Assembly: GCA_037447605.1 (NCBI GenBank)
Contig: CM074816.1
Location: 1,516,525 to 1,580,524 of the forward strand
Direction: 5' to 3'
Length of the DNA: 64,000 nt
DNA from: Zygnema circumcarinatum SAG 698-1b
Taxonomy: Eukaryota > Plantae > Zygnematophyceae
In this document: positions 1 through 64,000 of the stretch, one piece after another
How positions within the stretch are numbered: position 1 is the stretch's first letter
How the letters are laid out: every line of letters begins with the position of its first letter
Notes under the pieces: generated by a model
The model's database searches: none
What the model was told of the DNA's origin: nothing
The model's input: only the letters and a program-made list of their open reading frames with translations
Position numbers and translations under genes: made by a program

Positions 1-1474
1 ATGCCACGTAAGCGTCCCATGGTGACATCGCGTCGCAGTTCAAACCATTTCCATGTGCCATTTCAGCCCCAGTTTTTCAGTTTCAGTCGCAATGGCCAAC
101 AGCCCCTCCAGGGCACATATGCCAGTCATTACAACCACAAAAGTTAAATTTGTGAGATTTGAATAAAAAATGTCCCCTTAAAAAAGATAAGGATGGCTAA
201 TCTTCTTTTCCTCGTCGTTGCTGTCGACAATTTCAGCGCTTGTTTATTTATTTCAGTTTTTTTTTTAATTATTTTAACGTACTTCATTGTTCCCAAAACC
301 TTCTTCTTTAAGTCAACCATGACCACCAGCCTCCCAAAAGGCTGAACACTCTTCCAAAGTCACCAAACGGCGGAAGCTCCTTTCAATGTCAGGACGAAAT
401 TTAACTTTGTCGGCAAATCTAACGGACCCAAAACTTTGAAAGCTGTACCGTACAATACGGTTAAACAGTTTGATGTGTTTTGCAGTTCCGTATTGTTTTG
501 TACTGTTCGTACGGTACGGCTTTCTCCACCGACATGATTACATCCGTACAGTCAACAAGAAGGTCGGCCTCTAAAGTTGTAATGTTTCGATAAAGTCAAC
601 GCAATCCACAATGTTAACAAGCAAGCCATGTCTTTACGGAGGTCCAATGTGCAGGGCACTTCAAATAGGGGATTTCGGCTTAAGATAGGGGACTGTCCCC
701 TAACTTGGTTTTGTAAAAACACGTAAATATGGACTGTACGGACGAAACCGTGCACATACGGACGTTCATCATTTCCCAACACTGCTACCGTCGAGTCTGA
801 TTTTTCAGTAATTGGATGGGAGAAAGACGAGTTTCGAAGGAGGTTGACAGACTTTTCATTGGAAGGCATTCTTCACTGCAAACAGTTTGATATTTTGACC
901 GTTCTTCGAGGGTCTCTTTGAGTAGTTTGCATCACTTCTATAGCTGTCTTGTTCAGCCTAAAACTCCTAAGGGAGTGAGACCATTTTTCATTTCATTTCT
1001 AATTTTAGTTCCTATTTCAGTTTTTCTTTTGTGACTACACCTAGAATTTCAAAGGTTGTGATTTGGAATAGAGTTTTTGTGAGGAAATTTCAAGACTATG
1101 ATGGATTCTAATGTGATACTTGGAGTAATTAATTATGGATGGAAAAGAAAATAGAGAGCTTAGGATTGGATCTACAAAGTTTTCGNNNNNNNNNNTAATC
1201 AACTATATGTTGTGATTGCCAAATGCACAGTTGTTCTAATTGATTGGTAAAATTTACCAATCTATAAGAGTCGAAGAGGTTGCACCAGTTTCTAAAGCCG
1301 TGTTGTTATATCAACAAGTAAAGTTCATATACATCATTGCTATCGTGGTTGCAAATGCAATTCATTTCCTTTTTGTTTTTAACCAAAAAAATACTTTTTT
1401 GGGGCTTGTGTGGTATTTAAGTTGAAATCACGTAAACTAATCTCAAAATCTTACATAAAGAGGTGTAAACTTTC

Positions 1475-1615
1475 ATTGAACTCGCGATGGCGAGGCCATC
1501 AAATGTACATGGACAAAGGCAAAATGTGGAACCACGAAGGACTGGTCACCAAGGACCGAAACACAATAAAACAAAGCTAGAGCGGAAAACTACGCCTAGG
1601 CACAACAACGCACGT
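1475..1615. repeat. Dispersed short repeat family, copy 1 (others at ~12430-12575, 27865-28000, 36575-36690 inverted, 45055-45150, 60505-60660, 60820-60950)
   Basis: Shared core CTC(A/G)CGATGGCGA..GCCATCAAATGT(A/G)CATG...GGAACCACGAGGAAC seen by eye at each position. Confidence 0.8.
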
Positions 1616-1902
1616 TACACGTTACCTACCTAAAAACCCTAAAAACCCTAAAAACCCACGTTATACATAAATAAGCTATTTACGATATTTAGGGGATCTC
1701 CCCTATTTGAAGAGCCCTGCCAATGTGCGTTTGAAAACGTACAAGAATGTACGGCTCAAGAAGGCCTTGTACGGTATTGTACGGCTCTCAGGGGTTCAGG
1801 GAGGCTGGTCGCGGGCGGGCGAGGGTTCATCCACGGTCGACTTTCTGAGGTCGCGTCGCCACGTGTCGTCACGGCATTGGCGCTTCGCTCGAGGAGGGCC
1901 AC

Positions 1903-2816
1903 ATGGCGGCCATAGGAGATGCCACGTGGCGAGCAGCTGCTGCCACGTTGCGGACACGCAGCTCGTCATCCGCAGGGAGCGCGCCATCCAGCAGCTCCAC
2001 GTGGCAGCCTGTCCGTACGAGTGTGCGGGGTTCAGGGGCCGGCCTGGCGGGGTTTAGGGGGCGGAGGGGAGAGAGCGACACGTGGGGGAGATTGGTGGCG
2101 CCACGTGGCATCCGAGCGTGTTCGGAAGCTGGTAATATGATGTCTGGAGGCTTTTAGGGTTTGAGCCGTACGGCTTAGGGTTCAGGGTTTAGGGCTGAAG
2201 CCTTAGAAATTTAATATTTTGGATTAATTTTTAGGGTTTAGGTTTTAGGGCTCCAGCCGGAGGAGTGTTTACGTAAGCCTTAGGGGTTAGGGTTTAAGGC
2301 TAGGGGTTCAAGGCTTAGGAATGCGGTTTAAAGATTTAGGGTTTGGTTTTCCGTGTTTGAGTCTCAGGGTATTGGAGTTAATGGGTTTCAAATAGCGTTT
2401 TCCGTTTAACTTTTAATTTCAGGTTTTTTTTTGCTTGTTTATGCGTTAGTTTTATATTTTTATTGATTTTGATTTTGGCATGTGCAGGCGAGTGCGGGAA
2501 GGCGACGGAGGAGGAGCAGCGGCTCGCGGCGGAGTTCATGGAGTTCGTGAACCGTACGGCCGCCACGTGGCCGCTCGAGGGCCGCAGCCCCACCGCGCTC
2601 ATGTCTCCGACGGCGGTCGTGAGAGTGCAGGTCAGCCGGAAAAAGGGGGCCGGCCCAGAATTGCAATTTTTTTCCTCTTTTTTTTTCTTTTAAATTTTTT
2701 TTTTTCATAAACAGAAAATTGTGTAGGAATAGCCCAATTGGCCATGAATCATCAACAACAACATTAACAACTACTACATTAACAACAACAATAACAACAA
2801 CAATAACATCAACATC

Positions 2817-2859
<43 letters not shown>

Positions 2860-4460
2860 TCAACAACATCAACATCAACAACGATAATATCAACATGAAC
2901 ATCATCAACAACAACAATAACATCAACAACAACATCAACATTAACAAAAACAACATCAAGAACAACAATTTCCAGCGTGGTCGTATTCTTGTTGACCCTA
3001 TGCAGATGGACGCGCTGATGCGCAACGATTGGCCCGAGGAGGGCAGCGGTGTGCGCACAGCCTTCGCCTTCGCCATGCCCGCACGTGCCGATGAGCTGCT
3101 CGCGGGGCAGGTGGGGACGGGCCCGGAACTGCCAATGGTTGGGCCAATGGTTGGCACCTGTAATGCTGATGTGATGTGTTGGAAGTTAGGAGGACATAGA
3201 ATGCGCGAGTTCGAGGATTCTGGCAGCAACCCTAGTTTCGTTCAGTAAGGCGGCACTACAAGCAGTGAAGGTTTCGTGAGTCGAAATAGGCGTGAACATG
3301 GTATTCGAGAGTTTTGATCGAATCAAAACCTCTCCTACCTCTCTCCTGCCTTCTCCACCCTCCCTCCCTCCCTCCCTCCCTCCCTTCGTCCCTCCGTCCC
3401 TCCCTCCCTCCCTCCCTTCGTCCCTCCNNNNNNNNNNCTCCCTCCCTCCCTCTGGACTTCTCCTTTCGAGTTTGTTGACACGTCGCAATTGCCAGCTGGC
3501 ACTTCCAACATCATGCCAGCTGGCACTCCTGACATGATGCCAGCTGGCAGCATCCCGTCCCTCCACGTTGATGGCATTCACTCGCCCCGCCAGGTGTTGC
3601 GTGGGCACAGGCCCGCCCTCCGGTCGCGGCGGCTCGCACGTGGGAAGCGGCGGAGCGGTTCCTCTCCGCGCGCGAGTTTGAGGCGATGGCGCACTCCCCC
3701 CAGTACCTGCCCCTGCTAAAGTGCACCCTCTGGGAGGTAGGGGGGGAGGGGGAGGGAGGCAAAATGGGAAATATTATCTGCGATTTAAAACTGCCAAATT
3801 TTGCTTTTTAATTCATATTGCTTTTGGAGTCTTTCAGTGAGAGCCTCTTCTTTTGTCCTTCTATTTTCGTTTGTGTTAGTGTTAAAGGGGAGGGGAGGTC
3901 TGCAGATGGCCTCTCCGATGGCGTTCCATGGACGCGGCGACTCGAGGAGTGTGCAAGCAGTGAAGGTGACGGCGACGGATCCCAAAACTGACATGGAAAG
4001 GAGTTTCACGTACACGTTCTGCTTGGAAAAGGTTAGTGGATGGATCTCCAAATGTTATGTTTTGATGTTTCCTTGGTATGATGGGCGTGATGTCTCTGTT
4101 TATCATTGATGCATGTGATGATGAGATGTGTATGTGATGTGATGTGATGTGATGTGATGTGATGTGATGTGATGTGATGTGATGTGATGTGATGTGATGT
4201 GATGTGATGTGATGTGATGTGATGTGATGTGATGTGATGTGATGTGATGGCATGTGATGGCATGTGATGGCATGTGATGGCATGTGATGGCATGTGATGT
4301 GCATGTGATGTGCATGTGATGTGCATGTGATGTGATGTGATATGATGTGATGTGATGTGATGTGTATGTGTATGTGCATGTGATGCAGGTCCCATCCGGC
4401 GCATACAAGGGATGTTGGATGGTGGTGGGAGTGCGCTGCGGGGACTACGCCAACGTCTAG
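1903..4460 (+). CDS. DUF4864-like (NTF2-fold-like) protein with probable chloroplast transit peptide; 6 exons (1903-2029, 2488-2630, 3006-3110, 3611-3736, 3906-4031, 4389-4460), 232 aa
   Basis: All junctions are GT-AG, phases are consistent and the exons total 699 nt ending in TAG. N-terminus is Ser/Ala/Arg-rich (MAAIGDATWRAAAATLRTRSSSS). Motifs QMDALMRNDWPEEGSGVRTAFAFA, FEAMAHSPQYLPLL and FTYTFCLEK...GCWMVVGV resemble the DUF4864 family from memory. The exon 4 acceptor is the least certain junction. Confidence 0.75.
2755..2968. repeat. (AAC)n-type intronic microsatellite
   Basis: Visible AAC/ATC/AAT trinucleotide run in intron 2. Confidence 0.95.
4124..4385. repeat. (GATGT)n pentanucleotide repeat with variants, intronic
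   Basis: Visible array in intron 5, ending at the tgcag acceptor. Confidence 0.95.
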
Positions 4461-6029
4461 CGCCACTCCTCTGTTTCCACCTCCTCGTGGTTTCAAAGCG
4501 CTCTCAAGGTTCCAGGGTTTCCTGGTATTTGTAATTTTAAAAAATGTGTCTCTGTTCCCATATTTAGGGCTCGGGTTGGCGCAGGCCGCAGGCGGAAGCT
4601 GCTGGAAGCAAACATTCGGTTGATTTAAAAGGTCCCATTTTTGTTTGGCACTCTCAAATGGTACATTTTTATCATTTTTTTTTTTTTCTTTCTCTCGGAA
4701 ATCGCAATAACTGAAATGGGCTATGGCTAAGCCTATGACTATGACTGCGATCTGACGACTATGACCACGGCAGCAGGACATTTGTGATAATTTACTTGAC
4801 CATTTTAGGGTTTCACGATCTCAGATTTACAGGTCAGGGTTTAACGCGGCCTGTAAGAGTTTTTAGAGTTTCGGGTTCCACTTCCGTACAACGCTATTAC
4901 TGAAAAAGAACGCCATTGATCGACCTCCGCCACACAGCTCCGTTCGCCACAACACGTGGAACGTCAGGCCTCCTTAAATAGGGGATATCCCCTAAATGTC
5001 GTAAATAGCTTATTTATGGGAGAATCTGAGACTAGTTTAAGTGATTTAACCTTAAATACCATACGAGCCCTAACCAACTTAACCTATGCAAACATTCACT
5101 TCTCGCCCAAAAACGAGGCAACGACATATTAGAGAAAAGTTACAAGGCCTGTTGCCGGGTCCCTCCCTACCAGTGACCTTGAGACCAAACTTGCCGCCAT
5201 GGCCACGCTGGAACTTGGGCACCTTCATCTTCTTCACTAGCGCAGCTCCCTCTACTAATCCACGTACAGCTGTGCCTACCTAAAAAAAAAAAAAAAAAAA
5301 AAAAAAAANNNNNNNNNNGTGTAAGGCAGGATATCACAAGATGGTAGCTTGGCATAGTGACAGCAAAGGGAAAATAGGACTCAGCTTAGATAAAGGTTGT
5401 GTTTTGGTAACTCACCCCAGCCAGCGGTTGGCTGGGGATTGTCATTACAATAAAAGTGTCCTCTCACTGAAATGCTTGTCTGGCTGGGCTGAATGGGATG
5501 TCTAAATGCTATCAGCAAGAAGACTCTTTCTCTTTCTCTCTATGCAATGGAACTCTCTCTCTCTCTCTCTTACTTAGCATCTGTTGCCGGAGCTGGTGAG
5601 GAAGAAAAGCAGGACAAGACAACAAACCACACAGCAAATACAAATACTAAGCCCAGCACTAAAAGACAAACTAGCATCACTGACATCCCATCTACCTATC
5701 ACTGACAGTAGATCCTGAGTCTTAGCAGTGACAGTCTCTGATTGGCCAACTGCCCACTGAGTGGCCTGACTGACTACGTGGAGCCTTCTGATCGGTCAAC
5801 AAATGACAATCGGCGGCATTATGCGGCGCTTCCGAGTGCGCCTTGCTGGATGGTGTGCTGTTCCGTGGGCCGCCAACACATGGCGCCGCCTTCTCGCATT
5901 CTCCGTCGGCAGCTCCTGGATTATGCCGGTCCGTGTCACTGAAGAGGCATATGTCAAGTACAACTGAACTGACGCGGATCCGTCGAGCGCAGCTCCACTA
6001 CGCTACACAGTCCCCTAAATTTTGCTGAA

Positions 6030-6195
6030 ATCCCCGCCCGTACAAACAGTCCGTACTTTTTGGATTCAGATTCGTACTTTTCGTACACGTACGTACGAAA
6101 AACGTACATGAATGTACGAACAAATTTGAACCCTGCCCGCACGTTTCCCGCGCGTCCGTACGAAATGACCGTTCAAAGCTCACCATCCGTACAGC
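6030..6195. promoter_or_regulatory. Cluster of CGTAC/GTAC motifs upstream of ASF1, followed by telo-box-like TTTAGGG repeats (~6335-6370)
   Basis: About ten GTAC cores in ~165 bp. CGTAC is the known SBP-domain factor core. A regulatory role is inferred. Confidence 0.4.
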
Positions 6196-6624
6196 TTTTT
6201 GCGCGCCCTCCCTCCCCCCCTTTATAAGGCGACTGGGCGAAGCTCTGACCTGTGTATTGTTCATTATTTTGAAATTTAGGGTTCAGGGCGCGGAGAGCAT
6301 CTCTGCAGAGTTCAGAGTTCAGAGTTCAGGGTTCGGGGTTTAGGGTTTAGGGATAAATATTGGGGTTAGGGCAACAAGAATTTTCACTTTTGGTCCGGGT
6401 GTTGAGGGTTTCTGGTCTTCTGGAGCTTTAGGTTTTTTGTTAACTTGGTTTTCTGGTTTTTGGTTTTCGAAGATCTGGTTTGTACGGATTTTGAAAGGCG
6501 AAGGGAGGTCAGGAAGGGGAGAGAGAGGAAACGGACAAGCAGAAAGGCCAAGGGTTCAGAGCTGCCTCCTCTTTTTCTTATTTTTTTGTTTTTTTTTTTC
6601 AAAAAGAGGGGCAAATTTGAAAAC

Positions 6625-8357
6625 ATGAGCGCGATAAATGTGACTCAAGTGCTCGTTTTGGACAACCCGAGCCGCTTCACTTCTCCGTTTCAGTTCGAAA
6701 TTTCGTACGAATGCGTTCGGGCGCTCAAAGACGGTACGTATTACATTTTCTAAAAATATAATATAATATTTTGAGGAAGACGGGAGGGAAAAACAAGGTT
6801 TGAGGTATAAAAATTTGGTAGAGAAGCAGAGGGAGGGGGAGGGGAAAAAGTGGGGAGAGTGTGAGTGAGAAAGTGGAAAGTGGGAGAGATAGAAAAGGGC
6901 AGAGTGGGAGAGAGGGAGAGGAGACGAGACGGAAGGGGGAAGAGAGGGAGCGAGAGAGAGGAGAAGAGAGGGAAGGGGGCAGAGATGGAGAGAGCGAGAG
7001 GAGAATAGAGGGAAGGGGGCAGAGAGGGACAGTGAGAGAGGAGAAGGGAGGGAAGGGGGCAGAGAGGGACAGTGAGAGAGGAGAAGGGAGGGAAGGGGGC
7101 AGAGAGGGAGAGAGAGAGGAGAAGAGAGGGAAGGGGGCAGAGAGGGAGAAAGAGAGAGAAGAAGAGGGGGAAGGGGGTAGAGAGAGAGAGAAGAGGGGGA
7201 CAGAGAGGGACGGAGAGGAGGACAGCGCGAGAGATTAGGGAAGAGAGAGGAGGGAAAGAGACAGAGAGAAAGCGACGAGAGAGAGAGACGGACGAGGGAG
7301 GGTATCTTGTTCCATGTATGTTTCGTTCCGTTTTGCTGTTCGTTCCAGTCTGAGTTTGAACCTTGTTAAAGCGCAGCATATGGCGTCGTTTCAACTTTTG
7401 AAATATTTGACGACGCTCCCTTTCGTCTCCAAAACGTTTAAAAAAAAAAAAAAGGGGAGGCCAATAAAAAGTACTTGAAGAAAAGCTTGAAAGGAAGCTT
7501 TTAAGAAAATTTCTCCTTAACAAGGAGAACTTGAAAAGGTGGTTAACATTTCAGCGCATTCCAACATGGCGGTCTCCGCGGGCTTCGCAAATGCCAGTTC
7601 TCGCCGCCACGAGCCCTATAAGACAACCTTTTTTTCTTACAGATTTCTCGAACAATTCTTAACGATTTTTCCATCTGAAACTTCTGGTTTTGCAGACTTG
7701 GAGTGGAAGCTGATCTACGTGGGGTCCTCTCAGGACGAAAAGTGCGACCAAGTGCTTGAGAGTGTGTTGGTGGGGCCGGTCAACCTCGGGACCTTCAAGT
7801 TCATCTTCCAGGTGCCTTTCTCGCCCCTCTCTCTCTCCCTCTCCCTCTCCCCATCCCTCCCACTCTCTCTCCCTCTCTCTCTGCCTTTCTGTGTCGTGTG
7901 CTCTCTCTCTCTTGTCTTTCTCTCCTCTCTCCCTCTCTGTCTTCTCTTTTCTTGCTTTGTATTTCTGCTCTCTCTCGTGCTCTTCGGGTCTTTAGAGTTT
8001 CTAGAGAAAACCCTCTCTCTCCCTACTCCCCCCTCTCATCCTCTCCTCCCTTTCCAGGCCGACCCCCCCAACCCCGAAAAGATTCCGGAAGACGACATTG
8101 TGGGAGTGACTGTCATCCTCCTCACGTGCTCATATATGGGAAACGAATTCATCCGAGTCGGATACTATGTAAACAACGAATATGAGGACGAGCAACTGAG
8201 GGAGGAGCCCCCTTCTAAAGTAATAGTCGACAAAATTCAACGAAATATTTTAGCCGATAAACCGAGAATCACAAAGCTGCCCATTCCATGGGACCCCGTT
8301 CCGTCGCCCTCGACTCCGGCGCAACCGTTTGAAAGCGAACCCGTGACCGAGTACTAG
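6625..8357 (+). CDS. ASF1: Histone H3/H4 chaperone ASF1; 3 exons (6625-6733, 7696-7811, 8058-8357), 174 aa
   Basis: MSAINVTQVLVLDNP..FQFEISYEC..LKD/DLEWKLIYVGS..YDQVL-type..ESVLVGPV..ADPP..GVTVILLTCSY..EFIRVGYYVNNEY is the canonical ASF1 core. Splice sites are clean. Confidence 0.97.
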
Positions 8358-9407
8358 GGAGAGGGTGGGGGGGTCTATATGTTCAGGGTAGTTCAGTTTT
8401 AGTTCAACGGGGATTAGTTTAATCGGTGTGGCATGTGCTGTGCCTTTAAGGGAGGAGAAGTTGTAAAGTATGTGAGAGGCTCTGGGTGAAGTGTAGCTGC
8501 CTTTTCGGATAAGGGTTTTGGGTTTTGGGTTTTGTGAATAATATGGATGTCTCAGTCCATGATTGATATCAATTGGAGAATCGCGAATTGCACCTCGAAG
8601 CTGGGGAGTTAGTTCTGGGAGCTGCCGGAATGCTGTACTCGCTTGGCTGATTCTCTGATATGTTTGATATGTTTGCTGGAAGAGACGGAGAGGCTTCAAC
8701 CCGATGACAACAGCATGCAATTATGTAACACTTCAATACATGACACAAAAGGCCTGCTTACTTTGCTGAGAAAAAAAAATGCCAGTGTGCTGCCACTGAA
8801 GTCTTACACACAGAAGCCAACCATGAAACAAGCAAGAATCAGAGTCCATACTTGACCTCATTATAGATATAGATATCTCAATACATCATTACTAGTTATA
8901 CCTGTCTTATTTTAGTTGATGAGGGCAGCGTAAAGCTGGGAATCCTACACAAACTTGACTTCGAGGCAATAGCTTAGAAGCTATTGGAGTACGAATGCGG
9001 CAGCTTACACCCTTTGCAATTGGTAGGAGTTGACGCAAAGTGTGAGAGGAAATGAACGAGAGGAGAAAGTGAGGGAAGGAAAAAAATTCTTGTCCATACC
9101 AGAAGCCGGTCGACAGTTGTTGCAGTTGTTGTTGAGCCATTAAAGGACACCGCCGCGAAGGTGACTGGCTTGCAGACTCAGCCCCACCTCATTTTCCCGC
9201 TACAACAAATTTCAAAGTTCTGCATATTCTCAAAAAGGTAATGCTCCTCTCTCTCTCTCCCTCTCTCCCCCTCCCTCCCTCCCTCCCTCCCTCTCCCCNN
9301 NNNNNNNNCTCCCCCTCCCCCTCTCGCTCTCTCGCTCTCTCGCTCTCTCTCGCCCTCTCTCTCGCCCTCGCGCTCGCCCTCGCCTTCGCCCTCGCCCTCG
9401 CTCTCTC

Positions 9408-9442
<35 letters not shown>

Positions 9443-9991
9443 TCCCTATCCCCTTCTCCCTCTCTCAAGCTTATCGCTGCCGAAGCCGTTCCGTGAGCTT
9501 CGTGTGACACGCCTTTCTGCACAGTAAAAGGGAATCGCGCACAAGGGCAGCGTTTCAAGGGCAACCTGCCACGCGCATTGCCCGGCGGCGCATGCAGTTT
9601 GCAGCGGACGCAAGCATGGCCTCGTTGCAGATCTCTATCTCGAACAGTCCCGTAAAGTGGGATTGCGCGCATGCAAGTCGCTCTTGGAGACTGAGAAGAT
9701 ATCCGCCGTGAATGCGTGCTTGAATGGCAATGAATGACTCTAAGTCGATGTAAGATTTAGATTTGAACCAATCCCGCGCCGTGACGTCGAAAGTATTGCA
9801 AACGCGGCAAGCGTCGGTGGCGTCCGTACACTTCTAGAACCTTCCTGCCGGCGGCTGTGAGTTGTGGCTGTAAGGATCTCCCTCCTATCGCCATCACCCC
9901 TCTTATCTCTCATATTTCTCTTCCTATTCCTCTGCGTACCTGTCTTTCCTTTTAAAAAAATATTTACTTCGTTTTCTTTGTCCTTGCGTCC

Positions 9992-11245
9992 ATGGATTCG
10001 AGCAGCCAACGAGAAAGTGGCACTTGCGATGGCAGCTCAATCTTGGGCCTTCCGATGTTCCTTTTGGTGCAAATTCTCTTCGGGGCTGTTGACGCTGAAG
10101 ATTTTATGAAGAGTGCTTTGCAACTGTCAACTGTTTGCAAGGCCTTTCAAGAAGCGGTGCAGGCATTCACGCAAGCAAGTATTGGAAGCAGAACGGTGAC
10201 TGCCATAAAAAAAAGGGTCCGTGGAGAGGAAGCTCAAGTGCTTAAAATTGGAAAACTTGTGCGTCTAACGCCTAAGGTGGAGTCCCTTAAAGTTGTTGAT
10301 TTTCCCGTTGTCCCTTTGATGATATCTTCTTGGTCGACTGTGATTGGGAGTACTCTTCGAAATCTGTCTATCGGAAGGGCGGAAGGAAGGAGGGAGGAAC
10401 GAGCTCTAAATTGGTATCATTTTCAAGTTCTCGCCAGATTACCGGTTCTTGAAAGTTTAACGGCCACGATTTCGCTTGGTCGGGATATAGCCAATTGGAG
10501 AGTTTTTGAAAGTGTGAAGAGGCTTCATATCTATATAAAGAAACAAAGGGATCGTGAATTTTTTGCGTGCTTTCTCCGCTTATTTCCTAATCTCACATTT
10601 CTGGGCTTATTCGACAAATGTATGTTTTACAAAGGACATGAATATGTGGTTGAACACGCTATCGTGGAAGAGCTAGATATACGTGGAAGGTATTATCGTA
10701 TTTTGAAAATTTCATGTCCTCGGTTGAGAATTTTCAATCTTCATGTATATGTAAACAAGTTGGTATTCGGGCTCAGCGATTGCTTGGATGAGATCCGTCT
10801 ACACGATGACGCACGGATCCGCGACTTCAGATTTGAAATGGATTTGTTGAGAAATGAACTCCACATTGTCATAATTGACAACGTGGAGTCCATTTTTACC
10901 TCTCGGTTTGAGGATCTTATTCTCAAGTCTCTTTTGAGGAACATGAATAGTCTGGAAAAGGTCCAAGTAACGATGTGTGTGGACAACCTACGTTGGGCGA
11001 ACGTTTGTAAGGCTTTGAAGGATACTTTGTTCTTCCCTCGACTTGTTGAACTTACGATTTTACAAGTTGCGAATCCTCTCCACATACAAGTATCACTTGA
11101 ATGGCTGAAAGTGAGCCCGAAACTTCAACATATCTGCTTCAAATTTTGCCCGAAGGCAATTAGGGTTGACGGCGATGATGCCCTCATGGAGAAGATTGAA
11201 GAATTACAGATGTTATTTCCAAGGGTTCGCTTCAGCCTGGTGTGA
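9992..11245 (+). CDS. Intronless F-box / RNI-like LRR protein, 417 aa
   Basis: Long uninterrupted ORF. N-terminal F-box-like motif ILGLPMFLLVQILF...LSTVCKAFQEAV, followed by LxxLxL repeats (LPVLESLTA, FPNLTFLGL, CPRLRIFNL, SPKLQHICF). Confidence 0.75.
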   Translation: MDSSSQRESGTCDGSSILGLPMFLLVQILFGAVDAEDFMKSALQLSTVCKAFQEAVQAFTQASIGSRTVTAIKKRVRGEEAQVLKIGKLVRLTPKVESLKVVDFPVVPLMISSWSTVIGSTLRNLSIGRAEGRREERALNWYHFQVLARLPVLESLTATISLGRDIANWRVFESVKRLHIYIKKQRDREFFACFLRLFPNLTFLGLFDKCMFYKGHEYVVEHAIVEELDIRGRYYRILKISCPRLRIFNLHVYVNKLVFGLSDCLDEIRLHDDARIRDFRFEMDLLRNELHIVIIDNVESIFTSRFEDLILKSLLRNMNSLEKVQVTMCVDNLRWANVCKALKDTLFFPRLVELTILQVANPLHIQVSLEWLKVSPKLQHICFKFCPKAIRVDGDDALMEKIEELQMLFPRVRFSLV

Positions 11246-13359
11246 GATAGCAAGACGACAAACGGATGAACATACGCCAAGTAAGGGACTCCCACCTTTA
11301 TAACGTGTATCGACTTTTTTGAAGAAGGAAGTAGACAACTTTAAACGCTTTTGTTGCTTTTGCTTATGATTTTCGAAGACTATCTCTGTGCGTGTACCTG
11401 CCTAACCTATGGAATTCTTTTTTTCTTCACTTGTGTCTACTATCTCCCCTAACTCACCCAGCATGATGCTTTGATGTTCGTTGGATTCATTACAGGTGAT
11501 TTTCTGACCATTAGAATTCCATGGACAGTTTTACTGGAGGAGGAAATAGATCAGCAATTTCTGTCTACCATCATAAGCTCACTTGCTTTCAATTTCTGTT
11601 AGCCATGGCGATGTTTCGAGACTCGGTTCAAAAACTTACGTTGGAACTGTAGAAGTGAGGCAGATTCATCATGCTTTTCAATGCGGGCAATTTTTTTTTT
11701 GTTGCATATGCGATATCTAGATATTTGGATGTTTCAGTAACAGGTTCGGGTGTTTACTGGCTACATTTTTGAGCTTGTTTTGGCCTAGTTTAGGATGGTT
11801 ACAGTCGTCCTTGTTGGCTACTTCAGGTATTTTCAGTTTGTTTTGGCCAGTATTTGGATTTTTTTCCTTTGGGTTCGGCGATGCTTTTATTTTCCTTAGG
11901 ATGGTTGGGCCACCCTCTCGAGTCTCTTCACCCCAATCTTTCTTGCTTTGGAAAAGCAACAGTTCAGACCGAATCTGCCGGTCCGTTCCTATAAACTTGA
12001 GCAAAATCCGTTAGTGTATAAGCTCTAATCCACTGCTAGTGCTCCTCTTTGTGCTGATGCCTCATCTCTCATAGCAACGCGTAAAACACTTGCTTTTATC
12101 AATCATGTTGCTGCATTTCTATCAATAGAGTTAAAAAAAACTAAGGAAAAGGTACATTCATAGAAAATTCTCCTATGGGTCGAGTGTAGAACTATGTTAT
12201 GAGCCCCGTACGATGATTTCAAAGGGAGGATTCAAGTCACATCCTTTTGGCAGTCGCGGACCTTCGTATACAAGTTGCGGAGGCTTAGCCCTTTTTCAGG
12301 TTCTGAAATTCGATGTTTTCTTATTAAAGAGGGCTTACCCCCCCCCCTCCCCCCCCAGCAAAAATCCTCCTGGATCCGTCTCTGCGTTTTGGTTTGTTAC
12401 TTCAAAGCAAGAAAAGGTGATGATATGATGTGGCATTGATCTCACGATGGCGATGATGCCATCAAATGTGCATGGTCAACATCATCACGGGGAACCACGA
12501 GGAACTGGTCGCAATGGACCTAAACACAACAGGAAAAAGCTAGGAGCTAAAAGCTACGCCTAGGCTCAACAAACCGAAAATGCTTGAAGCCCTCCATCGA
12601 AAGTCGCCGATGTGGAGTCGTCTGTAAGTTCAACGGCGCGTCGCAAATAGTCGCAGGACTCGTACGACGAGTCGCACATGCGATTCATCATCGCATAGAG
12701 CGTTTTCCAAATTGCGTCGCACGGCCAATAGCGCGCGTCGCATAGCATATCGCGCAGAGTGTCGCACAGAGCGTCGCAGCGGGGCAGCGACAGGGCGCGA
12801 AGTTGGTGATCGCCGGCCTCGCTCACTGGGGAAGGCAGAGAAAGCACTGCGTGCGCATCAAGATGAGCCGTCTGTGTGAGAGAAAACAGAGAGAATAATA
12901 ATGGAAATACGCATGGAGACACTCTTCTATGCTGGAAATAAGAACAATAATTTATAGAATAAATGCATAATTTGATGTCCACATGAAAAATATCGTATTT
13001 TAGGTAAAAATGTGAAGGCCTCGTCGTGAGACCTTTGCACAGCGGAGAACATAGTGGAGGGGATTAAGGGCTTCCGGAGTTCCATTCTCATCCCGCCCCC
13101 CCTCCTTCCAAAAAATTTCCCTTTCCCCACTTCCTCTGTTAAACTTCAAATCTGTATACCCTATACCCAGACCCTATGCCAGTAACTTCCTTACATCATA
13201 AGCGTAAAACGCTAAAATACCTTCCGTTGATAGTAACGTCTCAAATGTAAGTCGTTGACCTTCACGATTTGAGTCCTCACCTCTCCTAAAACCCCTCCTC
13301 AACCCCAAAGCCTCAAACCCCAAACCCTAAACCCTAAACCCTAAACCCTAATTTCGTCC

Positions 13360-16261
13360 TCAACCAACGCATCTTGGGATGCGAAAGTTCTTGGGATTGA
13401 TGCACTTTTTGACGCAGAGGACGCGGCCCTTCGCCCAGGCGGCGCCGCTGCCGATACAAATCCCCGCCTTTGGGCCCATACACTTCCGCCACGTGCCGCG
13501 GTATCGCACGCCGCAGAACGCGCTAATCACAGTCTGACACGTGTCCCCCTCGTCCCACGTGTACGCTTTGGCGCACTTCTCGGGGGGGACGTTCTGATAG
13601 GCCACACAGACCTGAGGGAGGGGCAATGCAGGGGTGGGTTAGATGGATGGGGGATAAACCCTAAGGAGAAAAAAACATTCGAAATATACATTGATGGTTT
13701 TTAGTGCTATTGTCAGTTGGAAATACAAAGGCAGGAGTTTGTTTGTACCTGCTGTCCCAAAAAGAGGTTGTTGCAGTTGATGCCGCGGTTCGCCTCATAG
13801 AACTGCAAGAGCGTAATTTGAGGGTTCCTTTGCAGGATCGATGCGCACCGCGCTGTTTTGAGGTCCGTTTCAGTTACAGTATCGACGCTCGTACACACAA
13901 TGAAGGGGATAGGGTCGCCAAGTACAACGCATACCTGAACCCATAAATGGGAAGAAAGGTAGAGGAAGGTGGGCGGGGGGGGGGAAAGGGGAATAAATTG
14001 AAGTGCAACGACAAGCAGCACTTCATTTACGATCAATATCATTTTCGGAGAGGTCAGATTTCAGAGATGTTAGTGTTCCTGGGTTTGGCCTATTAGGATT
14101 TTCAGATTCCTTAAGAGTTATCAAGACGGTTGTCGAGTTTGCGGACTTTCTGCGTTTCTTACTACATTCGGAATTTGGAGTGTTTGAAAAGTCATTACAA
14201 GTTTTAGTTAGTCATAGTGTTGCAGCCCTATTGAAATCTCAAGCAATTAGAGATTTTCAGGCTTTGAGGCTCCTTAGGGTTTTGCAAGCGTTGCCCGGTA
14301 TTTCGAAATTCACGGTGTTTAGGGTTCAGGGCCGACCAGCTTGTTGGGCGGAAGGCCGGCGGCGTCACAGACGAGGCCGGGGTTCAGCGTTGTGCTCAAA
14401 TCGCCGCCGGCCAATGAGAAGGTCTGCTCGATCAGCCCACACGTGTCTCCCTGCACGCGCGCGCTTGGGGTGTAGGGGTTTAGGGTTTTAGGGTTTTTAG
14501 GCTTTATAGGGTTTTTAGGGTTTTAGGATTTTAGGGTTTTGAAGGTTTCAGGGTTTTAGGGTTTTAGGGTTTTTCGGGTTTTAGGGTTTCAGGGTTTTAG
14601 GATTTTAGGGTTTCAGGTTTTTAGGGTTTTAGCTCAAAACCCGAGAACCGAATCTCTAAAGAAAGTTAAACACTAAACCCTATTCGCATGGGAATGGCTG
14701 CCTCACCGGTTGAACGCTGTAGAACACTTTGCATGAACTCACTCCGGTCGGATCGATGAACAGTTGAACGCCCGGAGTCAATGTGCACGCGCTCACACTC
14801 GACTGCAGAACACAGCAAAACTGTCAATACGCCGACTTTACCATTTTTGTTTTTTTTTTTTTTTTTTGAAAAGAAAGCTCAAGTTTGAATTCCTAGGGTT
14901 TGAAGTCGCTTAGGGTTGGTTACCAGCTCTTGTACGGATGTTTTCATATTCCGAAGAGGTGGGTTTTCCAGGGAGCAAAGAAATGGACTCACCCCTATGG
15001 AAGGATAACTCCTGTCGATGAGTTCTTGGACTGTAATGCCGAAGGAGTATGCGACAAGGGGACACGTGTCGCCTGTTTGGACGGTGTAGGACCCCCCCCC
15101 CCCATAGACTTGTGCTTGAGCAGCTGCACAGAGCCACGCAATAATAAAAAAAAAATGAAAATAAATAAATAAATAAATAAATGTATCCAGAATATTCAGG
15201 TATGAGCAAAAGTCTGACGACCAAACAAATGAAAATAAAATCGAAATATGCCAAAAAGTAAGCGCTTTCAGATGTGTGTGCTAACTTCGGTACTGTCAAC
15301 ATTGAGCAGAACTTATTAGATTCCTCAAATGCCCTAAACCCTAGTACCCAAACCTCCTGCAAACCCTAAAACCCTGAAGACCCTTCAATCCCCTGCACTA
15401 TAGAAACCCCAATCACTCTAAAACCCTGAAGACCCTTAAACCCCCTGCACTATAGAAACCCCAATCACTCTAAAACCCTGAAGACCCTTAAACCCCCTGC
15501 ACTATAGAAACCCCAATCACTCTAAAACCCTGAAGACCCTTAAACCCCCTGCACTATAGAAACCCCAATCACTCTAAAACCCTGAAGACCCTTAAACCCC
15601 CTGCACTATAGAAACCCCAATCACTCTAAAACCCTGAAGACCCTTAAACCCCCTGCACTATAGAAACCCCAATCACTCTAAAACCCTGAAAACTCTAAAA
15701 CCCTGAAGACCCTTAAACCCCCTGCACTATAGAAACCCCAATCACTCTAAAACCCTGAAGACCCTTAAACCCCCTGCACTATAGAAACCCCAATCACTCT
15801 AAAACCCTGAAGACCCTTAAACCCCCTGCACTATAGAAACCCCAATCATTCTAAAACCCTGAAGTCCACTGCTAAAAAATCAGAAACCCTAAAAGAGCAA
15901 AAACCTACCCGGAACACAGAGCGGCTTCCCCGTGCAGGCCGCGGTTTGAAGGTAGCCGCGGAAGCAGAGGCAGTGGTAGTTCCCGTCTCCGTTGTTAACG
16001 CAACTTCCGGGACCGCAGGGATTAGGGCTTGAAGCACCACACACATCAACTGCAAACCATGCAAGGAACATGGGAAATGGTTCAAACATGTTAAAGAGAA
16101 GTTATGGATTCCTGTAAAGGCTTTAGAGACTTGAGAGAGAGGGGGAGAGAGAAAGAGAGAGAGTGAGAGAGACAAAGAGACAGAGACAGAGAGAGAGAGA
16201 GACAGAGAGACAGAGTGAGAGAGAGAGAGAGAGAGAGAGAAAGGAAGAGAGAGAGAGAGAG

Positions 16262-16342
<81 letters not shown>

Positions 16343-16375
16343 AAGAGAGAGACAGAGAGAGAGAGACAGAGAAAC

Positions 16376-16406
<31 letters not shown>

Positions 16407-16427
16407 GAGAGAGAGAGAGAGAAAGAA

Positions 16428-16470
<43 letters not shown>

Positions 16471-19400
16471 ATAGGGAAAGAAACATCCTTACTAAGAGCG
16501 CATGTTTGAGTTCCGTCGGTGTTTTTCGCCACGGTGTAGCCCGCCATGGAGCACGTGCAGCTGTACTTTCCGCTGCCAAGGTTTGAACACGAGCCCGCTC
16601 CGCAAGGGTTCAGGGGACCGCACGCATTGCCATTCGGCGCTGGAGGATCAAGGATCATTAAACCCCACTTAGATACATTGTTAAACCATAGACAATGTTA
16701 GGGGTGGCGAATTCTCTACCGGTCTAAGACCAACTGCTAAATGTTTAGCCTGCTTAAAGCATCCTGCGTTTCCCTTCCGTCTTTTGTACCCACTACGTCG
16801 ACAATTTGCCACCAGCAATACATCACATGATCCATGCTTTTAGGGTTTTTAGGGTTTTAAGGGTTTTAGGGTTTTTAACATCACATTCCACACAGCAGCA
16901 CAAGAAACAGAACAAGGAATCGCCCTCTGAGTCACGTCACGAGGGATGCAGAGTGTGTGAGTGATGTCGAGGTCCATCGCTACATACGCGCTAAGACGGG
17001 GTAGAGGGGTGATGTTGTGATGCCGCATATCCCCCTCTTAATACGAGCATGGCCGTTATATCCCCACGTCTTTCCAAAGGAATTACGGATCAGCCAAAAC
17101 GGAACGCCGGATTCAGTTCCGTAGCCGACAACAAGGACCGTGTGAGTGAGCTGCGCTCCCGGGACGCAGTCTCCCTTTGAATCCGTGAATAAGTTCCACT
17201 GCACACATATATATATATATATTTAAGGATATCAATTTGAGACAGAGAAACAATCTCGCAGCACATATAGAAAAAGTGCTAGAAAAGAAAGAAAAGAAAA
17301 AGGAAAAGAAAGAAGAAAAGTACTAAGTCTCTGTCTAGAGGTCATTCTTATGTCAGAGCAAGCAATCCTTTTTGATGACATGGTGAACTCTAGAAACACT
17401 TTGACGACTAAAATTCTCAAAGACTTAGTACAGTAACGTCTAAGATAAGAATGAGCTTAAAAATGAAAGTGGATCAATTACCGTTTTCCATGACCGCAGT
17501 TCCGTTGTCAGTGTGATGTAGGCTACGGCCGGCTGCCGGCTCACTGCCGCCATGAGGGCTTTCTCGTTCAACGGAGGGACCCCCTCAAACCTCGTTACTT
17601 TCACCACTCCCGGCACTCCATTCTGAACAGCAAACAATGATTCAAATCAAATATGAGTTTTCAAAGGAACATTGAAGAGAAACCCTAAACCCTAATCTTC
17701 AAACCCTTGGTTTTCGGAGAAGAGCTGTACATTGCAAGTCTGAGGAAGACCCGATTTTCCCGAAACGTATGGACCATAACTCGTGGTTTGCGGAAGGCCT
17801 GAAGTTTGCTTGGCGAGCCATTCCAGAATTTGTTCCGGCCAGCCTCCCTTGCAGCCGCCGAAGCAGTCCACAATGTCCTGCTCAGCCAATGAGGTGGTGA
17901 CAGCTGTCCCCGGGGGAGACCTCAAAAGACTGTACGCACTTTCCACGGCTCCAACCACCGCAAATATGGCGCATGTTCCTGCAAGAAATTTGAAAAAAAA
18001 AAGAAAAAACCAAAGAAAGTAATTCATTAATTCGACCCCGACCAAATTGTCAACCATATGCTTTTATATATAAGCATTCGACAGGAGGAACGACAAGCAA
18101 CTTTGCTCTTATAAGGAGTAGTTACTTCCTGCCCTTTAGGCCTCCAGCAGGAGCCACTAGCAGGAAAGAAAGAATCAGGAGTCGATCTGAAACCACCCTA
18201 AACCCTAAACCCTAAACCCTAAGCCCTAAACCCTAAACCCTAAACTCTAAACCCTACTCACCGCAAACCCCCTGATCTTTGGGGTATATCATCGTCCAGC
18301 GCTTATCTACGGAGGCCGGCAGGCGGTCCATCCAGCTGGCGTGCCGCGATAGGGCGTTCAGCTTCGTGTAGCTGATGGCGGCCGCGGGCTGGGGCAGCGC
18401 TAGGCCCGATATGGCTGCATGTTGAACAACAACATGCGCAGAACAATGTTTGCAAGTTAACGTTAAGCTTCATCTTCAACATGTAATGACACCCATCACT
18501 TTCACTTCAATGCTTCATGATCATCATGATGATCATCAGTTTCGTGCCTCATGTCGTTGTTTTCAAATGAAGCGAAGTGGTCACAACCATGGTAATCCGT
18601 CGAGCATCGCGGCATGTGAGTGAATATGCGCACCCTACAAACCCTAAACCCATGAAGTCAAAGAGTTGTGCCACAACTCGCGTGCGACGCGTCGCTGTCC
18701 ATTTGCCTTTTGTCGCAAGTGCCGCCGGCGAATCGCCGTTTTTTACAAGGTGGGACGTGACAGCTTATAAAAGCCGCCGAAGCCGCTTAGTTTCCAGAAG
18801 CCCTGAACCCTAAACCCTAAACCCTAACCCTAAACCCTAAACCCTCCGAGTGCCGCCGGCCGAAAGCTCACATGTTTGAGAGAAGGAGGAGGGCGGCACC
18901 GGCAGCCATAGCTGGTTGCCGATGGAGGTGTCTCCGGGCACCTTGCAGGGCCACTGCGTGAGGGGTGCCCCACTGGACAAATCGACCCCATCGAGGCAGA
19001 GACCATTCTCCACATGCTTCCACTGAATAGCCCAATCGTAATCTCGGATGTAATTTATCATCCACTGTTCCGAGTTTCCGTAATGGCAATCTGCATGAAA
19101 CAAGTGAACAGTGAGTGAATTCAAGTTCACTAGAATGTGAGGGTTTCCATGCACAATCCTAAGCTGTAAGTCTCTCATTTCCCCTGCTTTCGCCTCCGTT
19201 TCCTCCCTCCTTCCCACTCTCAGCCTGCTCCTCCCTCCCTTCCTTACTCCTAAATCGTCCTTCCTTTAACCACCACCTCCCACTCGTTCTTTCTTACTCC
19301 TTTCCTCCCCTTCCGCCGTTTCTCCTCCTTCCCTTCCCTCTTTCCCTCTTCTAGCCCCCCTCTCTCCTCCTCTCTCTCTCTCTCCCGCCCTCTCTCTCCC

Positions 19401-19686
19401 TCTCCAATTAAGCAGCGCAGAGGCAGGCTGCCCTCACCCCACACGAAGAGCTGCTTTCCCCATTCAGTGCTCCCGTAGGGCACATCCAAACAGCGCCCAC
19501 TCTTTTTATCTTTAAAGACGTAACCATTCGACTGCGGAACAACGTTCCATATGGCGCCGTTGCCTACAAGCGTATCTGCAGTAAATAGAAAAGACGAAAA
19601 TCAATTGCCTTGGTTTGTACTTACATATATTTCCATGAGTACATCTTGATATCTAGTCTCGGACTCTGTTAAAACTCGTGTATTCA

Positions 19687-19717
<31 letters not shown>

Positions 19718-22700
19718 AAAGTTTGTTGGCAGCACTTACAGTCCCTGAGAACCATGGAACTTGCAATGTCGACACCTGTCGCCATCCATGCAACTGTCGA
19801 GTCCGGAGGCAGCACCATGATGGACCCATCTATCGGCGAAAGCCAATCTTCCAACGGCTCTGTAATTTGAGCAGACCAAAAAAAACTAAAAAACTTTTGA
19901 GGAAAAAGAAGAGTCAACGACAGAAAAAGGAAGAGAAAACAGACGAAATGAACGAGAAAACTCTCCTACAACAAGTTTCTGCGCTAAGTAAAACCAATCT
20001 TCCTGTCAAAAGCCAATAATCCCCACCTACGCTTCCTTCTTTTTCCTTCACTTTTTTCTTCAGTAAACTAACCATTCAGTACATCAAACTACGAAGTGAA
20101 CTTCTTTTCGAAGAAATTACCTGTTTTAGAAACGAAGGATTGCGGAAAGGACAGCCATAATTGGCTGTCCAGTTTCACTCCAAACCCTGAGGTTTTGCAA
20201 GTGTTCTGCACAAGCTGAGCTCCGTTCTCTATGTTTCCTCCGTCAATGCACAGTCCCGTAAAAGCATTTTGCCATTGAACGGCGGAGTCAGAATTTCGCA
20301 CATAGAGCGGTATCCAATAACCGCCATAAGAATTCCCACAATCTGCAAACCCTAAAAAAACCTCACTTAGCATTATGCAGCGAACTTCAGTACATAACAT
20401 TCAACCGCCGAACATTTCGAAAGAAATATCACTCTCTGAATGATAAATAATCATCATCTGAACCCTAGCAACCTTGGTCTCTTGAAAGTAATTCCTATAA
20501 GTTTTTGTGTTTCTTACCCTGTTGCACAATTTGCAGGCCCACCGTGGTTGAAGCTCCCGGCACATCTAAGCAGAAGCCTCCCGAAGATACAAAATAATTA
20601 TAATTATTAAATTGGTAGTTCGTGAAGAGTTCCCACGTGCTCCCGGAGTTTCCATCGTACCCATTTGGATCTGCGGAAAGGTTTAGGAAAAGGTCATGAA
20701 AACAAGGCAAGTAAACACATACATCACATCCACATCTCCCCCCCCTCCCCCTCCCCCTCAGCCATCCCCCTCCCCTCCCCCCTCCCCCCTCCCCCTCCCC
20801 CCCTCCCCCTCCAGCCATCCCCCATCCCCCTCCCCCTCCCCTCCCCCTCCACCCCCCCTCCCCCCCTCCCCCCTCCCCCCTCCCCTCCCGAAGCCATCCC
20901 CCTCCCCTCCCCTCCCCCCCTCCCCCCCTCCCCCCTCCCCCCCTCCCACCTCCCCCTCCCCCCTCCCCTCCCCCCCTCCCCCCCTCCCCCCTCCCCTCCC
21001 CCTCCCCCTCCCCCTCCCCTCCCCCTCCCCCTCCCCCTCCCCCTCCCCCTCCCCTCCCCCTGCCCCTCAGCCATCCCCCCTCCCCTCCCCCCCTCCCCTC
21101 CCCTCCCCCCCTCCCCTCCCCCCCTCCCCCTCAGCCATCCCCCCTCCCCTCCCCCCCTCCCCTCCCCCTCTCCCCCTCCCCCTCCCCCCTCCCCTCCCCC
21201 CCTCCCCTCCCCCCCTCCTCCCCCTCCCCCCCTCCCCTCCCCCCTCCCCCCTCCCCTCCCCCCTCCCTCCCCCTCCTCCCCCCCTCCCCCTCCCCTCCCC
21301 CCCTCCCCCACTCAGCCATCCCCCATCCCTCCTCCCCCCCCTCCCCCTCCCCTCCCCCCTCCCCCTCCCCCTCCTCCCTCCCCCCCTCCCAGCTGGCTTA
21401 AATCCCCCTCACCCTCCCCCTCCCCCTTCCCTCCCCCTCCCCCCTCCACCTCCCCCTCCCCCTCCACCCCTCCCCTCCCCCCTCCCCTCCCCCTCCCCCC
21501 CTCCCCCCTCCCCCTCCTCCCCCTCCCCCTCCCCCTCCCCCCTCCCCCCTCCCCCTCCCCCCTCCCCCTCGGCAAATCCCCTCCTCCCCCCCTCCCCCCC
21601 TCCCCCTCCCCCTCCCCCCCTCCCCCTCCTCACCTCCACTCACCCCCTCCCCCTCCCCTCCCCCCCTCCCCCCCTCACCCCCTCCCCCCTCCCCCCTCCC
21701 CCCCTCCCCTCCCCTCCCCCCCTCCCCTGCCCCCTCAGCCATCCCCCCTCCCCCTCCCCTCCCCCTCCCCTCCCCCTCCCCCCTCCCCCCTCCCCCCCTC
21801 CCCCCTCCCCCTCCCCCTCCCCCCTCCAAGCCATCCCCCCTCCCCTCCCCCCTCCCCCTCCCCCTCCTCCCCCTCCCCCCTCCCCCCCTCCCCCCTCCCC
21901 CCCTCCCCCCTCCCCCCTCCCCCCTCCCCCTCCCCTCCCCCTCCCCCTTCCCCTCCCTCCTCAGCCATCCCCCCTCCCCCTCCCCCTCCTCCCTCTCCCC
22001 CCTCCTCCCCCCCCTCCCCCCTCCCCCCTCCAACCATCCCCCTCCCCACCTCCCCTCTTTCCCCTCCCCTCCCCTCCCCTCCCCCTCCCCTCCCCCCACT
22101 CTCCTCTTTCTCCCCCCCCCTCAGCCCAAATCTCCCCTCCTCCTCCCCCTCCCCCTCCCCCTCCTCTCCCCCCTCCCCCGCCTCCCCCCTCCCCCTCCCC
22201 TCCCCTCCCCTCCCCCCTCCACCCCTCATTCCCCCTCCCTCCACTCCCGGCCATCCCCCTTCCCCCTCCCCTCCCCTCACCCCCCCTCCCCCTCCTCTCC
22301 CCCCCCTCCTCCACCCCCCTCCTCCCCCCCCTCTCCCGCCCTCTCTCTCCCTCCCTCACACACACATTGTGAGAGGACCATCCCATCGCCGGCGGAACCG
22401 CCAGAGGCCGCCCACGCATTGTTCGACCCGACAGGTGCCACCATGAAGGAACCGTCCTCGGGGGATGTCCATTCTGAAAGCAAGAAGAGAGAGAGAGAGA
22501 CAGGGAGGGAGGGAGGGAGGGAGGGAGGGAGGGAAAGAGGGGCGGGGAGAGGGGGGGGGGGGNNNNNNNNNNCTCCCCCCTCCTCCCCCCTCCCCCTCCC
22601 GCCCTCTCTCTCCCTCCCTCACACACACATTGTGAGAGGACCATCCCATCGCCGGCGGAACCGCCAGAGGCCGCCCACGCATTGTTCGACCCGACAGGTG

Positions 22701-24372
22701 CCACCATGAAGGAACCGTCCTCGGGGGATGTCCATTCTGAAAGCAAGAAGAGAGAGAGAGAGACAGGGAGGGAGGGAGGGAGGGAGGGAGGGAGGGAAAG
22801 AGGGGCGGGGAGAGGGGGGGGGGGGTTGGGGAGAGCGAGAGAAGGAGAGGGATGTTAGTATATGCAAGAAGATGATGAAGAAAAAAGGCGAGTTTGAACA
22901 GATACCAAAGACCTTGATGTGAATCTCAAACAAGAAATAAGTTCAGAAGTCGAAAAGGTTATTTTTTCCGACGTACCGACTGGTGCGGTTGCGGTCAACT
23001 TTCTCCTGTTGGATCCAAAATCTGCATCAGAAATCTTAGAAACCGTTGTAAAATAAGTTGTACGTTTTTTTGAATTAGCAGAGTTACCAGCATCTCAAGG
23101 TTTCTGCTAGCCAAAAGATAAAATAGGGCTCTACTATTTTCCAGTTGACCTCTTTTCACTCTCCGCTTCACTCTCTCTCGATGCGTCCTACCTTCCGTTT
23201 TATTTCTCATTCACAATATAACCGCCGAACTAAAGAATTGTTCCCCCCCCTTCCCTCCCCCTCCCCTCCCTCCCCCTTACGAGCTGGGAAGGGGCCGGCC
23301 TGAAATTATAACTATAATCTATACTTCAACCTTTAGTATTTCCTCACCTGAGAGTTGGCTCGCAACACTATTGGATGCTTCAGAGATTTGAGGAGTCGCT
23401 GCGGACGAACAAAGAACTGGTACATCCCCACAACAAGCAGCTCCACATGAGTATTCGATCCCCCGTTTCCTCATCCTATTCCTCTCCGTATCCTCTCCCT
23501 CCCCCTCCGCCTCTCCCTCTCCCTCTCCCTCCCCCTTCCCCTTCCTTCTCCACTGATACTAGCACCGAAAATGGCGCGCGAACCTGCCTGCCATTTTTCC
23601 TTCAAAAGCCGCAAAACACCTCCACCTCCCTCTACTAACTCCGCCGCCATAGTCTTTAAGTCTTCAAGTCTTGCTATGAGTGTTCAATAAAAGTCAATAA
23701 AAGTCAATAAAAGTCAACGCATTGACTTGCATGCGGAAGTTACATCAAAACAGAGCATGCGTGGGTACAAACACACTGTACCCTCCCCACTCCCGCCCAC
23801 TCTCCCTCCCTCCCTCCCTCCACCTGCACCCTCTCTCCCCCACCTCCAATAACCCCCTAACTCCCCCCTCTGCCTCCCCCTCCCTCTTAGCCTTTCCTAC
23901 CCGCTCCCTCACCCTCATCCCTCCACTATTCATCCTGTCCTCACTCTTACAATCTCGAAATATCTGTCTCACTTCTCTCCTTTCCTTTCTCGTCACTCTG
24001 ATTCCTCCCCCTCTCTCACCCTCCCTCCCTCGTCGCACTCTTTACTTCCCTTTTCCTCTCCCTCTCTCTCTCCATCTCCTCCTCACACCTCTCAAATTTC
24101 CTCCCTCACCCGCTCTCTCCTCCTCCGTCTCTGCCCACTCGCTTTCCATCCTCTCTCTCCATACTCTCTCGTTACTCCGTTTTCAACTCCCCTCCTCCCA
24201 TCCCCTCTATGTCTTCATTACATCCTCCCTTACTATTCATCGTCACGATATTTTCTGCCCCTCATTTCCCTCCTTATCGCTTCGCTCTCTTTCCCTCCTC
24301 TCCATTCGATCGCTCCCTCCTCCTCCTCTCATCCTCCCACCCTCACTCCCTCTCACTCCCCTTTCCTTTCCT

Positions 24373-24424
<52 letters not shown>

Positions 24425-24563
24425 TCAACTCCACCCATTCAACCCCTCCTCCAATCCTCCTCCTCCCCTCCAGCTCTCCGTCCATTGTACCTGCCAGAAT
24501 CAGTACCCCGCATCCAACACTCAGCCGCCCGCCCAAGCCCACCATTTCCGGCCCCCTTCCCAT
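13360..24563 (-). CDS. Multidomain probable secreted protein: ricin-B lectin x2 / papain-family C1A protease / EGF x2 / LysM x4, ~980 aa, ~20 exons (5' exons tentative)
   Basis: Phase-consistent exons. Tentative: 24563-24491, 23398-23348. Supported: 23021-22977, 22473-22360, 20670-20518, 20342-20121, 19859-19740, 19575-19438, 19090-18872 (CLDV/CLDG, QLW ricin motifs); 18414-18262, 17978-17731, 17622-17482, 17198-16988 (LPASVDKR..KDQGVCGTC, HTVLVVGYG, WLIRNSFG); 16639-16493, 16049-15909 (NPCG.G.C..Y.C.C EGF); 15123-14993, 14802-14707, 14450-14337, 13934-13749, 13611-13360 (YTVQTGDTC, YSVQPGDTC..LNPGLVC LysM). Confidence 0.85.
15369..15862. repeat. 52-bp tandem minisatellite (~9 copies), intronic
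   Basis: Unit AAACCCTGAAGACCCTTAAACCCCCTGCACTATAGAAACCCCAATCACTCTA repeats nearly perfectly, with one short internal duplication near 15680. Confidence 0.95.
16130..16465. repeat. (GA)n microsatellite, intronic
   Basis: Visible GA run between the two EGF exons. Confidence 0.95.
20720..22345. repeat. ~1.6-kb C-rich low-complexity tract ((CCCCCT)n-like) inside an intron
   Basis: Almost entirely C/T with a recurring CAGCCATCCCC motif. It lies between ricin exons 22473-22360 and 20670-20518. Confidence 0.95.
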
Positions 24564-24931
24564 CCCTTCCGTGTACGGACGCTCCCACACTCGATAGAGG
24601 TGGTGCGAGAGAGAGAGAGAGAGGGAGAGAGAGAGAGTGTGAGGGAGAGTGAGAGAGAGAGAGCTAGAGAGATGGAGTGTGAGAGGAGTGTGAGAGGAGT
24701 GTGAGAGGGGTGGGTAAGAGAGCGTCTCTGCCTCCCTCCCTCCCTCCCTCTGTCCCTCAACCGAAGTCGTTGCCTACCTCCCTCCCTCTCTCCCTCGTTG
24801 GCGCCTCTCCCTCGCAACTTCCTCGTCCGTACACGGTCCCGCCCGGTCTCACTGCCACGTGCACAATTTTTCGCCACGAGGCGACTTCTCCTTGCCCACG
24901 CTCGATCGTGTTTCGCAAATGAACAAAACAA

Positions 24932-25722
24932 GGAAAATGCTATATTATTCACTCCTTTTTTGTCTACACACAGACTTTTTTTCGCCGGGCAGGTTCTATT
25001 TTGGAAAAAAGAGGATTAAAAACGAAAAATGTTTTTTCTCACCTCTTTGGAATCGATACACACTTTGTTCTGGCGGGCGGATTGCGTCGCAGATCGCACC
25101 ATGGCAGATCGCCGTTCGATCTGCAGCTGGGCTCCGTCCCAGCGAATGGCACGCGGCCACGTGTCCAACCCAAACCGGCTCGAAGATCCGTACGAGAAGT
25201 CGTATGATCGCAGCTTCGAGGAAAGGCGAGATTTCGTACATTGCGAGCTTGGTCCAATCACAATTTGCCACGTCTATTAAAAAAGCACGTGACACATGGT
25301 GATTGGTCCAAGCTCGCAATGTACGGTATTTCGCCTTTCCTCGAAGCTGCTATAATACGACTTTCGTACGGATCTTCGAGCCGGTTTGGGTTGGACACGT
25401 GGCCGCGTGCCATTCGTTGGGACGGAGCCCGGCTGCAGATCGAACGGCGATCTGCCGTGGTGCGATCTGCGGCGCAATCGACGGCGGGGATTGAACATAC
25501 GTGTGAAGGACGCACACCCGCGAACGATCTCGTGGCGGACGGATCCTCCGCTACGAGCGGATTGTGAAATAAAATCTGCCCGCCGGAACAGGGTGTGTAT
25601 CGATTCCAAAGAAGTGTGAAAAAAACATTTTTTGTTTTTAATCCTCTTTTTCCTAAATTAGAACCTGCCCGGTGAAAGAAGGTCTGTGTGTAGACAAAAA
25701 AGGTGTTAATATTGCATTTTCC
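24932..25722. mobile_element. ~790-bp foldback (long-TIR MITE-like) element
   Basis: Left arm 24932-~25270 is the reverse complement of the right arm ~25295-25722, which carries a ~90-bp insert at ~25490-25580. Termini are GGAAAATGC...GCATTTTCC. Flanks AACAAAACAA / CAAAAAACAA match 8/10. Confidence 0.8.
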
Positions 25723-26358
25723 CAAAAAACAATTCACCGTTGGTCACTAAACGACAAATCTATCCAACCGCCACTGCCGGCCAAAGCCTGCCGCGAATTT
25801 CCACTATGGCGCGATCTGCGGCGGCAAACATGTCGTTTTGTTATCTTGTCTCTTTGTCGTTTAGAAGCGCCTACCACCTTTGGTAAACTGCTCCAATGAG
25901 TGAAGGCCACGTGGCGCAAAGTCCACTTGATGCCACATGTGAGTCCAATTATGAGAATCGTTAGTCAACGTGGCATCCTTTGATTGCTGGAATCTCGGGT
26001 GTGTGAGCTGGAGCATGCCCCAAATCGAATCTTTCATACGGCACTCGGCTAGCCGACAATTTTGACCGGACAGTCCGACCGACCATATGTGACACGTGGC
26101 CTCAAACGACTCGCGGCACGACCAGCCCGCCGGTCCGCGACATTTTTTCGTACGGCAGATCTTCTGGGATTTCGTACTACGCTCGAGAGCGTTCCATGTG
26201 GTCCAGTGCTGTTGGCTGAACGATCTTGGAAGTAACGCAGTTCTGTTCTCGGAGGGTAAACCCACAACGCCACGCTTGACAACACGGAAACACTTGTTTT
26301 CCCGTTGTTTCATGAATAGCGATAACGGAACTAGCGTCATGTGTAAGCCCTTTCTATG

Positions 26359-27519
26359 GGAGAACTATATACCGCCCCCCTTTTTTGGTTATCCCGCCAC
26401 TGTTTTTTTGAAATCCGACCCTCCCATTTCGGCTATTCTGCCCCCCTCCCCCATTTTGGATATTTCGGGAGGAGATCGCCCCCCTGTTTTGAATATTTCA
26501 TTCCCGCCCCCTGCCCTCCCCCTCCCCTTCCCTCCCCTTCCCTGCCCTCCCCCTCCCCTTCCCTCCCCTTCCCTGCCCACCCCTCCCCTCCCAAGAGAGA
26601 GAGAGAGAGAAAGAGAGAAAGAGAGAGAGAGAGAGCAGAGTGAGAGCAGGGGAGAGAGACTACAGGAGAGAGAAGAGAGAGAGAGCAAAGGAGCGAGAGC
26701 CGAGGAGAGAGAGTATAGAGGAGAGAGAACGAGCAGAGGAGTGAGAGTAGAGGAGAGAGAGACTAGAGGAGAGAGCAAAGGAGAGAGAGAATGAGCATAG
26801 GAGAGAGCAAAGGAGAGAGAGAGAGTGAGTAGAGTGAGAGCAAAGGAAAGAGAGACTAGAGGAGAGAGAGCAGGGGAGAGAGAGAGAGAAAGAGAGAGAG
26901 AGAGAAGAGAGAGCAAGCAAGCAAGCCAACCATTACATCATGACAGAGCTTCACACCCACCAAAAGAAAAAGGATAAAAAGAGAATAAAAAGTTCCTAAA
27001 TATAGAAAAACTCGCAAACCGAGAGGAAGAAGGGAAGGGAGGGGTGGGCAGGGGAGGGGAGGGGAGGGAAGGGTAGGGGAGGGGAGGGGTGGGGAGGGAA
27101 GGGGAGGGGAGGGGAGGGGTGGGCAGGGGAGGGGAGGGCTCTCTCTCTCCTCTGCTCTCTCTCCTCTAGTCTTTCTCTCCTCTACTCTCTCTCCTTTGCT
27201 GTCTCTTGTGCTCTCTACTCTAGTCTCTCTCTCCTTTGCTCTCACTCATCTGCTCATTCTCTCTCTCCTTTGCTCTCTCCTGTGCTCTCTACTCTAGTCT
27301 CTCTCTCCTTTGCTCTCACTTTGCTCACTCTCTTTCTCTCCTTTACTCTCTCTCGAACGTTGCGCTGATGTGTGCTAGGGAGAAAACGGGGGGGAAATAT
27401 CCAAAATGGGGGGGGCGGGATATTTCAAAACAGGGGGCAGAATAGCCGAAATGGGAGGGTCGGATTTCAAAAAAACAGTGGCGGGATAACCAAAAAAGGG
27501 GGGCGGTATATAATTCTCC
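26359..27519. mobile_element. Non-autonomous Mutator-like element (MULE), copy 1
   Basis: ~85-bp TIRs GGAGAACTATATACCGCCCCCC... / ...GGGGGGCGGTATATAATTCTCC. Perfect 9-bp TSD CTTTCTATG at 26350-26358 and 27520-27528. Confidence 0.93.
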
Positions 27520-28210
27520 CTTTCTATGTTCTGTTTACCGTTGTTCACAAAATAACAACAACATGCTAACAAACAACAACATGGTAACAATGTTGTTTTA
27601 TTCGTTTCAGAGCAAGTAACACTTGAAACAAACACTAAAAGCCCAACAGAGTGAATGCGTCCCTTCGCACTGGTGTTGCTCCTCTTGAGGGTCAAGTGAT
27701 CAAGTTCAACAATTGTATCTCTGTGTCATCAGTTTGACTGAACTGAAACAAGTCACAAGTGACATGCGTACTTATACGGTCGACATGAAGTCCTATCTTT
27801 TAGCCATGAACTCACGGCCTCCTCCTCAGCCATGACGAACTAAAGTTCTGCTGAAATACAATAGGGAAGATGTGATGTGGCATTAATCTCGCGATGGCGA
27901 TGATGCATCATGCCATCAAATGTACATGCACAACACACACCACCAGCAGTATGGGAAACCACGAGGAACTAACTGGGCGCAAAGGACCCAAAGGACAAAA
28001 AGAAAAAAGGGGTACAAAAGAATGCTTGAAAGAATGAACTTAGCTTCCTAGACGAGCTTCGATTTAAAAAGAAAGAACTTGAAAGACAGGAAAACAGACA
28101 ATACTAATAAGCAATACTGAAATGGTCTAACCCTACAGATTCCTAAAACCCTAAAATTATAGAGCCGTAAACCCTAAAGGACCGAAAAAATTGAAATGAT
28201 GAGGATGAGG

Positions 28211-30267
28211 CTACGAAGTTTGCTTGTCTCCCCCCGCCTCCTCTTCCACATGCTTTATGGTCGTTCGAATGCATCCTGCACCATGCATACATGCATGCAT
28301 GCATGCATGCCGTACAGGTTCAACGTACGGATTTAAGTAAAGGGAAGGCGCAGCAGCAAAAGAAGTTGCAGGTTTACGATCAATAGAAATTTTTTATCGG
28401 GGTTCGGTCTAATTTAAAACCTTCCAAGTGGGGAAGGGTTTGAACTCACCGTCCACTGCTTCAAATCGGAGCTCCTTCCGAGAGTCAAGTCTGCTGCTGA
28501 ACTCAAATCTGCATACATTAAATTGGTTATTTTTATTGAAGTTTGGTCCTTTCGTAAAGCTTTCATGAAATGGACTAGGTATGATCAGATGATCACTTCA
28601 AAATGGAAGGGGGAGGGCGGGGAGAGAGAGGGAAGCGGGATAGAGAGAGGGAGGGATAGAGGGAGGAGAGAGGGAGGAGAGTGGGAGGAGAGAGGGAGGA
28701 GAGAGGGAGGAGAGAGGGAGGAGAGAGGGAGGAGAGAGGGAGGGGGAGAAAAATGGGGAGGAGAGAGAGGAAAGACAGAAGTAGAGAGGGGGGGCCATAG
28801 CATGTGAAAGTGGGAGACGAAGAGTGGCCAGAGGCAACAAAAGGACTGAACTTTGCTCCCCTTTGCCTAACTGCACCAATTCAACAAAAGCACCAAAGCA
28901 ACAGCTTAAAAGACAACAAAAACGCACATGTTGGAGAAGGAGACGTTCAGTTCTGCTCCGAGTTTCTTTGTCGCTTCCATGAGCACAGTTACGATCTCCG
29001 TTTTCCGTGTGCTCGCCAGCAGCATGTCGTACTCTCCGTTCACTACAACGGCAAAGAAATTGTCGTTAAGTTCGCTGAGACGGAGCGAGTCGACCTTCTG
29101 CAGGGCAACCCTCCGCTTGCTCTGAAACGTGTCCGGCTGAAGGAGGTAGAGAGAGGTCTCGGAGAGCACGAGGAGGCGCCTCTTCACTCGGAGCTCCTCG
29201 CTCACCTTCACCACTCGGTCCGCGAACAGCACGGCGGTATCACCTGCGAGAGCCTCTCCGTGACATTAGGGAGAGAGAAAGGAGGAGGAGAAAGGGGGAG
29301 AGAGCGAGTGGGGGGAGGGAGAGGAAGTGAGGGAGAGAGCGAGGGAGGAGGAGGGGGAGGACAGAGCGAGAGATCCTCTCCCGGGGCGAGGGAAAGAGGG
29401 TGGGGGGAGCAGAGAGAACGAGCCCTAACCCTAATCGTAACCCTAACCCTAACCCTGATCTATCCCTAACCCTCTCACTGACCTTTACCTAAACCCGAGC
29501 CCCAACCCTAACCCTGACCTTAACCCTAGCCCTAGCCCTAACCCTAATCCTAAATCTAACCCTAACCCTAACCCTAGCCCGAACCTCCGCTCACTCTCCC
29601 TCTCCTCACCTGCTTTCAGAAGCAAGCCTAACCCTAATCCTAACCCTAACCCTAATTCTAACCCTAACTACAACCCTAACCCTAACCCTAACCCTAAGCC
29701 TAACCCTAACCCTAACCCTAACCCAAACCTCCACTCACTCTCCCTCTCTTCACCTGCTTTCAGCAGCAAGCCTAACCCTAATCCAAACCCTAACCCTATA
29801 CCTAACCCTGCCCCTAACCTTAACCCTAGCCATAACCCTAACCCTGACCCTAACCCTAACCCTAACCCTAACCTTAACCCTAACCCTAACCCTAACCCTA
29901 ACCCTAACCCTAACCCTAACCCTAACCCTAACCCTAATCCTAACCCTAACCCTAACCCTAACCCTAACCCTAACCCGAACCCTAACCCAAACCTCCGTTC
30001 ACTCTCCCTCTCCTCACCTGCTTTCAGCAGCATGGTTATCACCGCATGGTTAGTAGCCACCTGCACATAGTCGCCATGGATGCTCTTCAGCGCTCTCTTC
30101 CCCTCCCTCCCTCTCCCTCCCTCTCCCTCTCCCTCGCCAGCAGTGCTCTCAGGGAAGGATTGGTAGAAATCCCCCTCGTCCTCTGAAATGGATGGCATGG
30201 GCATGCCATCCGTGCCCATGCCATCCGTGCCCTCCCCAATGCCCTCCTCCTCCCCATACTCCCCCAT
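28211..30267 (-). CDS. Myosin tail homology 1 (TH1) domain protein, plant 'myosin heavy chain-related' type; exons 30267-30018, 29243-28928, 28508-28450, 28275-28211
   Basis: [86 protein letters not shown] matches the TH1 family. Phases are consistent. An extra 5' exon is possible. Confidence 0.88.
29426..29990. repeat. Interstitial (CCCTAA)n / TTAGGG-type array in intron 1 of the TH1 gene, interrupted by copies of the exon-intron junction
   Basis: Visible hexamer array with two embedded ~45-bp copies of the exon 1 donor region. Confidence 0.93.
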
Positions 30268-31608
30268 GGCTCCAAGCAAGGCGGTGAACTGCCACTGTAA
30301 GTACTATTGGCTTGGCATTTGCTTTTTTTTTTTTTGCTCCCAGAAGTTTAAGAGTGTGGGGATAGGTCGGAGTTTTTTTTTTTTTGTATGCAGTTCTATG
30401 TGATTGCTAGCTGGAGAGAGGTATAGGTTTCAGAGCAGGAGGGGTTTAAGGAGGTGAGGGAAATAAAGGGTTGAGGGCCGCCAACTGTTCAGAAACGGAC
30501 AGGCCTCGACCGAAAGTGTACGGATCCTAAAAGCTGAAAGTTACTACGGTAACGCGTGAAAGGTCCGAACTGAGGCGTTCTATGCGTCATGTGACGAAAG
30601 TAAATTGTTCCGTCAAACTATTTCGAATTTTGGAGATTTTGAACAAGCATAGAAACTTGCCTTCGTTGCCAAAATACTGAGCTCAAAAGTCAACATCAAA
30701 TTAAAACTCGCTTTTCACAGAAAAATCAAAATTCACACTTCAAGTTAAATTAAAATCTGAATTTTGAATTTCTTGAATTTGAATCGATAGCACTCAACAT
30801 CTTTTTCTAGGGTTTCTAAAGCATCTGGAGTCCGTACAGTTTCTAGGGTTCTGAGGGTTACCGCAGTCTGCAGAGTTTTAGGGTTTCTAATTTTTCAAAG
30901 CCTGAAGGGATTGTCACAGCTTTGGGGAAGCACTCACGACAGTTTCAAATTTTTTTTTTTTTTTGAAAAAAAATGCAATGAACCGGCCACACATTAAAAG
31001 CCACGTCCCCTCCAGTTTATAATACAAATCCGTGCAAGAGGATAAAATCACCTTCTCGAACGTAAGTTTTTGAACCGGCGGAAAACAAACCAACGACTCA
31101 ACCATTTATTTTACCACCAATTCCAATGTACCTATTTACAAATTACATCATCTATATCCCACTATATCATAATATAGCCCTCCTCCCTCTCCCACTCCCC
31201 CTCCCCCTCCCCCTCCCCCTCCCCCACTCCCACTCCCACTCCCACTCCCACTCCCACTCCCACTCCCCTCTCCCCCTCCCNNNNNNNNNNTTCCCCCTCC
31301 CCCACTCCCACTTCCCTCTCCCCCTCCCCTCCTCCCCTCCTCTGCTCCTCCCTCCCCCTTCTCCTCTCCCTTTCCCTCTCCCTCTTCCAGTCTCCCCTTC
31401 CCCTTCCCCTCCCCTCCCTCTCCCCTCCTCCGCTCCTCCCTCCCCTTCCCTTCTCCACTCCCACTCCCCCTCTCCCTCTTCCATCTCCCCTTCCCCCTCC
31501 CCTCCCCTCCCACTCCCCTCCTCCGCTCCTCCCACTCCCCTTCCCTTCTCCCCAGCCTCTCCCCTTTCCCCCTCCCTCCCTCCCTCCCTCCCTCCCTCCC
31601 TCTCTCTC

Positions 31609-35640
<4,032 letters not shown>

Positions 35641-36996
35641 TGCTGCCACGTGTCGCAACCGGAGGCCTCCCTTCCCTCCCTCCCTCCCTCCCTCCACTCC
35701 ACTTCCACTCCTGCCAATTGGCAGACCGAATTTTGCATCAAGTGGTAGGACTGACGAGGGCCCCCGTACGGACATGTATGGACGTTACGGACATCGTATC
35801 GCGATATATCGTCAGTTATCCAAGTCATACATATTTTGACGACATAATATCAAAATGTATCGATATTCCGTCCCAATATATCTTCAAACACCGACATGCG
35901 ATATATCCAAATATGTCGTATCGGAATCTATTTTTTGATATCTCGCATCGCAATGTATCTTAATATATCATATCGAGGATTATTATAAAATATTGGTTGG
36001 AGATATATCGTTTAAATTCCGTATCGAAATATGCAGTATGATATTTCGTCACAATCTATTTCAATATATTGTATCCCGGTCCATATTCTAATTTCGCATC
36101 GTCACCTACCTTGTCTGTATCGTATCGAAATATTTTCAGAATATCGCATTCTAGTATATCTAATAACGTATCGCGACTTGTTCCGAATATCGAATCGCGA
36201 TATATCTTGAAATCATCGTGACGCGTGACTGCGGAGCGGCGTCGGACGGGGTCCCCTGGTCGTACGAAATGTACGGAATCGGTGGCCGCTCCTCGTGGTT
36301 TCACCGCGGGGAGGGGGAGAGGCCGGGCCGGGGCCCGGGGGGGGAAGGGATGGGGTCGGGGCCCGTGCTGCGAGGGGCGGAGGGAGGTTCGGGATGGCAT
36401 GAAATTAGGGTTGGCATTGGACGCTATGGAACCGCTCCTTGGCCGTGCGAGACAACCTTCAAGCACGATTCGATGTCTGTAGGGGGCGCTAATAATAAAA
36501 CATGGCAGATTTGATGACTGTGCTGCCAACCGCCACCGTCTGCGCTCAGACAATGAGAGACTGGCTCGTTTCCTTCGTGCTTGAGTCCTCTGTGACCAAC
36601 CCCTCGTGGTTCCCCATTGCTTAATGGCTTTTATTTGTCTTTGTAAATTTGGATGGCATCGCCGGTGTGAGATCAATACATCATTTCTTTGTTTTTTCAA
36701 ACACTATGAAATCATACACAATATGTGAAGAGTAATATTATCCAATCCCTTCACTCCGCGCTCGTCCTCAACCATGCTGCTTCTTCTACCTGTCCCAATT
36801 CTGACTCCAGCAATTTCCTTCTCAACACCACTATAAGCTTCCAAAATTATTCCAAAAATATATAATCTTGCAAACTGAAACTCTCATTAACTTCAGATAC
36901 CCAAAAACCCTAATTTAACTTACTTAACCAGCCAATTCTTTGAAGCCCTCCGACCCATCAAGACTTCCTCTATGTCGTCGTAATCCTTCGTCTCAT

Positions 36997-39900
36997 CTAT
37001 CGAACGAAAGGCTTCTGAGAAATAGGAGGAATGAAGGATTCCCCTGAATTACTCGAGTACGCAAATGGAATTTCGATTGCCGTTAGGGTTTCATCTTCCT
37101 CAGGGAGAGGGAGAGGGAGAGAAGAAGGGCCGCTGCTAAGGCCGGCGAGGGCAGTCTCAAGCTGTCGCGTCACGTCCGCCATGGACGGCCTTGCTTCAGA
37201 GTCATCTCTTGTGCACATCTGCGCGACCTCCACCATCGCTTGCATGGCCGCCATGGAGTAAGCTCCGGTCAGCTTTTCGTCGACAATTTCGCTTATCCGG
37301 CCTTGATTGACAAGAGGGAGTGCCTGTAATAGGAAGGAAATAGAACGCAGACAGATTTTCGAATCATGACATTCTTGAGAAAACAGAATACATCTTGCTT
37401 TTAGTAATCATTAGCAAGGGCATTAATAGCCGATTGGCTATTCTAACTCAAAAGAACTCATTTCAATTTTCTTTGGATCAAGCTAATGGTGATGCATGGC
37501 GAAATCTAGCATCAGAAAAAGAAGCCGAGGACGAAAAAGTAGCAAGAAAAGAAACGGCAAGAAACCAACCGCCAAACCATAGAAATCTTAAATTTTTCAA
37601 ATATGAAATGCCGGCGATAGCTTACCCATCTTTTGACATGAACCACTCTCGCACTCATAGCAAGGTCTTCATCTTTGAATATTGCTCTTTTCCCAGTGAT
37701 GAGCTCCCAAAGCACAACTCCAAAGCTGCAAACCGTGCTCGGTACACTTGTTATCAAAAGGTGCCTTCCAGCAATTTCATAAGTTTCTATCGACAAGTTT
37801 TGCCTGTTTAAGTGTAAAACTGTAATAAGAAAACAATGAGAATCCCAGAAGTATAACTTTTGGCCTCAATTCAATTTAACTTCTGTTCGCTTCGATCTTC
37901 AACCCCCAAAAACACTAAAAATCGCTTCAATCTTCACTGCACAGTATTACAGGTGGAATCTGAGCCGTCCAAACCTCCGAGCCTTGCAGATATTCATACA
38001 GAACACATGTACGGATTAGGGTTTGCAGGTTGGGCTGGACTTGCCTGTACACGTCAGACTTTGTGGATACTTGAGCAGGGGCTCTGATCTGGGGGTCCAA
38101 ATACCTGCCATCAAAGGTAAAGGGTTATTAGGGTTATTATTATTAGTTATCAACTAGTGGTGGGCCAGATAATTACGACAGAAAACTCTAATCGCAGTAT
38201 GATAACTTGGCGTTCAGGGTTTAGAGTTCAGGAATTTGGTCGTGGTTAGGGTTTTGGAAGGAGGGCTATCCCTCAAAGTTCAACAATCCAATCTCTGAAC
38301 CTCCTCTAAAACACGGTTTTGATTTACAATGAAACTAGAAGCATATGGATATGTAAATAAGGTCAGACCTAACCAAAGACGTCAACATTCAGCGCTATTC
38401 TAAGTGTCGTGAAGTTCTAGAAATTTTCAGGGTGTTATTTGTTGATGTAGGTTTTAAAAAGTTTTTTGAATCTCTGGTGAAGTCTTACCCTATTGTTCCC
38501 GCAGGGGCTGTGGCAAATGTAGAAAGGTCAACCTTCTGCGGAAGTTTTCTGATAAGACCAAAGTCTGCCACTTTTGCCTGTAACAAAAGGAAATTGTCCT
38601 TAGACTAGTTCGATTATTTTCACATGAAGAAAAGACTTAGCGATTTGACGTTCGTTCCAATGAGAATGTAAAGCTTTCAAACCAGAAAAAATCTCATGTT
38701 CCCTCATATGTGCAATTCAAAGGGTTCAGCAACTACCTCCATTTCCAGCGTGAGGAGGATGTTTTCGGGCTTTATGTCGCGATGTACGACCGGCTCCTTT
38801 GTAAAATTGTGCAAATAATGGAGGGCTCGAGCAACCCCAATCGCAATGTTAAGACGCTCTTCAAAAGTGAGGAGCGAGGAGCCCGATTCTGCGATACCAT
38901 GAATATAGCAAGAATGAAGCAAGAAGAAAAAAATTGGAAACTATAACATGAATGTAGGATGAATGTAGGATGAATGTAGCATGAAAGAATTACATGGCAT
39001 CAATCTAACACGAGTACAGCATGTTCAAATTTGTCGATAACCAATGTTGAATCTTGAGCAAAACGTATGTTTTAAGGAGGGCAACATCCGGCGACTCAGG
39101 CATTGTGAATAGTGGCTGGGAAAATGCTTAAGTACTGTTTTTAAGTGTTATAACTCGTCTGTACCTTCAAGTTTGTAGGTCTTCGGATGCTTTGATATGC
39201 AGAAAGGCAAAAGACGATAGAAAATTTCTTAAAAATTTGTAATTTGCCTTTTGTATTAATTTTTTTCTAAATTTTTTTTTTTTTTTCGCGAATGCTTCAC
39301 TCACCCGCCTGAGCATCAAGATGTTGTCGGAGAGTGCCGTTTTCCACATATTCGTAAACGAGAATGTGTTCCCCCCCTTCACTGCAGTAGCCCAATAGAG
39401 CCACCAAGTTCTTATGGCTCATGGTTGCGAGAAGTCTCACCTGCAATGGCACAAAAAATCCAAAGTTGACAAGCTACAATCATGAGCACGAAAAGTAGAC
39501 AGTAGGAAGGTATGGGCTAATTCAGCAGTTTTGACTATGACCTAAGGTTGGTTGAAGGTGAAAACATTAAGCTTCAGATCAGAACCTCACCTTGACAACG
39601 CAACAGCCTGCTTTTTTCTAAAACAACTCACCAGATTATGAATTAAGGTTTTAGGGTTTTTAGGGTTTTTAGGGTTTTTAGGGTTTTTAGGGTTTGACCC
39701 TCGACATCAGCCTAATCATTGCTCCGTCTGGCCACTATTTTCGAATCATTTATGTCCATTGATGTGAAGCTGAAAGTACAATGGTCCATCTTGAAAGTAT
39801 AATGAACATTAGAGCAATTCATTTGAAAGATTGATGAGGTGTCCCAAGAGAAATTTTGAGTTTCTGTCGATCAAAGCGGTTGGAGGGGTCTAGGGTTTCA

Positions 39901-42900
39901 GAGTCTACAGAGGAAATTAAATTTATATTCATACCTCTCTTTTAAAATCCGCTATGCTTTCCTCCTTGTCATGTGCTCGTTTCACTGCCCACAAACTTCC
40001 ATCAGGAGAGACCCCCTGATAGACAGTGCCAAAACCCCCTTTTCCAATCGTTTTCTCATTGCTGAAATTATCCGTTGCTTTCATGATATCGGCTAGGGGA
40101 ATGGGCATCGCGAATTTTTGGCGTAGCTCCTCATCTAAAGCATGCATGCCTGCATGCAAAGATGTGCGACATCACCTCAAATTAGCAATGATGACATACG
40201 CCGTTAAGGTCTGATGCTGTTTGAAGTTGACATGTGCGCATACCAAAGCGTATGCATGCATGCATGCATGCATGCATGAAATGTGAGGTAGTTCTATTGT
40301 GGCGCTATTCTTCCTCACTCCCGCAAAGAGAATGAAGAGTGTTTAGGCACTAGAAAATGTGACGTCACCAGCATTGCCAACTGCCATGCGGAAATAAAGT
40401 CACATGTTTTGCTTCTCGACAGAGAGTGCTAATAGGTAGAATTAAAGGCTGACCATCTGCAGGTTGGTAGCCGTTTTTCGACCGCCGTTTACAACAGAAA
40501 AGAAAGCACAAAAGAATCATAACAGCAATTGCGAGTACACCTCCAACGCTTGTTGCCACCGCGATGATAACAGTCGATTCTGTGGAAAATTGAACCCAAC
40601 ACAGCTTGTTATGATCTTTGTGATAGTTTAATAAACGAAAAAAAATGTATGACTGAGAAGACTTTTCGAATGTTAATCCGAGAGAACGATAATGCACTTG
40701 CTTTCACTGGATTTGAACATTTTAAAGTGTAGAACATTAGCTGTTAATAGAATAGGAGCAGTTGCGCTTATTCCAAAATGGAAAGTTGACTCCTTATAAT
40801 CCTTGTAAACATACTCATAATAAAAATGATCTCCTAATCTTCAGGTATGAAAGGGTGAGAGAATAAAGGTAGTTTCCAAAATTTACCGTTGTTTTTTGAG
40901 TGTGGTGGTGGTGGTGGTGGTGGGGGTGATGGCTCTAAAGAAGGGGATGATGGTGTTGAAGGAGAGGGTTCTGCGATTGAGAAAAAACAAGAATTCAATG
41001 AGTGAACTGGAATAATTCAAAAAAGTATCAATGTAGGAAGAAAAGGTCGTTTCATAAATACCATTTCCATTGACGGGAGGTGGTGGTGAGGATGATGGTG
41101 TTAAAGGAGATGGTACTGCAATTGAGAAAGCAAAGAAATTCAATGAGTCTGTATAGAAATGGTATTTGTTCAAAATACAAAGTAACACTCGCAAACAGGC
41201 ATTCTCTCATTTTAGAGTACAGATCCTCATCTTGTAAACATTCATCTTTGGTCATGCAAGTAGTGTTCTCAGCTTACTTCAAAAGAGTGCAGCTTTCTTG
41301 ATCATGGTAAAACATAGGGTTCACTTTACAAAACTTGCGATGGCAAAGCCATCGAACTAGCCAACAACGAGAGAGGAGAAAGAGAGAGAGCGGGAGAGAG
41401 AGAGAGAGATCAAGAAGAAAGGGATGCCGAGAGGAAGCCAAGGCAGCAGTGTGCCAAATGACCATCACTTGAAAAAATCAAAGTCATTAGAATTTGTTCT
41501 AGAGAAATACCTGGCGAAGGAGGCAATGGAGGGGGCGGAGATGGTGGACCTGCACCATGAAGGCACATCGAAACTTGTCACAATAAATCATTCTAAAGAA
41601 ATGGAAATTTCCATTGCAAAAAATTGAAATCCATGTGAGGATAGAACCACAATGTCTATCAAAGTACGGACACGTGCTCTCCGACACGCACTTACTTGAC
41701 ATGTGTCACTAAGCCGAGCAGCTATGAGACACTTTTGAGTTTGAGTGACAAAATATGGCCACTGTGGCCTCATATTACTGTTGTACTATGGACGCGACAG
41801 GTGTGCTCCCACCATCTTGAAACCACAAAAAAGCGTATGTACATAAATATAACTCACCGATTTTAATGTCGCCAGAAATCCTGAAGCACCACTTTCCAGA
41901 AGTGTTCACGTTAGAATCGTTTGTCAAATTCGACAGTTGTTTATAGTTTTCAAACAGATTCAGATCGTCTTCTCCACCATCGGCATATCCCACTTCCCTA
42001 TCTTTGGGAGGGCCCACTGCTCCCTCCATTTCACACAAATGTCCCGGCTGCACTGGCTTAAAAAGGTTGAGAAGTGACTCAATGAAGACATACTTTATAC
42101 GACAACAAATTGAATTCACACTTTTAGGGTAAGTTCTGCTGAGCTCTAAACATTTCAATAACTCACATGCAGAAATCAAAGAAAATGGAACGTTGAAGAT
42201 ATTGAGTAGAAGACGACATCAATATCCAAAGGTGAGACCGCTCACCCCATTGCAATTCCCCCATTGGATAGAGAAAACAAGTGTAAGTCAGCGGTAATAG
42301 GGAATCCCACGTGAGCCACATCTGAAATGTGTTTAACTTATCGGTTGTGCTCCTGCGAGTGAGCACATACATAGGGATGAGGCATTTGTAACCGACATTT
42401 TCATAATACTATCCCTTACTGTAAGCTCAGAGAAATCGATATCTCATAGAAAAGCGTTGAAGAGAGAAAATATCTGAGTCTAGAATTTAGATTGCTAGTT
42501 AAGTCATCAATGGTTAACCGTTAAGCGAGGACACCAATGTTGACTCATGTATTTACATTAGTGACATGATCTAGTGGAACATAGAACCAACGAAAACTGT
42601 ACGAGAACAGGTTCAACTTACTGGCCCTGTGCCACAGCGATGTAGGACACCACTAACCCTCCATCCGGTTTGAAAAGTTTGACGTCTGCATCTGCGGAAA
42701 ATACTTTTTTCACATCTTGCTTCAGAAGTGCGAGGCCTGTGGAGTTATTCGATGCGTTCAGCATTCGGTAGTATACGTATCCTTTGAGTGTTGTGTCTGA
42801 AAGGAAAAGACGAAGGAAAGTGAAATGGTGAGAGTGAAAATGGGACGAAAAGAGGAATGGCCAAGACACAGGATAAAAGAGGAAAGTAAAAGCAAGGATC

Positions 42901-44236
42901 ACTGTAGGCGTTTTCGACATTGTTGAGAGTTTGGTGACACCAGTCTGGATAACTTATATGCTATGACTGAAGAACTAAGTCAAAGGGAGGGAGGGAGGGA
43001 GGGAGAGAGAGAGGGGGCGGCTCCGCCCCTTCCTCTCTGCTTCTTGCAAGGAGGAAGGGAGGGAGGGGGAAGGGAGGGGGGGAAGGAACGTAGATGGAGG
43101 GGGGGGGCCTCCATGCAGCAGATAAGCTGTGCTTGGTCACGGCAACCCTCTATATGCAATTGATAAGTATCTCATTTGTAGTCTTAACTAGGGAAGACCC
43201 GGGATGAGGCTAAAGCGGCTTGTTTGGTTCCTTTGTTCGTGTGTGATCTTATATAGATGAATCCTTTGAGCACGAGAATTTGGCATTCGCACGCCCGCCT
43301 GAAATGACAGCTAAAGGCAGGCAAACCCTTATAGCTGACGACCAGAGCGAACTCCCCAGCCAATGCGAAGCCGGATTCCATTTGTGGGTGCCCTGTTTGA
43401 GGGCGGCAGGAAAAGCGGGCTCTCTCCCTCCCTCCCACCCTCCCTCCCTTCCTCCCTGCCTGCTTGCTTGCCTCCCTCCCAACTCCCAACTCCCTACATC
43501 CCCCCTTGCCTCCTCCCTCCCTGCCTGCCTCCCTGCCTCCCTGACTCCCTCCCTCCCTCCCTGCCTCCTTCCTCCCTGCCTGTTTCCCTGCTTCCTTGAC
43601 CTCCTCCTTCCCTGCCTCCCTCCCTCCCTCCCTCCCACCCTCCCTCCTTCTCATATGGATTGTGGATGCGATAAGCTACTCCCAATCTAATTCAGTGATC
43701 GCAAGGAATAGAGCCGTAACGCGCTCACCCGCATCGTCACCGAACGGAGCGACATACACTTCCGACCTGTCAGAGGAAGGCGAGGGAAGGTATAAGGGAA
43801 AAGAGAGAGAGAGAGAGAGAGAGCGAGAGCTGAGACGGGTAGACCTTTAAGAAGTGAGGTTACAGTGTAGTGAGGTCATTTCTGTGAAAAAAATAGAGAG
43901 AGAGAGAGTAGGGAGAGGAGAAGAATGGGCGAGAGAGAGAATGCACCCGGCACCGGGAAAATTTATTCGTCCATCGTTGCTGATGTTCAAGGAAGTGATT
44001 GTGTAACTGAAGAAGGACATGGGCGCGGGCATCTTCATGAGAGCACTCGTGCAATCGTCGCAGCGCTTTAACTTTGCATCGCCATTTTCAGGACCGTACG
44101 GAACCAAGTCCGCATCTGAGAGGGAGGCCGCAGGCAGCGGAAGAGAGAGAGACGCGAGAGCCAGCAATGGCGGGAGAAGGAAGGGAAGGGACTTGGGCAT
44201 CTCTCTCGCTCTCCTCCGTGACGCGACGGCAGCCAT
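36997..44236 (-). CDS. Receptor-like kinase (RLK/Pelle type): signal peptide / NIDO-like ectodomain / Pro-rich stalk / TM / Ser-Thr kinase; 16 exons, ~716 aa
   Basis: Exons 44236-43947, 43766-43729, 42796-42622, 42352-42246, 42016-41858 (acceptor uncertain), 41549-41511, 41115-41062, 40970-40887, 40579-40454 ([31 protein letters not shown]), 40149-39935 (GKGGFG, WAVKR), 39440-39305, 38888-38737 (HRDIKPEN), 38577-38489 (DFG), 38104-38045, 37725-37626, 37323-36997. Total 2151 nt, all in phase. Confidence 0.9.
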
Positions 44237-45299
44237 GGAGGACTCTCCGGAGCTCCCGGACTCTTCGGCCCCAGCTGTCAACCGCGACCTCCCCGAACCT
44301 GACAACCCCAAACCCACAAAACGCCAAACCCTAAAAACGCCAAACCCTAAAAACGTCAAACCCTAAAAACGCCAAATCCTAAAAACGCCAGACCCTAAAA
44401 ACTCCAAACCCTAAAACCCCAACCCTAAATCCCCTTGACGAAAGGGGCGATCTGCATATGGCGAGAAGGGCGAGGCCCCCAACGGTCGGCGCGGGACCGT
44501 CGTCCGCCGGCGGAGGCGGCAGCACTTGAAACCGTTTTCACTGTACGGCATTGCAGCCGTGAGATTCCCGATCTATGCTCCCAGTTCCGCGTTGCAGTTG
44601 AGAGTGACGTCAAGATGACGGAAACAAAAACCACAGCGCGAGAGATAGGGTCTTTTACTCCTTTTACACAACGGGATTTGGAAAAAAAACTATAGATTTG
44701 CTGACGTTTTGCATACGTCATCAGTTCCAGCTCGAGTGCGTTGGAAGCATTGACGGCCGCGTGACGTCACGCCACGGGAGGGGCGGGACGGGCTGACTGC
44801 AACTGGAACTGGAATTGCGACGAGTTCTATGCTGAACGGTGTTGTTATTGTTGTTGTTGTATGATGTCCAACGACAGCTGTGCATGCAGCCGAGTTGACT
44901 CTCTCCGTTGACTAATGATGAAACTTTAATGCCAATATTACCTCTGACGTATTCGTTGCCATGAGCCAATGGAGACTGGCCACGTCAGCGTAGTGTCCGT
45001 AGATCATTTCCTCTCACTTTACGGCTTGTTTTCATGGCAGGCAAAAGAAGAGACGATAGGATGTGGCATTGACCTCACGATGGCGATGATGCATGCCATC
45101 ACATGTGCATGCAGAACATCAGCATCACAGGGAACCACGAGGAACATTGGGCGAAGAAAAGGTATTCTATTGGGTAAGAAAAGGTAGACGAAATAGCCGG
45201 AGAGTTGCAGAGAGGAGAGGCGAGAGAGTGGACGACGACAGAAAGGCTGAGGAGAAGTTGGAAGAAGGACGAGCGAGTGAAGAGGAAAAGGAGGGAGTG

Positions 45300-46229
45300 G
45301 GAGAGGGAGAGGGAGGGAGAGGGAGAGGGAGAGGGAGAGGGAGAGGGNNNNNNNNNNGGAGAGGGAGAGGGAGAGGGAGATGGAGAGGGAGAGGGAGAGG
45401 GAGAGGGAGAGGGAGAGGGAGAGAGAGAGAGAGGCTCGAGTGGGGAAGACAGTGGGGGCGGAAGAAGGGAGCCAGAGAGTGGTTCTGCTTTCTGAATTTC
45501 GATGTATACATTTTTAATTTTGAATTTATTTTGCGTCTCTCAGATCGTACCCTGTCTTTCCAACGCCGTTGACAAGCGTATAGTCCAGAGGAGGAGCTGC
45601 AAAAAAAAAAAAAAGAAAAAAAAGAAAAAAAAAAAAGGGGGGGAAGGGGGGTGGGGAAGCAATTTAGAGAACTGAAAATTAACATGTGAGGGAGGGTTGA
45701 AGCAAATCTGTAACTCAGAAAGAGATTGAAAATATGAATTATGGAAAACAGTCTATTCATTCAAGAACCTGAAAGACTGTCTCACAAACATCTGGATTAA
45801 AGAGAAATAGAGGGAACAAAGGTAGGATTTAAAGTCAAGCTCTCTCACCCACTCCCTTCCTCCACCACGTTTCTTTTCATCTCCATCACAATCTATCTGC
45901 CCTCTCCCTCTCTCTCTCTCTCTATCCCCCTCGCTCTCTCTCCCACCCCTTCCCTCTCTCCCCCTCTCTATCTCTCTCCCTATCTCTTCTGCTGCCCCCC
46001 CCCAAGGTCAGTAACAGCGCATCCTGAACCTTCAACCCAAAAACATAAGCCCTCAACCTGAACCCTGAACTCGGAACCCTAACCCTTCAAACGTGCGCCC
46101 TCGGGCAGCACCCCTTAAACCCTACAACCCTAATCTCAGCCGTACGCCTTAAACCCTGAGCCCTAGGCCCTTACCAGACGAAGCGGCACCGCTCGTCTCC
46201 GCCACGTCGGATCCCTGCTCCACGCCCAT
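45300..46229 (-). pseudogene. Truncated duplicate of the SSUH2-like gene (exon 1 46229-46175 and exon 2 45596-45551 only)
   Basis: Near-identical to 35640-35586 and 35060-35015 including introns and upstream region (to ~46880). No exon 3 follows. Confidence 0.85.
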
Positions 46230-47199
46230 TGCTGCCACGTGTCGCCTCCGGAGCCCTCTCTCCCTCCCTTCCTCCCTCTCTCCCTCCCACTCTCCCTCCC
46301 TTTCTTTCTTTCCCACACCCTCTCCCTCCCTCTCTCCCGCTCCCACTCCCTCAAATTGGCAGACCGAATTTGGCATCGTGGTGGGACTGACGAGGGCCCT
46401 CGTACGGCCATGTACGGCAATTCATGGATATCGTATCGCGATATATTGTTATCTTCGAAATTGGAATATATTTCAGGACGTAATATCGAGATGTAAATTT
46501 TGATATCGATTCCTATTATACCCTAAAACATCGTACTGCGTATTGAAATGTATCGCATCGGACGATATCCTATGAGTATATCATATCGAGAACTATGGTA
46601 AAATATTGCTTCGCGATATATCGTACAATAAAAAAAAAAAACTGTGAAAACCTGTGAAATCTAGTCTGGTAGCGCTACAATATATCTTAAAATATCGTAT
46701 CCCGGTGCATTTTTTATTATCGCGTTGTCATATATCTTTCATGCATCGAATCGAAATATATTGTCTGATAGTGAATATCGGAATCGATATATCTTTAGAA
46801 CATCGTGATGCGTGACTGCAGAGCGGAGTCGTTGGATGGGGTCCCCCGGTCGTACGAAATGTACGGAATCGGCGGCCGCAGAATTTAAAAAGGCTTAAAA
46901 ACGAAATGAGTACCTTTTAGTATAAGGAATTCGGGAATTTCGTAAGCGATGGTCGTCTGACCCCCCCTTGACCCGTGGATCCGTGGATTGAGCGTGGATC
47001 GCATCCACGGGCAACGTGTGCATGTTACAAATACAATGCGCAATGTTCACTCTTCTTCAACCAAAAAGTCATGAACCGGTCGAGCACAATGCCTCCATAA
47101 AAATGAGGAGTTTGATACCCTAGAAGTCATAAAGCACCCTCTTGTTAACTTTCCGTAGATGCTTATCAAAACACGAGAGTTCCTAATGCAGCCTCGTAT

Positions 47200-49078
47200 T
47201 TAAGTGCATGCGCTTGTCGTAGGAACACAAATCATCTTCATTTTTTTCAAGGCTGACGCAGTGCATGGGAAGCCATTGAGTTTTTTAAAACTCTCCTTCT
47301 TGTTGAAGCACGTCTTACGATTGGCGCATTTATCTCCTGCCTTCAACGTGTACGTGTTCCCAGTACAGTCCGCACTGGCGCCAAGATTCGCAGCTTCCAG
47401 ACACACCTGCAGGATGCAGGCCGTACATAGTTCTGACGTTAAGACAAAAAAAAAAATGAGTTAATTCTTCAATTGGCGAGACCGCCGCATACCCAATTCG
47501 ACCGGAAGAGCTAACCACATCGTCATTCACTCCGACCAAGTCGAACAAACGATTTAAAACCAACTCGACAAGAAATTCAAACTATGATTGTAACGACTTT
47601 GACACGTGCATGACCTTGTAATATTTGATTGCGCGTTCTTTGTCCCTTTCTTACATGCTGCCCAATCGAAGCGCTGCTGCTCGTGGAGAGCAGCAGCTTG
47701 CCGCAGTACACCCCGGGATTGAGCGTGTAAAACTTTTTGATGTCTCCAGCGAGTTCGTTCCTTATGATGGAGAAGCACGACTCCTCGGGCTGCACAAAGT
47801 ACGGCTTCGTGCATGGCCCCGGATAGACAAGGTCTCCCCTCTGAATGCAGACCTGCAAGAGAATTCGACACTCATACTTCGCTACTATTAACGTCGTTTG
47901 ATGATGTGACACCGTGCCTCGGACTACGAACAATTAAAGACGAAAAGTGTTAGTAGGTAGATATACTTCGCGTTGCTCCCAGAATTTGATCAGATTCTTT
48001 AAGTAGATTTGTCTTTTTTTTTGTGACCGTTGGATTGTAGCATGCGAGATTACGGATCTTTGGCCATTGGGTATGCAACGTGCAAAGAGGCAGTGGTATT
48101 AAGCAAATGGACGTTAAAATTTGAAGTTATTTGAGCTCACAAGCTCTAATATGCTTCGCGCTTTTTTGCAAATGAGGGCTCTTATCTGATCAGTAGAATT
48201 CACTGAACTGAACATGTTAAAATTGAGCTTTACTCCTTCCACGTTCAAAGGTGGTACCTGCTGGAAAGGTCGAAGCTGCGAGCAGCTTAAGTCCGGATTG
48301 GGAGATCCGGGCCCATATATCGATGTAACGTTGAAATATGCTGCAATTGCCTCACACGTGTCACCCTGAAGGAAGCAAAATTTGAGTTGGTAACTGTCAG
48401 CTGCACCTTCGATCATCAGTGACACATTAAAGTTGGAGGGAGAAAATCAAGAAGAGATCTTCAAGAGAAAAAGTGGAGGCGATAGTACGGAGGCTGACCT
48501 CATTGACAGCGTACACCACAGAGCAGTTTCCGTAATTGGTGACATTCACCACCGTACCTCCCGGCAAGGGCAATAGGCAGTTCAGCCTCTGAAAAACGCA
48601 CAAGAGATTGTGAAAAAAGGCACCAAATATGAGCATAATAAGAGCGTAATAGACGAAGAAAGAGGTTGTAGAAACACCAGCCCCTACCCTTTCCTGGATG
48701 TATATTCAAGGAAAGTGAGAGAGATGTACGATAAGTTGTTGTGAGAGGATGTGCGCTCTCTCACTGACCTTATTTTGGGCTAAGAAAACGTCGTTCTTGA
48801 TGCCATACATGATAAATATGTCGTAGCAACTCATGTTGGCGCCGGCTGGCACAGTAAAGTACTGCAATCCTGTAGCTATTGCGGCTGAAGGCGATACCCA
48901 AACTAATCAGGGATTTGAGTTAAAATGGCCTCAGCAACGATTATTTCCTTTCCTAGAAAAAAAGGAGAAGTAAAAAGTGATAGTACATTCGTGTGATTGT
49001 TTAGGTAGTAGTGTCGTCAGAATTTGGGTCATCTTCCATGTTCTTCAAGTCAAGAAGGAATTTGCGTTCGATCGCATC

Positions 49079-49115
<37 letters not shown>

Positions 49116-49125
49116 NNNNNNNNNN

Positions 49126-49163
<38 letters not shown>

Positions 49164-52100
49164 AAATTATGAAATTGAAGTCATGACCTTGCTTAAGAAA
49201 TGTTTTATCTGTTCTAGAAAGAACGAAGATCTGACCTGGCACGCAAGTGAGGATGCCATCCGGAGAGTCGGCGGCATATCCCAGCGGGCAGGCGCAGGCG
49301 TACGTGCCAGGTGTCGCCACCGCATTGAGACACGTCCCCACGCCGCAGGGGTTGCTTGCAGCGAAGGTGCAAGGGGAGACTGTTCCACAGGAGACACTCA
49401 TACGGTTGTTTACTAAGTACTTCAAATCGCATGTAGCAACAATTAAGCGCTTTCCTAAACGTTTGATTAAGAGCTTGCATTGGAAATAGGAAGGAAATCA
49501 GAGGTGAAAAAGCCTTTACACTATACGTTATGGGTCTGGGTAGTTACATGCATACGCGGGTCAGAAATGCACGGAGTGGTACACCATTTGATGAAAAAGA
49601 TTTTCGAAGGTTAGTTCATTGAACAAACATGATCGGACATGAACATCTACTTAATGGAATTGACCACCCACGTGGTGCACATGTTTGCGAGTTGTCGCTG
49701 TTGGTCACTGCCACGAATCCCTCCGAGCAGCGACATTAGTTCGTAGAACCATTCACAGTACACACACCATTTCCGCACGGGTTCATTGTACCTGGTCCAT
49801 TTGTGGTCATAAGAACTGTACTGGCATAGTTTCTCGTAAAGCATGGATCATAGTCTGCATCCACCAGACACGAGAGTACGAACAAGATCAATATTTTTCC
49901 CTTGCTAGAAGCTGAGAATGGAGCGGTGCAATGATCGCGAAACTCCAAAAAAGAAAAGTGAACATGCTTTCATTCTAATGAGCTAGAGAAATATCGCCAT
50001 CCTCTCGACTAACTGACCGTTTAGCTATGTGATTTCATCCGGTGGTTCATTAAGATTGATGGGACAATCACAAGGGCTGTCTTAGCCTTGCGCATTGCAA
50101 GCATGTTGCGTGTACCATCAGCTCATAGTTCACGCTAAGTTAAGCTAAGCGAGTAAGCTAGTTCGAGCCACGATAGTAAGCTACAACGTCAACTGCCACG
50201 GTGATGAAAGTTGAAGATCGTGAATGAAATCGACAACTCCCTCTCACCTGCAGACTTCACTACAGGCATAAGTGCCGGAAGGGTGTTGATTCCGCATGTC
50301 CCCAAACCGGCGGATATTTTGAGGCGCATGTAGCCCTGCTCGCCCCAGTTTTGGCCCCACGAGTTGCGGATGATCCAAAAGGGTGGATCCGCACTCAAGT
50401 CGTATCCGACCACCACCACGCTGTGATCCACTCCGTTAGAAAAGCAGTCTTCATCGTCAAACACCCCCTGCAACAAAAGCAATTTTGCTGTAAAAATGAG
50501 TGTTGTCAGATGAATATCGGAAAAGTAGTTAGTAGGTAATGTCACTGATGCCAACAATTAAGAGTCAATCACGTGAGCGTCTTGAGAAAATAGAAGCAAG
50601 GTCGTTTCCCAAATGGCAGAGGATCAAAATGAAACAAAGAATCGATGAGTTTCCAGCAGAGCCATGAGAAGATCTATATTGTTATTACTCCGTTGTAGTT
50701 GATGAAGTTGGAACTGCTCGCTTCAATATTCACAATAGCCGGTTGCTGCTGCAGAATGAGCAGTAAGCCCAGCCAGCCGTTGAAGGCCACTTGCTCAAAC
50801 GATGTAATTTTAAACCTGTTATCACCCTGCAAGTTACAACCCCATTATAAGTCAAATAAATCTTTATGAAGTTGTTTTTCCTAATTGTGCACAAAGTCCT
50901 GCCATGAAGGAGAAAGCAAACTCAAGGAATCCAAGCACCTTCAGTTTGTGCTCTTCTTTTCCTTCACGCAGACTGGTATACAAAAAAGGATGAGCTGAAA
51001 TTGTTACCAAGCAAAAACTTCTTTGCTGCTGTGCAGGTCACTCTTTCGCCTATCTCCTTGGCCAGCTCTCATTTCAGCAGAGGTTTTTTGTACCTTTCCG
51101 CAGCTCGGTTGCCCCGTGAAATTCGATGCTAAAGTGAGGGCGTTGTTTGCGGCATAGTCAAGCGCCTCCTGGGGCCATCCCCCGGACGCGCAGGTCTTGC
51201 CGGTGGAGGAGCAGCTCAGGAGCTGCTGCTCTGCCAACTGCGGGGTCGGAAGATTTCCACCGTTGACGATGAAAATTGCGCTTTCAATGGCAGATATAGA
51301 AGAAAATACCCAACAAGAGCCTGCAAGAAAACAGCAACATGAATCAGCCTCTGACATGCATTTGAGTTCTCCATGTCCTAAGTCAGCATCCTTCTCTAAA
51401 ATGCCTCAAACGGTGAAAACCAGTATGACCAAATGTCGCAGCCTAACTACAGATAAGTAAGAAAATCTTTATAGAAAATTTCTGTCAAGGTTGTTGAGGA
51501 CCAAGTGCATGCAATGTAGAATGCTTTTGAGATACATGACCTCCTGGATCGTATTTGCAAAATGGCAATACAGCCATAATGACTCAGGTCCTTCAAATGC
51601 TCAAAGAAGCGCTGAGCACTCACTGCAGCTTCCTTGATCCTTGACGCCTTGGACGGCTCCTTCCACCGTCCAATTCCAGGCGATGGCCACCTGCCACGAA
51701 GACTTGCCATTTCTCTGCCTCAAGTATCCCGTTGTCGCATATCGAAAATAGCGGTTCAGTTTAGCATATGATGTGATGGGGAGGCTCGTGTTTAAGCCGA
51801 AACCTCGTCCCCCTACATGTCGACAGGAGCAATACAAAATTTCAAAGAGGATTTCTGCTGCTTAACCTGGGTAATCTACGACTTCGCAGACCTTTTTTGC
51901 AAAAGAGACATCTTAGATGCTCATTTTGGAAGTGTTTCTCAAAAATTTAACCTTTACTGGGAATCAAGCGAGGACATTCTGAATCACAATATAACCCACA
52001 ACGAAATCGAAAGCATAGTCGAGACCTCACCAAAAACACAAGTGTTCGTATCTGAGGTGATGTTGTACCCAATATCGCAAGTGCAGGTCGGCTGGCTACC

Positions 52101-55100
52101 ATTATAAGAGCAGTACCCGTTCCCACCACACGCGCCCTGCGGCTGTCTTGCATTGCAGAAGTTGTTGCAGACATCGTCATCTCTTTGGCTTTGTTCGGTG
52201 CAGTTCGCATCTAAATCAGCAAAACAGTTGTTGTCAAATCCAACGCACGGGTTCCGTGTCTTGCCATTCACAGTAATCGAAAGTTCACCCGAAAAGTAAT
52301 TGTTGTCGAAGCTCAAGGCCACGTCTTCAAGTAGTCCGAAGTCAAACACGATTGGCCCGATGAGAAGATTCTTTGCTAAAGACCTGCAGGAAAATTAACA
52401 TAAACAGTTGCTCAAATCCCAATAGTGTACCCACTTCCTGAAGTCTTATCGCCCGTCTTCAATTCTAGTGATTGTTTTGTAACAGTGAAAGGCCGCAGGT
52501 AATGCTGAATAGAAAAATGCCAAGTGCAATAGTCCTACTTTCTACATTTTCCTTGTAACTCGTCATCCTGGCCTACTAGTTTTCAGCTATCTCGACTTTC
52601 ATTCAGTTCAATGAATTCATTGTTGAGCTAGCTCACAGGCTTCGAATGGATAACAGGCCTCCAAAAGTTGTTGGAATGGTTCCAGTAAATCGATTATTTG
52701 ACAAGCGCCTGCCACATCCGCCGCGGAGAATGTCACAACATAAAAATAAGGATTCGAATTTGGACATTGTAAATTGCATCGAAACTTGGGGGCACCGACA
52801 TCAAGACAAGAAAGTAGCAAGTATTCGAGATTTTCTCATGGTCGTGTAAATGCTCAGAATCCCGTTCCAGCCGTGGATTAGATTATTGCGATAATGACAC
52901 AGCTTCAAACCAAATGACTCACAGTTCTTTGAGACCCCTCAGTGTGCCGATCGAAGCAGGAATTGGGCCGCTCAGCTGATTGCTTCCGAAGTTTCTGTGG
53001 ACCCAGCATGTGCTATTAAGGAGTAAAAAATACGAACAATCAATCACCTGAGGTTTCAAAAGTGGTGCACCCCATATGTTTAGAAAACGTGATTAAATGC
53101 TTCATGAATCAACTTCTATTTTTCGAAAATTGATTGATTCCAGAACCTCTCAAGTCATTCTCAGACCTCTCCCATTAGGGTCACCAGTTTTCCGTTCATT
53201 CCATCATAGGACCGATGAACGAGTTTGCTTGGTCGTTTTCAATTGCGATCAGTTGTGCTGAGATTATTTGCACCCAGTTGTTGTTGCAAAGCTGCTGAAC
53301 TGTCGTTTTATTACATAAAGTAATAACTTAATAGTAGCAAAGTAATTTAGTGAAGGCCAGAAGGACACTCACAGTATCGAAAGAGACTTTAGATTTTCGA
53401 AGGAAGTGGGAATCTCCCCAGAAAGCCGATTTAGTGACAACGATCTGCAAGAAAGCAGCCACAAGTCAACGTCAATCCGATCTGTTTCAGTGGATATGGT
53501 TGATACTCCTTCGTTCAAGCAGTGACTCATATCATATCCGCAGGATTGAAATTCCATTCGATCAATCAGTTGGAGGTTGCAAGCTTTTCTTAACACACAC
53601 AGCAGAAACGTGGGCACTCATCTTGGTCGGGCAGTCAATTCAAAACTTACATCTCCGTAAGGGAGGTGAGGTTGCTGAAGGAAGAGGGAATAACGCCCGT
53701 CAACTCATTATTTGACAAAGTCCTGCCATAGCGAATGTCACCCATACTAAAAACAAATGAATCACAAAGAAAATAATTCTGTCGAAGCAAGCACAGGATA
53801 AAAGCGACGGATTTTGAGAAATGAAAACGAAATAGGCTCAATGGTAGCCAGACGTCCAATTCTTCCTTTGTCGCAAACTATATCACACTTTTTCCATTTC
53901 AAAACAAAGACCAATGGTGAATATCACACACAATTTTTTCAAATTCTGAAGTTGGCCAAGTGTGTTTGGAATGACGCCGCTGAGCTTGTTGTTCGACAAA
54001 TCCCTGCGACATTGCACACAACGTGCATCTGGGCATAAGGTAATGATATTTGCCTAGTTAGAAGGTACAAATATGGAAAAAAAAAATCGTAGAGTACTTT
54101 TCATATGACAGATTTAGGTCACAGAGTCGAAATTTGACTATGTCTTGGGTACCCAGCCCAGATTGAGTGTCACGAAATTCAGTATAGCCCATTTTGCATG
54201 CAATGCATGGAGGCATAGTCCAGGCTATAATTAACATGTCAATGTTAAATCAATCATGTGTCAGTCTTAGGCTCAATCAAAATTAGTCACATCGTTGGCA
54301 GATACGAGCATGAATGGAAGGTGCGACTGCGAATGTAGGCATGCACGGTCAACTTGATCGTCTTGGAAACAAAATTCCTTTAAAATTCTTACAAAATCCA
54401 AGAGAACTGATAAAATCCTACACATAATTTGCTGGTATATTCACATGCCAAACCAGTTTCCGCACCGAACTCGCGACCCATGCCTTTCTTGTGGACATGA
54501 GGAAGTTCGTGTGGCTTGCTCGACGGTACGTCCACAACAAAGATACTTATGAGTGGGCAGCATGCACCCAAGTATACGGTGCTTTCCAAGTACACATTTT
54601 GCAGACATGCACGAAATTATTCGCTTGCCAATGCCAAAGTTGGCAGTCGAAGATCGACAAGGGGAAGTGGTGCTCACAATTCCTCCAAAGCTGCGAGGCT
54701 GCCGATGGAGGGTGAGATCGTGCCGTTCAGCAGACTGACCAGATCACCTCCGGGCAACAAGCTGTCAAAACCGACACACGCACTTCAGTTGCCTGTCTTG
54801 GAAACGTCTGTTTCTCTCAACGATAGTGTCTTCACTTCAGACACAATAGGTGATATTCTTCGTCAGGCATTAGTTCTCAGTTATATTCCTGTGGTTTTCT
54901 CTTCTTGAAAGTGCAGAGCTTTTTCTGTTTGACTCTATTCCCCTCATGACCTCCACACATACTCATTACCAAGGAGAGTCTTGAAATAAGAAGAATTTTC
55001 GTTCTCTGATAAGTCACTACAAGTTTTACAGCAGGGTGTAAACCTTGAATGATTCTGAGTCAATATTTTCTTCTTTTGGATGAAAGTTCGTCTCTTTTAG

Positions 55101-55346
55101 GCGCAGGCAATCCAATTTTGTACTCCATTTTCTTTAAAATAAACAAAATAAACATTGTCTTCATATTTAAAAATCACGTTAGAAGAATGACCAGGTCACA
55201 AGGAAGGATCTCTCACAGTTTGTTGACTCTTTTTGGTGAAGTTGTGGTGCATCCTACACCGTCCCAGTTGCATACAGAGCTCTCTAGCTTCCAGTTACTC
55301 AGGACGTCGTTTGCGATCGCCCTCTTGAACTCCAAAAGAGCAACAA
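47200..55346 (-). CDS. LRRNT / LRR (~7-8) / Cys-rich EGF-like / papain C1A / EGF x2 / LysM x4 coding region, with in-frame TAA at 49738-49736 and no own start exon found
   Basis: 55346-55217 (VALLEFK..LSNW..CNWDGVGC), 54761-54678, 72-nt phase-2 LRR exons at 54003, 53722, 53444, 52994 and 52708 (LSNNKLSGVIP etc.), 52383-52031, 51812-51624, 51320-51094 (KDQGSCSSCWVF), 50826-50689, 50467-50248 (DHSVVVVGY, WIIRNSWG), 49854-49672, 49379-49236, 48902-48769, 48588-48499, 48365-48258, 47852-47655, 47406-47200. Further LRR exons may have been missed. Confidence 0.85.
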
Positions 55347-55707
55347 CTGTACCAATTGGCAGAAGACAGCCATGGAGAGAGTCTTAAAATAGCTTGAAGC
55401 CACACAGTAAGCTCTAGGCATCGAAAGTGCAGGCTCAAGCAGCAGTTCTGAACGAGACCGATGACTGACTGAACTCTATTCCCTCTTGGCATTGAACACT
55501 GCATTTTGTATGGTGGATTTGATGTCCTAATGATGCTCCTAGCGCTCAGCCAGCAAACCTTTCTCACATAATGATCAACAGAGGTGGGGAGGACTGGTTT
55601 TCCTCAAAGGTAGTAGTTTTTCGATGATGACTAATGTTTGTGCAACCCAAAAAACGACAGAGATTAAAAAACAAAGGAAAACAACAATCTTTACAACTTT
55701 CCATTAC

Positions 55708-58700
55708 CGTCCGTAGAAAGTGGCGGCGGCGGCGGCCTTGGGGGAGGTCGAGGTGGCGGTGATCGCGGAGGAGGCGGAGATAGAGGCGGCCTTAGAGAAG
55801 GCGGAGGTGGCGGGGGTGATGGCTCTAAAGAAGGGGAGGTTACTGCAATCGTGAAAGCACAAGAATTCAATGAGTGAACGAAAACACTTGAATAAGTATC
55901 AATGTGGGATAATAAGGTAGTTTTCATAAATACCATTGTTGTTGAGGGGAGGTAGTGGTAGGGACGATGGTAAACGAAAAAGAAAACAAATGTCTGACTG
56001 AACATTTTCTTATTTTGGAGTACAGATCCTCATCTTGTAAACATTACTATGAGAAGTCCCTTTTTTCTTTGGATGTGCAAGAAGTGCTCTCACTTACTTC
56101 ACACAGAGTGCAGCTTTCTTGATCATGGTAAAACATAGGGTTCACTTTCCAAAACTTGCGATGGCAAAGCCATCGAACTAGGCAACAACGAGAGAGGAGA
56201 AAGAGAGAGCGCCGAAGAGAGAGAGATCAAGAAGAAAGTGATGCAGAGAGGGAGCCACGGAAGCAGTGTGCCGACAATGTGTTCTTGAGGTATACCTGGC
56301 GATGGAGGCGATGGCGGCGGTGGAGGAGATGGCGGCGGTGGAGGAGATGGCGGCGGTGGAGGAGATGGCGGCGGTGGAGGAGATGGCGGCGGTGGAGGAG
56401 ATGGCGGCGGTGGAGGAGATGGCGGCGGTGGAGGCGATGACGGCGGTGGAGGCGATGGCGGCGGTGGAGGCGATGGCGGCGGTGGAGGAGATGGCGGCGG
56501 TGGAGGAGATGGCGGCGGTGGAGGAGATGGCGGCGGTGGAGGCGATGGCGGCGGTGGAGGCGATGGCGGCGGTGGAGGCGATGGCGGCGGTGGAGGAGAT
56601 GGCGGCGGTGGAGGAGATGGCGGCGGTGGAGGCGATGGCGGCGGTGGAGGCGAAGGAGGCAATGGAGGGGGCGGAGATGGTGGACCTGCACCATGAAGGC
56701 ACATCGAAACTTGTCACAATAAATCATTCTAAAGAAATGGCAATTTCCATTGCAAAAAATTGAAATCCATGTGAGGATAGAACCATAATGTCCATCGAAG
56801 TATGGACAGGGTGCTCTCCGACACGCGTTTACTTGGCATGTGTCACTAAGCCGAGCGGCTACGAGACAGTTTTGTGTTTTAGTGACAAAACACTGTATGG
56901 CCATTGTGGCCTCATATTACAGTTGTACTATGGACGCCACAGGTGTGCTCCCACAATCTTGAAACAGAAAAAAAGAGTATGTACATAAATATAACTCACC
57001 GATTTTAATGTCGCCAGAAATCCTGAAGCACCACTTTCCAGAAGTGTTCACATTTGAATCGTTAGTCAAATTCGACAGTTGTTTATAGTTGTCAAACAGA
57101 TTCAGATAGTTGTTTCCATCGGCATATCCCGCTTCCCTATCATTGGGAATGCCCACTACTCCCTCCATTTCACACAAATGTCCCGGCTGCAGTGGCTTAA
57201 AGGGTTGAGAAGTGCCCCAATGAAGACATACTTTATACGACAACAATTTGAATTCACACTTTTAGGGTAAGTTCTGCTGAGCTCTAAAAAATTTAATATC
57301 TCACATGCAAAAAACAAAGAAAACGGAACGTTGAAGATATTAAGTAGATGGCGGCATCAATATCCAAAGGTGAGACCGCTCACCCCATTGCAATTTCCCC
57401 ATAGGATAAAGAAAACAAGTGTAAGTCAGCGGTAATAGGGAATCCCACGCGAGCCACACCTGAAATGTGTTTAACTTATTGGTTGTGCTCCTGCGAAGTG
57501 AGCACATACATAGGGATGAGGCATTTGCAACTGACATTTTCATAATTGATGCTCGATAACCTGTGGGTGACATTACTATCCCTTACTGTAAGCTCAGAGA
57601 AATCGATATCTCATAGACAAGCGCAGACGAGTGAAAATATCTGAGTCTCGAATTTAGACTGCTTGTCAAGTCATCACAATGTATGCCGTTATGGTTTACC
57701 GTTAAGCGAGGACACCAATGTTGACTCATATATTCACATCAGTGACATGATCTAGTGGAACATAGACCCAACGAAAACTGTACGAGAACAGTTTCAACTT
57801 ACTGGCTCTGTGGCACTCCGATGTAGGACACCACTAACCCTCCATCCGGTTTGAAAAGTTTGGCGTCTGCATCTGCGGGATATACGTTTTTCACATCTTG
57901 CTTGAGAAGTGCGAGGTCTGTCGGGTTATTCGATGCGTTCAGCATTCGGTAGTATACGTATCCTTTGAGTGTTGTGTCTGAAAGGAAAAGACGAAGGAAA
58001 GTGAAATGGTGAGAGTGAAAATGGGACGAAAAGAGGAATGGCCAAGACACAGGATATAAGACGAAAGTAAACCATGGTTCACTGTAGGCGTTTTCGACAT
58101 TGTTGAGAGTTTGGTGACATCAGTCTGGATAACTTATGCTATGAGTAAAGAACTAAGTCAAAAGGGAGGCAGGGAGGGAGGGAGAGAGAGAGGGGGCGGC
58201 TCCACCCCTTCCTCTTTGCTTCTTGGAAGGAGGGAGGGAGGGAGGGGGAGGGAGGGGGGGAAGGAACGTAGATGGAGGGGGGGGGCTCCATGCAGTAGAT
58301 AAGCTGTGCTTGGTCACGGCAACCATACATATGCAGACCCGGGATGAAGCTTGTTTGGTTTCTTTGTTCGTGTGTAACCTAAAAAGGTGAATTCATTGAG
58401 CACGAGAATTCGGCATTCGCTCGCCCGCCTGAAATGACAGCTAAAGGCAGGCAACCCTTGTGGCTGAAGACCAGAGCGAACTCCCCAGCCAATGCGAAGC
58501 CAGATTCCATCTGTGGGTGCCCTGTTTGAAGGCGGCAGGAAAAGCGGGCTCTCTCCCTCCCTCCCACCCTCCCTCATTCCCTCCCTCCCTTCCTCCCTGC
58601 CTGCTTGCTTGCATCCCTCCCAACTCCCTGCCTCCCTACATCCCCCCCTGCCTCCTCCCTCCCTGGCTGCCTCTCTGCCTCCCTGCCTCCCTGACTCCCT

Positions 58701-59366
58701 CCCTGCCTCCTTCCTCCCTGCCGGTTTCCCTGCTTCCCCGACCTCCTCCTTCCCTGCCTCCCTCCCTCCCTCCCTCCCACCCCCCCTCCTTCTCATATGG
58801 ATTGTAAATGCGATCAGCTACTCTCAATCTAATTCGGTGATCGCAAGGAATAGAGCCGTAACGCGCTCACCCACATCGTCACCGAACGGAGCGACATACA
58901 CGCCCGACCTGTCAGAGGAAGACGAGGGAGGGTACAAGGGAAAAGAGAGAGAGTTAGAGAGAGGGCTGAAACGGGTAGACCTTTTAGAAGTGTGGTTGCA
59001 GCGGAGTGAGGTCATTGCTGCGAAAAAATAGAGAGAGGGAGAGTAGGGAGAGGAGAAGAAGAGAGAGAGCATGCACCCGGCACCGGGAAAAATTATTTTT
59101 CCATTGTTGTCAATTTTCAGGGAAGTGATTGTGTGACTGAAGAAGGACATGGGCACGGGCATCGTCATGAGAGCACTCGTGCAATCGTCGCAGCGCTTTA
59201 ACTTTGCATCGCCATTTTGAGGACCGTACGGAACCAAGTCCGCATCTGAGAGGGAGGCCGCAGGCAGCGGAAGAGAGAGACACGCGAGAGCCAGCAATGG
59301 CGGGAGAAGGAAGGGAAGGGACTCGGGCATCTCTCTCGCTCTCCTCCGTGACGCGACGCCAGCCAT
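55708..59366 (-). CDS. Duplicated RLK ectodomain: signal peptide / NIDO-like / extensin-like (SPPPPP)n; exons 59366-59077, 58908-58871, 57977-57803, 57490-57384, 57155-57000, 56685-56296, 55842-55708; no TM or kinase
   Basis: Exon-by-exon paralog of 44236-40887 with matching exon lengths for the first four exons and an intact frame. It ends at a phase-1 donor, or by read-through at TAA 55691. Confidence 0.85.
56300..56650 (-). repeat. Coding 18-bp tandem repeat (~19 x Ser-Pro5)
   Basis: GATGGCGGCGGTGGAGG(A/C) units on the + strand. Confidence 0.95.
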
Positions 59367-60129
59367 GGAGGACTCTCCGGAGCTCCCGGACTCGTCGGAC
59401 GCAGCTGTCAGCCGCGACCTCCAAAAACCTTAAAACCCCCAAACCTGTAAAGTCAACGAAAGGGGCGATCTGACCGTCAGCCGGCGGGGGCGGTGGCAGT
59501 TAAAACCGTTGCCACTGTACGGCATTGTGGCTCCGTTCTATGCTCCCAGTACCGTGGTCCAGTGAAAGTGACGTCATGGAGACGGGACGTGAGCGTGGCC
59601 GTACGGACAGGTCATCGCGCAACGACAGCATGGAAGGGTTGCGGGATGTGACGTGGCATGACACGATTTTGACAGTTGACCTATTGGTTTGTACATTTTC
59701 TTTAATCGACCCGATTTGTTGGTATACGGTATCCCCCCTATTAATATTTTCCACCCTAGTACTTGAATTAAGCAAGAAATTCGCCCTGATTTTGAGGAAA
59801 CCACTATTTGTACGGAAAGTCTGTGTTGTTAACCTTACCTGTCCTATTTTTCAATACAAAATCTGTTAATCGAAACGGGTTTCGAGCATGGGTCACGCTA
59901 TGCCGCTGTACGGTAATTACAGAAAGTATCTCCAACCCGTACGGTATATATTTGGCACCAATAGGAGTTCGTGTAGTTAAATGTACGGCACCAATAGGAG
60001 CCCGCCAGGAGGCCATGGGCCTCTGTACAGTACAGAGAGACACGGACTACCTTATATTTTCAAATTCCAAGATTTTCGCCCAATATTTGCCGAAACCATG
60101 GCGAAAATATTAGGGGAGGTTAAGGTAGT

Positions 60130-60400
60130 TTCTTCCAATTCACTCGAGTTTCTTCAATCGACCCGATTTGGTTCGTACAGTTTCTTTCAATTCACCCGAT
60201 TGGTTCGTATAGTTTCTTCTGATTCATCCGATTGTTCGTACACTTTCTTCAATCGACTCGGTTGGTTCGTTCAGTTTCTTCCAATTCACCCGATTGGTTA
60301 CAGTTTCTTGCAATTCACTCGATTGGTTTTTACAGTTTTTTCATTCGACCCGATTGGTTGGTACAGTTTCTTCCAATGCACCCAATTAGTTCGTACTGAT
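60130..60400. repeat. Degenerate ~30-bp tandem repeat (~9 copies)
   Basis: Consensus approximately CAGTTTCTTCCAATTCACCCGATTGGTTCGTA. Confidence 0.85.
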
Positions 60401-61469
60401 TTCTATGCTGTACGATGTTTTTGTTACGTTCCGTTCAACGGCGGCTGTGCATGCAGCGGAGTTGACTCTCTCTGTTAACTGATGATGAGGCTTCAATGTA
60501 GAATGATGTTTGATTGAACTCACGATGGCAAGGCCATCAAATGTACATGGATAAAATCGACATAGGGAACCAAAAGAAGCGGTCACAATGGACATAAGGA
60601 CAAAGAGAAAGCCTCGAAACGGAAACCAACTTCTAGGCTCAACAACACGGCACTAGAAGCAGCCACGCAGGTCGCCAATGTGGGGCGCAGTACGCGCAGA
60701 ACCTTTAATGCCAAAATTGCCTCTGACCTTCGATGCCATGAGCCAATCGAAACTGGCCACGTCAACGTCGATCTCGCTCGTTGCGGCTTGTTTTCATGAC
60801 AGGCGAAAGAAGAGAAGGGAGGATGTGGCATTGGTCTCACGTTGGCGATGATGCATCATGCCATCACAAATGCCCCATGATGATGTTGTTCATGTTTTGT
60901 TTATACATGAACAACATCATCATGGGGAACCATGAGGAACAATAGGACCAAAAGGCAAAAGTGCTCTCGATGGAGGCAGCGAAGCAGAAGTGGGGGAGGG
61001 AGCAACTTCTGATAGTTAGTAAAAATAAAACTGAAGTTGAAGAAATTTTATCTTTAATTCTGACAACTAATCCTAATAACTATATCTTTTCGTACAATCA
61101 AAATTCAGAATTTAGGCAACAATAGCTCTGGGAGATGATGCTCTCCGACATGGGACAAGACCACGACACGTGGCAGAAATGGTTGAGGATCGTAATGTTT
61201 GTCCTTTAGGGACGGGATCGGATACGCACATGGAAAATCTCGAGAATGATGAACATACTGTATATATTTTGTCGTTTATAGGTAGGTGTACTACTTGACT
61301 TTCAAACCGGGCACTACCTGACGGCCACAGTCCGCCTATCCGGCGGCAGGCACCGACATTTTGGGAACGCCGAATCTTCAGGATTTCCTAGAACGACAAA
61401 GGATAAGATACGGTCAACCAACGTAAAGATCCACTAGTGCACGTGGCGGTCAATAATGCAATCAAAATA

Positions 61470-63748
61470 GGAGAACTATATACCCCCCCCCCTTTTTGGT
61501 TATCCCGCCACTGTTTTTTTGAAATCCGACCCTCCCATTTCGGCTATTCTGCCCCCTGTTTTGAAATATCCGGCCCCCCCCATTTTGGATATTCCCCCCC
61601 CCCCCCGTTTTCTCCTTTCACACATCAGCGCAACGTTCGAGAGAGAGAGCAACGGAGAAAGAGAGTGAGCAGAGGAGTGAGAGCAAAGGAGAGAGAGACT
61701 AGAGTAGAGAGCACAAGAGAGAGCAAAGGAGAGAGAGATAATGAGCAGAGGAGAGAGAGTAGAGGAGAGAAAGACTAGAGTAGAGAGAGCAAAGGGGAGA
61801 GAAACTAGAGGAGAGAGCAAAGGAGAGAGAGATAATGAGCAGAGGAGAGAGAGTAGAGGAGAGAAAGACTAGAGGAGAGAGAGCAGAGGAGAGAGACTAC
61901 AGGAGAGAGCAAAGGAGAGAGAAGAGAGAGAGAGAGCAAAGGAGCGAGAGCCGAGGAGAGAGAGTATAGAGGAGAGAGAAAGAGCAAAGGAGTGAGAGTA
62001 GAGGAGAGAGAGACTAGAGGAAAGAGCAAAGGAGAGAGAGAATGAGCAGAGGAGAAAGCAAAGGAGAGAGAGAGAGTGAGTAGAGGAGTGAGAGCAAAGG
62101 AGAGAGAGACTAGAGGAGAGAGCACAGGAGAGAGCAAAGGAGAGAGAGAGAATGAGCAGAGGAGAGAGAGTAGAGGAGAGAAAGACTAGAGGAGAGAGAG
62201 CAGAGGAGAGAGAGAGAGAGAAAGAGAGAGAGAGAAGAGAGAGCGAGCAAGCAAGCCAACCATTACATCATGACAGAGCTTCACACCCACCAAAAGAAAA
62301 AGGGATAAAAAGAGAATAAATTTTTTTGTGCCATCTCCCGAACACATTCCTTCTCGTGAATGTCTAAGCGCCTTTTCTCAGCATACCCAGTGGAAATGAC
62401 GTGGTTGTGCTCTTCAACGACAGATTTTACAGCCCACATGTCCTTCTTCTTGGAAAACGTCGCCCTAATCTCGAAAGGGCAATTTTTCAAGCGGCTGGAA
62501 GTATTCCTCTTCTTACTACTCTCTTCCAGACCTCTGTCCTCGTAGGTCCCCCCGCTAAAGCATTGCAGGTAGAGTCGGCGGCTATCGCTATGCTTGCCGA
62601 TCTTGATGTGAAATCCTTCCTTCTTGTAGTGCTTGGTCAAGACTTGTACAAGCTCATCGCGAGTCTTATACTCAGTCATTTGTGTGGAGATTGCAAACCG
62701 AGAGGAAGAAGGGAAGGGAGAGGTGGGCAGGGGAGGGGAGGGGTGGGCAGGGGAGGGAGGGAGGGAGGAGCAGGGAGGAGGGAGGGAGGGTGGAGGCAGG
62801 GGAGGGAGGGAGGGGTGGAGCAGGGGAGGGAGGGAGGGAGGGAGCAGGGGAGGAGGGAGGGAGGGGGGGAGGGGAGGGAGGGAGGTGGGCAGGGGAGGGG
62901 AGGGAGGGAGGGGTGGGCAGGGGAGGGAGGAGGGAGGGAGGGCAGGGGAGGGGAGGGGAGGGTGGAGCAGGGGAGGGAGGGAGGGAGGGAGGGAGGAGGA
63001 GGGAGGGAGGGAGAGGGAGGGAGGAGGGAGGGAGGGAGGGAGGGAGGGAGGGAGGGAGGGAGGGAGGAGGAGGGAGGGAGGAGGGAGGAGGGAGGGAGGG
63101 AGGGAGGGAGGGAGGGGAGGGGAGGGAGGGGCGGGGTGGGCAGGGGAGGGGGGGAGGGAAGGGGAGGGGAGGGGAGGGTGCGCAGGGGAGGGAGGGAGGG
63201 GTGGGCAGGGGAGGGAGGGAGGGGTGCGCAGGGGAGGGGAGGGGAGGGGTGGGCAGGGGAGGGAGGGAGGGAGGGAGGGAGGGGAGGGAGGGAGGGGCGG
63301 GGTGGGCAGGGGAGGGGGGGCGAGAGGGGTGCGCAGGGGAGGGGAGGGGAGGGGTGGGCAGGAGGGGAGGGAGGGGTGCGCAGGGGAGGGGAGGGAGGGG
63401 TGGCAGGGGAGGGGAGGGGAGGGGAGGGGAGGGGAGGGGAGGGGAGGGAGGGGCGGGGTGGGCAGGGGAGGGGAGGGAGGGGAGGGGAGGGAGGGGTGGG
63501 CAGGGGAGGGGAGGGGAGGAGGGAGGAGGGAGGGAGGAGGAGGGGAGGGGAGGAGGAGGGAGGGAGGGCGGAGGAGGGGAGGGTAGAGGACGGGAGGGGC
63601 GGGAAAGAAATATTCAAAACAGGGGGGCGATCTCCTCCCGAAATATCCAAAATGGGGGAGGGGGGCAGAATAGCCGAAATGCGAGGGTCGGATTTCAAAA
63701 AAACAGTGGCGGGATAACCAAGAAAAGGGGGGCGGTATATAGTTCTCC
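61470..63748. mobile_element. Mutator-like element, copy 2 (same family as 26359-27519), carrying a transposase fragment
   Basis: Same TIRs GGAGAACTATATAC.../...GTATATAGTTCTCC. 8-bp TSD TCAAAATA at 61462-61469 and 63749-63756. Shared internal core GCAAGCAAGCCAACCATTACATCATGACAGAGC. Confidence 0.92.
62281..62679 (-). CDS. FAR1-type (MULE transposase N-terminal) zinc-finger DNA-binding domain fragment, 132 aa
   Basis: [27 protein letters not shown] gives the C..C..HNH pattern of FAR1/WRKY-GCM1 domains. It lies inside the MULE TIRs and no DDE domain is present. Confidence 0.8.
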
Positions 63749-64000
63749 TCAAAATATTACAAATTTATTGATTTGCAGCCTCTAAGCCAATTAAGATCTC
63801 TTGTAACCACGTGGCGGTCAACAATTCGTCAGAAAGAATCCACACGATTCTAAAGCAATCCTAAAAGTATTGGAAAATCTCGAGATTCTACAGATTGAGT
63901 TGATCCTCTTACCTCCGTACCGTAACAGCTTCTGAACTAACATTAACCCTGGCGGGACCGGCGGGTTGATCCTGGCACCTGGACCTCACCCGCCGTCCGT

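Follow-up and report, generated by a model that had tools for sequence, protein, structure and literature searches.

A predicted green-algal gene combining ricin-type, papain-type, EGF-like and LysM-like modules

The window considered here is a stretch of 64,000 nucleotides from Zygnema circumcarinatum SAG 698-1b, a green alga related closely to land plants. One locus on its minus strand raises the question of whether a papain-type protease is encoded, within a single protein, between ricin-type modules at one end and LysM-like modules at the other, and what such a protein might do. A sequence-only reading had proposed a spliced frame joining two ricin-B lectin domains, a C1A protease, two EGF repeats and four LysM repeats.

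The exon chain and the assembly gap

On the minus strand, from 24563 to 13360, 19 exons can be joined into a single open frame, which runs for 965 codons and ends in a stop. The 18 introns are all GT-AG, with CAG at every acceptor, and the frame is kept throughout; the donor of exon L2b (14337-14450), GTCGGC, is weak. The encoded order is a signal-like start, a 15-residue exon, two ricin-type units of three exons each, a C1A protease, two EGF-like modules and four LysM-like units. Three transcript-derived open reading frames in Logan contigs of SRR8128902-07, namely P0001, P0025 and P0044, are relatives; in each of them, a single chain comprises a ricin-type unit, C1A, two EGF-like modules and four LysM units. 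Colinearity with them, at 38-68% identity per exon, extends over exons A, E and F and from p1 to L4. The proposed joined frame was thus recovered, and the locus is very likely one intact 19-exon gene for about 965 residues. Its features are as follows.

24491..24563, minus: candidate first exon; ATG, 24 codons plus 1 base, phase 0-1
22977..23021, minus: exon x1 with RRKL, 45 bases; phase 1-1, placed by splice sites
22629..22736, minus: ricin unit 1 exon A, divergent first leaf; 50% identical to exon D, 48% to P0025 54-86
22366..22473, minus: A', identical copy of exon A on the far side of the N gap
22563..22572, no strand: assembly gap of 10 N, between the A copies
20741..22357, no strand: degenerate simple repeat (Tandem Repeats Finder)
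20518..20670, minus: ricin unit 1 exon B, CLDV motif; phase 1-1, RicinB_lectin_2 E 0.013
20121..20342, minus: ricin unit 1 exon C, LCID and QLW; phase 1-1, 41.5% identical to exon F
19740..19859, minus: ricin unit 2 exon D; phase 1-1, paralogue of exon A
19438..19575, minus: ricin unit 2 exon E; phase 1-1, RicinB_lectin_2 E 1.1e-4, 23.2 bits
18872..19090, minus: ricin unit 2 exon F, LCLDG and QLW; phase 1-1, Ricin_B_lectin E 4.6e-4
18262..18414, minus: exon p1, linker of about 30 residues, mature N-terminus and Gln19, from the relatives' alignment
17731..17978, minus: exon p2, Cys25 (GTCAIF) and N-terminal lobe; Peptidase_C1 E 5.4e-11
17482..17622, minus: exon p3, middle of the C1A domain; 53-56% identical to P0025 and P0044
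16988..17198, minus: exon p4, His159, Asn175 and C-terminal lobe; Peptidase_C1 E 6.6e-16
16493..16639, minus: EGF-like module 1; phase 1-1, 50-51% identical to P0025 and P0044
15909..16049, minus: EGF-like module 2; phase 1-1, 58-59% identical to P0025 and P0044
14993..15123, minus: LysM unit 1, first part; Pfam LysM 28.2 bits
14707..14802, minus: end of LysM unit 1 and start of unit 2 (YSVQP); phase, splice sites, colinear with the relatives' tails
14337..14450, minus: LysM unit 2, main part, GDTC...LNPGL; 38% identical to P0025 628-661
13749..13934, minus: LysM unit 3; 46-48% identical to P0025 and P0044
13360..13611, minus: last exon, Cys-rich LysM-like unit 4 and stop; 46-54% identical to the P0025 and P0044 C-termini

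The exon at 24563-24491, which has a signal-peptide-like core, is a candidate for the start of the gene on account of its GT donor, phase and hydrophobicity. Its best 10-residue Kyte-Doolittle mean is 2.52, compared with 2.58 for the signal peptide of P0001 and 1.60 for an alternative start at 23474-23348. Exon x1 (23021-22977) has a CAG acceptor, a GTACGT donor and a fitting phase, and is placed by phase and splice sites only. It has no Pfam match and no homologue, and the earlier suggestion that its RRKL motif resembles a processing site found no support. The phase, splice sites and hydrophobicity of these first two exons suggest that the protein is probably secreted. The product of the window gene itself was not found in the protein collections searched. 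In read-word sampling, one run guessed to be RNA and bearing the same organism label contains 0.33 of the sampled words, and five runs of uncertain kind contain 0.46-0.51; unrelated organisms reach about 0.10, due to simple repeats. These fractions are a weak hint of expression.

The upstream part of the locus holds an assembly gap of 10 N (22563-22572), in the intron that precedes exon B. The gap is flanked by two copies of ricin exon A, at 22736-22629 and, as A', at 22473-22366, and the stretches 22333-22562 and 22596-22825 are identical at 230 of 230 bases. Either two overlapping contigs were left unmerged here, or a 263-base tandem duplication has arisen very recently. Splicing A to A' would create a TAA junction codon; thus, one copy at most is coding. 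Since either copy yields the same mRNA, the gap is predicted to have no effect on the protein.

Perhaps the scaffold join at the gap has brought in the beginning of a different gene, or a real duplication of exon A disrupts this one. In favour of such a fault, the gap lies inside the locus and adjoins a simple repeat of 1.6 kb, and the 23 bases right after it (22573-22595) show 9 mismatches against their counterpart. Nevertheless, the identity across the gap indicates overlapping contigs, and A' with 90 bases upstream of it shares a contig with exons B through L4. Copy A' is on the protease side, so a single contig holds both ricin unit 1 and the protease, and the join matters only for the first exon and x1. 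Given also the unchanged mRNA, mis-assembly of the 5′ end is considered very improbable. The repeat itself (20741-22357) is degenerate and C/T-rich on the plus strand; it shows periods 6, 7 and 13, at 71-73% matches, and fills the intron between A' and B. Stop-free frames on both of its strands were rejected as repeat artefacts.

A further possibility is that two transcription units are present, with a gene for a secreted double-ricin lectin (first exon through F) beside a separate protease-EGF-LysM gene (p1 through L4). Reading through the donor of exon F meets a stop after 13 codons, and a lectin-only isoform is therefore possible through intron retention. However, exon F has a good donor, GTGAG, in phase 1, the phase in which exon p1 starts with neither an in-frame Met nor a signal peptide upstream. 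Exon D likewise starts in phase 1 without a start codon of its own, and no Met precedes it within its stop-bounded frame (19687-19965); consequently, neither D nor p1 can open a gene. In addition, the ricin-type unit and the protease are contiguous in the transcripts of the three relatives, where the same PSSF...SRHAS linker spans the junction, and the spacing from F to p1 agrees within one residue between these and the window gene. Thus, the predicted lectin-protease join is supported by the phase-1, Met-less exons D and p1, by three one-chain open reading frames and by colinearity across the junction, and two separate units are unlikely.

The modules of the predicted protein

In the doubled ricin-type head, exons A/B/C and D/E/F are internal paralogues (identity 50% for A-D and 41.5% for C-F), and each unit consists of a divergent first leaf followed by two canonical CLD...QxW leaves. 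The two canonical leaves align with single-domain ricin lectins, with exon B as the first of them, and no counterpart of the A/D-type first segment was found in the single-domain lectins aligned. In the structural model of P0025, the first ricin leaf has a pLDDT of 31-49 and is followed by only 8 confident strands, compared with the 12 strands of a trefoil. A phmmer search with exon F against 1.84 billion representatives gave 45 matches, with strong Ricin_B domains in 17 of the 20 scanned. The Pfam assignment of the exons themselves is not as firm, as their E-values range from 1e-4 to 1e-2 and all fall under the gathering score (at best 23.2 bits vs 25.6). The top match of exon F was P0001, which combines ricin and C1 and whose ricin domain scores 43.1 bits against a cut-off of 29. 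The ricin-type units of P0001, P0025 and P0044 share 39-44% identity with exon C.

For the protease, the assignment to C1A held: Peptidase_C1 is matched by exon p2 (43.4 bits) and exon p4 (59.5 bits), above the cut-off of 20.7. Gln19, Cys25, His159 and Asn175 are all present, in DQGVCGTC, THTVLVVGYG and NSFG. Residues 2-81 of exon p2 correspond by phmmer to residues 26-103 of the best-matching PDB chain, or to 25-99 of cruzipain, and this start of the alignment identifies the GTC cysteine as the catalytic Cys25. Exon p2 matched 21 PDB sequences, including cruzipain and caricain, and exon p4 matched 157, with procerain, cathepsin H and actinidin at the top. The protease exons are 42-68% identical to P0025. 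Exon p1, which matches no Pfam family, shows 41-51% identity to the three relatives in their linker and N-terminus; its linker motif LN-x-L-SRHAS is conserved, and SRHAS is common to P0025 and P0044. The protease part of the P0025 model superposes on ananain, actinidin and cathepsin S with TM 0.85-0.88 and an rmsd of about 2 Å, which points to a mature papain fold, as modelled on this homologue alone.

C1A enzymes normally need a propeptide for folding and latency. The I29 propeptide was not found by Pfam in exon p1, in the upstream frames or in P0001, P0025 and P0044, and the ricin-type unit is followed by the mature protease N-terminus after only about 30 residues; PF08246 was found in the ordinary cathepsins P0048 and P0050. 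The missing propeptide, which the earlier reading did not mention, is the most unusual feature of the protease. The domain may be active even so. Alternatively, the domain may not be a working enzyme, and would act as a binding module, bait or decoy in a multivalent adhesin or receptor-like wall protein. The absence of I29 favours this, as do the replacement of papain Trp26 and Trp177 (CAIF, NSFG) and the existence of papain-fold proteins without a catalytic Cys (PDB 2b1m). By contrast, the four catalytic residues and the Cys22-Cys63-type cysteines are retained in the window gene and likewise in P0025 and P0044, and exon p4 is the most conserved part of the whole protein (59-68% identity, with 68% to P0025). 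A non-enzymatic domain is accordingly judged unlikely, and a working protease is the preferred reading.

The tail is supported unevenly by Pfam. Both EGF-like modules have six Cys, as the claim of two EGF repeats would predict, but score 16.7 and 14.8 bits, below the cut-off of 21.5; the EGF of P0044 reaches 25.1 bits, and the P0025 tail model gives weak matches to the EGF pairs of LRP2 and fibrillin. As to the four LysM repeats, unit 1 passes the cut-off of 20.9 with 28.2 bits and unit 3 is just below it (18.8-20.0 bits), while units 2 and 4 have no Pfam match and are recognised only because they open with Y-x-[VW]-x-x-GDTC and are colinear with the relatives. Units 1 and 2 are interrupted by introns, and unit 4 is homologous to a more canonical LysM-like unit of proteins from Mesotaenium. 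In the P0025 model, the tail forms four beta-alpha-alpha-beta units (mean pLDDT 68). Among PDB structures, it is best matched by Ecp6, a LysM effector that binds chitin (E 1.4e-5), and one of the units can be superposed on a fern chitinase LysM with an rmsd of 1.2 Å.

Relatives and comparable systems

P0001, P0025 and P0044, which are uncharacterised, share with the window gene the module order, the lack of a prodomain, a CG[ST]C[AS]IF active site and the SRHAS linker; the uniqueness implied earlier therefore does not hold. They differ in having one ricin-type unit each, compared with two here, and P0025 also has an N-terminal hevein-like Cys-rich stretch. From this comparison, the doubled head would be the new element of the window gene. 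The three may or may not come from the species of the window.

The C1A-EGF-LysM body is also shared with ME000065S09001 (P0047), ME000065S09004 (P0046) and ME000110S_11032 (P0049) of Mesotaenium endlicherianum, and a second cassette within the window (about 49200-51330) shares intron position and phase at three checked sites. In these proteins and in the second cassette, the heads are LRR-type or absent instead of ricin-type, and identity is 25-51%. The body, namely C1A-EGF-EGF-LysM x4 without a propeptide, is colinear in P0025, P0044 and the Mesotaenium proteins, and its exon plan is shared with the in-window cassette.

No characterised protein with two ricin-type units, C1A, two EGF and four LysM modules was found in the searches made, in line with the earlier statement. 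Plant papains had also been held to carry at most a granulin extension; nevertheless, Peptidase C1A/LysM(2-3x) architectures are catalogued for Chlamydomonas reinhardtii (Van Holle and Van Damme 2019, Table S3; PMC6362431). Like the window gene, these combine C1A and several LysM in one chain and are uncharacterised; unlike it, and as compared by architecture, that list holds no ricin-B/C1A combination, the partners being galactose-binding-like, SRCR, WSC and C-type lectin domains (PMC6362431).

More distant parallels include the RD21-type proteases of land plants, in which a cathepsin-L-like C1A domain is likewise followed by a C-terminal Cys-rich extension. RD21-type papain-like proteases are secreted or vacuolar and act in defence. 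They have an I29 prodomain and granulin, whereas the window gene has lectin modules instead, and no exon of it matches granulin or I29 in Pfam. In cathepsin C, the beta-rich exclusion domain remains attached and shapes specificity. Cathepsin C/DPP1 thus resembles the window gene in fusing C1A to a non-I29 N-terminal domain, and cathepsin C-type matches were obtained (PDB 1k3b and 3pdf in the exon p4 search; P0053). However, cathepsin C keeps a propeptide, its exclusion domain is not a lectin trefoil, and the P0025 linker has low pLDDT. In LysM-NlpC/P60 endopeptidases, LysM tethers a papain-fold cysteine peptidase to a GlcNAc polymer, and wall peptides are cut. The P0025 LysM tail model matches the LysM pairs of such bacterial enzymes (Thermus thermophilus PDB 4uz2/4xcm; Bacillus LytE/LytF class), which are a functional analogue and not members of the same group: they are NlpC/P60 instead of C1A, their LysM is N-terminal, and they have no EGF or ricin module.

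A proposed tethered protease in an algal family

Comparison of the sequences indicates that the window gene is one member of a large multigene family of streptophyte (zygnematophyte-type) algae. In this family, the protease-EGF x2-LysM x4 body and its exon plan appear to be conserved and the N-terminal binding heads interchangeable, and the heads may have been swapped by shuffling of symmetric phase-1 exons. Taken as a whole, the explanation of one gene, in such a family, for a glycan-tethered secreted protease is considered reasonably probable. The protein would be secreted, and its LysM tail would anchor it on GlcNAc-containing polymers, for instance chitin or peptidoglycan. The ricin head would attach to a second glycan, and the tethered endopeptidase would then cleave proteins at the glycan surface. 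Another target, or none, accounts for the smallest share of expectation, and the wall or mucilage of the alga itself is a possible, if somewhat doubtful, target. Microbial surfaces, for defence or feeding, are the tentative first choice, with slightly less than an even chance. For the alga, the function of such a protein may thus be defence or wall remodelling.

Exon chain and setting of the gene

Exons in this eukaryotic window are short, its introns are rich in simple repeats, and nine gaps of 10 N interrupt it. Splice signals place 19 exons on the minus strand, from 24563 down to 13360. Each of the 18 acceptors is a CAG that follows a pyrimidine run, and every donor starts with GT, the only weak one (GTCGGC) being that of the LysM exon L2b. 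Joined in order, these exons give 965 codons in a single frame, followed by a stop. Because the boundaries were picked to hold the frame open, its openness cannot count by itself as an independent test, whereas the other regularities of the exon chain can. As read from its sequence, the gene at 24563-13360 is real. Its neighbours include the following coding pieces.

Neighbouring coding pieces in the window
7521-8354, plus strand: ASF1 histone-chaperone domain (E 2.3e-52)
28909-29265, minus strand: TH1 tail of an unconventional myosin (E 1.8e-22)

The repeats within the gene are of several kinds. At 15366-15864, about nine copies of a 52-base unit, 89-99% identical, take up most of the intron that separates the second EGF exon from the first LysM exon. 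Telomere-type 7-mer arrays lie in or beside many introns (13297-13351, 14473-14632, 16838-16877, 17690-17710, 18801-18845 and 18194-18246), the last of these within the intron between the protease exons p1 and p2. These arrays are polarised with respect to the coding strand: G-strand copies occur right after the donors of the introns before p1, p3 and the LysM exon L1a, and C-strand copies toward the acceptors of the introns before the EGF exon egf1 and the LysM exons L2b and L3. A stop-free frame of 593 codons, rich in Pro, Ser and Leu and extensin-like in look (20665-22446, plus strand), was rejected, since a C/T-rich simple repeat of 1.6 kb, in the intron between lectin exons A' (the second copy of A) and B, encloses it and would most simply yield it as a by-product. 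Gly-rich frames on the minus strand were also rejected as simple-repeat products.

At the 5′ end, we infer a gene start at 24563-24491, where an ATG opens a frame with a hydrophobic core of 2.52 (2.58 in the signal peptide of the ricin-headed relative P0001) and a phase-1 end at GT. An alternative first exon at 23474-23348 was rejected for its weak hydrophobic core (1.60), and a hevein-like exon, sought upstream, was not found there. The sequence-only reading had likened an RRKL motif to a processing site; the 45-base exon that carries it fits the chain by phase alone, and the processing site is left without support. Similar stop-free frames, both with ...LRAW[TS]NH...FLEAAIIRL..., occur on opposite strands at 24999-25349 (minus) and 25208-25564 (plus), and this pair suggests that about 350 bases were duplicated in inverted orientation immediately upstream of the putative first exon.

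The lectin head and its continuity with the protease

Scored singly, the ricin-type exons fall under the Pfam gathering thresholds. Nevertheless, phmmer with exon F, the last of the head, gave 45 matches among 1.84 billion representatives, and strong Ricin_B domains were present in 17 of the 20 that were scanned. Exons A/B/C and D/E/F form paralogous three-exon units (50% identity between A and D, 41.5% between C and F), with introns at equal positions and all of phase 1-1. Alignment with single-domain ricin lectins gives each unit two canonical CLD...QxW leaves, and the N-terminal segment of the A/D type has no counterpart in those lectins. In an AlphaFold model, made like the others from parts of the homologue P0025, this segment has a pLDDT of 31-49 and the following eight strands are confident. 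The earlier claim of a papain, two ricin-type units, two EGF repeats and four LysM repeats in one gene largely stands, with two beta-trefoils in the head graded likely, short of proof, because of the divergent A/D segment and its low pLDDT in P0025.

One assembly gap (22563-22572) falls in the head and is flanked by two copies of one sequence, 22333-22562 being identical to 22596-22825 at 230 of 230 bases. The identity reaches one gap edge; at the other edge stand 23 low-complexity bases, with nine mismatches. Exon A lies in both blocks (22736-22629 and 22473-22366). It has 108 bases, is of phase 1-1, starts with AA and ends with T, so that splicing A to its copy would create TAA; therefore, just one copy can be coding, and the mRNA is identical whichever it is. 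Either the overlap of two contigs was left unmerged here, or a stretch of 263 bases was duplicated very recently; the protein model is unaffected in both cases. A' and everything from exon B through the stop codon share one contig, and only the first exon and the 45-base exon depend on the scaffold join.

Exons D and p1 both start in phase 1 and have no Met upstream within their stop-bounded frames, so neither is able to begin a gene. Moreover, the best matches of exon F include three proteins that carry both modules.

Ricin-headed relatives with both modules
P0001, 387 aa: signal peptide, ricin-type unit, N-terminal half of C1
P0025, 812 aa: hevein-like start, ricin-type unit, C1, two EGF, four LysM
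P0044, 664 aa: ricin-type unit, C1, two EGF, LysM

These are unbroken ORFs on Logan contigs of 1.5-3.4 kb, from runs SRR8128902-07 (which may or may not be of this species), and consequently behave as spliced transcripts. Exons A, E, F, p1-p4, egf1, egf2, L1a, L2b, L3 and L4 match them in order at 38-68% identity. At the lectin-protease junction the residue spacing is within one of that in the relatives, and the linker motif PSSF...LN-x-[FL]-SRHAS is common to this gene and the relatives. The phase-1 starts of D and p1, the two-module transcripts and the colinear spacing together argue for a single gene. In the transcript contig of P0044 (L005, 1-820), the ricin-type unit is preceded by GA-rich, low-complexity sequence of about 560 bases that contains stops; this has the look of intron retention or of a 5′ part left unspliced, with the true start of P0044 missing.

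As for expression, sampled words of the stretch were present at 0.33 in one run guessed to be RNA, with the same organism label, and at 0.46-0.51 in five runs of unguessed kind; exonic sequence accounts for 0.30 of the stretch, and unrelated organisms give about 0.10, from simple repeats. These shares offer a weak hint that the gene is expressed. No fragment of the gene's own product came up in homologous-protein searches with exon F or with the longer stop-free frame at 18840-19265 (its region 60-131). Among the 1.84 billion representatives, exon F had no match above 47% identity, so the product is not visible in those collections, a result that is silent on expression.

Protease and tail modules

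The Pfam family Peptidase_C1 is matched by exons p2 (E 5.4e-11) and p4 (E 6.6e-16), and phmmer with the protease exons found PDB chains that include cruzipain, caricain, procerain, cathepsin H and actinidin. Query residue 2 is aligned to chain residue 25 or 26, which places the cysteine of GTC at the catalytic Cys. The catalytic set (Gln19, Cys25, His159 and Asn175) is complete, and papain Trp26 and Trp177 are substituted (CAIF, NSFG). The protease of P0025 is modelled with confidence, and the model superposes on mature enzymes of the papain type with a TM of 0.85-0.88, at about 2 A.

Only about 30 residues separate the last lectin exon from the mature N-terminus (LPASVD), and they gave no Pfam match to I29; therefore, the protease lacks the usual propeptide. 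In every ricin-headed member seen (exon p1, 18262-18414; P0025, 228-240; P0044, 90-102), this linker carries the motif LN-x-[FL]-SRHAS, placed about 12 residues ahead of the mature protease and a candidate processing or cleft-occupying segment. In the P0025 model the linker is disordered, and the model is silent on whether head or linker fills the active-site cleft.

In the tail, egf1 and egf2 have six cysteines each and score under the Pfam cut-off. LysM unit 1 passes the Pfam cut-off for LysM with 28.2 bits and unit 3 is slightly below, and units 2 and 4, with no Pfam match, start with Y-x-[VW]-x-x-GDTC and are colinear with the tails of the relatives. In the P0025 tail model (mean pLDDT 68), four beta-alpha-alpha-beta units come after hairpins of the EGF type. 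The model's best match in the PDB is Ecp6 (E 1.4e-5), followed by LysM pairs of NlpC/P60 proteins, SleL, CEBiP and NFP, and a single unit fits the LysM of a fern chitinase at 1.2 A.

Family, precedents and possible function

A second, divergent papain cassette was found in the window at about 49200-51330 (parts checked); its introns ahead of the G-x-C active site and on either side of p4 agree with those of this gene in position and phase. Its EGF1-like exon has an in-frame TAA (49736-49738, minus strand) in the frame aligned to EGF1 (...NGSTN*CRC...), so this cassette may be broken there or spliced differently. The body of C1A, EGF and LysM also occurs in proteins of Mesotaenium endlicherianum; with identity of at most 51% to them, the window does not come from that species. 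A homologous-protein search with P0025 returned three Mesotaenium proteins only and missed P0044, and is thus unfit for sizing the family.

Co-occurrence of C1A peptidase and LysM domains has been reported (Van Holle and Van Damme 2019, PMC6362431). Table S3 of that study, which covers 21 species and no zygnematophyte, lists six such architectures, all from Chlamydomonas reinhardtii, none with ricin-B and none characterised; they are a partial precedent. Literature searches on LysM, papain, Zygnematophyceae and related terms gave no description of the family. The gene is a new head variant, with two ricin-type units, of an uncharacterised algal family.

The product would be a secreted endopeptidase that two different lectin systems keep at a glycan surface. 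Bacterial LysM-NlpC/P60 wall endopeptidases are the nearest working analogy for such an enzyme, and cathepsin C, a C1A enzyme with an N-terminal domain other than a propeptide, the nearest structural precedent. A large family in which the heads vary and the body stays fixed suggests diversifying recognition, which leans toward microbe-directed action over remodelling of the alga's own wall or mucilage. We would give the former a little under an even chance; the latter seems unlikely, if plausible. In the fullest version, which we consider improbable as a whole, the family would be an extracellular recognise-and-cut system of the algae closest to land plants, in which interchangeable lectin or LRR heads replace the propeptide and both aim and gate the protease, active only when head and LysM tail engage the surface of a microbe; shuffling of phase-1 exons would then have given the doubled ricin head as one of several specificity variants.

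Papain-like proteases are central to land-plant immunity, and LysM modules are plant sensors of chitin and peptidoglycan. If the present reading is true, the algae closest to land plants have a large family that joins a secreted, propeptide-less papain to LysM and swappable lectin heads, to which this locus would add, at the level of architecture, a head with two ricin-type units and a clear case of modules built from symmetric exons. Such a family would be an instance of glycan targeting of a protease in nature, and ideas on how extracellular tools for defence or wall remodelling were assembled before plants reached land could be tested on it.

Follow-up and report, generated by a model that had tools for sequence, protein, structure and literature searches.

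NIDO (PF06119) is a domain known chiefly from the extracellular matrix of animals. Those compared here, nidogen-1/2, SNED1, alpha-tectorin, MUC4, SUSD2 and mesh, have in common a complete NIDO of about 210 residues, N-terminal in the secreted or extracellular region. Plant receptor kinases are classed by their ectodomain, so that a new head implies a new class of perceived signal. Among them the proline-rich extensin-like receptor kinases (PERKs) consist of an extensin-like segment, a transmembrane (TM) helix and a kinase, with no globular head.

The NIDO Pfam family has been found in filamentous Zygnema and is absent from unicellular Zygnematophyceae and land plants (Feng et al. 2024, PMC11096116); NIDO was reported there in several streptophyte algal genomes. 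The available parts of that text and its supplements deal with NIDO presence and absence only and contain no NIDO-kinase combination, and the accessible portions of receptor-like kinase (RLK) surveys make no mention of a NIDO-RLK. The occurrence of NIDO in streptophyte algae is already published; no published description of a NIDO-kinase receptor architecture was found. Here we present an expressed gene of Zygnema circumcarinatum SAG 698-1b that joins NIDO to a plant-type receptor kinase, together with its gene model, its domains and a tandem paralogue of its head.

The window, i.e. the whole 64-kb stretch of DNA that was analysed, carries the gene on the minus strand with the following features:

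36997..44236, minus strand: whole coding region, 16 exons, 2148 nt coding plus stop, 716 aa
44123..44236, minus strand: signal peptide, about aa 1-38 (Kyte-Doolittle peak at aa 16-35, sequence reading)
41871..44113, minus strand: NIDO domain, aa 42-252 (Pfam PF06119, retrieval of NIDO proteins, local profile, colinear alignment)
44236-43947, 43766-43729, 42796-42622, 42352-42246 and 42016-41858, minus strand: exons 1-5, encoding NIDO
40887..41549, minus strand: extensin-like Pro/Ser stalk, aa 257-316 (composition, phases, exon lengths)
41549-41511, 41115-41062 and 40970-40887, minus strand: the three stalk exons, symmetric phase 1-1
40454..40579, minus strand: exon 9, TM helix and start of the juxtamembrane region (hydropathy; RNA contigs with stalk and kinase exons)
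37168..40066, minus strand: RD-type RLK/Pelle kinase, about aa 386-660, exons 10-16 (Pkinase, PDB matches, motifs)
36997..37167, minus strand: C-terminal tail, about aa 661-716, and stop (open frame to TAG)

A single open frame runs over the 16 exons from the ATG at 44236 to the TAG at 36999-36997. The GT..AG joints of introns 1-7, 9 and 10 were seen in RNA-derived contigs from four runs. Intron 8 follows from length accounting of one contig (run X1, record 1), and for intron 11 a loose contig end at 39305 matches 38859-38888, the start of exon 12. Introns 12-15 were placed with the help of splice signals, the frame and homology to kinases; the one between exons 14 and 15 was read as GC-AG, because a GC donor alone preserves the conserved DVYSFG motif. 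Splicing of the five ectodomain exons keeps the frame, and RNA contigs show each of the five joints, with record 3 of run X1 covering exons 1-4 and the joint 42016..42246 connecting exon 4 to exon 5. Record 1 of run X1 is one contig that runs on from exon 5 over the stalk and TM exons to kinase exons 10-11, and its kinase-side joints were seen again in contigs of runs X2-X4. In run X4 the middle stalk exon is skipped in frame (joint 40970..41511). The full-length mRNA was reconstructed from overlapping contigs, none of which spans ATG to stop alone.

The junction of ectodomain and kinase, which an earlier note on this DNA had read from the letters, is borne out by these contigs, in which one open frame runs through the exons of NIDO, TM helix and kinase; all the peptide strings quoted in that note were recovered in place on the minus strand. 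It is very improbable that two adjacent genes, one for a secreted NIDO-extensin protein and one for a kinase, were joined here by read-through, contig assembly or the gene model. Such a joining would fit contigs that carry no direction and never span the whole coding sequence, and the depth of the X1 contigs, 53.9 in the 5' part versus 131.6 in the 3' part. However, the single X1 contig runs from NIDO exon 5 through stalk and TM into the kinase exons, the contig joints are all GT..AG, in frame and the same in four runs, and neither a stop nor an alternative start separates the head from the TM exon. It would also be atypical for a kinase to have a TM helix and yet lack signal peptide and ectodomain. 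The order of the protein is confirmed as signal peptide, single complete NIDO, extensin-like stalk, one TM helix and RD-type RLK/Pelle kinase; signal peptide, ectodomain, single TM and cytoplasmic kinase thus stand in one frame, as in the RLK layout.

The Pfam scan was run on separate exon pieces. PF06119 matched the exon 4 piece (23.7 bits, E 5.5e-5) and the exon 5 piece (18.6 bits, E 0.002) in colinear order, at positions 97-127 and 144-185 of the Pfam NIDO profile; the two scores total 42 bits against the Pfam cut-off of 25 bits, each piece alone scoring below it. The pieces of exons 1 and 3 gave no Pfam match; exon 1 lies mostly upstream of the start of the Pfam NIDO model, and exon 3 is the variable middle. 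A local NIDO profile of 219 positions, made from 14 animal and metagenome NIDO units, matched the spliced ectodomain (aa 42-252) with 73.9 bits over positions 4-216, the best score among 2000 shuffled ectodomains being 7.2 bits. By these scores the resemblance to NIDO is far above chance. Coverage is full-length and colinear and includes the N-terminal YG..GD..DD..FF..NG part, with the exon pieces falling in colinear order in the alignment with NIDO units.

An exhaustive search of representative proteins with exon 1 gave 21 matches, with an identity of at best 36-41% over about 50 residues. The piece retrieves NIDO proteins just upstream of where their Pfam NIDO begins, including nidogen (NIDO+G2F+EGF+LDL-B), cnidarian SNED1 and fish mucin-like proteins; several matches are bacterial, and none of the 21 has a kinase or comes from plants or algae. 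The NIDO signature proposed earlier is significant by the Pfam exon pieces, by the exon 1 retrieval and by the local profile.

In the databases the closest relatives of the head belong to animals, bacteria or metagenomes, and plants contribute none; the fold is widespread among bacteria and phages. Both observations would suit a NIDO part that is foreign, through animal or bacterial contamination or through recent horizontal transfer from either source, but we regard this as extremely improbable. Four spliceosomal GT..AG introns split the head, and the same transcript carries plant-type stalk, TM and RLK exons. The top identity to any database protein is only that of the short exon 1 matches, and in the tree the head and its paralogue form an algal pair set off by a long branch of 1.56 changes per site, outside the animal and metagenome clades. 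The report of NIDO in several streptophyte algal genomes (PMC11096116) also speaks against a foreign origin.

The signal peptide has an Arg-rich n-region, a Leu/Pro/Ala h-region and an AAS-LS cleavage-like site. All seven N-glycosylation sequons lie on the ectodomain side. Read from hydropathy and sequence, an N-terminus resembling a signal peptide, the sequons and the TM helix further down would be compatible with an extracellular NIDO. The stalk consists of 48% Pro and 25% Ser+Thr with three SPPPP-type motifs, and is probably hydroxyproline-glycosylated. The TM helix (aa 317-345) is a hydrophobic segment of 29 residues in which hydropathy reaches its maximum for the protein (2.87 at aa 327), and it is followed by a KRRSK stop-transfer signal. 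The Pro-rich stalk and TM helix of the earlier note correspond to this Pro-rich segment and to the hydrophobic helix with its KRR. Exons 6-9 measure 39, 54, 84 and 126 nt and are all phase 1-1.

Pkinase (Pfam) matches fall on the exon 10 and exon 12 pieces. The motifs present are GKGGFG (aa 393), the Lys of WAVK, HRD (510), DFG (530) and an RPSM-type subdomain XI. APE has Gln in place of its Glu (GYLDPQ), which would be unusual for an active RLK. Three kinase pieces gave BAK1, BRI1, Pto, SYMRK, FERONIA and IRAK1 as best matches in the PDB; among solved structures exon 10 lies nearest to BAK1 and BRI1, and exons 12 and 16 to SYMRK and FERONIA. By these matches the kinase appears closer to RLK/Pelle/IRAK members than to other kinase groups, in agreement with the Pelle-type kinase named before with its GxGxxG, VAVK-type, HRD and DFG motifs.

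A second copy of the head is present in the window:

56640..59366, minus strand: tandem paralogue of the head (tblastn, blastn, exon-by-exon alignment, dN/dS)
56123-56704: (SPPPPP)n open reading frame of the paralogue (ORF reading)

In the paralogue the signal peptide and NIDO exons 1-5 are followed by a stalk exon that has grown into a long (SPPPPP)n run; no second kinase follows it within the 64-kb window. Downstream of this head lie LRR-EGF-papain-LysM exons. In blastn a 2.8-kb block (41513-44314 versus 56649-59445) shows 89% nucleotide identity, introns included, and the resemblance is gradually lost near 40910, where the stalk ends. Exon identity is 92-94.5% versus 90.5-94% for introns, and the head pair has a dN/dS of about 1.0 at a dS of about 0.065. 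A dN/dS close to 1 and introns as well conserved as the exons do not demonstrate constraint on the NIDO head of the kinase-linked copy. Judged from the two copies, the NIDO-plus-stalk cassette is a recent duplicate. The gene was probably built or remodelled by exon shuffling, because the exons for stalk and TM helix all have symmetric phase 1-1 and the head-plus-stalk cassette is duplicated nearby without a kinase. Given a tandem duplication this recent, with dN/dS near 1, the present form of the gene may be young.

On another reading the gene is a very young chimera, in which a recent segmental duplication put a NIDO-extensin head before an older RLK's TM and kinase exons, or the reverse. The head would then come from a secreted wall protein, and the gene would be transcribed while drifting neutrally, with no settled receptor function. 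The near-identical block that fades at the stalk end, the equal identity of exons and introns, the dN/dS of the head and the failure of database searches to find a NIDO-kinase relative elsewhere would all agree with this, but we consider it unlikely. Frames and splice sites are intact in both copies, and the NIDO hallmark motifs are untouched by the 34 residues that differ. The RNA is correctly spliced, with depths that resemble those of its kinase exons. The branch since the duplication is shorter in the kinase-linked copy (0.04 versus 0.13 in the paralogue), as if it were more constrained, which is a weak sign because the outgroups are very distant. Furthermore, a pairwise dN/dS of 1 at this dS rests on few changes, and diversifying selection on a receptor head would also give this value.

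No NIDO-kinase protein was found in papers or in databases, in which algal proteomes seem poorly covered, and a literature search on plants and algae yielded no paper that brings receptor-like kinases together with NIDO or nidogen. Within this coverage, literature and database searches agree with the earlier placing of NIDO outside the known RLK ectodomain classes. The in-window paralogue and the alga's own proteome are evidently outside the representative library, so the absence of algal matches there says little on algae. A metagenome contig scan with the exon 1 piece gave no relative. Homologues were also sought among NIDO-kinases of about 700 aa, with a 739-aa 3xNIDO protein and the exon pieces of both paralogues as query; this search returned only relatives of the first row of the query alignment. 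An orthologue of the same NIDO-kinase architecture was not found in the databases searched, which cover algae poorly.

For the fold, a structure was predicted for residues 282-497 of a fish NIDO homologue (pLDDT 90.2). With this NIDO model, Foldseek gave nothing significant against the PDB, in which no relative of NIDO was found by sequence or by fold. Searched by shape, the ESM Atlas returned NIDO clusters of animals, bacteria and phages, with no kinase-bearing cluster among them; by features, exon 1 gave weak matches that serve as a lead only. The AFDB clusters matched were animal NIDO proteins only. VIA-align reached a best Z of 5.4, its top rows being beta-supersandwich domains of carbohydrate-active enzymes; these rows lie under the noise level of the tool and are a mere hint of possible glycan binding.

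Very probably the gene encodes a real, expressed single-pass type I RLK/Pelle receptor kinase with a NIDO ligand-binding head on an extensin-like stalk, for which architecture and transcript, and homology at either end, are shown. Topology, kinase activity, ligand class and signalling we infer as follows. The NIDO head, spaced from the membrane by the stalk, would be located in the cell wall or extracellular matrix and would bind a matrix component, a glycan or a protein, the ligand class being a guess. Ligand binding would alter receptor clustering or the choice of partner, and the RD kinase would then phosphorylate cytoplasmic targets, as other RLKs do.

With such a receptor, the algae related to land plants would gain a matrix-type head in their receptor repertoire. 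NIDO is widespread extracellularly, its binding partners and a solved structure are lacking, and a NIDO wired to a kinase would be a tractable way to ask what NIDO binds. The kinase-less duplicated head nearby, together with the phase 1-1 stalk and TM exons, would make the locus a clean example of receptor-building exon shuffling. The failure to find orthologues in the databases searched and a head dN/dS near 1 limit the finding. We offer as a tentative, rather doubtful possibility that NIDO-headed RLKs are a true lineage-specific class of streptophyte-algal receptors, in which the NIDO head, on its extensin stalk, would monitor the wall or mucilage matrix and report its condition through the kinase, a sensing role that the earlier note had also proposed as conjecture. 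If so, NIDO would be an ancient matrix- or glycan-binding module common to bacteria, animals and the plant lineage, and this gene the first direct signalling read-out for finding its binding partner.

Compared with animal NIDO proteins, the Zygnema domain shares the hallmark motifs in the same order (YG..GD, DD, FF, NG..F, APF.DD, G.VYYR, NTFQ, GY, SNVN..GKW.FR) at an identity of only about 25-36%, and has four Cys (CDDC and two more) that are absent from the animal units aligned here. In Zygnema the NIDO is followed by extensin-like stalk, TM and Ser/Thr kinase, whereas in animals G2F, EGF, AMOP, VWD, ZP or sushi follow. NIDO-like surface proteins of bacteria and phages (with PEP-CTERM, He_PIG, RTX/Hint or CHU_C modules) have the same predicted fold class (TM 0.72-0.80 to the NIDO model) and are secreted or surface-exposed, but they are intron-less and have no link to a kinase. 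The PERKs share with the Zygnema protein a Ser-Pro(n) extensin-like extracellular segment right before a single TM and an RLK/Pelle kinase; their ectodomain is purely extensin-like, whereas in Zygnema a NIDO of 210 residues precedes the stalk. The activation segment of the Zygnema kinase is of the YLDP type, which we take to be that of WAK, CrRLK1L and SYMRK, the PERKs presumably having YLAPE. With CrRLK1L/FERONIA, WAK, SYMRK and L-type lectin RLKs the protein shares the same receptor logic, SYMRK and FERONIA being among its nearest solved kinases. The heads of these wall-sensing RLKs are malectin-like, GUB_WAK/EGF, LRR or legume lectin, whereas that of Zygnema is NIDO, a new ectodomain on a known kind of receptor.

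The receptor gene, modelled from splice signals, encodes 716 aa in 16 exons on the minus strand, running from an ATG at 44236 to a TAG at 36999-36997. In the six-frame translation no other in-frame ATG lies upstream of the one at 44236 before a stop. Every peptide quoted for the receptor in the earlier note was recovered on the minus strand by six-frame translation of 36900-44400; the peptides are spread over several frames, as expected of a split eukaryotic gene. RNA contigs from four of the five public RNA runs of this organism that contain the stretch (X1-X5) were placed on 39200-44300. In all four runs the joints read CT..AC on the plus strand, equivalent to GT..AG on the minus strand, and each coincides exactly with a modelled exon border:

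43766/43947, 42796/43729, 42352/42622, 42016/42246, 41549/41858 (minus strand): RNA joints, NIDO side
41115/41511, 40970/41062, 40149/40454, 39440/39935 (minus strand): RNA joints, stalk and kinase side

Record 3 of X1 (741 nt; a record is one RNA-derived contig of a run) covers exons 1-4, and the joint 42016..42246 connects exons 4 and 5. X1 record 1 (1142 nt) leads from NIDO exon 5 through the transmembrane (TM) exon to kinase exons 10-11, and its unlisted 174 nt agree within a few bases with stalk exons 6-8 (39, 54 and 84 nt). The kinase-side joints of X1 were seen again in X2-X4, and a loose contig end at 39305 corresponds to 38859-38888, the start of exon 12. In an X4 contig the 54 nt stalk exon 7 (within 40887-41549) is left out in frame, giving an isoform with a shorter stalk. 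The RNA contigs, which are assemblies without direction and none of which spans the whole coding sequence, thus join NIDO to kinase exons, as required by the earlier proposal of a receptor-like kinase (RLK) with a NIDO-like ectodomain. We infer introns 12-15, beyond the stretch covered by RNA contigs. Among these, the one between exons 14 and 15 (donor 38044-38045, minus strand) is likely GC-AG, because only the GC donor retains the conserved DVYSFG motif; the nearest GT donor would remove its Tyr-Ser.

Inside intron 10, at 39542-39712, every one of the four runs reaches a summed contig depth of about 2100-3200, and loose ends and joints that go back are numerous; the short stretch contains a repeat reading NPKNPKNPK in one frame and probably belongs to a dispersed, transcribed simple repeat and not to the receptor gene. 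Intron 2 carries a long GGGAGG-type microsatellite (43187-43675) that leaves several frames open on each strand, with GREGG and LPPS repeats, and similar arrays occupy much of the window, e.g. 20665-22446 and 62401-63785. The receptor gene is flanked by an element of about 580 nt (34741-35300 and 45281-45858, 83% identity), both copies with microsatellite arrays and similar ORFs starting MNRLF. Exons resembling the histone chaperone ASF1 (LEWKLIYVGSS..., ...IRVGYYVNNEY...) occur at 7539-8357 on the plus strand, with an intervening intron rich in CT repeats.

The spliced ectodomain was examined by exon pieces. Against Pfam NIDO, the exon 4 piece matches profile positions 97-127 (23.7 bits, E 5.5e-5) and the exon 5 piece positions 144-185 (18.6 bits, E 0.002); these matches are colinear, and their summed score exceeds the 25-bit cut-off. 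Most of the exon 1 piece falls before the start of the Pfam model; used in an exhaustive HMMER search against 1.84 billion representatives, this piece gave 21 matches, typed by Pfam scans (20 of the 21) and cluster names. They include a nidogen (NIDO+G2F+EGF+LDL-B), cnidarian SNED1, fish mucin-like and D8C+NIDO proteins, multi-NIDO metagenome proteins and bacterial surface proteins, and the match always lies directly before, or overlaps, the Pfam NIDO start of the matched protein. A local profile of 14 NIDO units aligns at positions 4-216 of 219 with aa 42-252 at 73.9 bits, a score that is partly circular over the first ~55 positions, since exon 1 served to find the units, and independent of that search beyond them; the top score among 2000 shuffled ectodomains was 7.2 bits. 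In the MAFFT alignment the hallmark motifs line up, and the four exon pieces fall in colinear order on the NIDO units. By these significant Pfam and profile matches, the receptor ectodomain is a NIDO domain. The ectodomain contains seven N-glycosylation sequons and four Cys.

No PDB chain matching nidogen NIDO by sequence was found. A fish NIDO unit, modelled with AlphaFold from an alignment of NIDO units and the window's exon pieces, reached a pLDDT of 90.2. This model had no significant Foldseek match in the PDB, and its best VIA-align Z, 5.4, falls short of the noise level stated for the tool; every top row, likewise below noise, is a beta-supersandwich domain from a glycoside phosphorylase, hydrolase, lyase or mutarotase. 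By shape, clusters of NIDO proteins are present in animals, in many bacterial surface proteins and in phages. From this distribution and the weak beta-supersandwich likeness, it is just a reasonable guess that NIDO would bind glycan or matrix.

The remainder of the protein agrees with the Pro-rich stalk, TM helix and Pelle-type kinase described from the sequence. The N-terminus is hydrophobic and signal-like, the stalk (aa 257-316) is 48% Pro with three SPPPP-type motifs, and the TM helix (aa 317-345) is followed by KRRSK and a juxtamembrane segment typical of RLKs. The kinase has GKGGFG, the Lys motif and an RPSM-type subdomain XI; its APE motif is unusual in having Gln for Glu. Searched against all PDB sequences, three kinase pieces matched plant RLKs best (BAK1, BRI1, Pto, SYMRK, FERONIA), followed by IRAK1, which places the kinase, as judged by sequence, in RLK/Pelle.

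A second NIDO head with the same exon plan lies on the same strand as a tandem copy:

56640-59366, continuing to about 55700 (minus strand): paralogue with signal peptide, NIDO head and stalk, exons about 93% identical

The blocks 41513-44314 and 56649-59445 share 89% nucleotide identity, introns included; similarity declines across the stalk and stops near 40910, in the last stalk exon. In the paralogue the stalk exon is lengthened into an extended (SPPPPP)n run (56123-56704). No kinase comes after it, the receptor's kinase being the only one in the window. Downstream of this stalk are LRR, EGF, papain and LysM-like exons. At 55216-55475 on the minus strand, just after the stalk, a signal-peptide-like ORF (MAVFCQLVQLLLFWSS...) precedes an LRR N-terminal cap (ALLEFKRAI...CNWDGVGC), so that the LRR-EGF-papain-LysM gene could start independently instead of being spliced to the paralogue's NIDO head.

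Between the copies, identity is 92-94.5% in exons 1-5, not above that of the introns (90.5-94%), and NG86 gave dN 0.068 and dS 0.065 for the heads (dN/dS about 1). Frames and splice sites are intact in both heads, and none of the 34 residue differences falls in a NIDO hallmark motif. Stalk exons 6-8 and the TM exon 9 (126 nt, 40454-40579) are all of symmetric phase 1-1; exons of this class keep the reading frame intact when inserted, deleted or swapped. The data show NIDO-plus-stalk to be a mobile cassette, of which the kinase-linked form may be old or new.

When 16 NIDO units were compared in a maximum-likelihood tree, the two algal heads grouped on a long branch of their own (1.56 changes per site) outside the animal and metagenome clades, which speaks against transfer from these; their link to nidogen is weak and possibly long-branch attraction. 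After the duplication the branch of the kinase-linked copy is the shorter one (0.04 versus 0.13 for the paralogue). The head's four spliceosomal introns and its identity of 41% or less to any library protein make recent transfer or contamination an unlikely source.

The Zygnema genome paper lists NIDO as one of the Pfam families that filamentous Zygnema has and that unicellular Zygnematophyceae and land plants lack; it regards most families of that list as older than Phragmoplastophyta (PMC11096116). The text of that genome paper and its available supplements make no mention of a NIDO-kinase combination (PMC11096116). This published NIDO distribution, the RLK/Pelle kinase and the extensin-type stalk would all suit a streptophyte alga. 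Full-text literature searches, RLK surveys and metaRLK papers included, found no paper that ties either NIDO or nidogen to receptor kinases of plants or algae, and no NIDO-kinase protein was found in the sequence and shape databases, whose libraries evidently lack this genome's proteins and possibly those of related algae. Within this coverage, NIDO stands outside the known RLK ectodomain classes, as the earlier note held, and we rate the receptor as a new ectodomain on a known kind of receptor kinase.

Follow-up and report, generated by a model that had tools for sequence, protein, structure and literature searches.

In Zygnema circumcarinatum, a minus-strand gene encoding a chimeric papain-like protease is best explained as a young fusion, in which exon shuffling between two adjacent genes of the same strand placed a head derived from a receptor kinase (RLK) gene in front of an LRR-protease gene. 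We assign this reading a probability of about 0.7. All coordinates refer to the window, i.e. the whole 64,000-nt stretch analysed (contig CM074816.1, positions 1,516,525 to 1,580,524). According to the fusion model, part of the adjacent RLK gene, from the 5′ flank and signal peptide through the NIDO and Pro-rich exons as far as a phase-1 donor, was duplicated, and this duplicate sits immediately 5′ of a member of an LRR-EGF-papain-EGF2-LysM4 family lacking a start or signal-peptide exon of its own. Splicing of the RLK-type donor at 55708 to the phase-1 LRRNT acceptor at 55346 would preserve the frame, and a Pro-rich exon in the copy would have expanded into an (SPPPPP)x20 rod. The gene would thereby represent a fresh, traceable case of a new protein built by exon shuffling.

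Gene model and predicted product

Splicing of 26 GT-AG exons between 59366 and 47200 yields one frame of 4041 nt, or 1346 codons (Table 1), whose single internal stop is a TAA at codon 1038 (49738–49736). The original prediction of a single frame apart from this TAA was therefore borne out, but its summed exon length of 4056 nt exceeded that of the model by 15 nt. Borders between all modules are of phase 1 (NIDO/rod, rod/rod, rod/LRRNT, EGF/papain, papain/EGF, EGF/EGF and EGF/LysM). For exon A5, alignment with the RLK copy left a sole phase-compatible acceptor open in both copies, the weak AGGGAG/TA, and the boundary drawn there is a predicted one. The assembly gap sits in the intron between exons C2 and C3, within a minus-strand T-run. 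As a single BLASTP alignment of residues 470–1340 to residues 237–1138 of the Mesotaenium protein P0010 passes uninterrupted over this point, no exon was lost at the gap and the frame is independent of it.

Pfam matches in the chimera comprised NIDO, LRRNT_2, Peptidase_C1 and EGF, the LysM modules being supported by homology. Gln, Cys, His and Asn of the papain domain are all intact in the sequence, and no Pfam match to an I29 prodomain was found before this domain. The predicted product would consist, in order, of a NIDO head, a ~175-residue hydroxyproline-type rod (no Tyr in 175 residues), about eight LRRs, an EGF, a papain protease without I29, two EGFs and four Cys-flanked LysM modules. 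Residues 16–39, encoded by exon A1, are its only hydrophobic stretch. As it carries a predicted signal peptide but no transmembrane segment, the protein is probably secreted and wall-associated, with a likely role as a ligand- or glycan-targeted extracellular protease at the cell wall. On this model, the full 1346-residue product would be made and the duplicated promoter would drive the chimera.

Table 1. Exons of the chimeric gene and other features of the window.
Feature	Position	Strand	Content or support
Exon A1	59077..59366	-	ATG at 59366, signal peptide, NIDO start, phase-2 donor; 94.5% identical to RLK paralogue exon 1
Exon A2, NIDO, 38 nt	58871..58908	-	Splice sites kept in RLK copy
Exon A3, NIDO	57803..57977	-	Comparison with RLK copy
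Exon A4, NIDO core	57384..57490	-	Pfam NIDO 25.2 bits, profile positions 97-127
Exon A5, NIDO C-terminal part	57000..57158	-	Pfam NIDO 23.5 bits, profile positions 143-185
Exon A6, (SPPPPP)n rod	56296..56685	-	18-nt unit x 20.6 copies, phase 1-1
Exon A7, second Pro-rich exon	55708..55842	-	Ends at phase-1 donor ACGGACG/GTAATG
Fusion intron, 361 nt, RLK-derived part to protease gene	55347..55707	-	Joint 55346/55708 in X1-X4
Exon B1, LRRNT, phase-1 acceptor	55217..55346	-	Pfam LRRNT_2 40.2 bits; RNA joints
Exon B2, LRR 1	54678..54761	-	Joints 54761/55217, 54002/54677
Exon B3, LRR, 72 nt	53932..54003	-	Joint and loose end
Exon B4, LRR, 72 nt	53651..53722	-	Loose end 53931 matches exon start; frame
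Exon B5, LRR, 72 nt	53373..53444	-	Loose end 52994 matches exon end; frame
Exon B6, LRR, 72 nt	52923..52994	-	Joint 52707/52922
Exon B7, LRR, 72 nt	52637..52708	-	Joints 52707/52922, 52381/52635
Exon B8, last LRRs, Cys-rich cap, EGF-like module, phase-1 donor	52031..52383	-	Joints; weak EGF-type Pfam matches; homologues
Exon B9, linker and mature papain start, Gln of ..KDQGSC	51624..51812	-	Joints 51811/52030, 51319/51623
Exon B10, papain, catalytic Cys (SSCWVFS)	51094..51320	-	Peptidase_C1 45.6 bits; joints
Exon B11, papain	50689..50826	-	Joints 50825/51093, 50466/50688, 50466/51093
Exon B12, papain, His (VDHSV) and Asn (IRNSWG)	50248..50467	-	Peptidase_C1 65.1 bits; highest RNA depth
Exon C1, first EGF after protease, interrupted by TAA	49672..49854	-	Loose end 50248 matches exon start, one base changed
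In-frame TAA, codon 1038	49736..49738	-	Assembly sequence
Exon C2, second EGF	49236..49379	-	Pfam EGF 27.2 bits
Assembly gap in C2-C3 intron	49116..49125	.	Long T-run; P0010 colinear across
Exon C3, LysM 1 first half	48769..48884	-	P0010 colinearity
Exon C4, LysM 1 end / LysM 2 start	48499..48588	-	P0010 colinearity
Exon C5, LysM 2	48258..48365	-	Pfam LysM 15.7 bits, below cut-off; P0010 colinear
Exon C6, LysM 3	47655..47852	-	Aligns to P0010 1014-1065, overlapping P0010 Pfam LysM 1031-1067
Exon C7, LysM 4 and terminal TAA 47202-47200	47200..47406	-	P0010 colinearity
Sister NIDO / short Pro-rich / TM / kinase RLK	37665..44314	-	TM exon ~40578-40455; kinase exons 40150-37665

The duplicated head and its junction with the protease gene

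From 59445 to ~55700 the sequence duplicates part of the neighbouring NIDO/Pro-rich/TM/kinase gene at 89–95% identity: 56649–59445 matches 41513–44314 at 89% identity, and head and RLK exons are 92–95% identical with every splice site kept. Of the duplicated 5′ flank, ~60 nt are well conserved, weaker similarity reaching up to 1.4 kb upstream. Indels between the copies number 18 in 1598 nt of introns vs. one, in-frame, in 769 nt of exons (P ~7e-4), indicating that the reading frame of the head was kept. The dN/dS of 1.08 calculated for the two copies of NIDO is compatible with either relaxed constraint or diversifying selection, and duplication could have run from RLK to chimera or in the opposite direction, the two-copy comparison being unpolarised. 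Transcript ends of the parent RLK also appeared in the RNA, as loose ends at 55806/55837.

The copies diverge in their Pro-rich part, the rod exon measuring 390 nt in the chimera vs. 39 nt in the parent, and only the first ~45 nt of exon A7 are alignable to the RLK. Had recombination instead occurred inside this exon, near 55800, the donor and the ~90 nt of A7 that precede it would be remnants of a Pro-rich first exon native to the protease gene, and only signal peptide, NIDO and rod would be borrowed. The end of RLK-alignable similarity at that point is in line with this, as are the lack of 31-mers shared between the remainder of A7 and the window and the shortness of the donor-region match (ACGGTAA..GGAAA), which is near the general donor consensus. 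However, the A7 donor matches in phase and position the parent's donor, which splices to the TM exon and then to the kinase exons, and P0010, the nearest full-length relative, lacks any Pro-rich sequence in the interval from signal peptide to LRRNT; we regard an exon-internal breakpoint as unlikely.

At the junction itself, the elements proposed from the sequence were all recovered: the phase-1 donor GAC G/GTAATG with 55708 as its final exon base, the phase-1 acceptor TACAG/TT GTT GCT with 55346 as first exon base, the 361-nt intron between them and the joined product ..LSTD-V-VALLEFK. When unspliced, the upstream frame stops at a TAA at 55693–55691. RNA contigs from four runs (X1–X4) of two studies contain the predicted joint 55346/55708, with GT..AG ends on the minus strand and depths of 68.8 (X2), 13.8 (X3), 36.3 (X4) and 3.9 (X1), alongside the variant forms 55348/55716 and 55344/55708. 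The LRR, EGF and papain introns are likewise all backed by RNA joints or loose ends, and one X4 contig leaves out exon B11 in frame (joint 50466/51093).

These transcripts bear on whether the locus might instead hold two genes, one a truncated NIDO/Pro-rich gene that stops at TAA 55691, the other an LRR-protease with its own promoter, with occasional conjoined read-through between them. Rare conjoined transcripts are common for tandem same-strand genes, and the depth of A7 (92–257 in three P2 runs, 17 in X1) lies somewhat above that of the LRRNT exon, such that some A7 transcripts may stop before the LRR exons. Yet junction contigs account for ~95–100% of LRRNT depth in X4 (147.7 vs. 155.3) and X1 (16.2 vs. 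16.2), and for 56% in X3; depth is zero at 55423–55621 inside the fusion intron in all four runs; and among the RNA joints listed, 55346 is joined to no donor other than the 55708 type. In addition, as the original prediction held, a stop (TAA 55386–55384) stands in frame just before the LRRNT exon, and the 361-nt gap offers no usable start or signal-peptide exon, its ATGs being out of frame or running into stops. The LRRNT exon itself provides no start codon, and the first in-frame ATG occurs only in the late papain domain (~residue 970). Two separate genes are thus highly improbable, and the RNA supports the interpretation of an RLK head spliced onto a protease gene.

Read evidence at the fusion lies downstream of 56000, coverage ending at the A7 acceptor. 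Further upstream, RNA-like runs contain a share of 0.42–0.45 of the words of 57000–59366, where the exon fraction is 0.26. As words also present in the parent contribute no more than 0.06, NIDO-region RNA is well above possible cross-matching from the parent, though unspliced RNA or DNA carry-over could be included in these shares. Together, the fall in coverage at the acceptor of A7 and the word shares suggest that A7 is joined to A6 and onward to A1 in one molecule.

The in-frame stop and the source of the transcripts

Translation of the assembly copy would end at the TAA of codon 1038, midway through the first EGF that follows the protease, with the remaining half of that module, the second EGF and every LysM module lost. 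The stop may mean that the window copy is a pseudogene or is targeted by nonsense-mediated decay (NMD). At the corresponding position, the paralogue within the window has Tyr, and Mesotaenium has Thr or Glu. The window copy could accordingly have been inactivated recently within a small family of fusion genes that share one architecture, its mRNA being lost by NMD and the transcripts stemming from one or more near-identical functional copies or alleles elsewhere; the fused architecture would then hold, though not for the product of the window locus. We treat this as a tentative but serious alternative. That the 1346-codon frame is intact but for a lone nonsense codon is in keeping with it. Exonic junction contigs differ from the window at 2–3 sites per ~110 nt while low-depth intronic contigs match it exactly, with no differences over >2 kb, so the abundant transcripts may derive from near-identical copies or alleles (2–3% different) rather than from the window copy. 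For instance, all RNA contigs depart from the window at several exonic sites, e.g. 50283, 50737 and 51771, and the LRRNT exon occurs in the RNA as two variant types with no pure reference type.

Rare variants are lost in contigs, however, and a missing reference type proves nothing. Window-identical exonic contigs do exist at good depth (X4 52030–52145 at 290; X3 51215–51320 at 36), and at several B10 sites in X2 the window letter has much or most of the depth. Moreover, 308 codons and six introns beyond the TAA are intact, implying that the nonsense change is either very young or an assembly error.

Relatives and known systems

Residues 470–1340 are colinear with the Mesotaenium proteins P0010, P0022 and P0027 at ~36% identity, placing the core of the chimera in a large uncharacterised LRR-EGF-papain-EGF2-LysM4 family of Mesotaenium and Closterium, for which 149 members were found. 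The heads of members are absent or consist of LRR, legume lectin or EF-hand modules, some members carrying plain signal peptides. Among the 120 members listed, none has a NIDO head or a long SPPPPP rod such as that of the chimera. Entries of this zygnematophyte family are all unnamed or hypothetical.

The Mesotaenium endlicherianum protein ME000166S01720 (P0010) shares the order LRRNT-LRR-EGF-Peptidase_C1-EGF2-LysM4 with the chimera (~36% identity over 870 residues), but has an ordinary signal peptide immediately before LRRNT where the chimera has NIDO and rod. P0010, the zygnematophyte family and the chimera also share a conserved linker (..YLNRYFR..) where an I29 prodomain would be expected, as well as the same catalytic residues. 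With the neighbouring RLK, of PERK-like layout, the chimera has in common the signal peptide, NIDO, first Pro-rich exons, splice sites and ~60-nt flank; the parent donor leads to the TM exon and kinase, whereas that of the chimera leads to LRRNT.

Secreted wall proteins in which a ligand-binding LRR part is combined with a Ser-Pro(n) rod of hydroxyproline type include land-plant LRX (LRR-extensin) and algal HRGP-rod matrix proteins. The chimera likewise pairs LRRs with a Ser-Pro(n) rod, but in reversed order (rod, then LRR), without Tyr cross-link motifs and with additional NIDO, protease, EGF and LysM modules. Granulin-type plant papain-like proteases (RD21/XBCP3) consist of a C1 peptidase followed by a C-terminal Cys-rich extension. 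In the chimera, too, the C1 peptidase precedes Cys-rich extracellular modules, although these are EGF and LysM instead of granulin, no I29 was detected and a large receptor-like head lies N-terminally. In metazoan-style exon shuffling, extracellular modules are bounded by phase-1 introns. The chimera resembles this pattern in the uniform phase 1 of its module borders and in having NIDO and EGF among its modules, but it is found in a streptophyte alga, with donor and recipient genes still visible side by side.

RNA support for the fusion junction

In this eukaryotic, intron-rich window, the minus-strand gene was rebuilt from its splice sites and reading frames together with the RNA joints, yielding a model of 26 GT-AG exons that reads in a single frame from start to terminal stop (4041 nt, 1346 codons; see table); the 4056 nt originally predicted exceed this model by 15 nt. 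Inspection of the sequence at the border between head and LRR part bore out the proposed sequence details: the phase-1 donor of the second Pro-rich exon (A7) and the phase-1 acceptor of the LRRNT exon (B1) were both in place, and reading across the joined exons gave ..LSTD-V-VALLEFK in continuous frame, with ..PPLSTDVVALLEFK as the predicted junction peptide. With the donor unused, the upstream frame soon stops, another in-frame TAA directly precedes the LRRNT exon, and the interval between the two exons offers no start for a separate LRR gene, as every ATG is either out of frame or followed by an early stop. An independent start by unspliced, in-frame reading from the intron between the SPPPPP rod exon (A6) and A7 (MFSQTF..) is possible on paper, yet RNA depth over that intron was ~0, and this reading was rejected. 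A search for a lost signal-peptide exon further upstream (59500–64000) turned up no such exon, but repeats and an ORF of FAR1/AFT-like transposase type.

Positions of the chimeric gene and associated features within the window
Feature	Position	Strand	Observation
Predicted chimeric coding region	59366 (ATG) to 47202–47200 (TAA)	minus	
Variant contigs within A7	55766–55810	minus	36 extra letters and a 45-nt step back in X2 and X3
Donor of A7	55708	minus	GAC G/GTAATG, phase 1
Stop with donor unused	55693–55691	minus	TAA
Stop before LRRNT exon	55386–55384	minus	TAA, in frame
Acceptor of LRRNT exon	55346	minus	TACAG/TT, phase 1; 361 nt from donor
Single-repeat LRR exons	52637–54003	minus	Five consecutive LRRs, one repeat per 72-nt exon, phase-2 borders; module borders elsewhere phase 1
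Lone X2 joint	51244–51648	plus	GT..GC ends, depth 186
Skip of exon B11	50466–51093	minus	51093 joined directly to 50466 in a single X4 contig (depth 53)
Internal stop	49738–49736	minus	TAA, codon 1038
EGF exon C2	49379–49236	minus	
Assembly gap	49116–49125		Middle of a long T-run
Exon C3	48884–48769	minus	
Receptor kinase gene	37665–44314	minus	Apparently intact; signal peptide, NIDO, three short Pro-rich exons, TM exon (~40578–40455), kinase exons (40150–37665)
Stretch shared by copy and kinase gene	56649–59445 and 41513–44314	minus	89% identity over 2.9 kb
Second papain-EGF-LysM gene	13360–24563	minus	35–45% identity to the first in papain and EGF exons; head with weak ricin-B lectin matches (19.8–21.7 bits, below cut-off); introns with long GGGA/GGRE-type arrays and an assembly gap
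Repeated element	61467–63748 and 26356–27519		Pieces 82–97% identical; minus-strand ORF whose AFT/FAR1-type DNA-binding domain lies at 62284–62700 (47.5 and 27.6 bits), adjoining a long low-complexity array coding Pro/Ser/Leu or Gly/Arg/Glu; probably transposase-derived

Contigs (100–400 nt) of four public RNA runs from the same organism (X1 from a 2019 study, X2–X4 from a 2024 study) were aligned to positions 50050–56000. The resulting profile was exon-shaped, and all introns of the LRR-EGF-papain part appeared either as GT..AG joints or as loose ends matching the next exon. Each of the four runs contained the predicted fusion junction (depths 68.8, 13.8, 36.3 and 3.9 in X2, X3, X4 and X1), which additionally occurred as 55348/55716 (six letters between) and 55344/55708 (two letters between), i.e. 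the same joint with a few bases changed beside it. Junction contigs compared with the depth of the LRRNT exon at 147.7 vs. 155.3 in X4, 16.2 vs. 16.2 in X1 and 52.2 vs. 92.6 in X3, and the bin 55423–55621 within the fusion intron had zero depth in all four runs; together, these shares and the empty interval identify the junction as the normal usage of the LRRNT exon rather than rare read-through. As the depth of 55821–56000 equals that expected from the 22 exonic bases of A7 alone, coverage ends at the A7 acceptor. The original observation was thus right, and its central prediction is supported by RNA.

The same runs contained further variants. Skipping of the 138-nt exon B11 is in frame and removes 46 residues between the catalytic Cys and His, possibly giving rise to an inactive isoform. 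The altered A7 contigs, along with a further variant end at 55766 in X1, indicate that rod length variants exist among copies or alleles. The lone X2 joint does not fit the minus-strand model and may represent an artefact, or else an antisense or aberrant splice. Three RNA runs from 2017 that carry this species label (X6–X8) contained none of the sampled words from either stretch searched; more than one species or strain may be grouped under the label.

Many exonic contigs differed from the window at 2–3 sites per ~110 nt (every contig at some sites), and for the LRRNT exon two variant types occurred, with the pure reference type absent. Some exonic contigs at good depth were identical to the window, and low-depth unspliced contigs showed 0 differences over >2 kb. 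The organism therefore likely carries at least two near-identical copies or alleles that share this junction. Since rare variants are lost from contigs, these are no measure of the mRNA level of the window copy itself.

Composition of the predicted protein

The assembly gap lies inside the intron between C2 and C3, limiting the uncertainty to intron length. Indeed, chimera residues 470–1340 (with X at the internal stop) formed a single BLASTP segment with residues 237–1138 of Mesotaenium endlicherianum ME000166S01720 (P0010), crossing the border between the second EGF and the first LysM, and two further Mesotaenium relatives (P0022 and P0027) aligned in the same manner. The unbroken P0010 alignment over the gap point shows that no exon is missing, and the frames on both sides agree. 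In the spliced model, all borders between modules are phase 1. For the NIDO exon A5, the acceptor ATAAAG/TA is open in the chimera but runs into a TGA in the kinase gene, and AGGGAG/TA was preferred.

Pfam was run on exon-sized pieces of the chimera. NIDO matches were marginal per piece, though consistent in order: exon A4 scored 25.2 bits (profile 97–127, cut-off 25) and A5 23.5 bits (profile 143–185). The nearest named Atlas clusters of exon A1 carry NIDO as well, lending weak support. The subsequent rod consists of an 18-nt unit repeated 20.6 times (96% match) and encoding SPPPPP, with 74% proline over 175 residues (257–431). The rod has the Ser-Pro(3–5) repeats of extensins (HRGP) but contains 0 Tyr and hence none of the Tyr cross-link motifs YxY or VYK, so that it is Pro-rich without being a classical cross-linking extensin. 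LRRNT_2 matched the LRRNT exon with 40.2 bits; the single-repeat exons that follow hold one 28-residue and five 24-residue repeats of the plant type (LxxLxLxxNxLsGxIP), with more repeats in exon B8.

Two exons matched Peptidase_C1 (45.6 and 65.1 bits, cut-off 20.7), and the catalytic Gln, Cys, His and Asn motifs are intact in the spliced translation (KDQGSC, SSCWVFS, VDHSVVVVGY and IIRNSWG). No I29 prodomain was matched in the exon before the mature papain domain; in its place lies a ~45-residue linker that is conserved with Mesotaenium (P0010 and P0013). Of the EGF modules, C2 scored 27.2 bits (cut-off 21.5), the one in B8 gave only weak matches, and C1 shows a six-Cys EGF pattern interrupted by the TAA. 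The best LysM exon piece reached 15.7 bits vs. a cut-off of 20.9, and C6 (LysM 3) aligns to a part of P0010 that scores as Pfam LysM (69.6 bits for P0010 as a whole).

As originally predicted, the spliced frame holds a single internal stop. This TAA interrupts the EGF module that directly follows the protease (..CTVNGSTN-stop-CRCSEGF..). The aligned residue is Tyr in the window paralogue, and Mesotaenium has Thr or Glu there; a single substitution in a Tyr or Glu codon would suffice to create TAA. Downstream of it, 308 codons and six introns are intact, so that the stop would be a mutation of very recent origin, a variant of the strain or an error in the assembly. If the stop is real, nonsense-mediated decay would account for a low mRNA level of the window copy.

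Apart from the signal peptide, the protein has no hydrophobic stretch that could serve as a membrane span. The signal peptide would direct the protein out of the cell, and the long Ser-Pro rod would keep it in place in the wall or act as a spacer there. As in other wall proteins of algae and plants, the rod is probably hydroxylated and glycosylated. NIDO, LRR and LysM would offer three binding surfaces, with the papain domain cutting, and latency may rest on the conserved linker or on the LRR-EGF head instead of a classical prodomain. Judged from its modules, the protein would fit a role in microbe sensing or attack, or in remodelling of the alga's own wall.

A head shared with the neighbouring receptor kinase gene

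The head aligns on the same strand with the receptor kinase gene of the window, and weaker similarity extends to ~55800 on one side and to 60868 on the other. This gene (termed parent as a label only, as the duplication is unpolarised, and Atlas look-alikes of the NIDO exons carry no information on its direction) has signal peptide, NIDO and Pro-rich exons as in the copy, followed by a TM exon and the kinase exons. Its phase-1 donor AACAACG/GTAAAT leads into the TM exon, while the matching donor of the copy leads into LRRNT. No kinase remnants were found behind the copy, the window's only kinase exons being those of the parent. Spliced transcript ends of the kinase gene appear in the RNA runs as 255-letter loose ends at 55806/55837.

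Alignable similarity stops within A7 near 55800, apart from a short match around the donor that may or may not be homologous, placing the breakpoint between about 55800 and 55690. The rod exon measures 39 nt in the kinase gene vs. 390 nt in the copy. In the simplest history, the 5′ half of the kinase gene, or the entire gene, would have been duplicated locally to a site upstream of the protease gene, and all sequence from behind the Pro-rich exon up to the first intron of the protease gene would have been lost, either in the same step or later.

Exons of copy and parent are 92–95% identical, which is not above intron identity, and all splice sites are kept (dS 0.064, dN/dS 1.08). Introns accumulated 18 indels in 1598 nt, as compared to a single, in-frame indel in 769 nt of exon, where ~8.7 would be expected (P of no frameshift ~7e-4). 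Taken together, these values indicate that amino acids were free to change, with the frame of the head protected. In the 57000–59366 region, a fraction of 0.42–0.45 of sampled 31-mers was present in RNA-like runs of the 2024 study (DNA runs, 0.82–0.94). Exonic words make up 0.26 and words in common with the parent gene ≤0.06, implying that copy-specific sequence of the NIDO region, some intron included, is present in the RNA-like libraries. This fits transcription of the head, and could include DNA carry-over. Together with the end of coverage at the A7 acceptor, these word shares would give indirect support for one transcript running from exon A1 to the last exon of the protease gene.

Relatives of the protease core and significance of the fusion

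A word search with full-length P0010 was dominated by LRR receptor kinases; restricting the search to the papain-LysM region of P0022 uncovered 149 sequences related to the papain-EGF-LysM core (E ≤1e-20). Nearly all stem from Mesotaenium endlicherianum, Closterium species or unnamed transcriptomes, and all are hypothetical or unnamed. A HMMER search of the LRR-cap/EGF exon against 1.84 billion representatives found no protein above 49% identity and led to the same Mesotaenium and Closterium family. Among the 120 matches listed of the 149 relatives, heads were absent or of LRR, legume lectin or EF-hand type, and none carried NIDO. In P0010, the full-length LRR form nearest to the chimera, LRRNT directly follows an ordinary signal peptide, whereas the chimera has NIDO and the rod there, which places the novelty in the NIDO-plus-rod head. 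By sequence comparison, the LRR-protease core belongs to an existing, uncharacterised family, with the head as its new element. The literature searched yielded no paper on NIDO receptor kinases in algae or LysM-papain proteins, nor on the LRR-protease core family or a NIDO-plus-rod head.

Both parental lineages are identifiable, one as the receptor kinase paralogue in the window, the other as an unfused LRR-protease family among relatives. The chimera is a new combination of domains whose two parents can both be seen, and the process behind it is a known one. That genes fuse through exon shuffling and so give rise to new proteins is well established, but donor, recipient, breakpoint and spliced product are, to our knowledge, rarely seen together, especially outside animals. 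Here, donor kinase and fused copy lie 15 kb apart at ~6% synonymous divergence, with an RNA-supported junction.

A second outcome is a large family of cysteine proteases in Zygnematophyceae that end in LysM and vary in their recognition heads; this lineage is sister to land plants. Plant immunity and symbiosis rely on two main recognition modules, LRR and LysM, and a lineage that ties both directly to a protease is informative about the organisation of extracellular sensing before land plants arose; NIDO, for its part, is usually regarded as an animal matrix domain. A more general scheme, which we consider improbable, is that Zygnematophytes swap heads on a constant papain-EGF-LysM chassis, recombining it via phase-1 introns with LRR, legume lectin, ricin-B, EF-hand or receptor-kinase-ectodomain heads, the latter carried on a long rod in the chimera and serving as a decoy or duplicate of the receptor's sensing domain. 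Should this hold, ligands of the NIDO receptor would also recruit a wall-anchored protease, and the chimera would be, by analogy, what integrated-decoy immune receptors are inside the cell, but acting outside it and in the algae most closely related to land plants.
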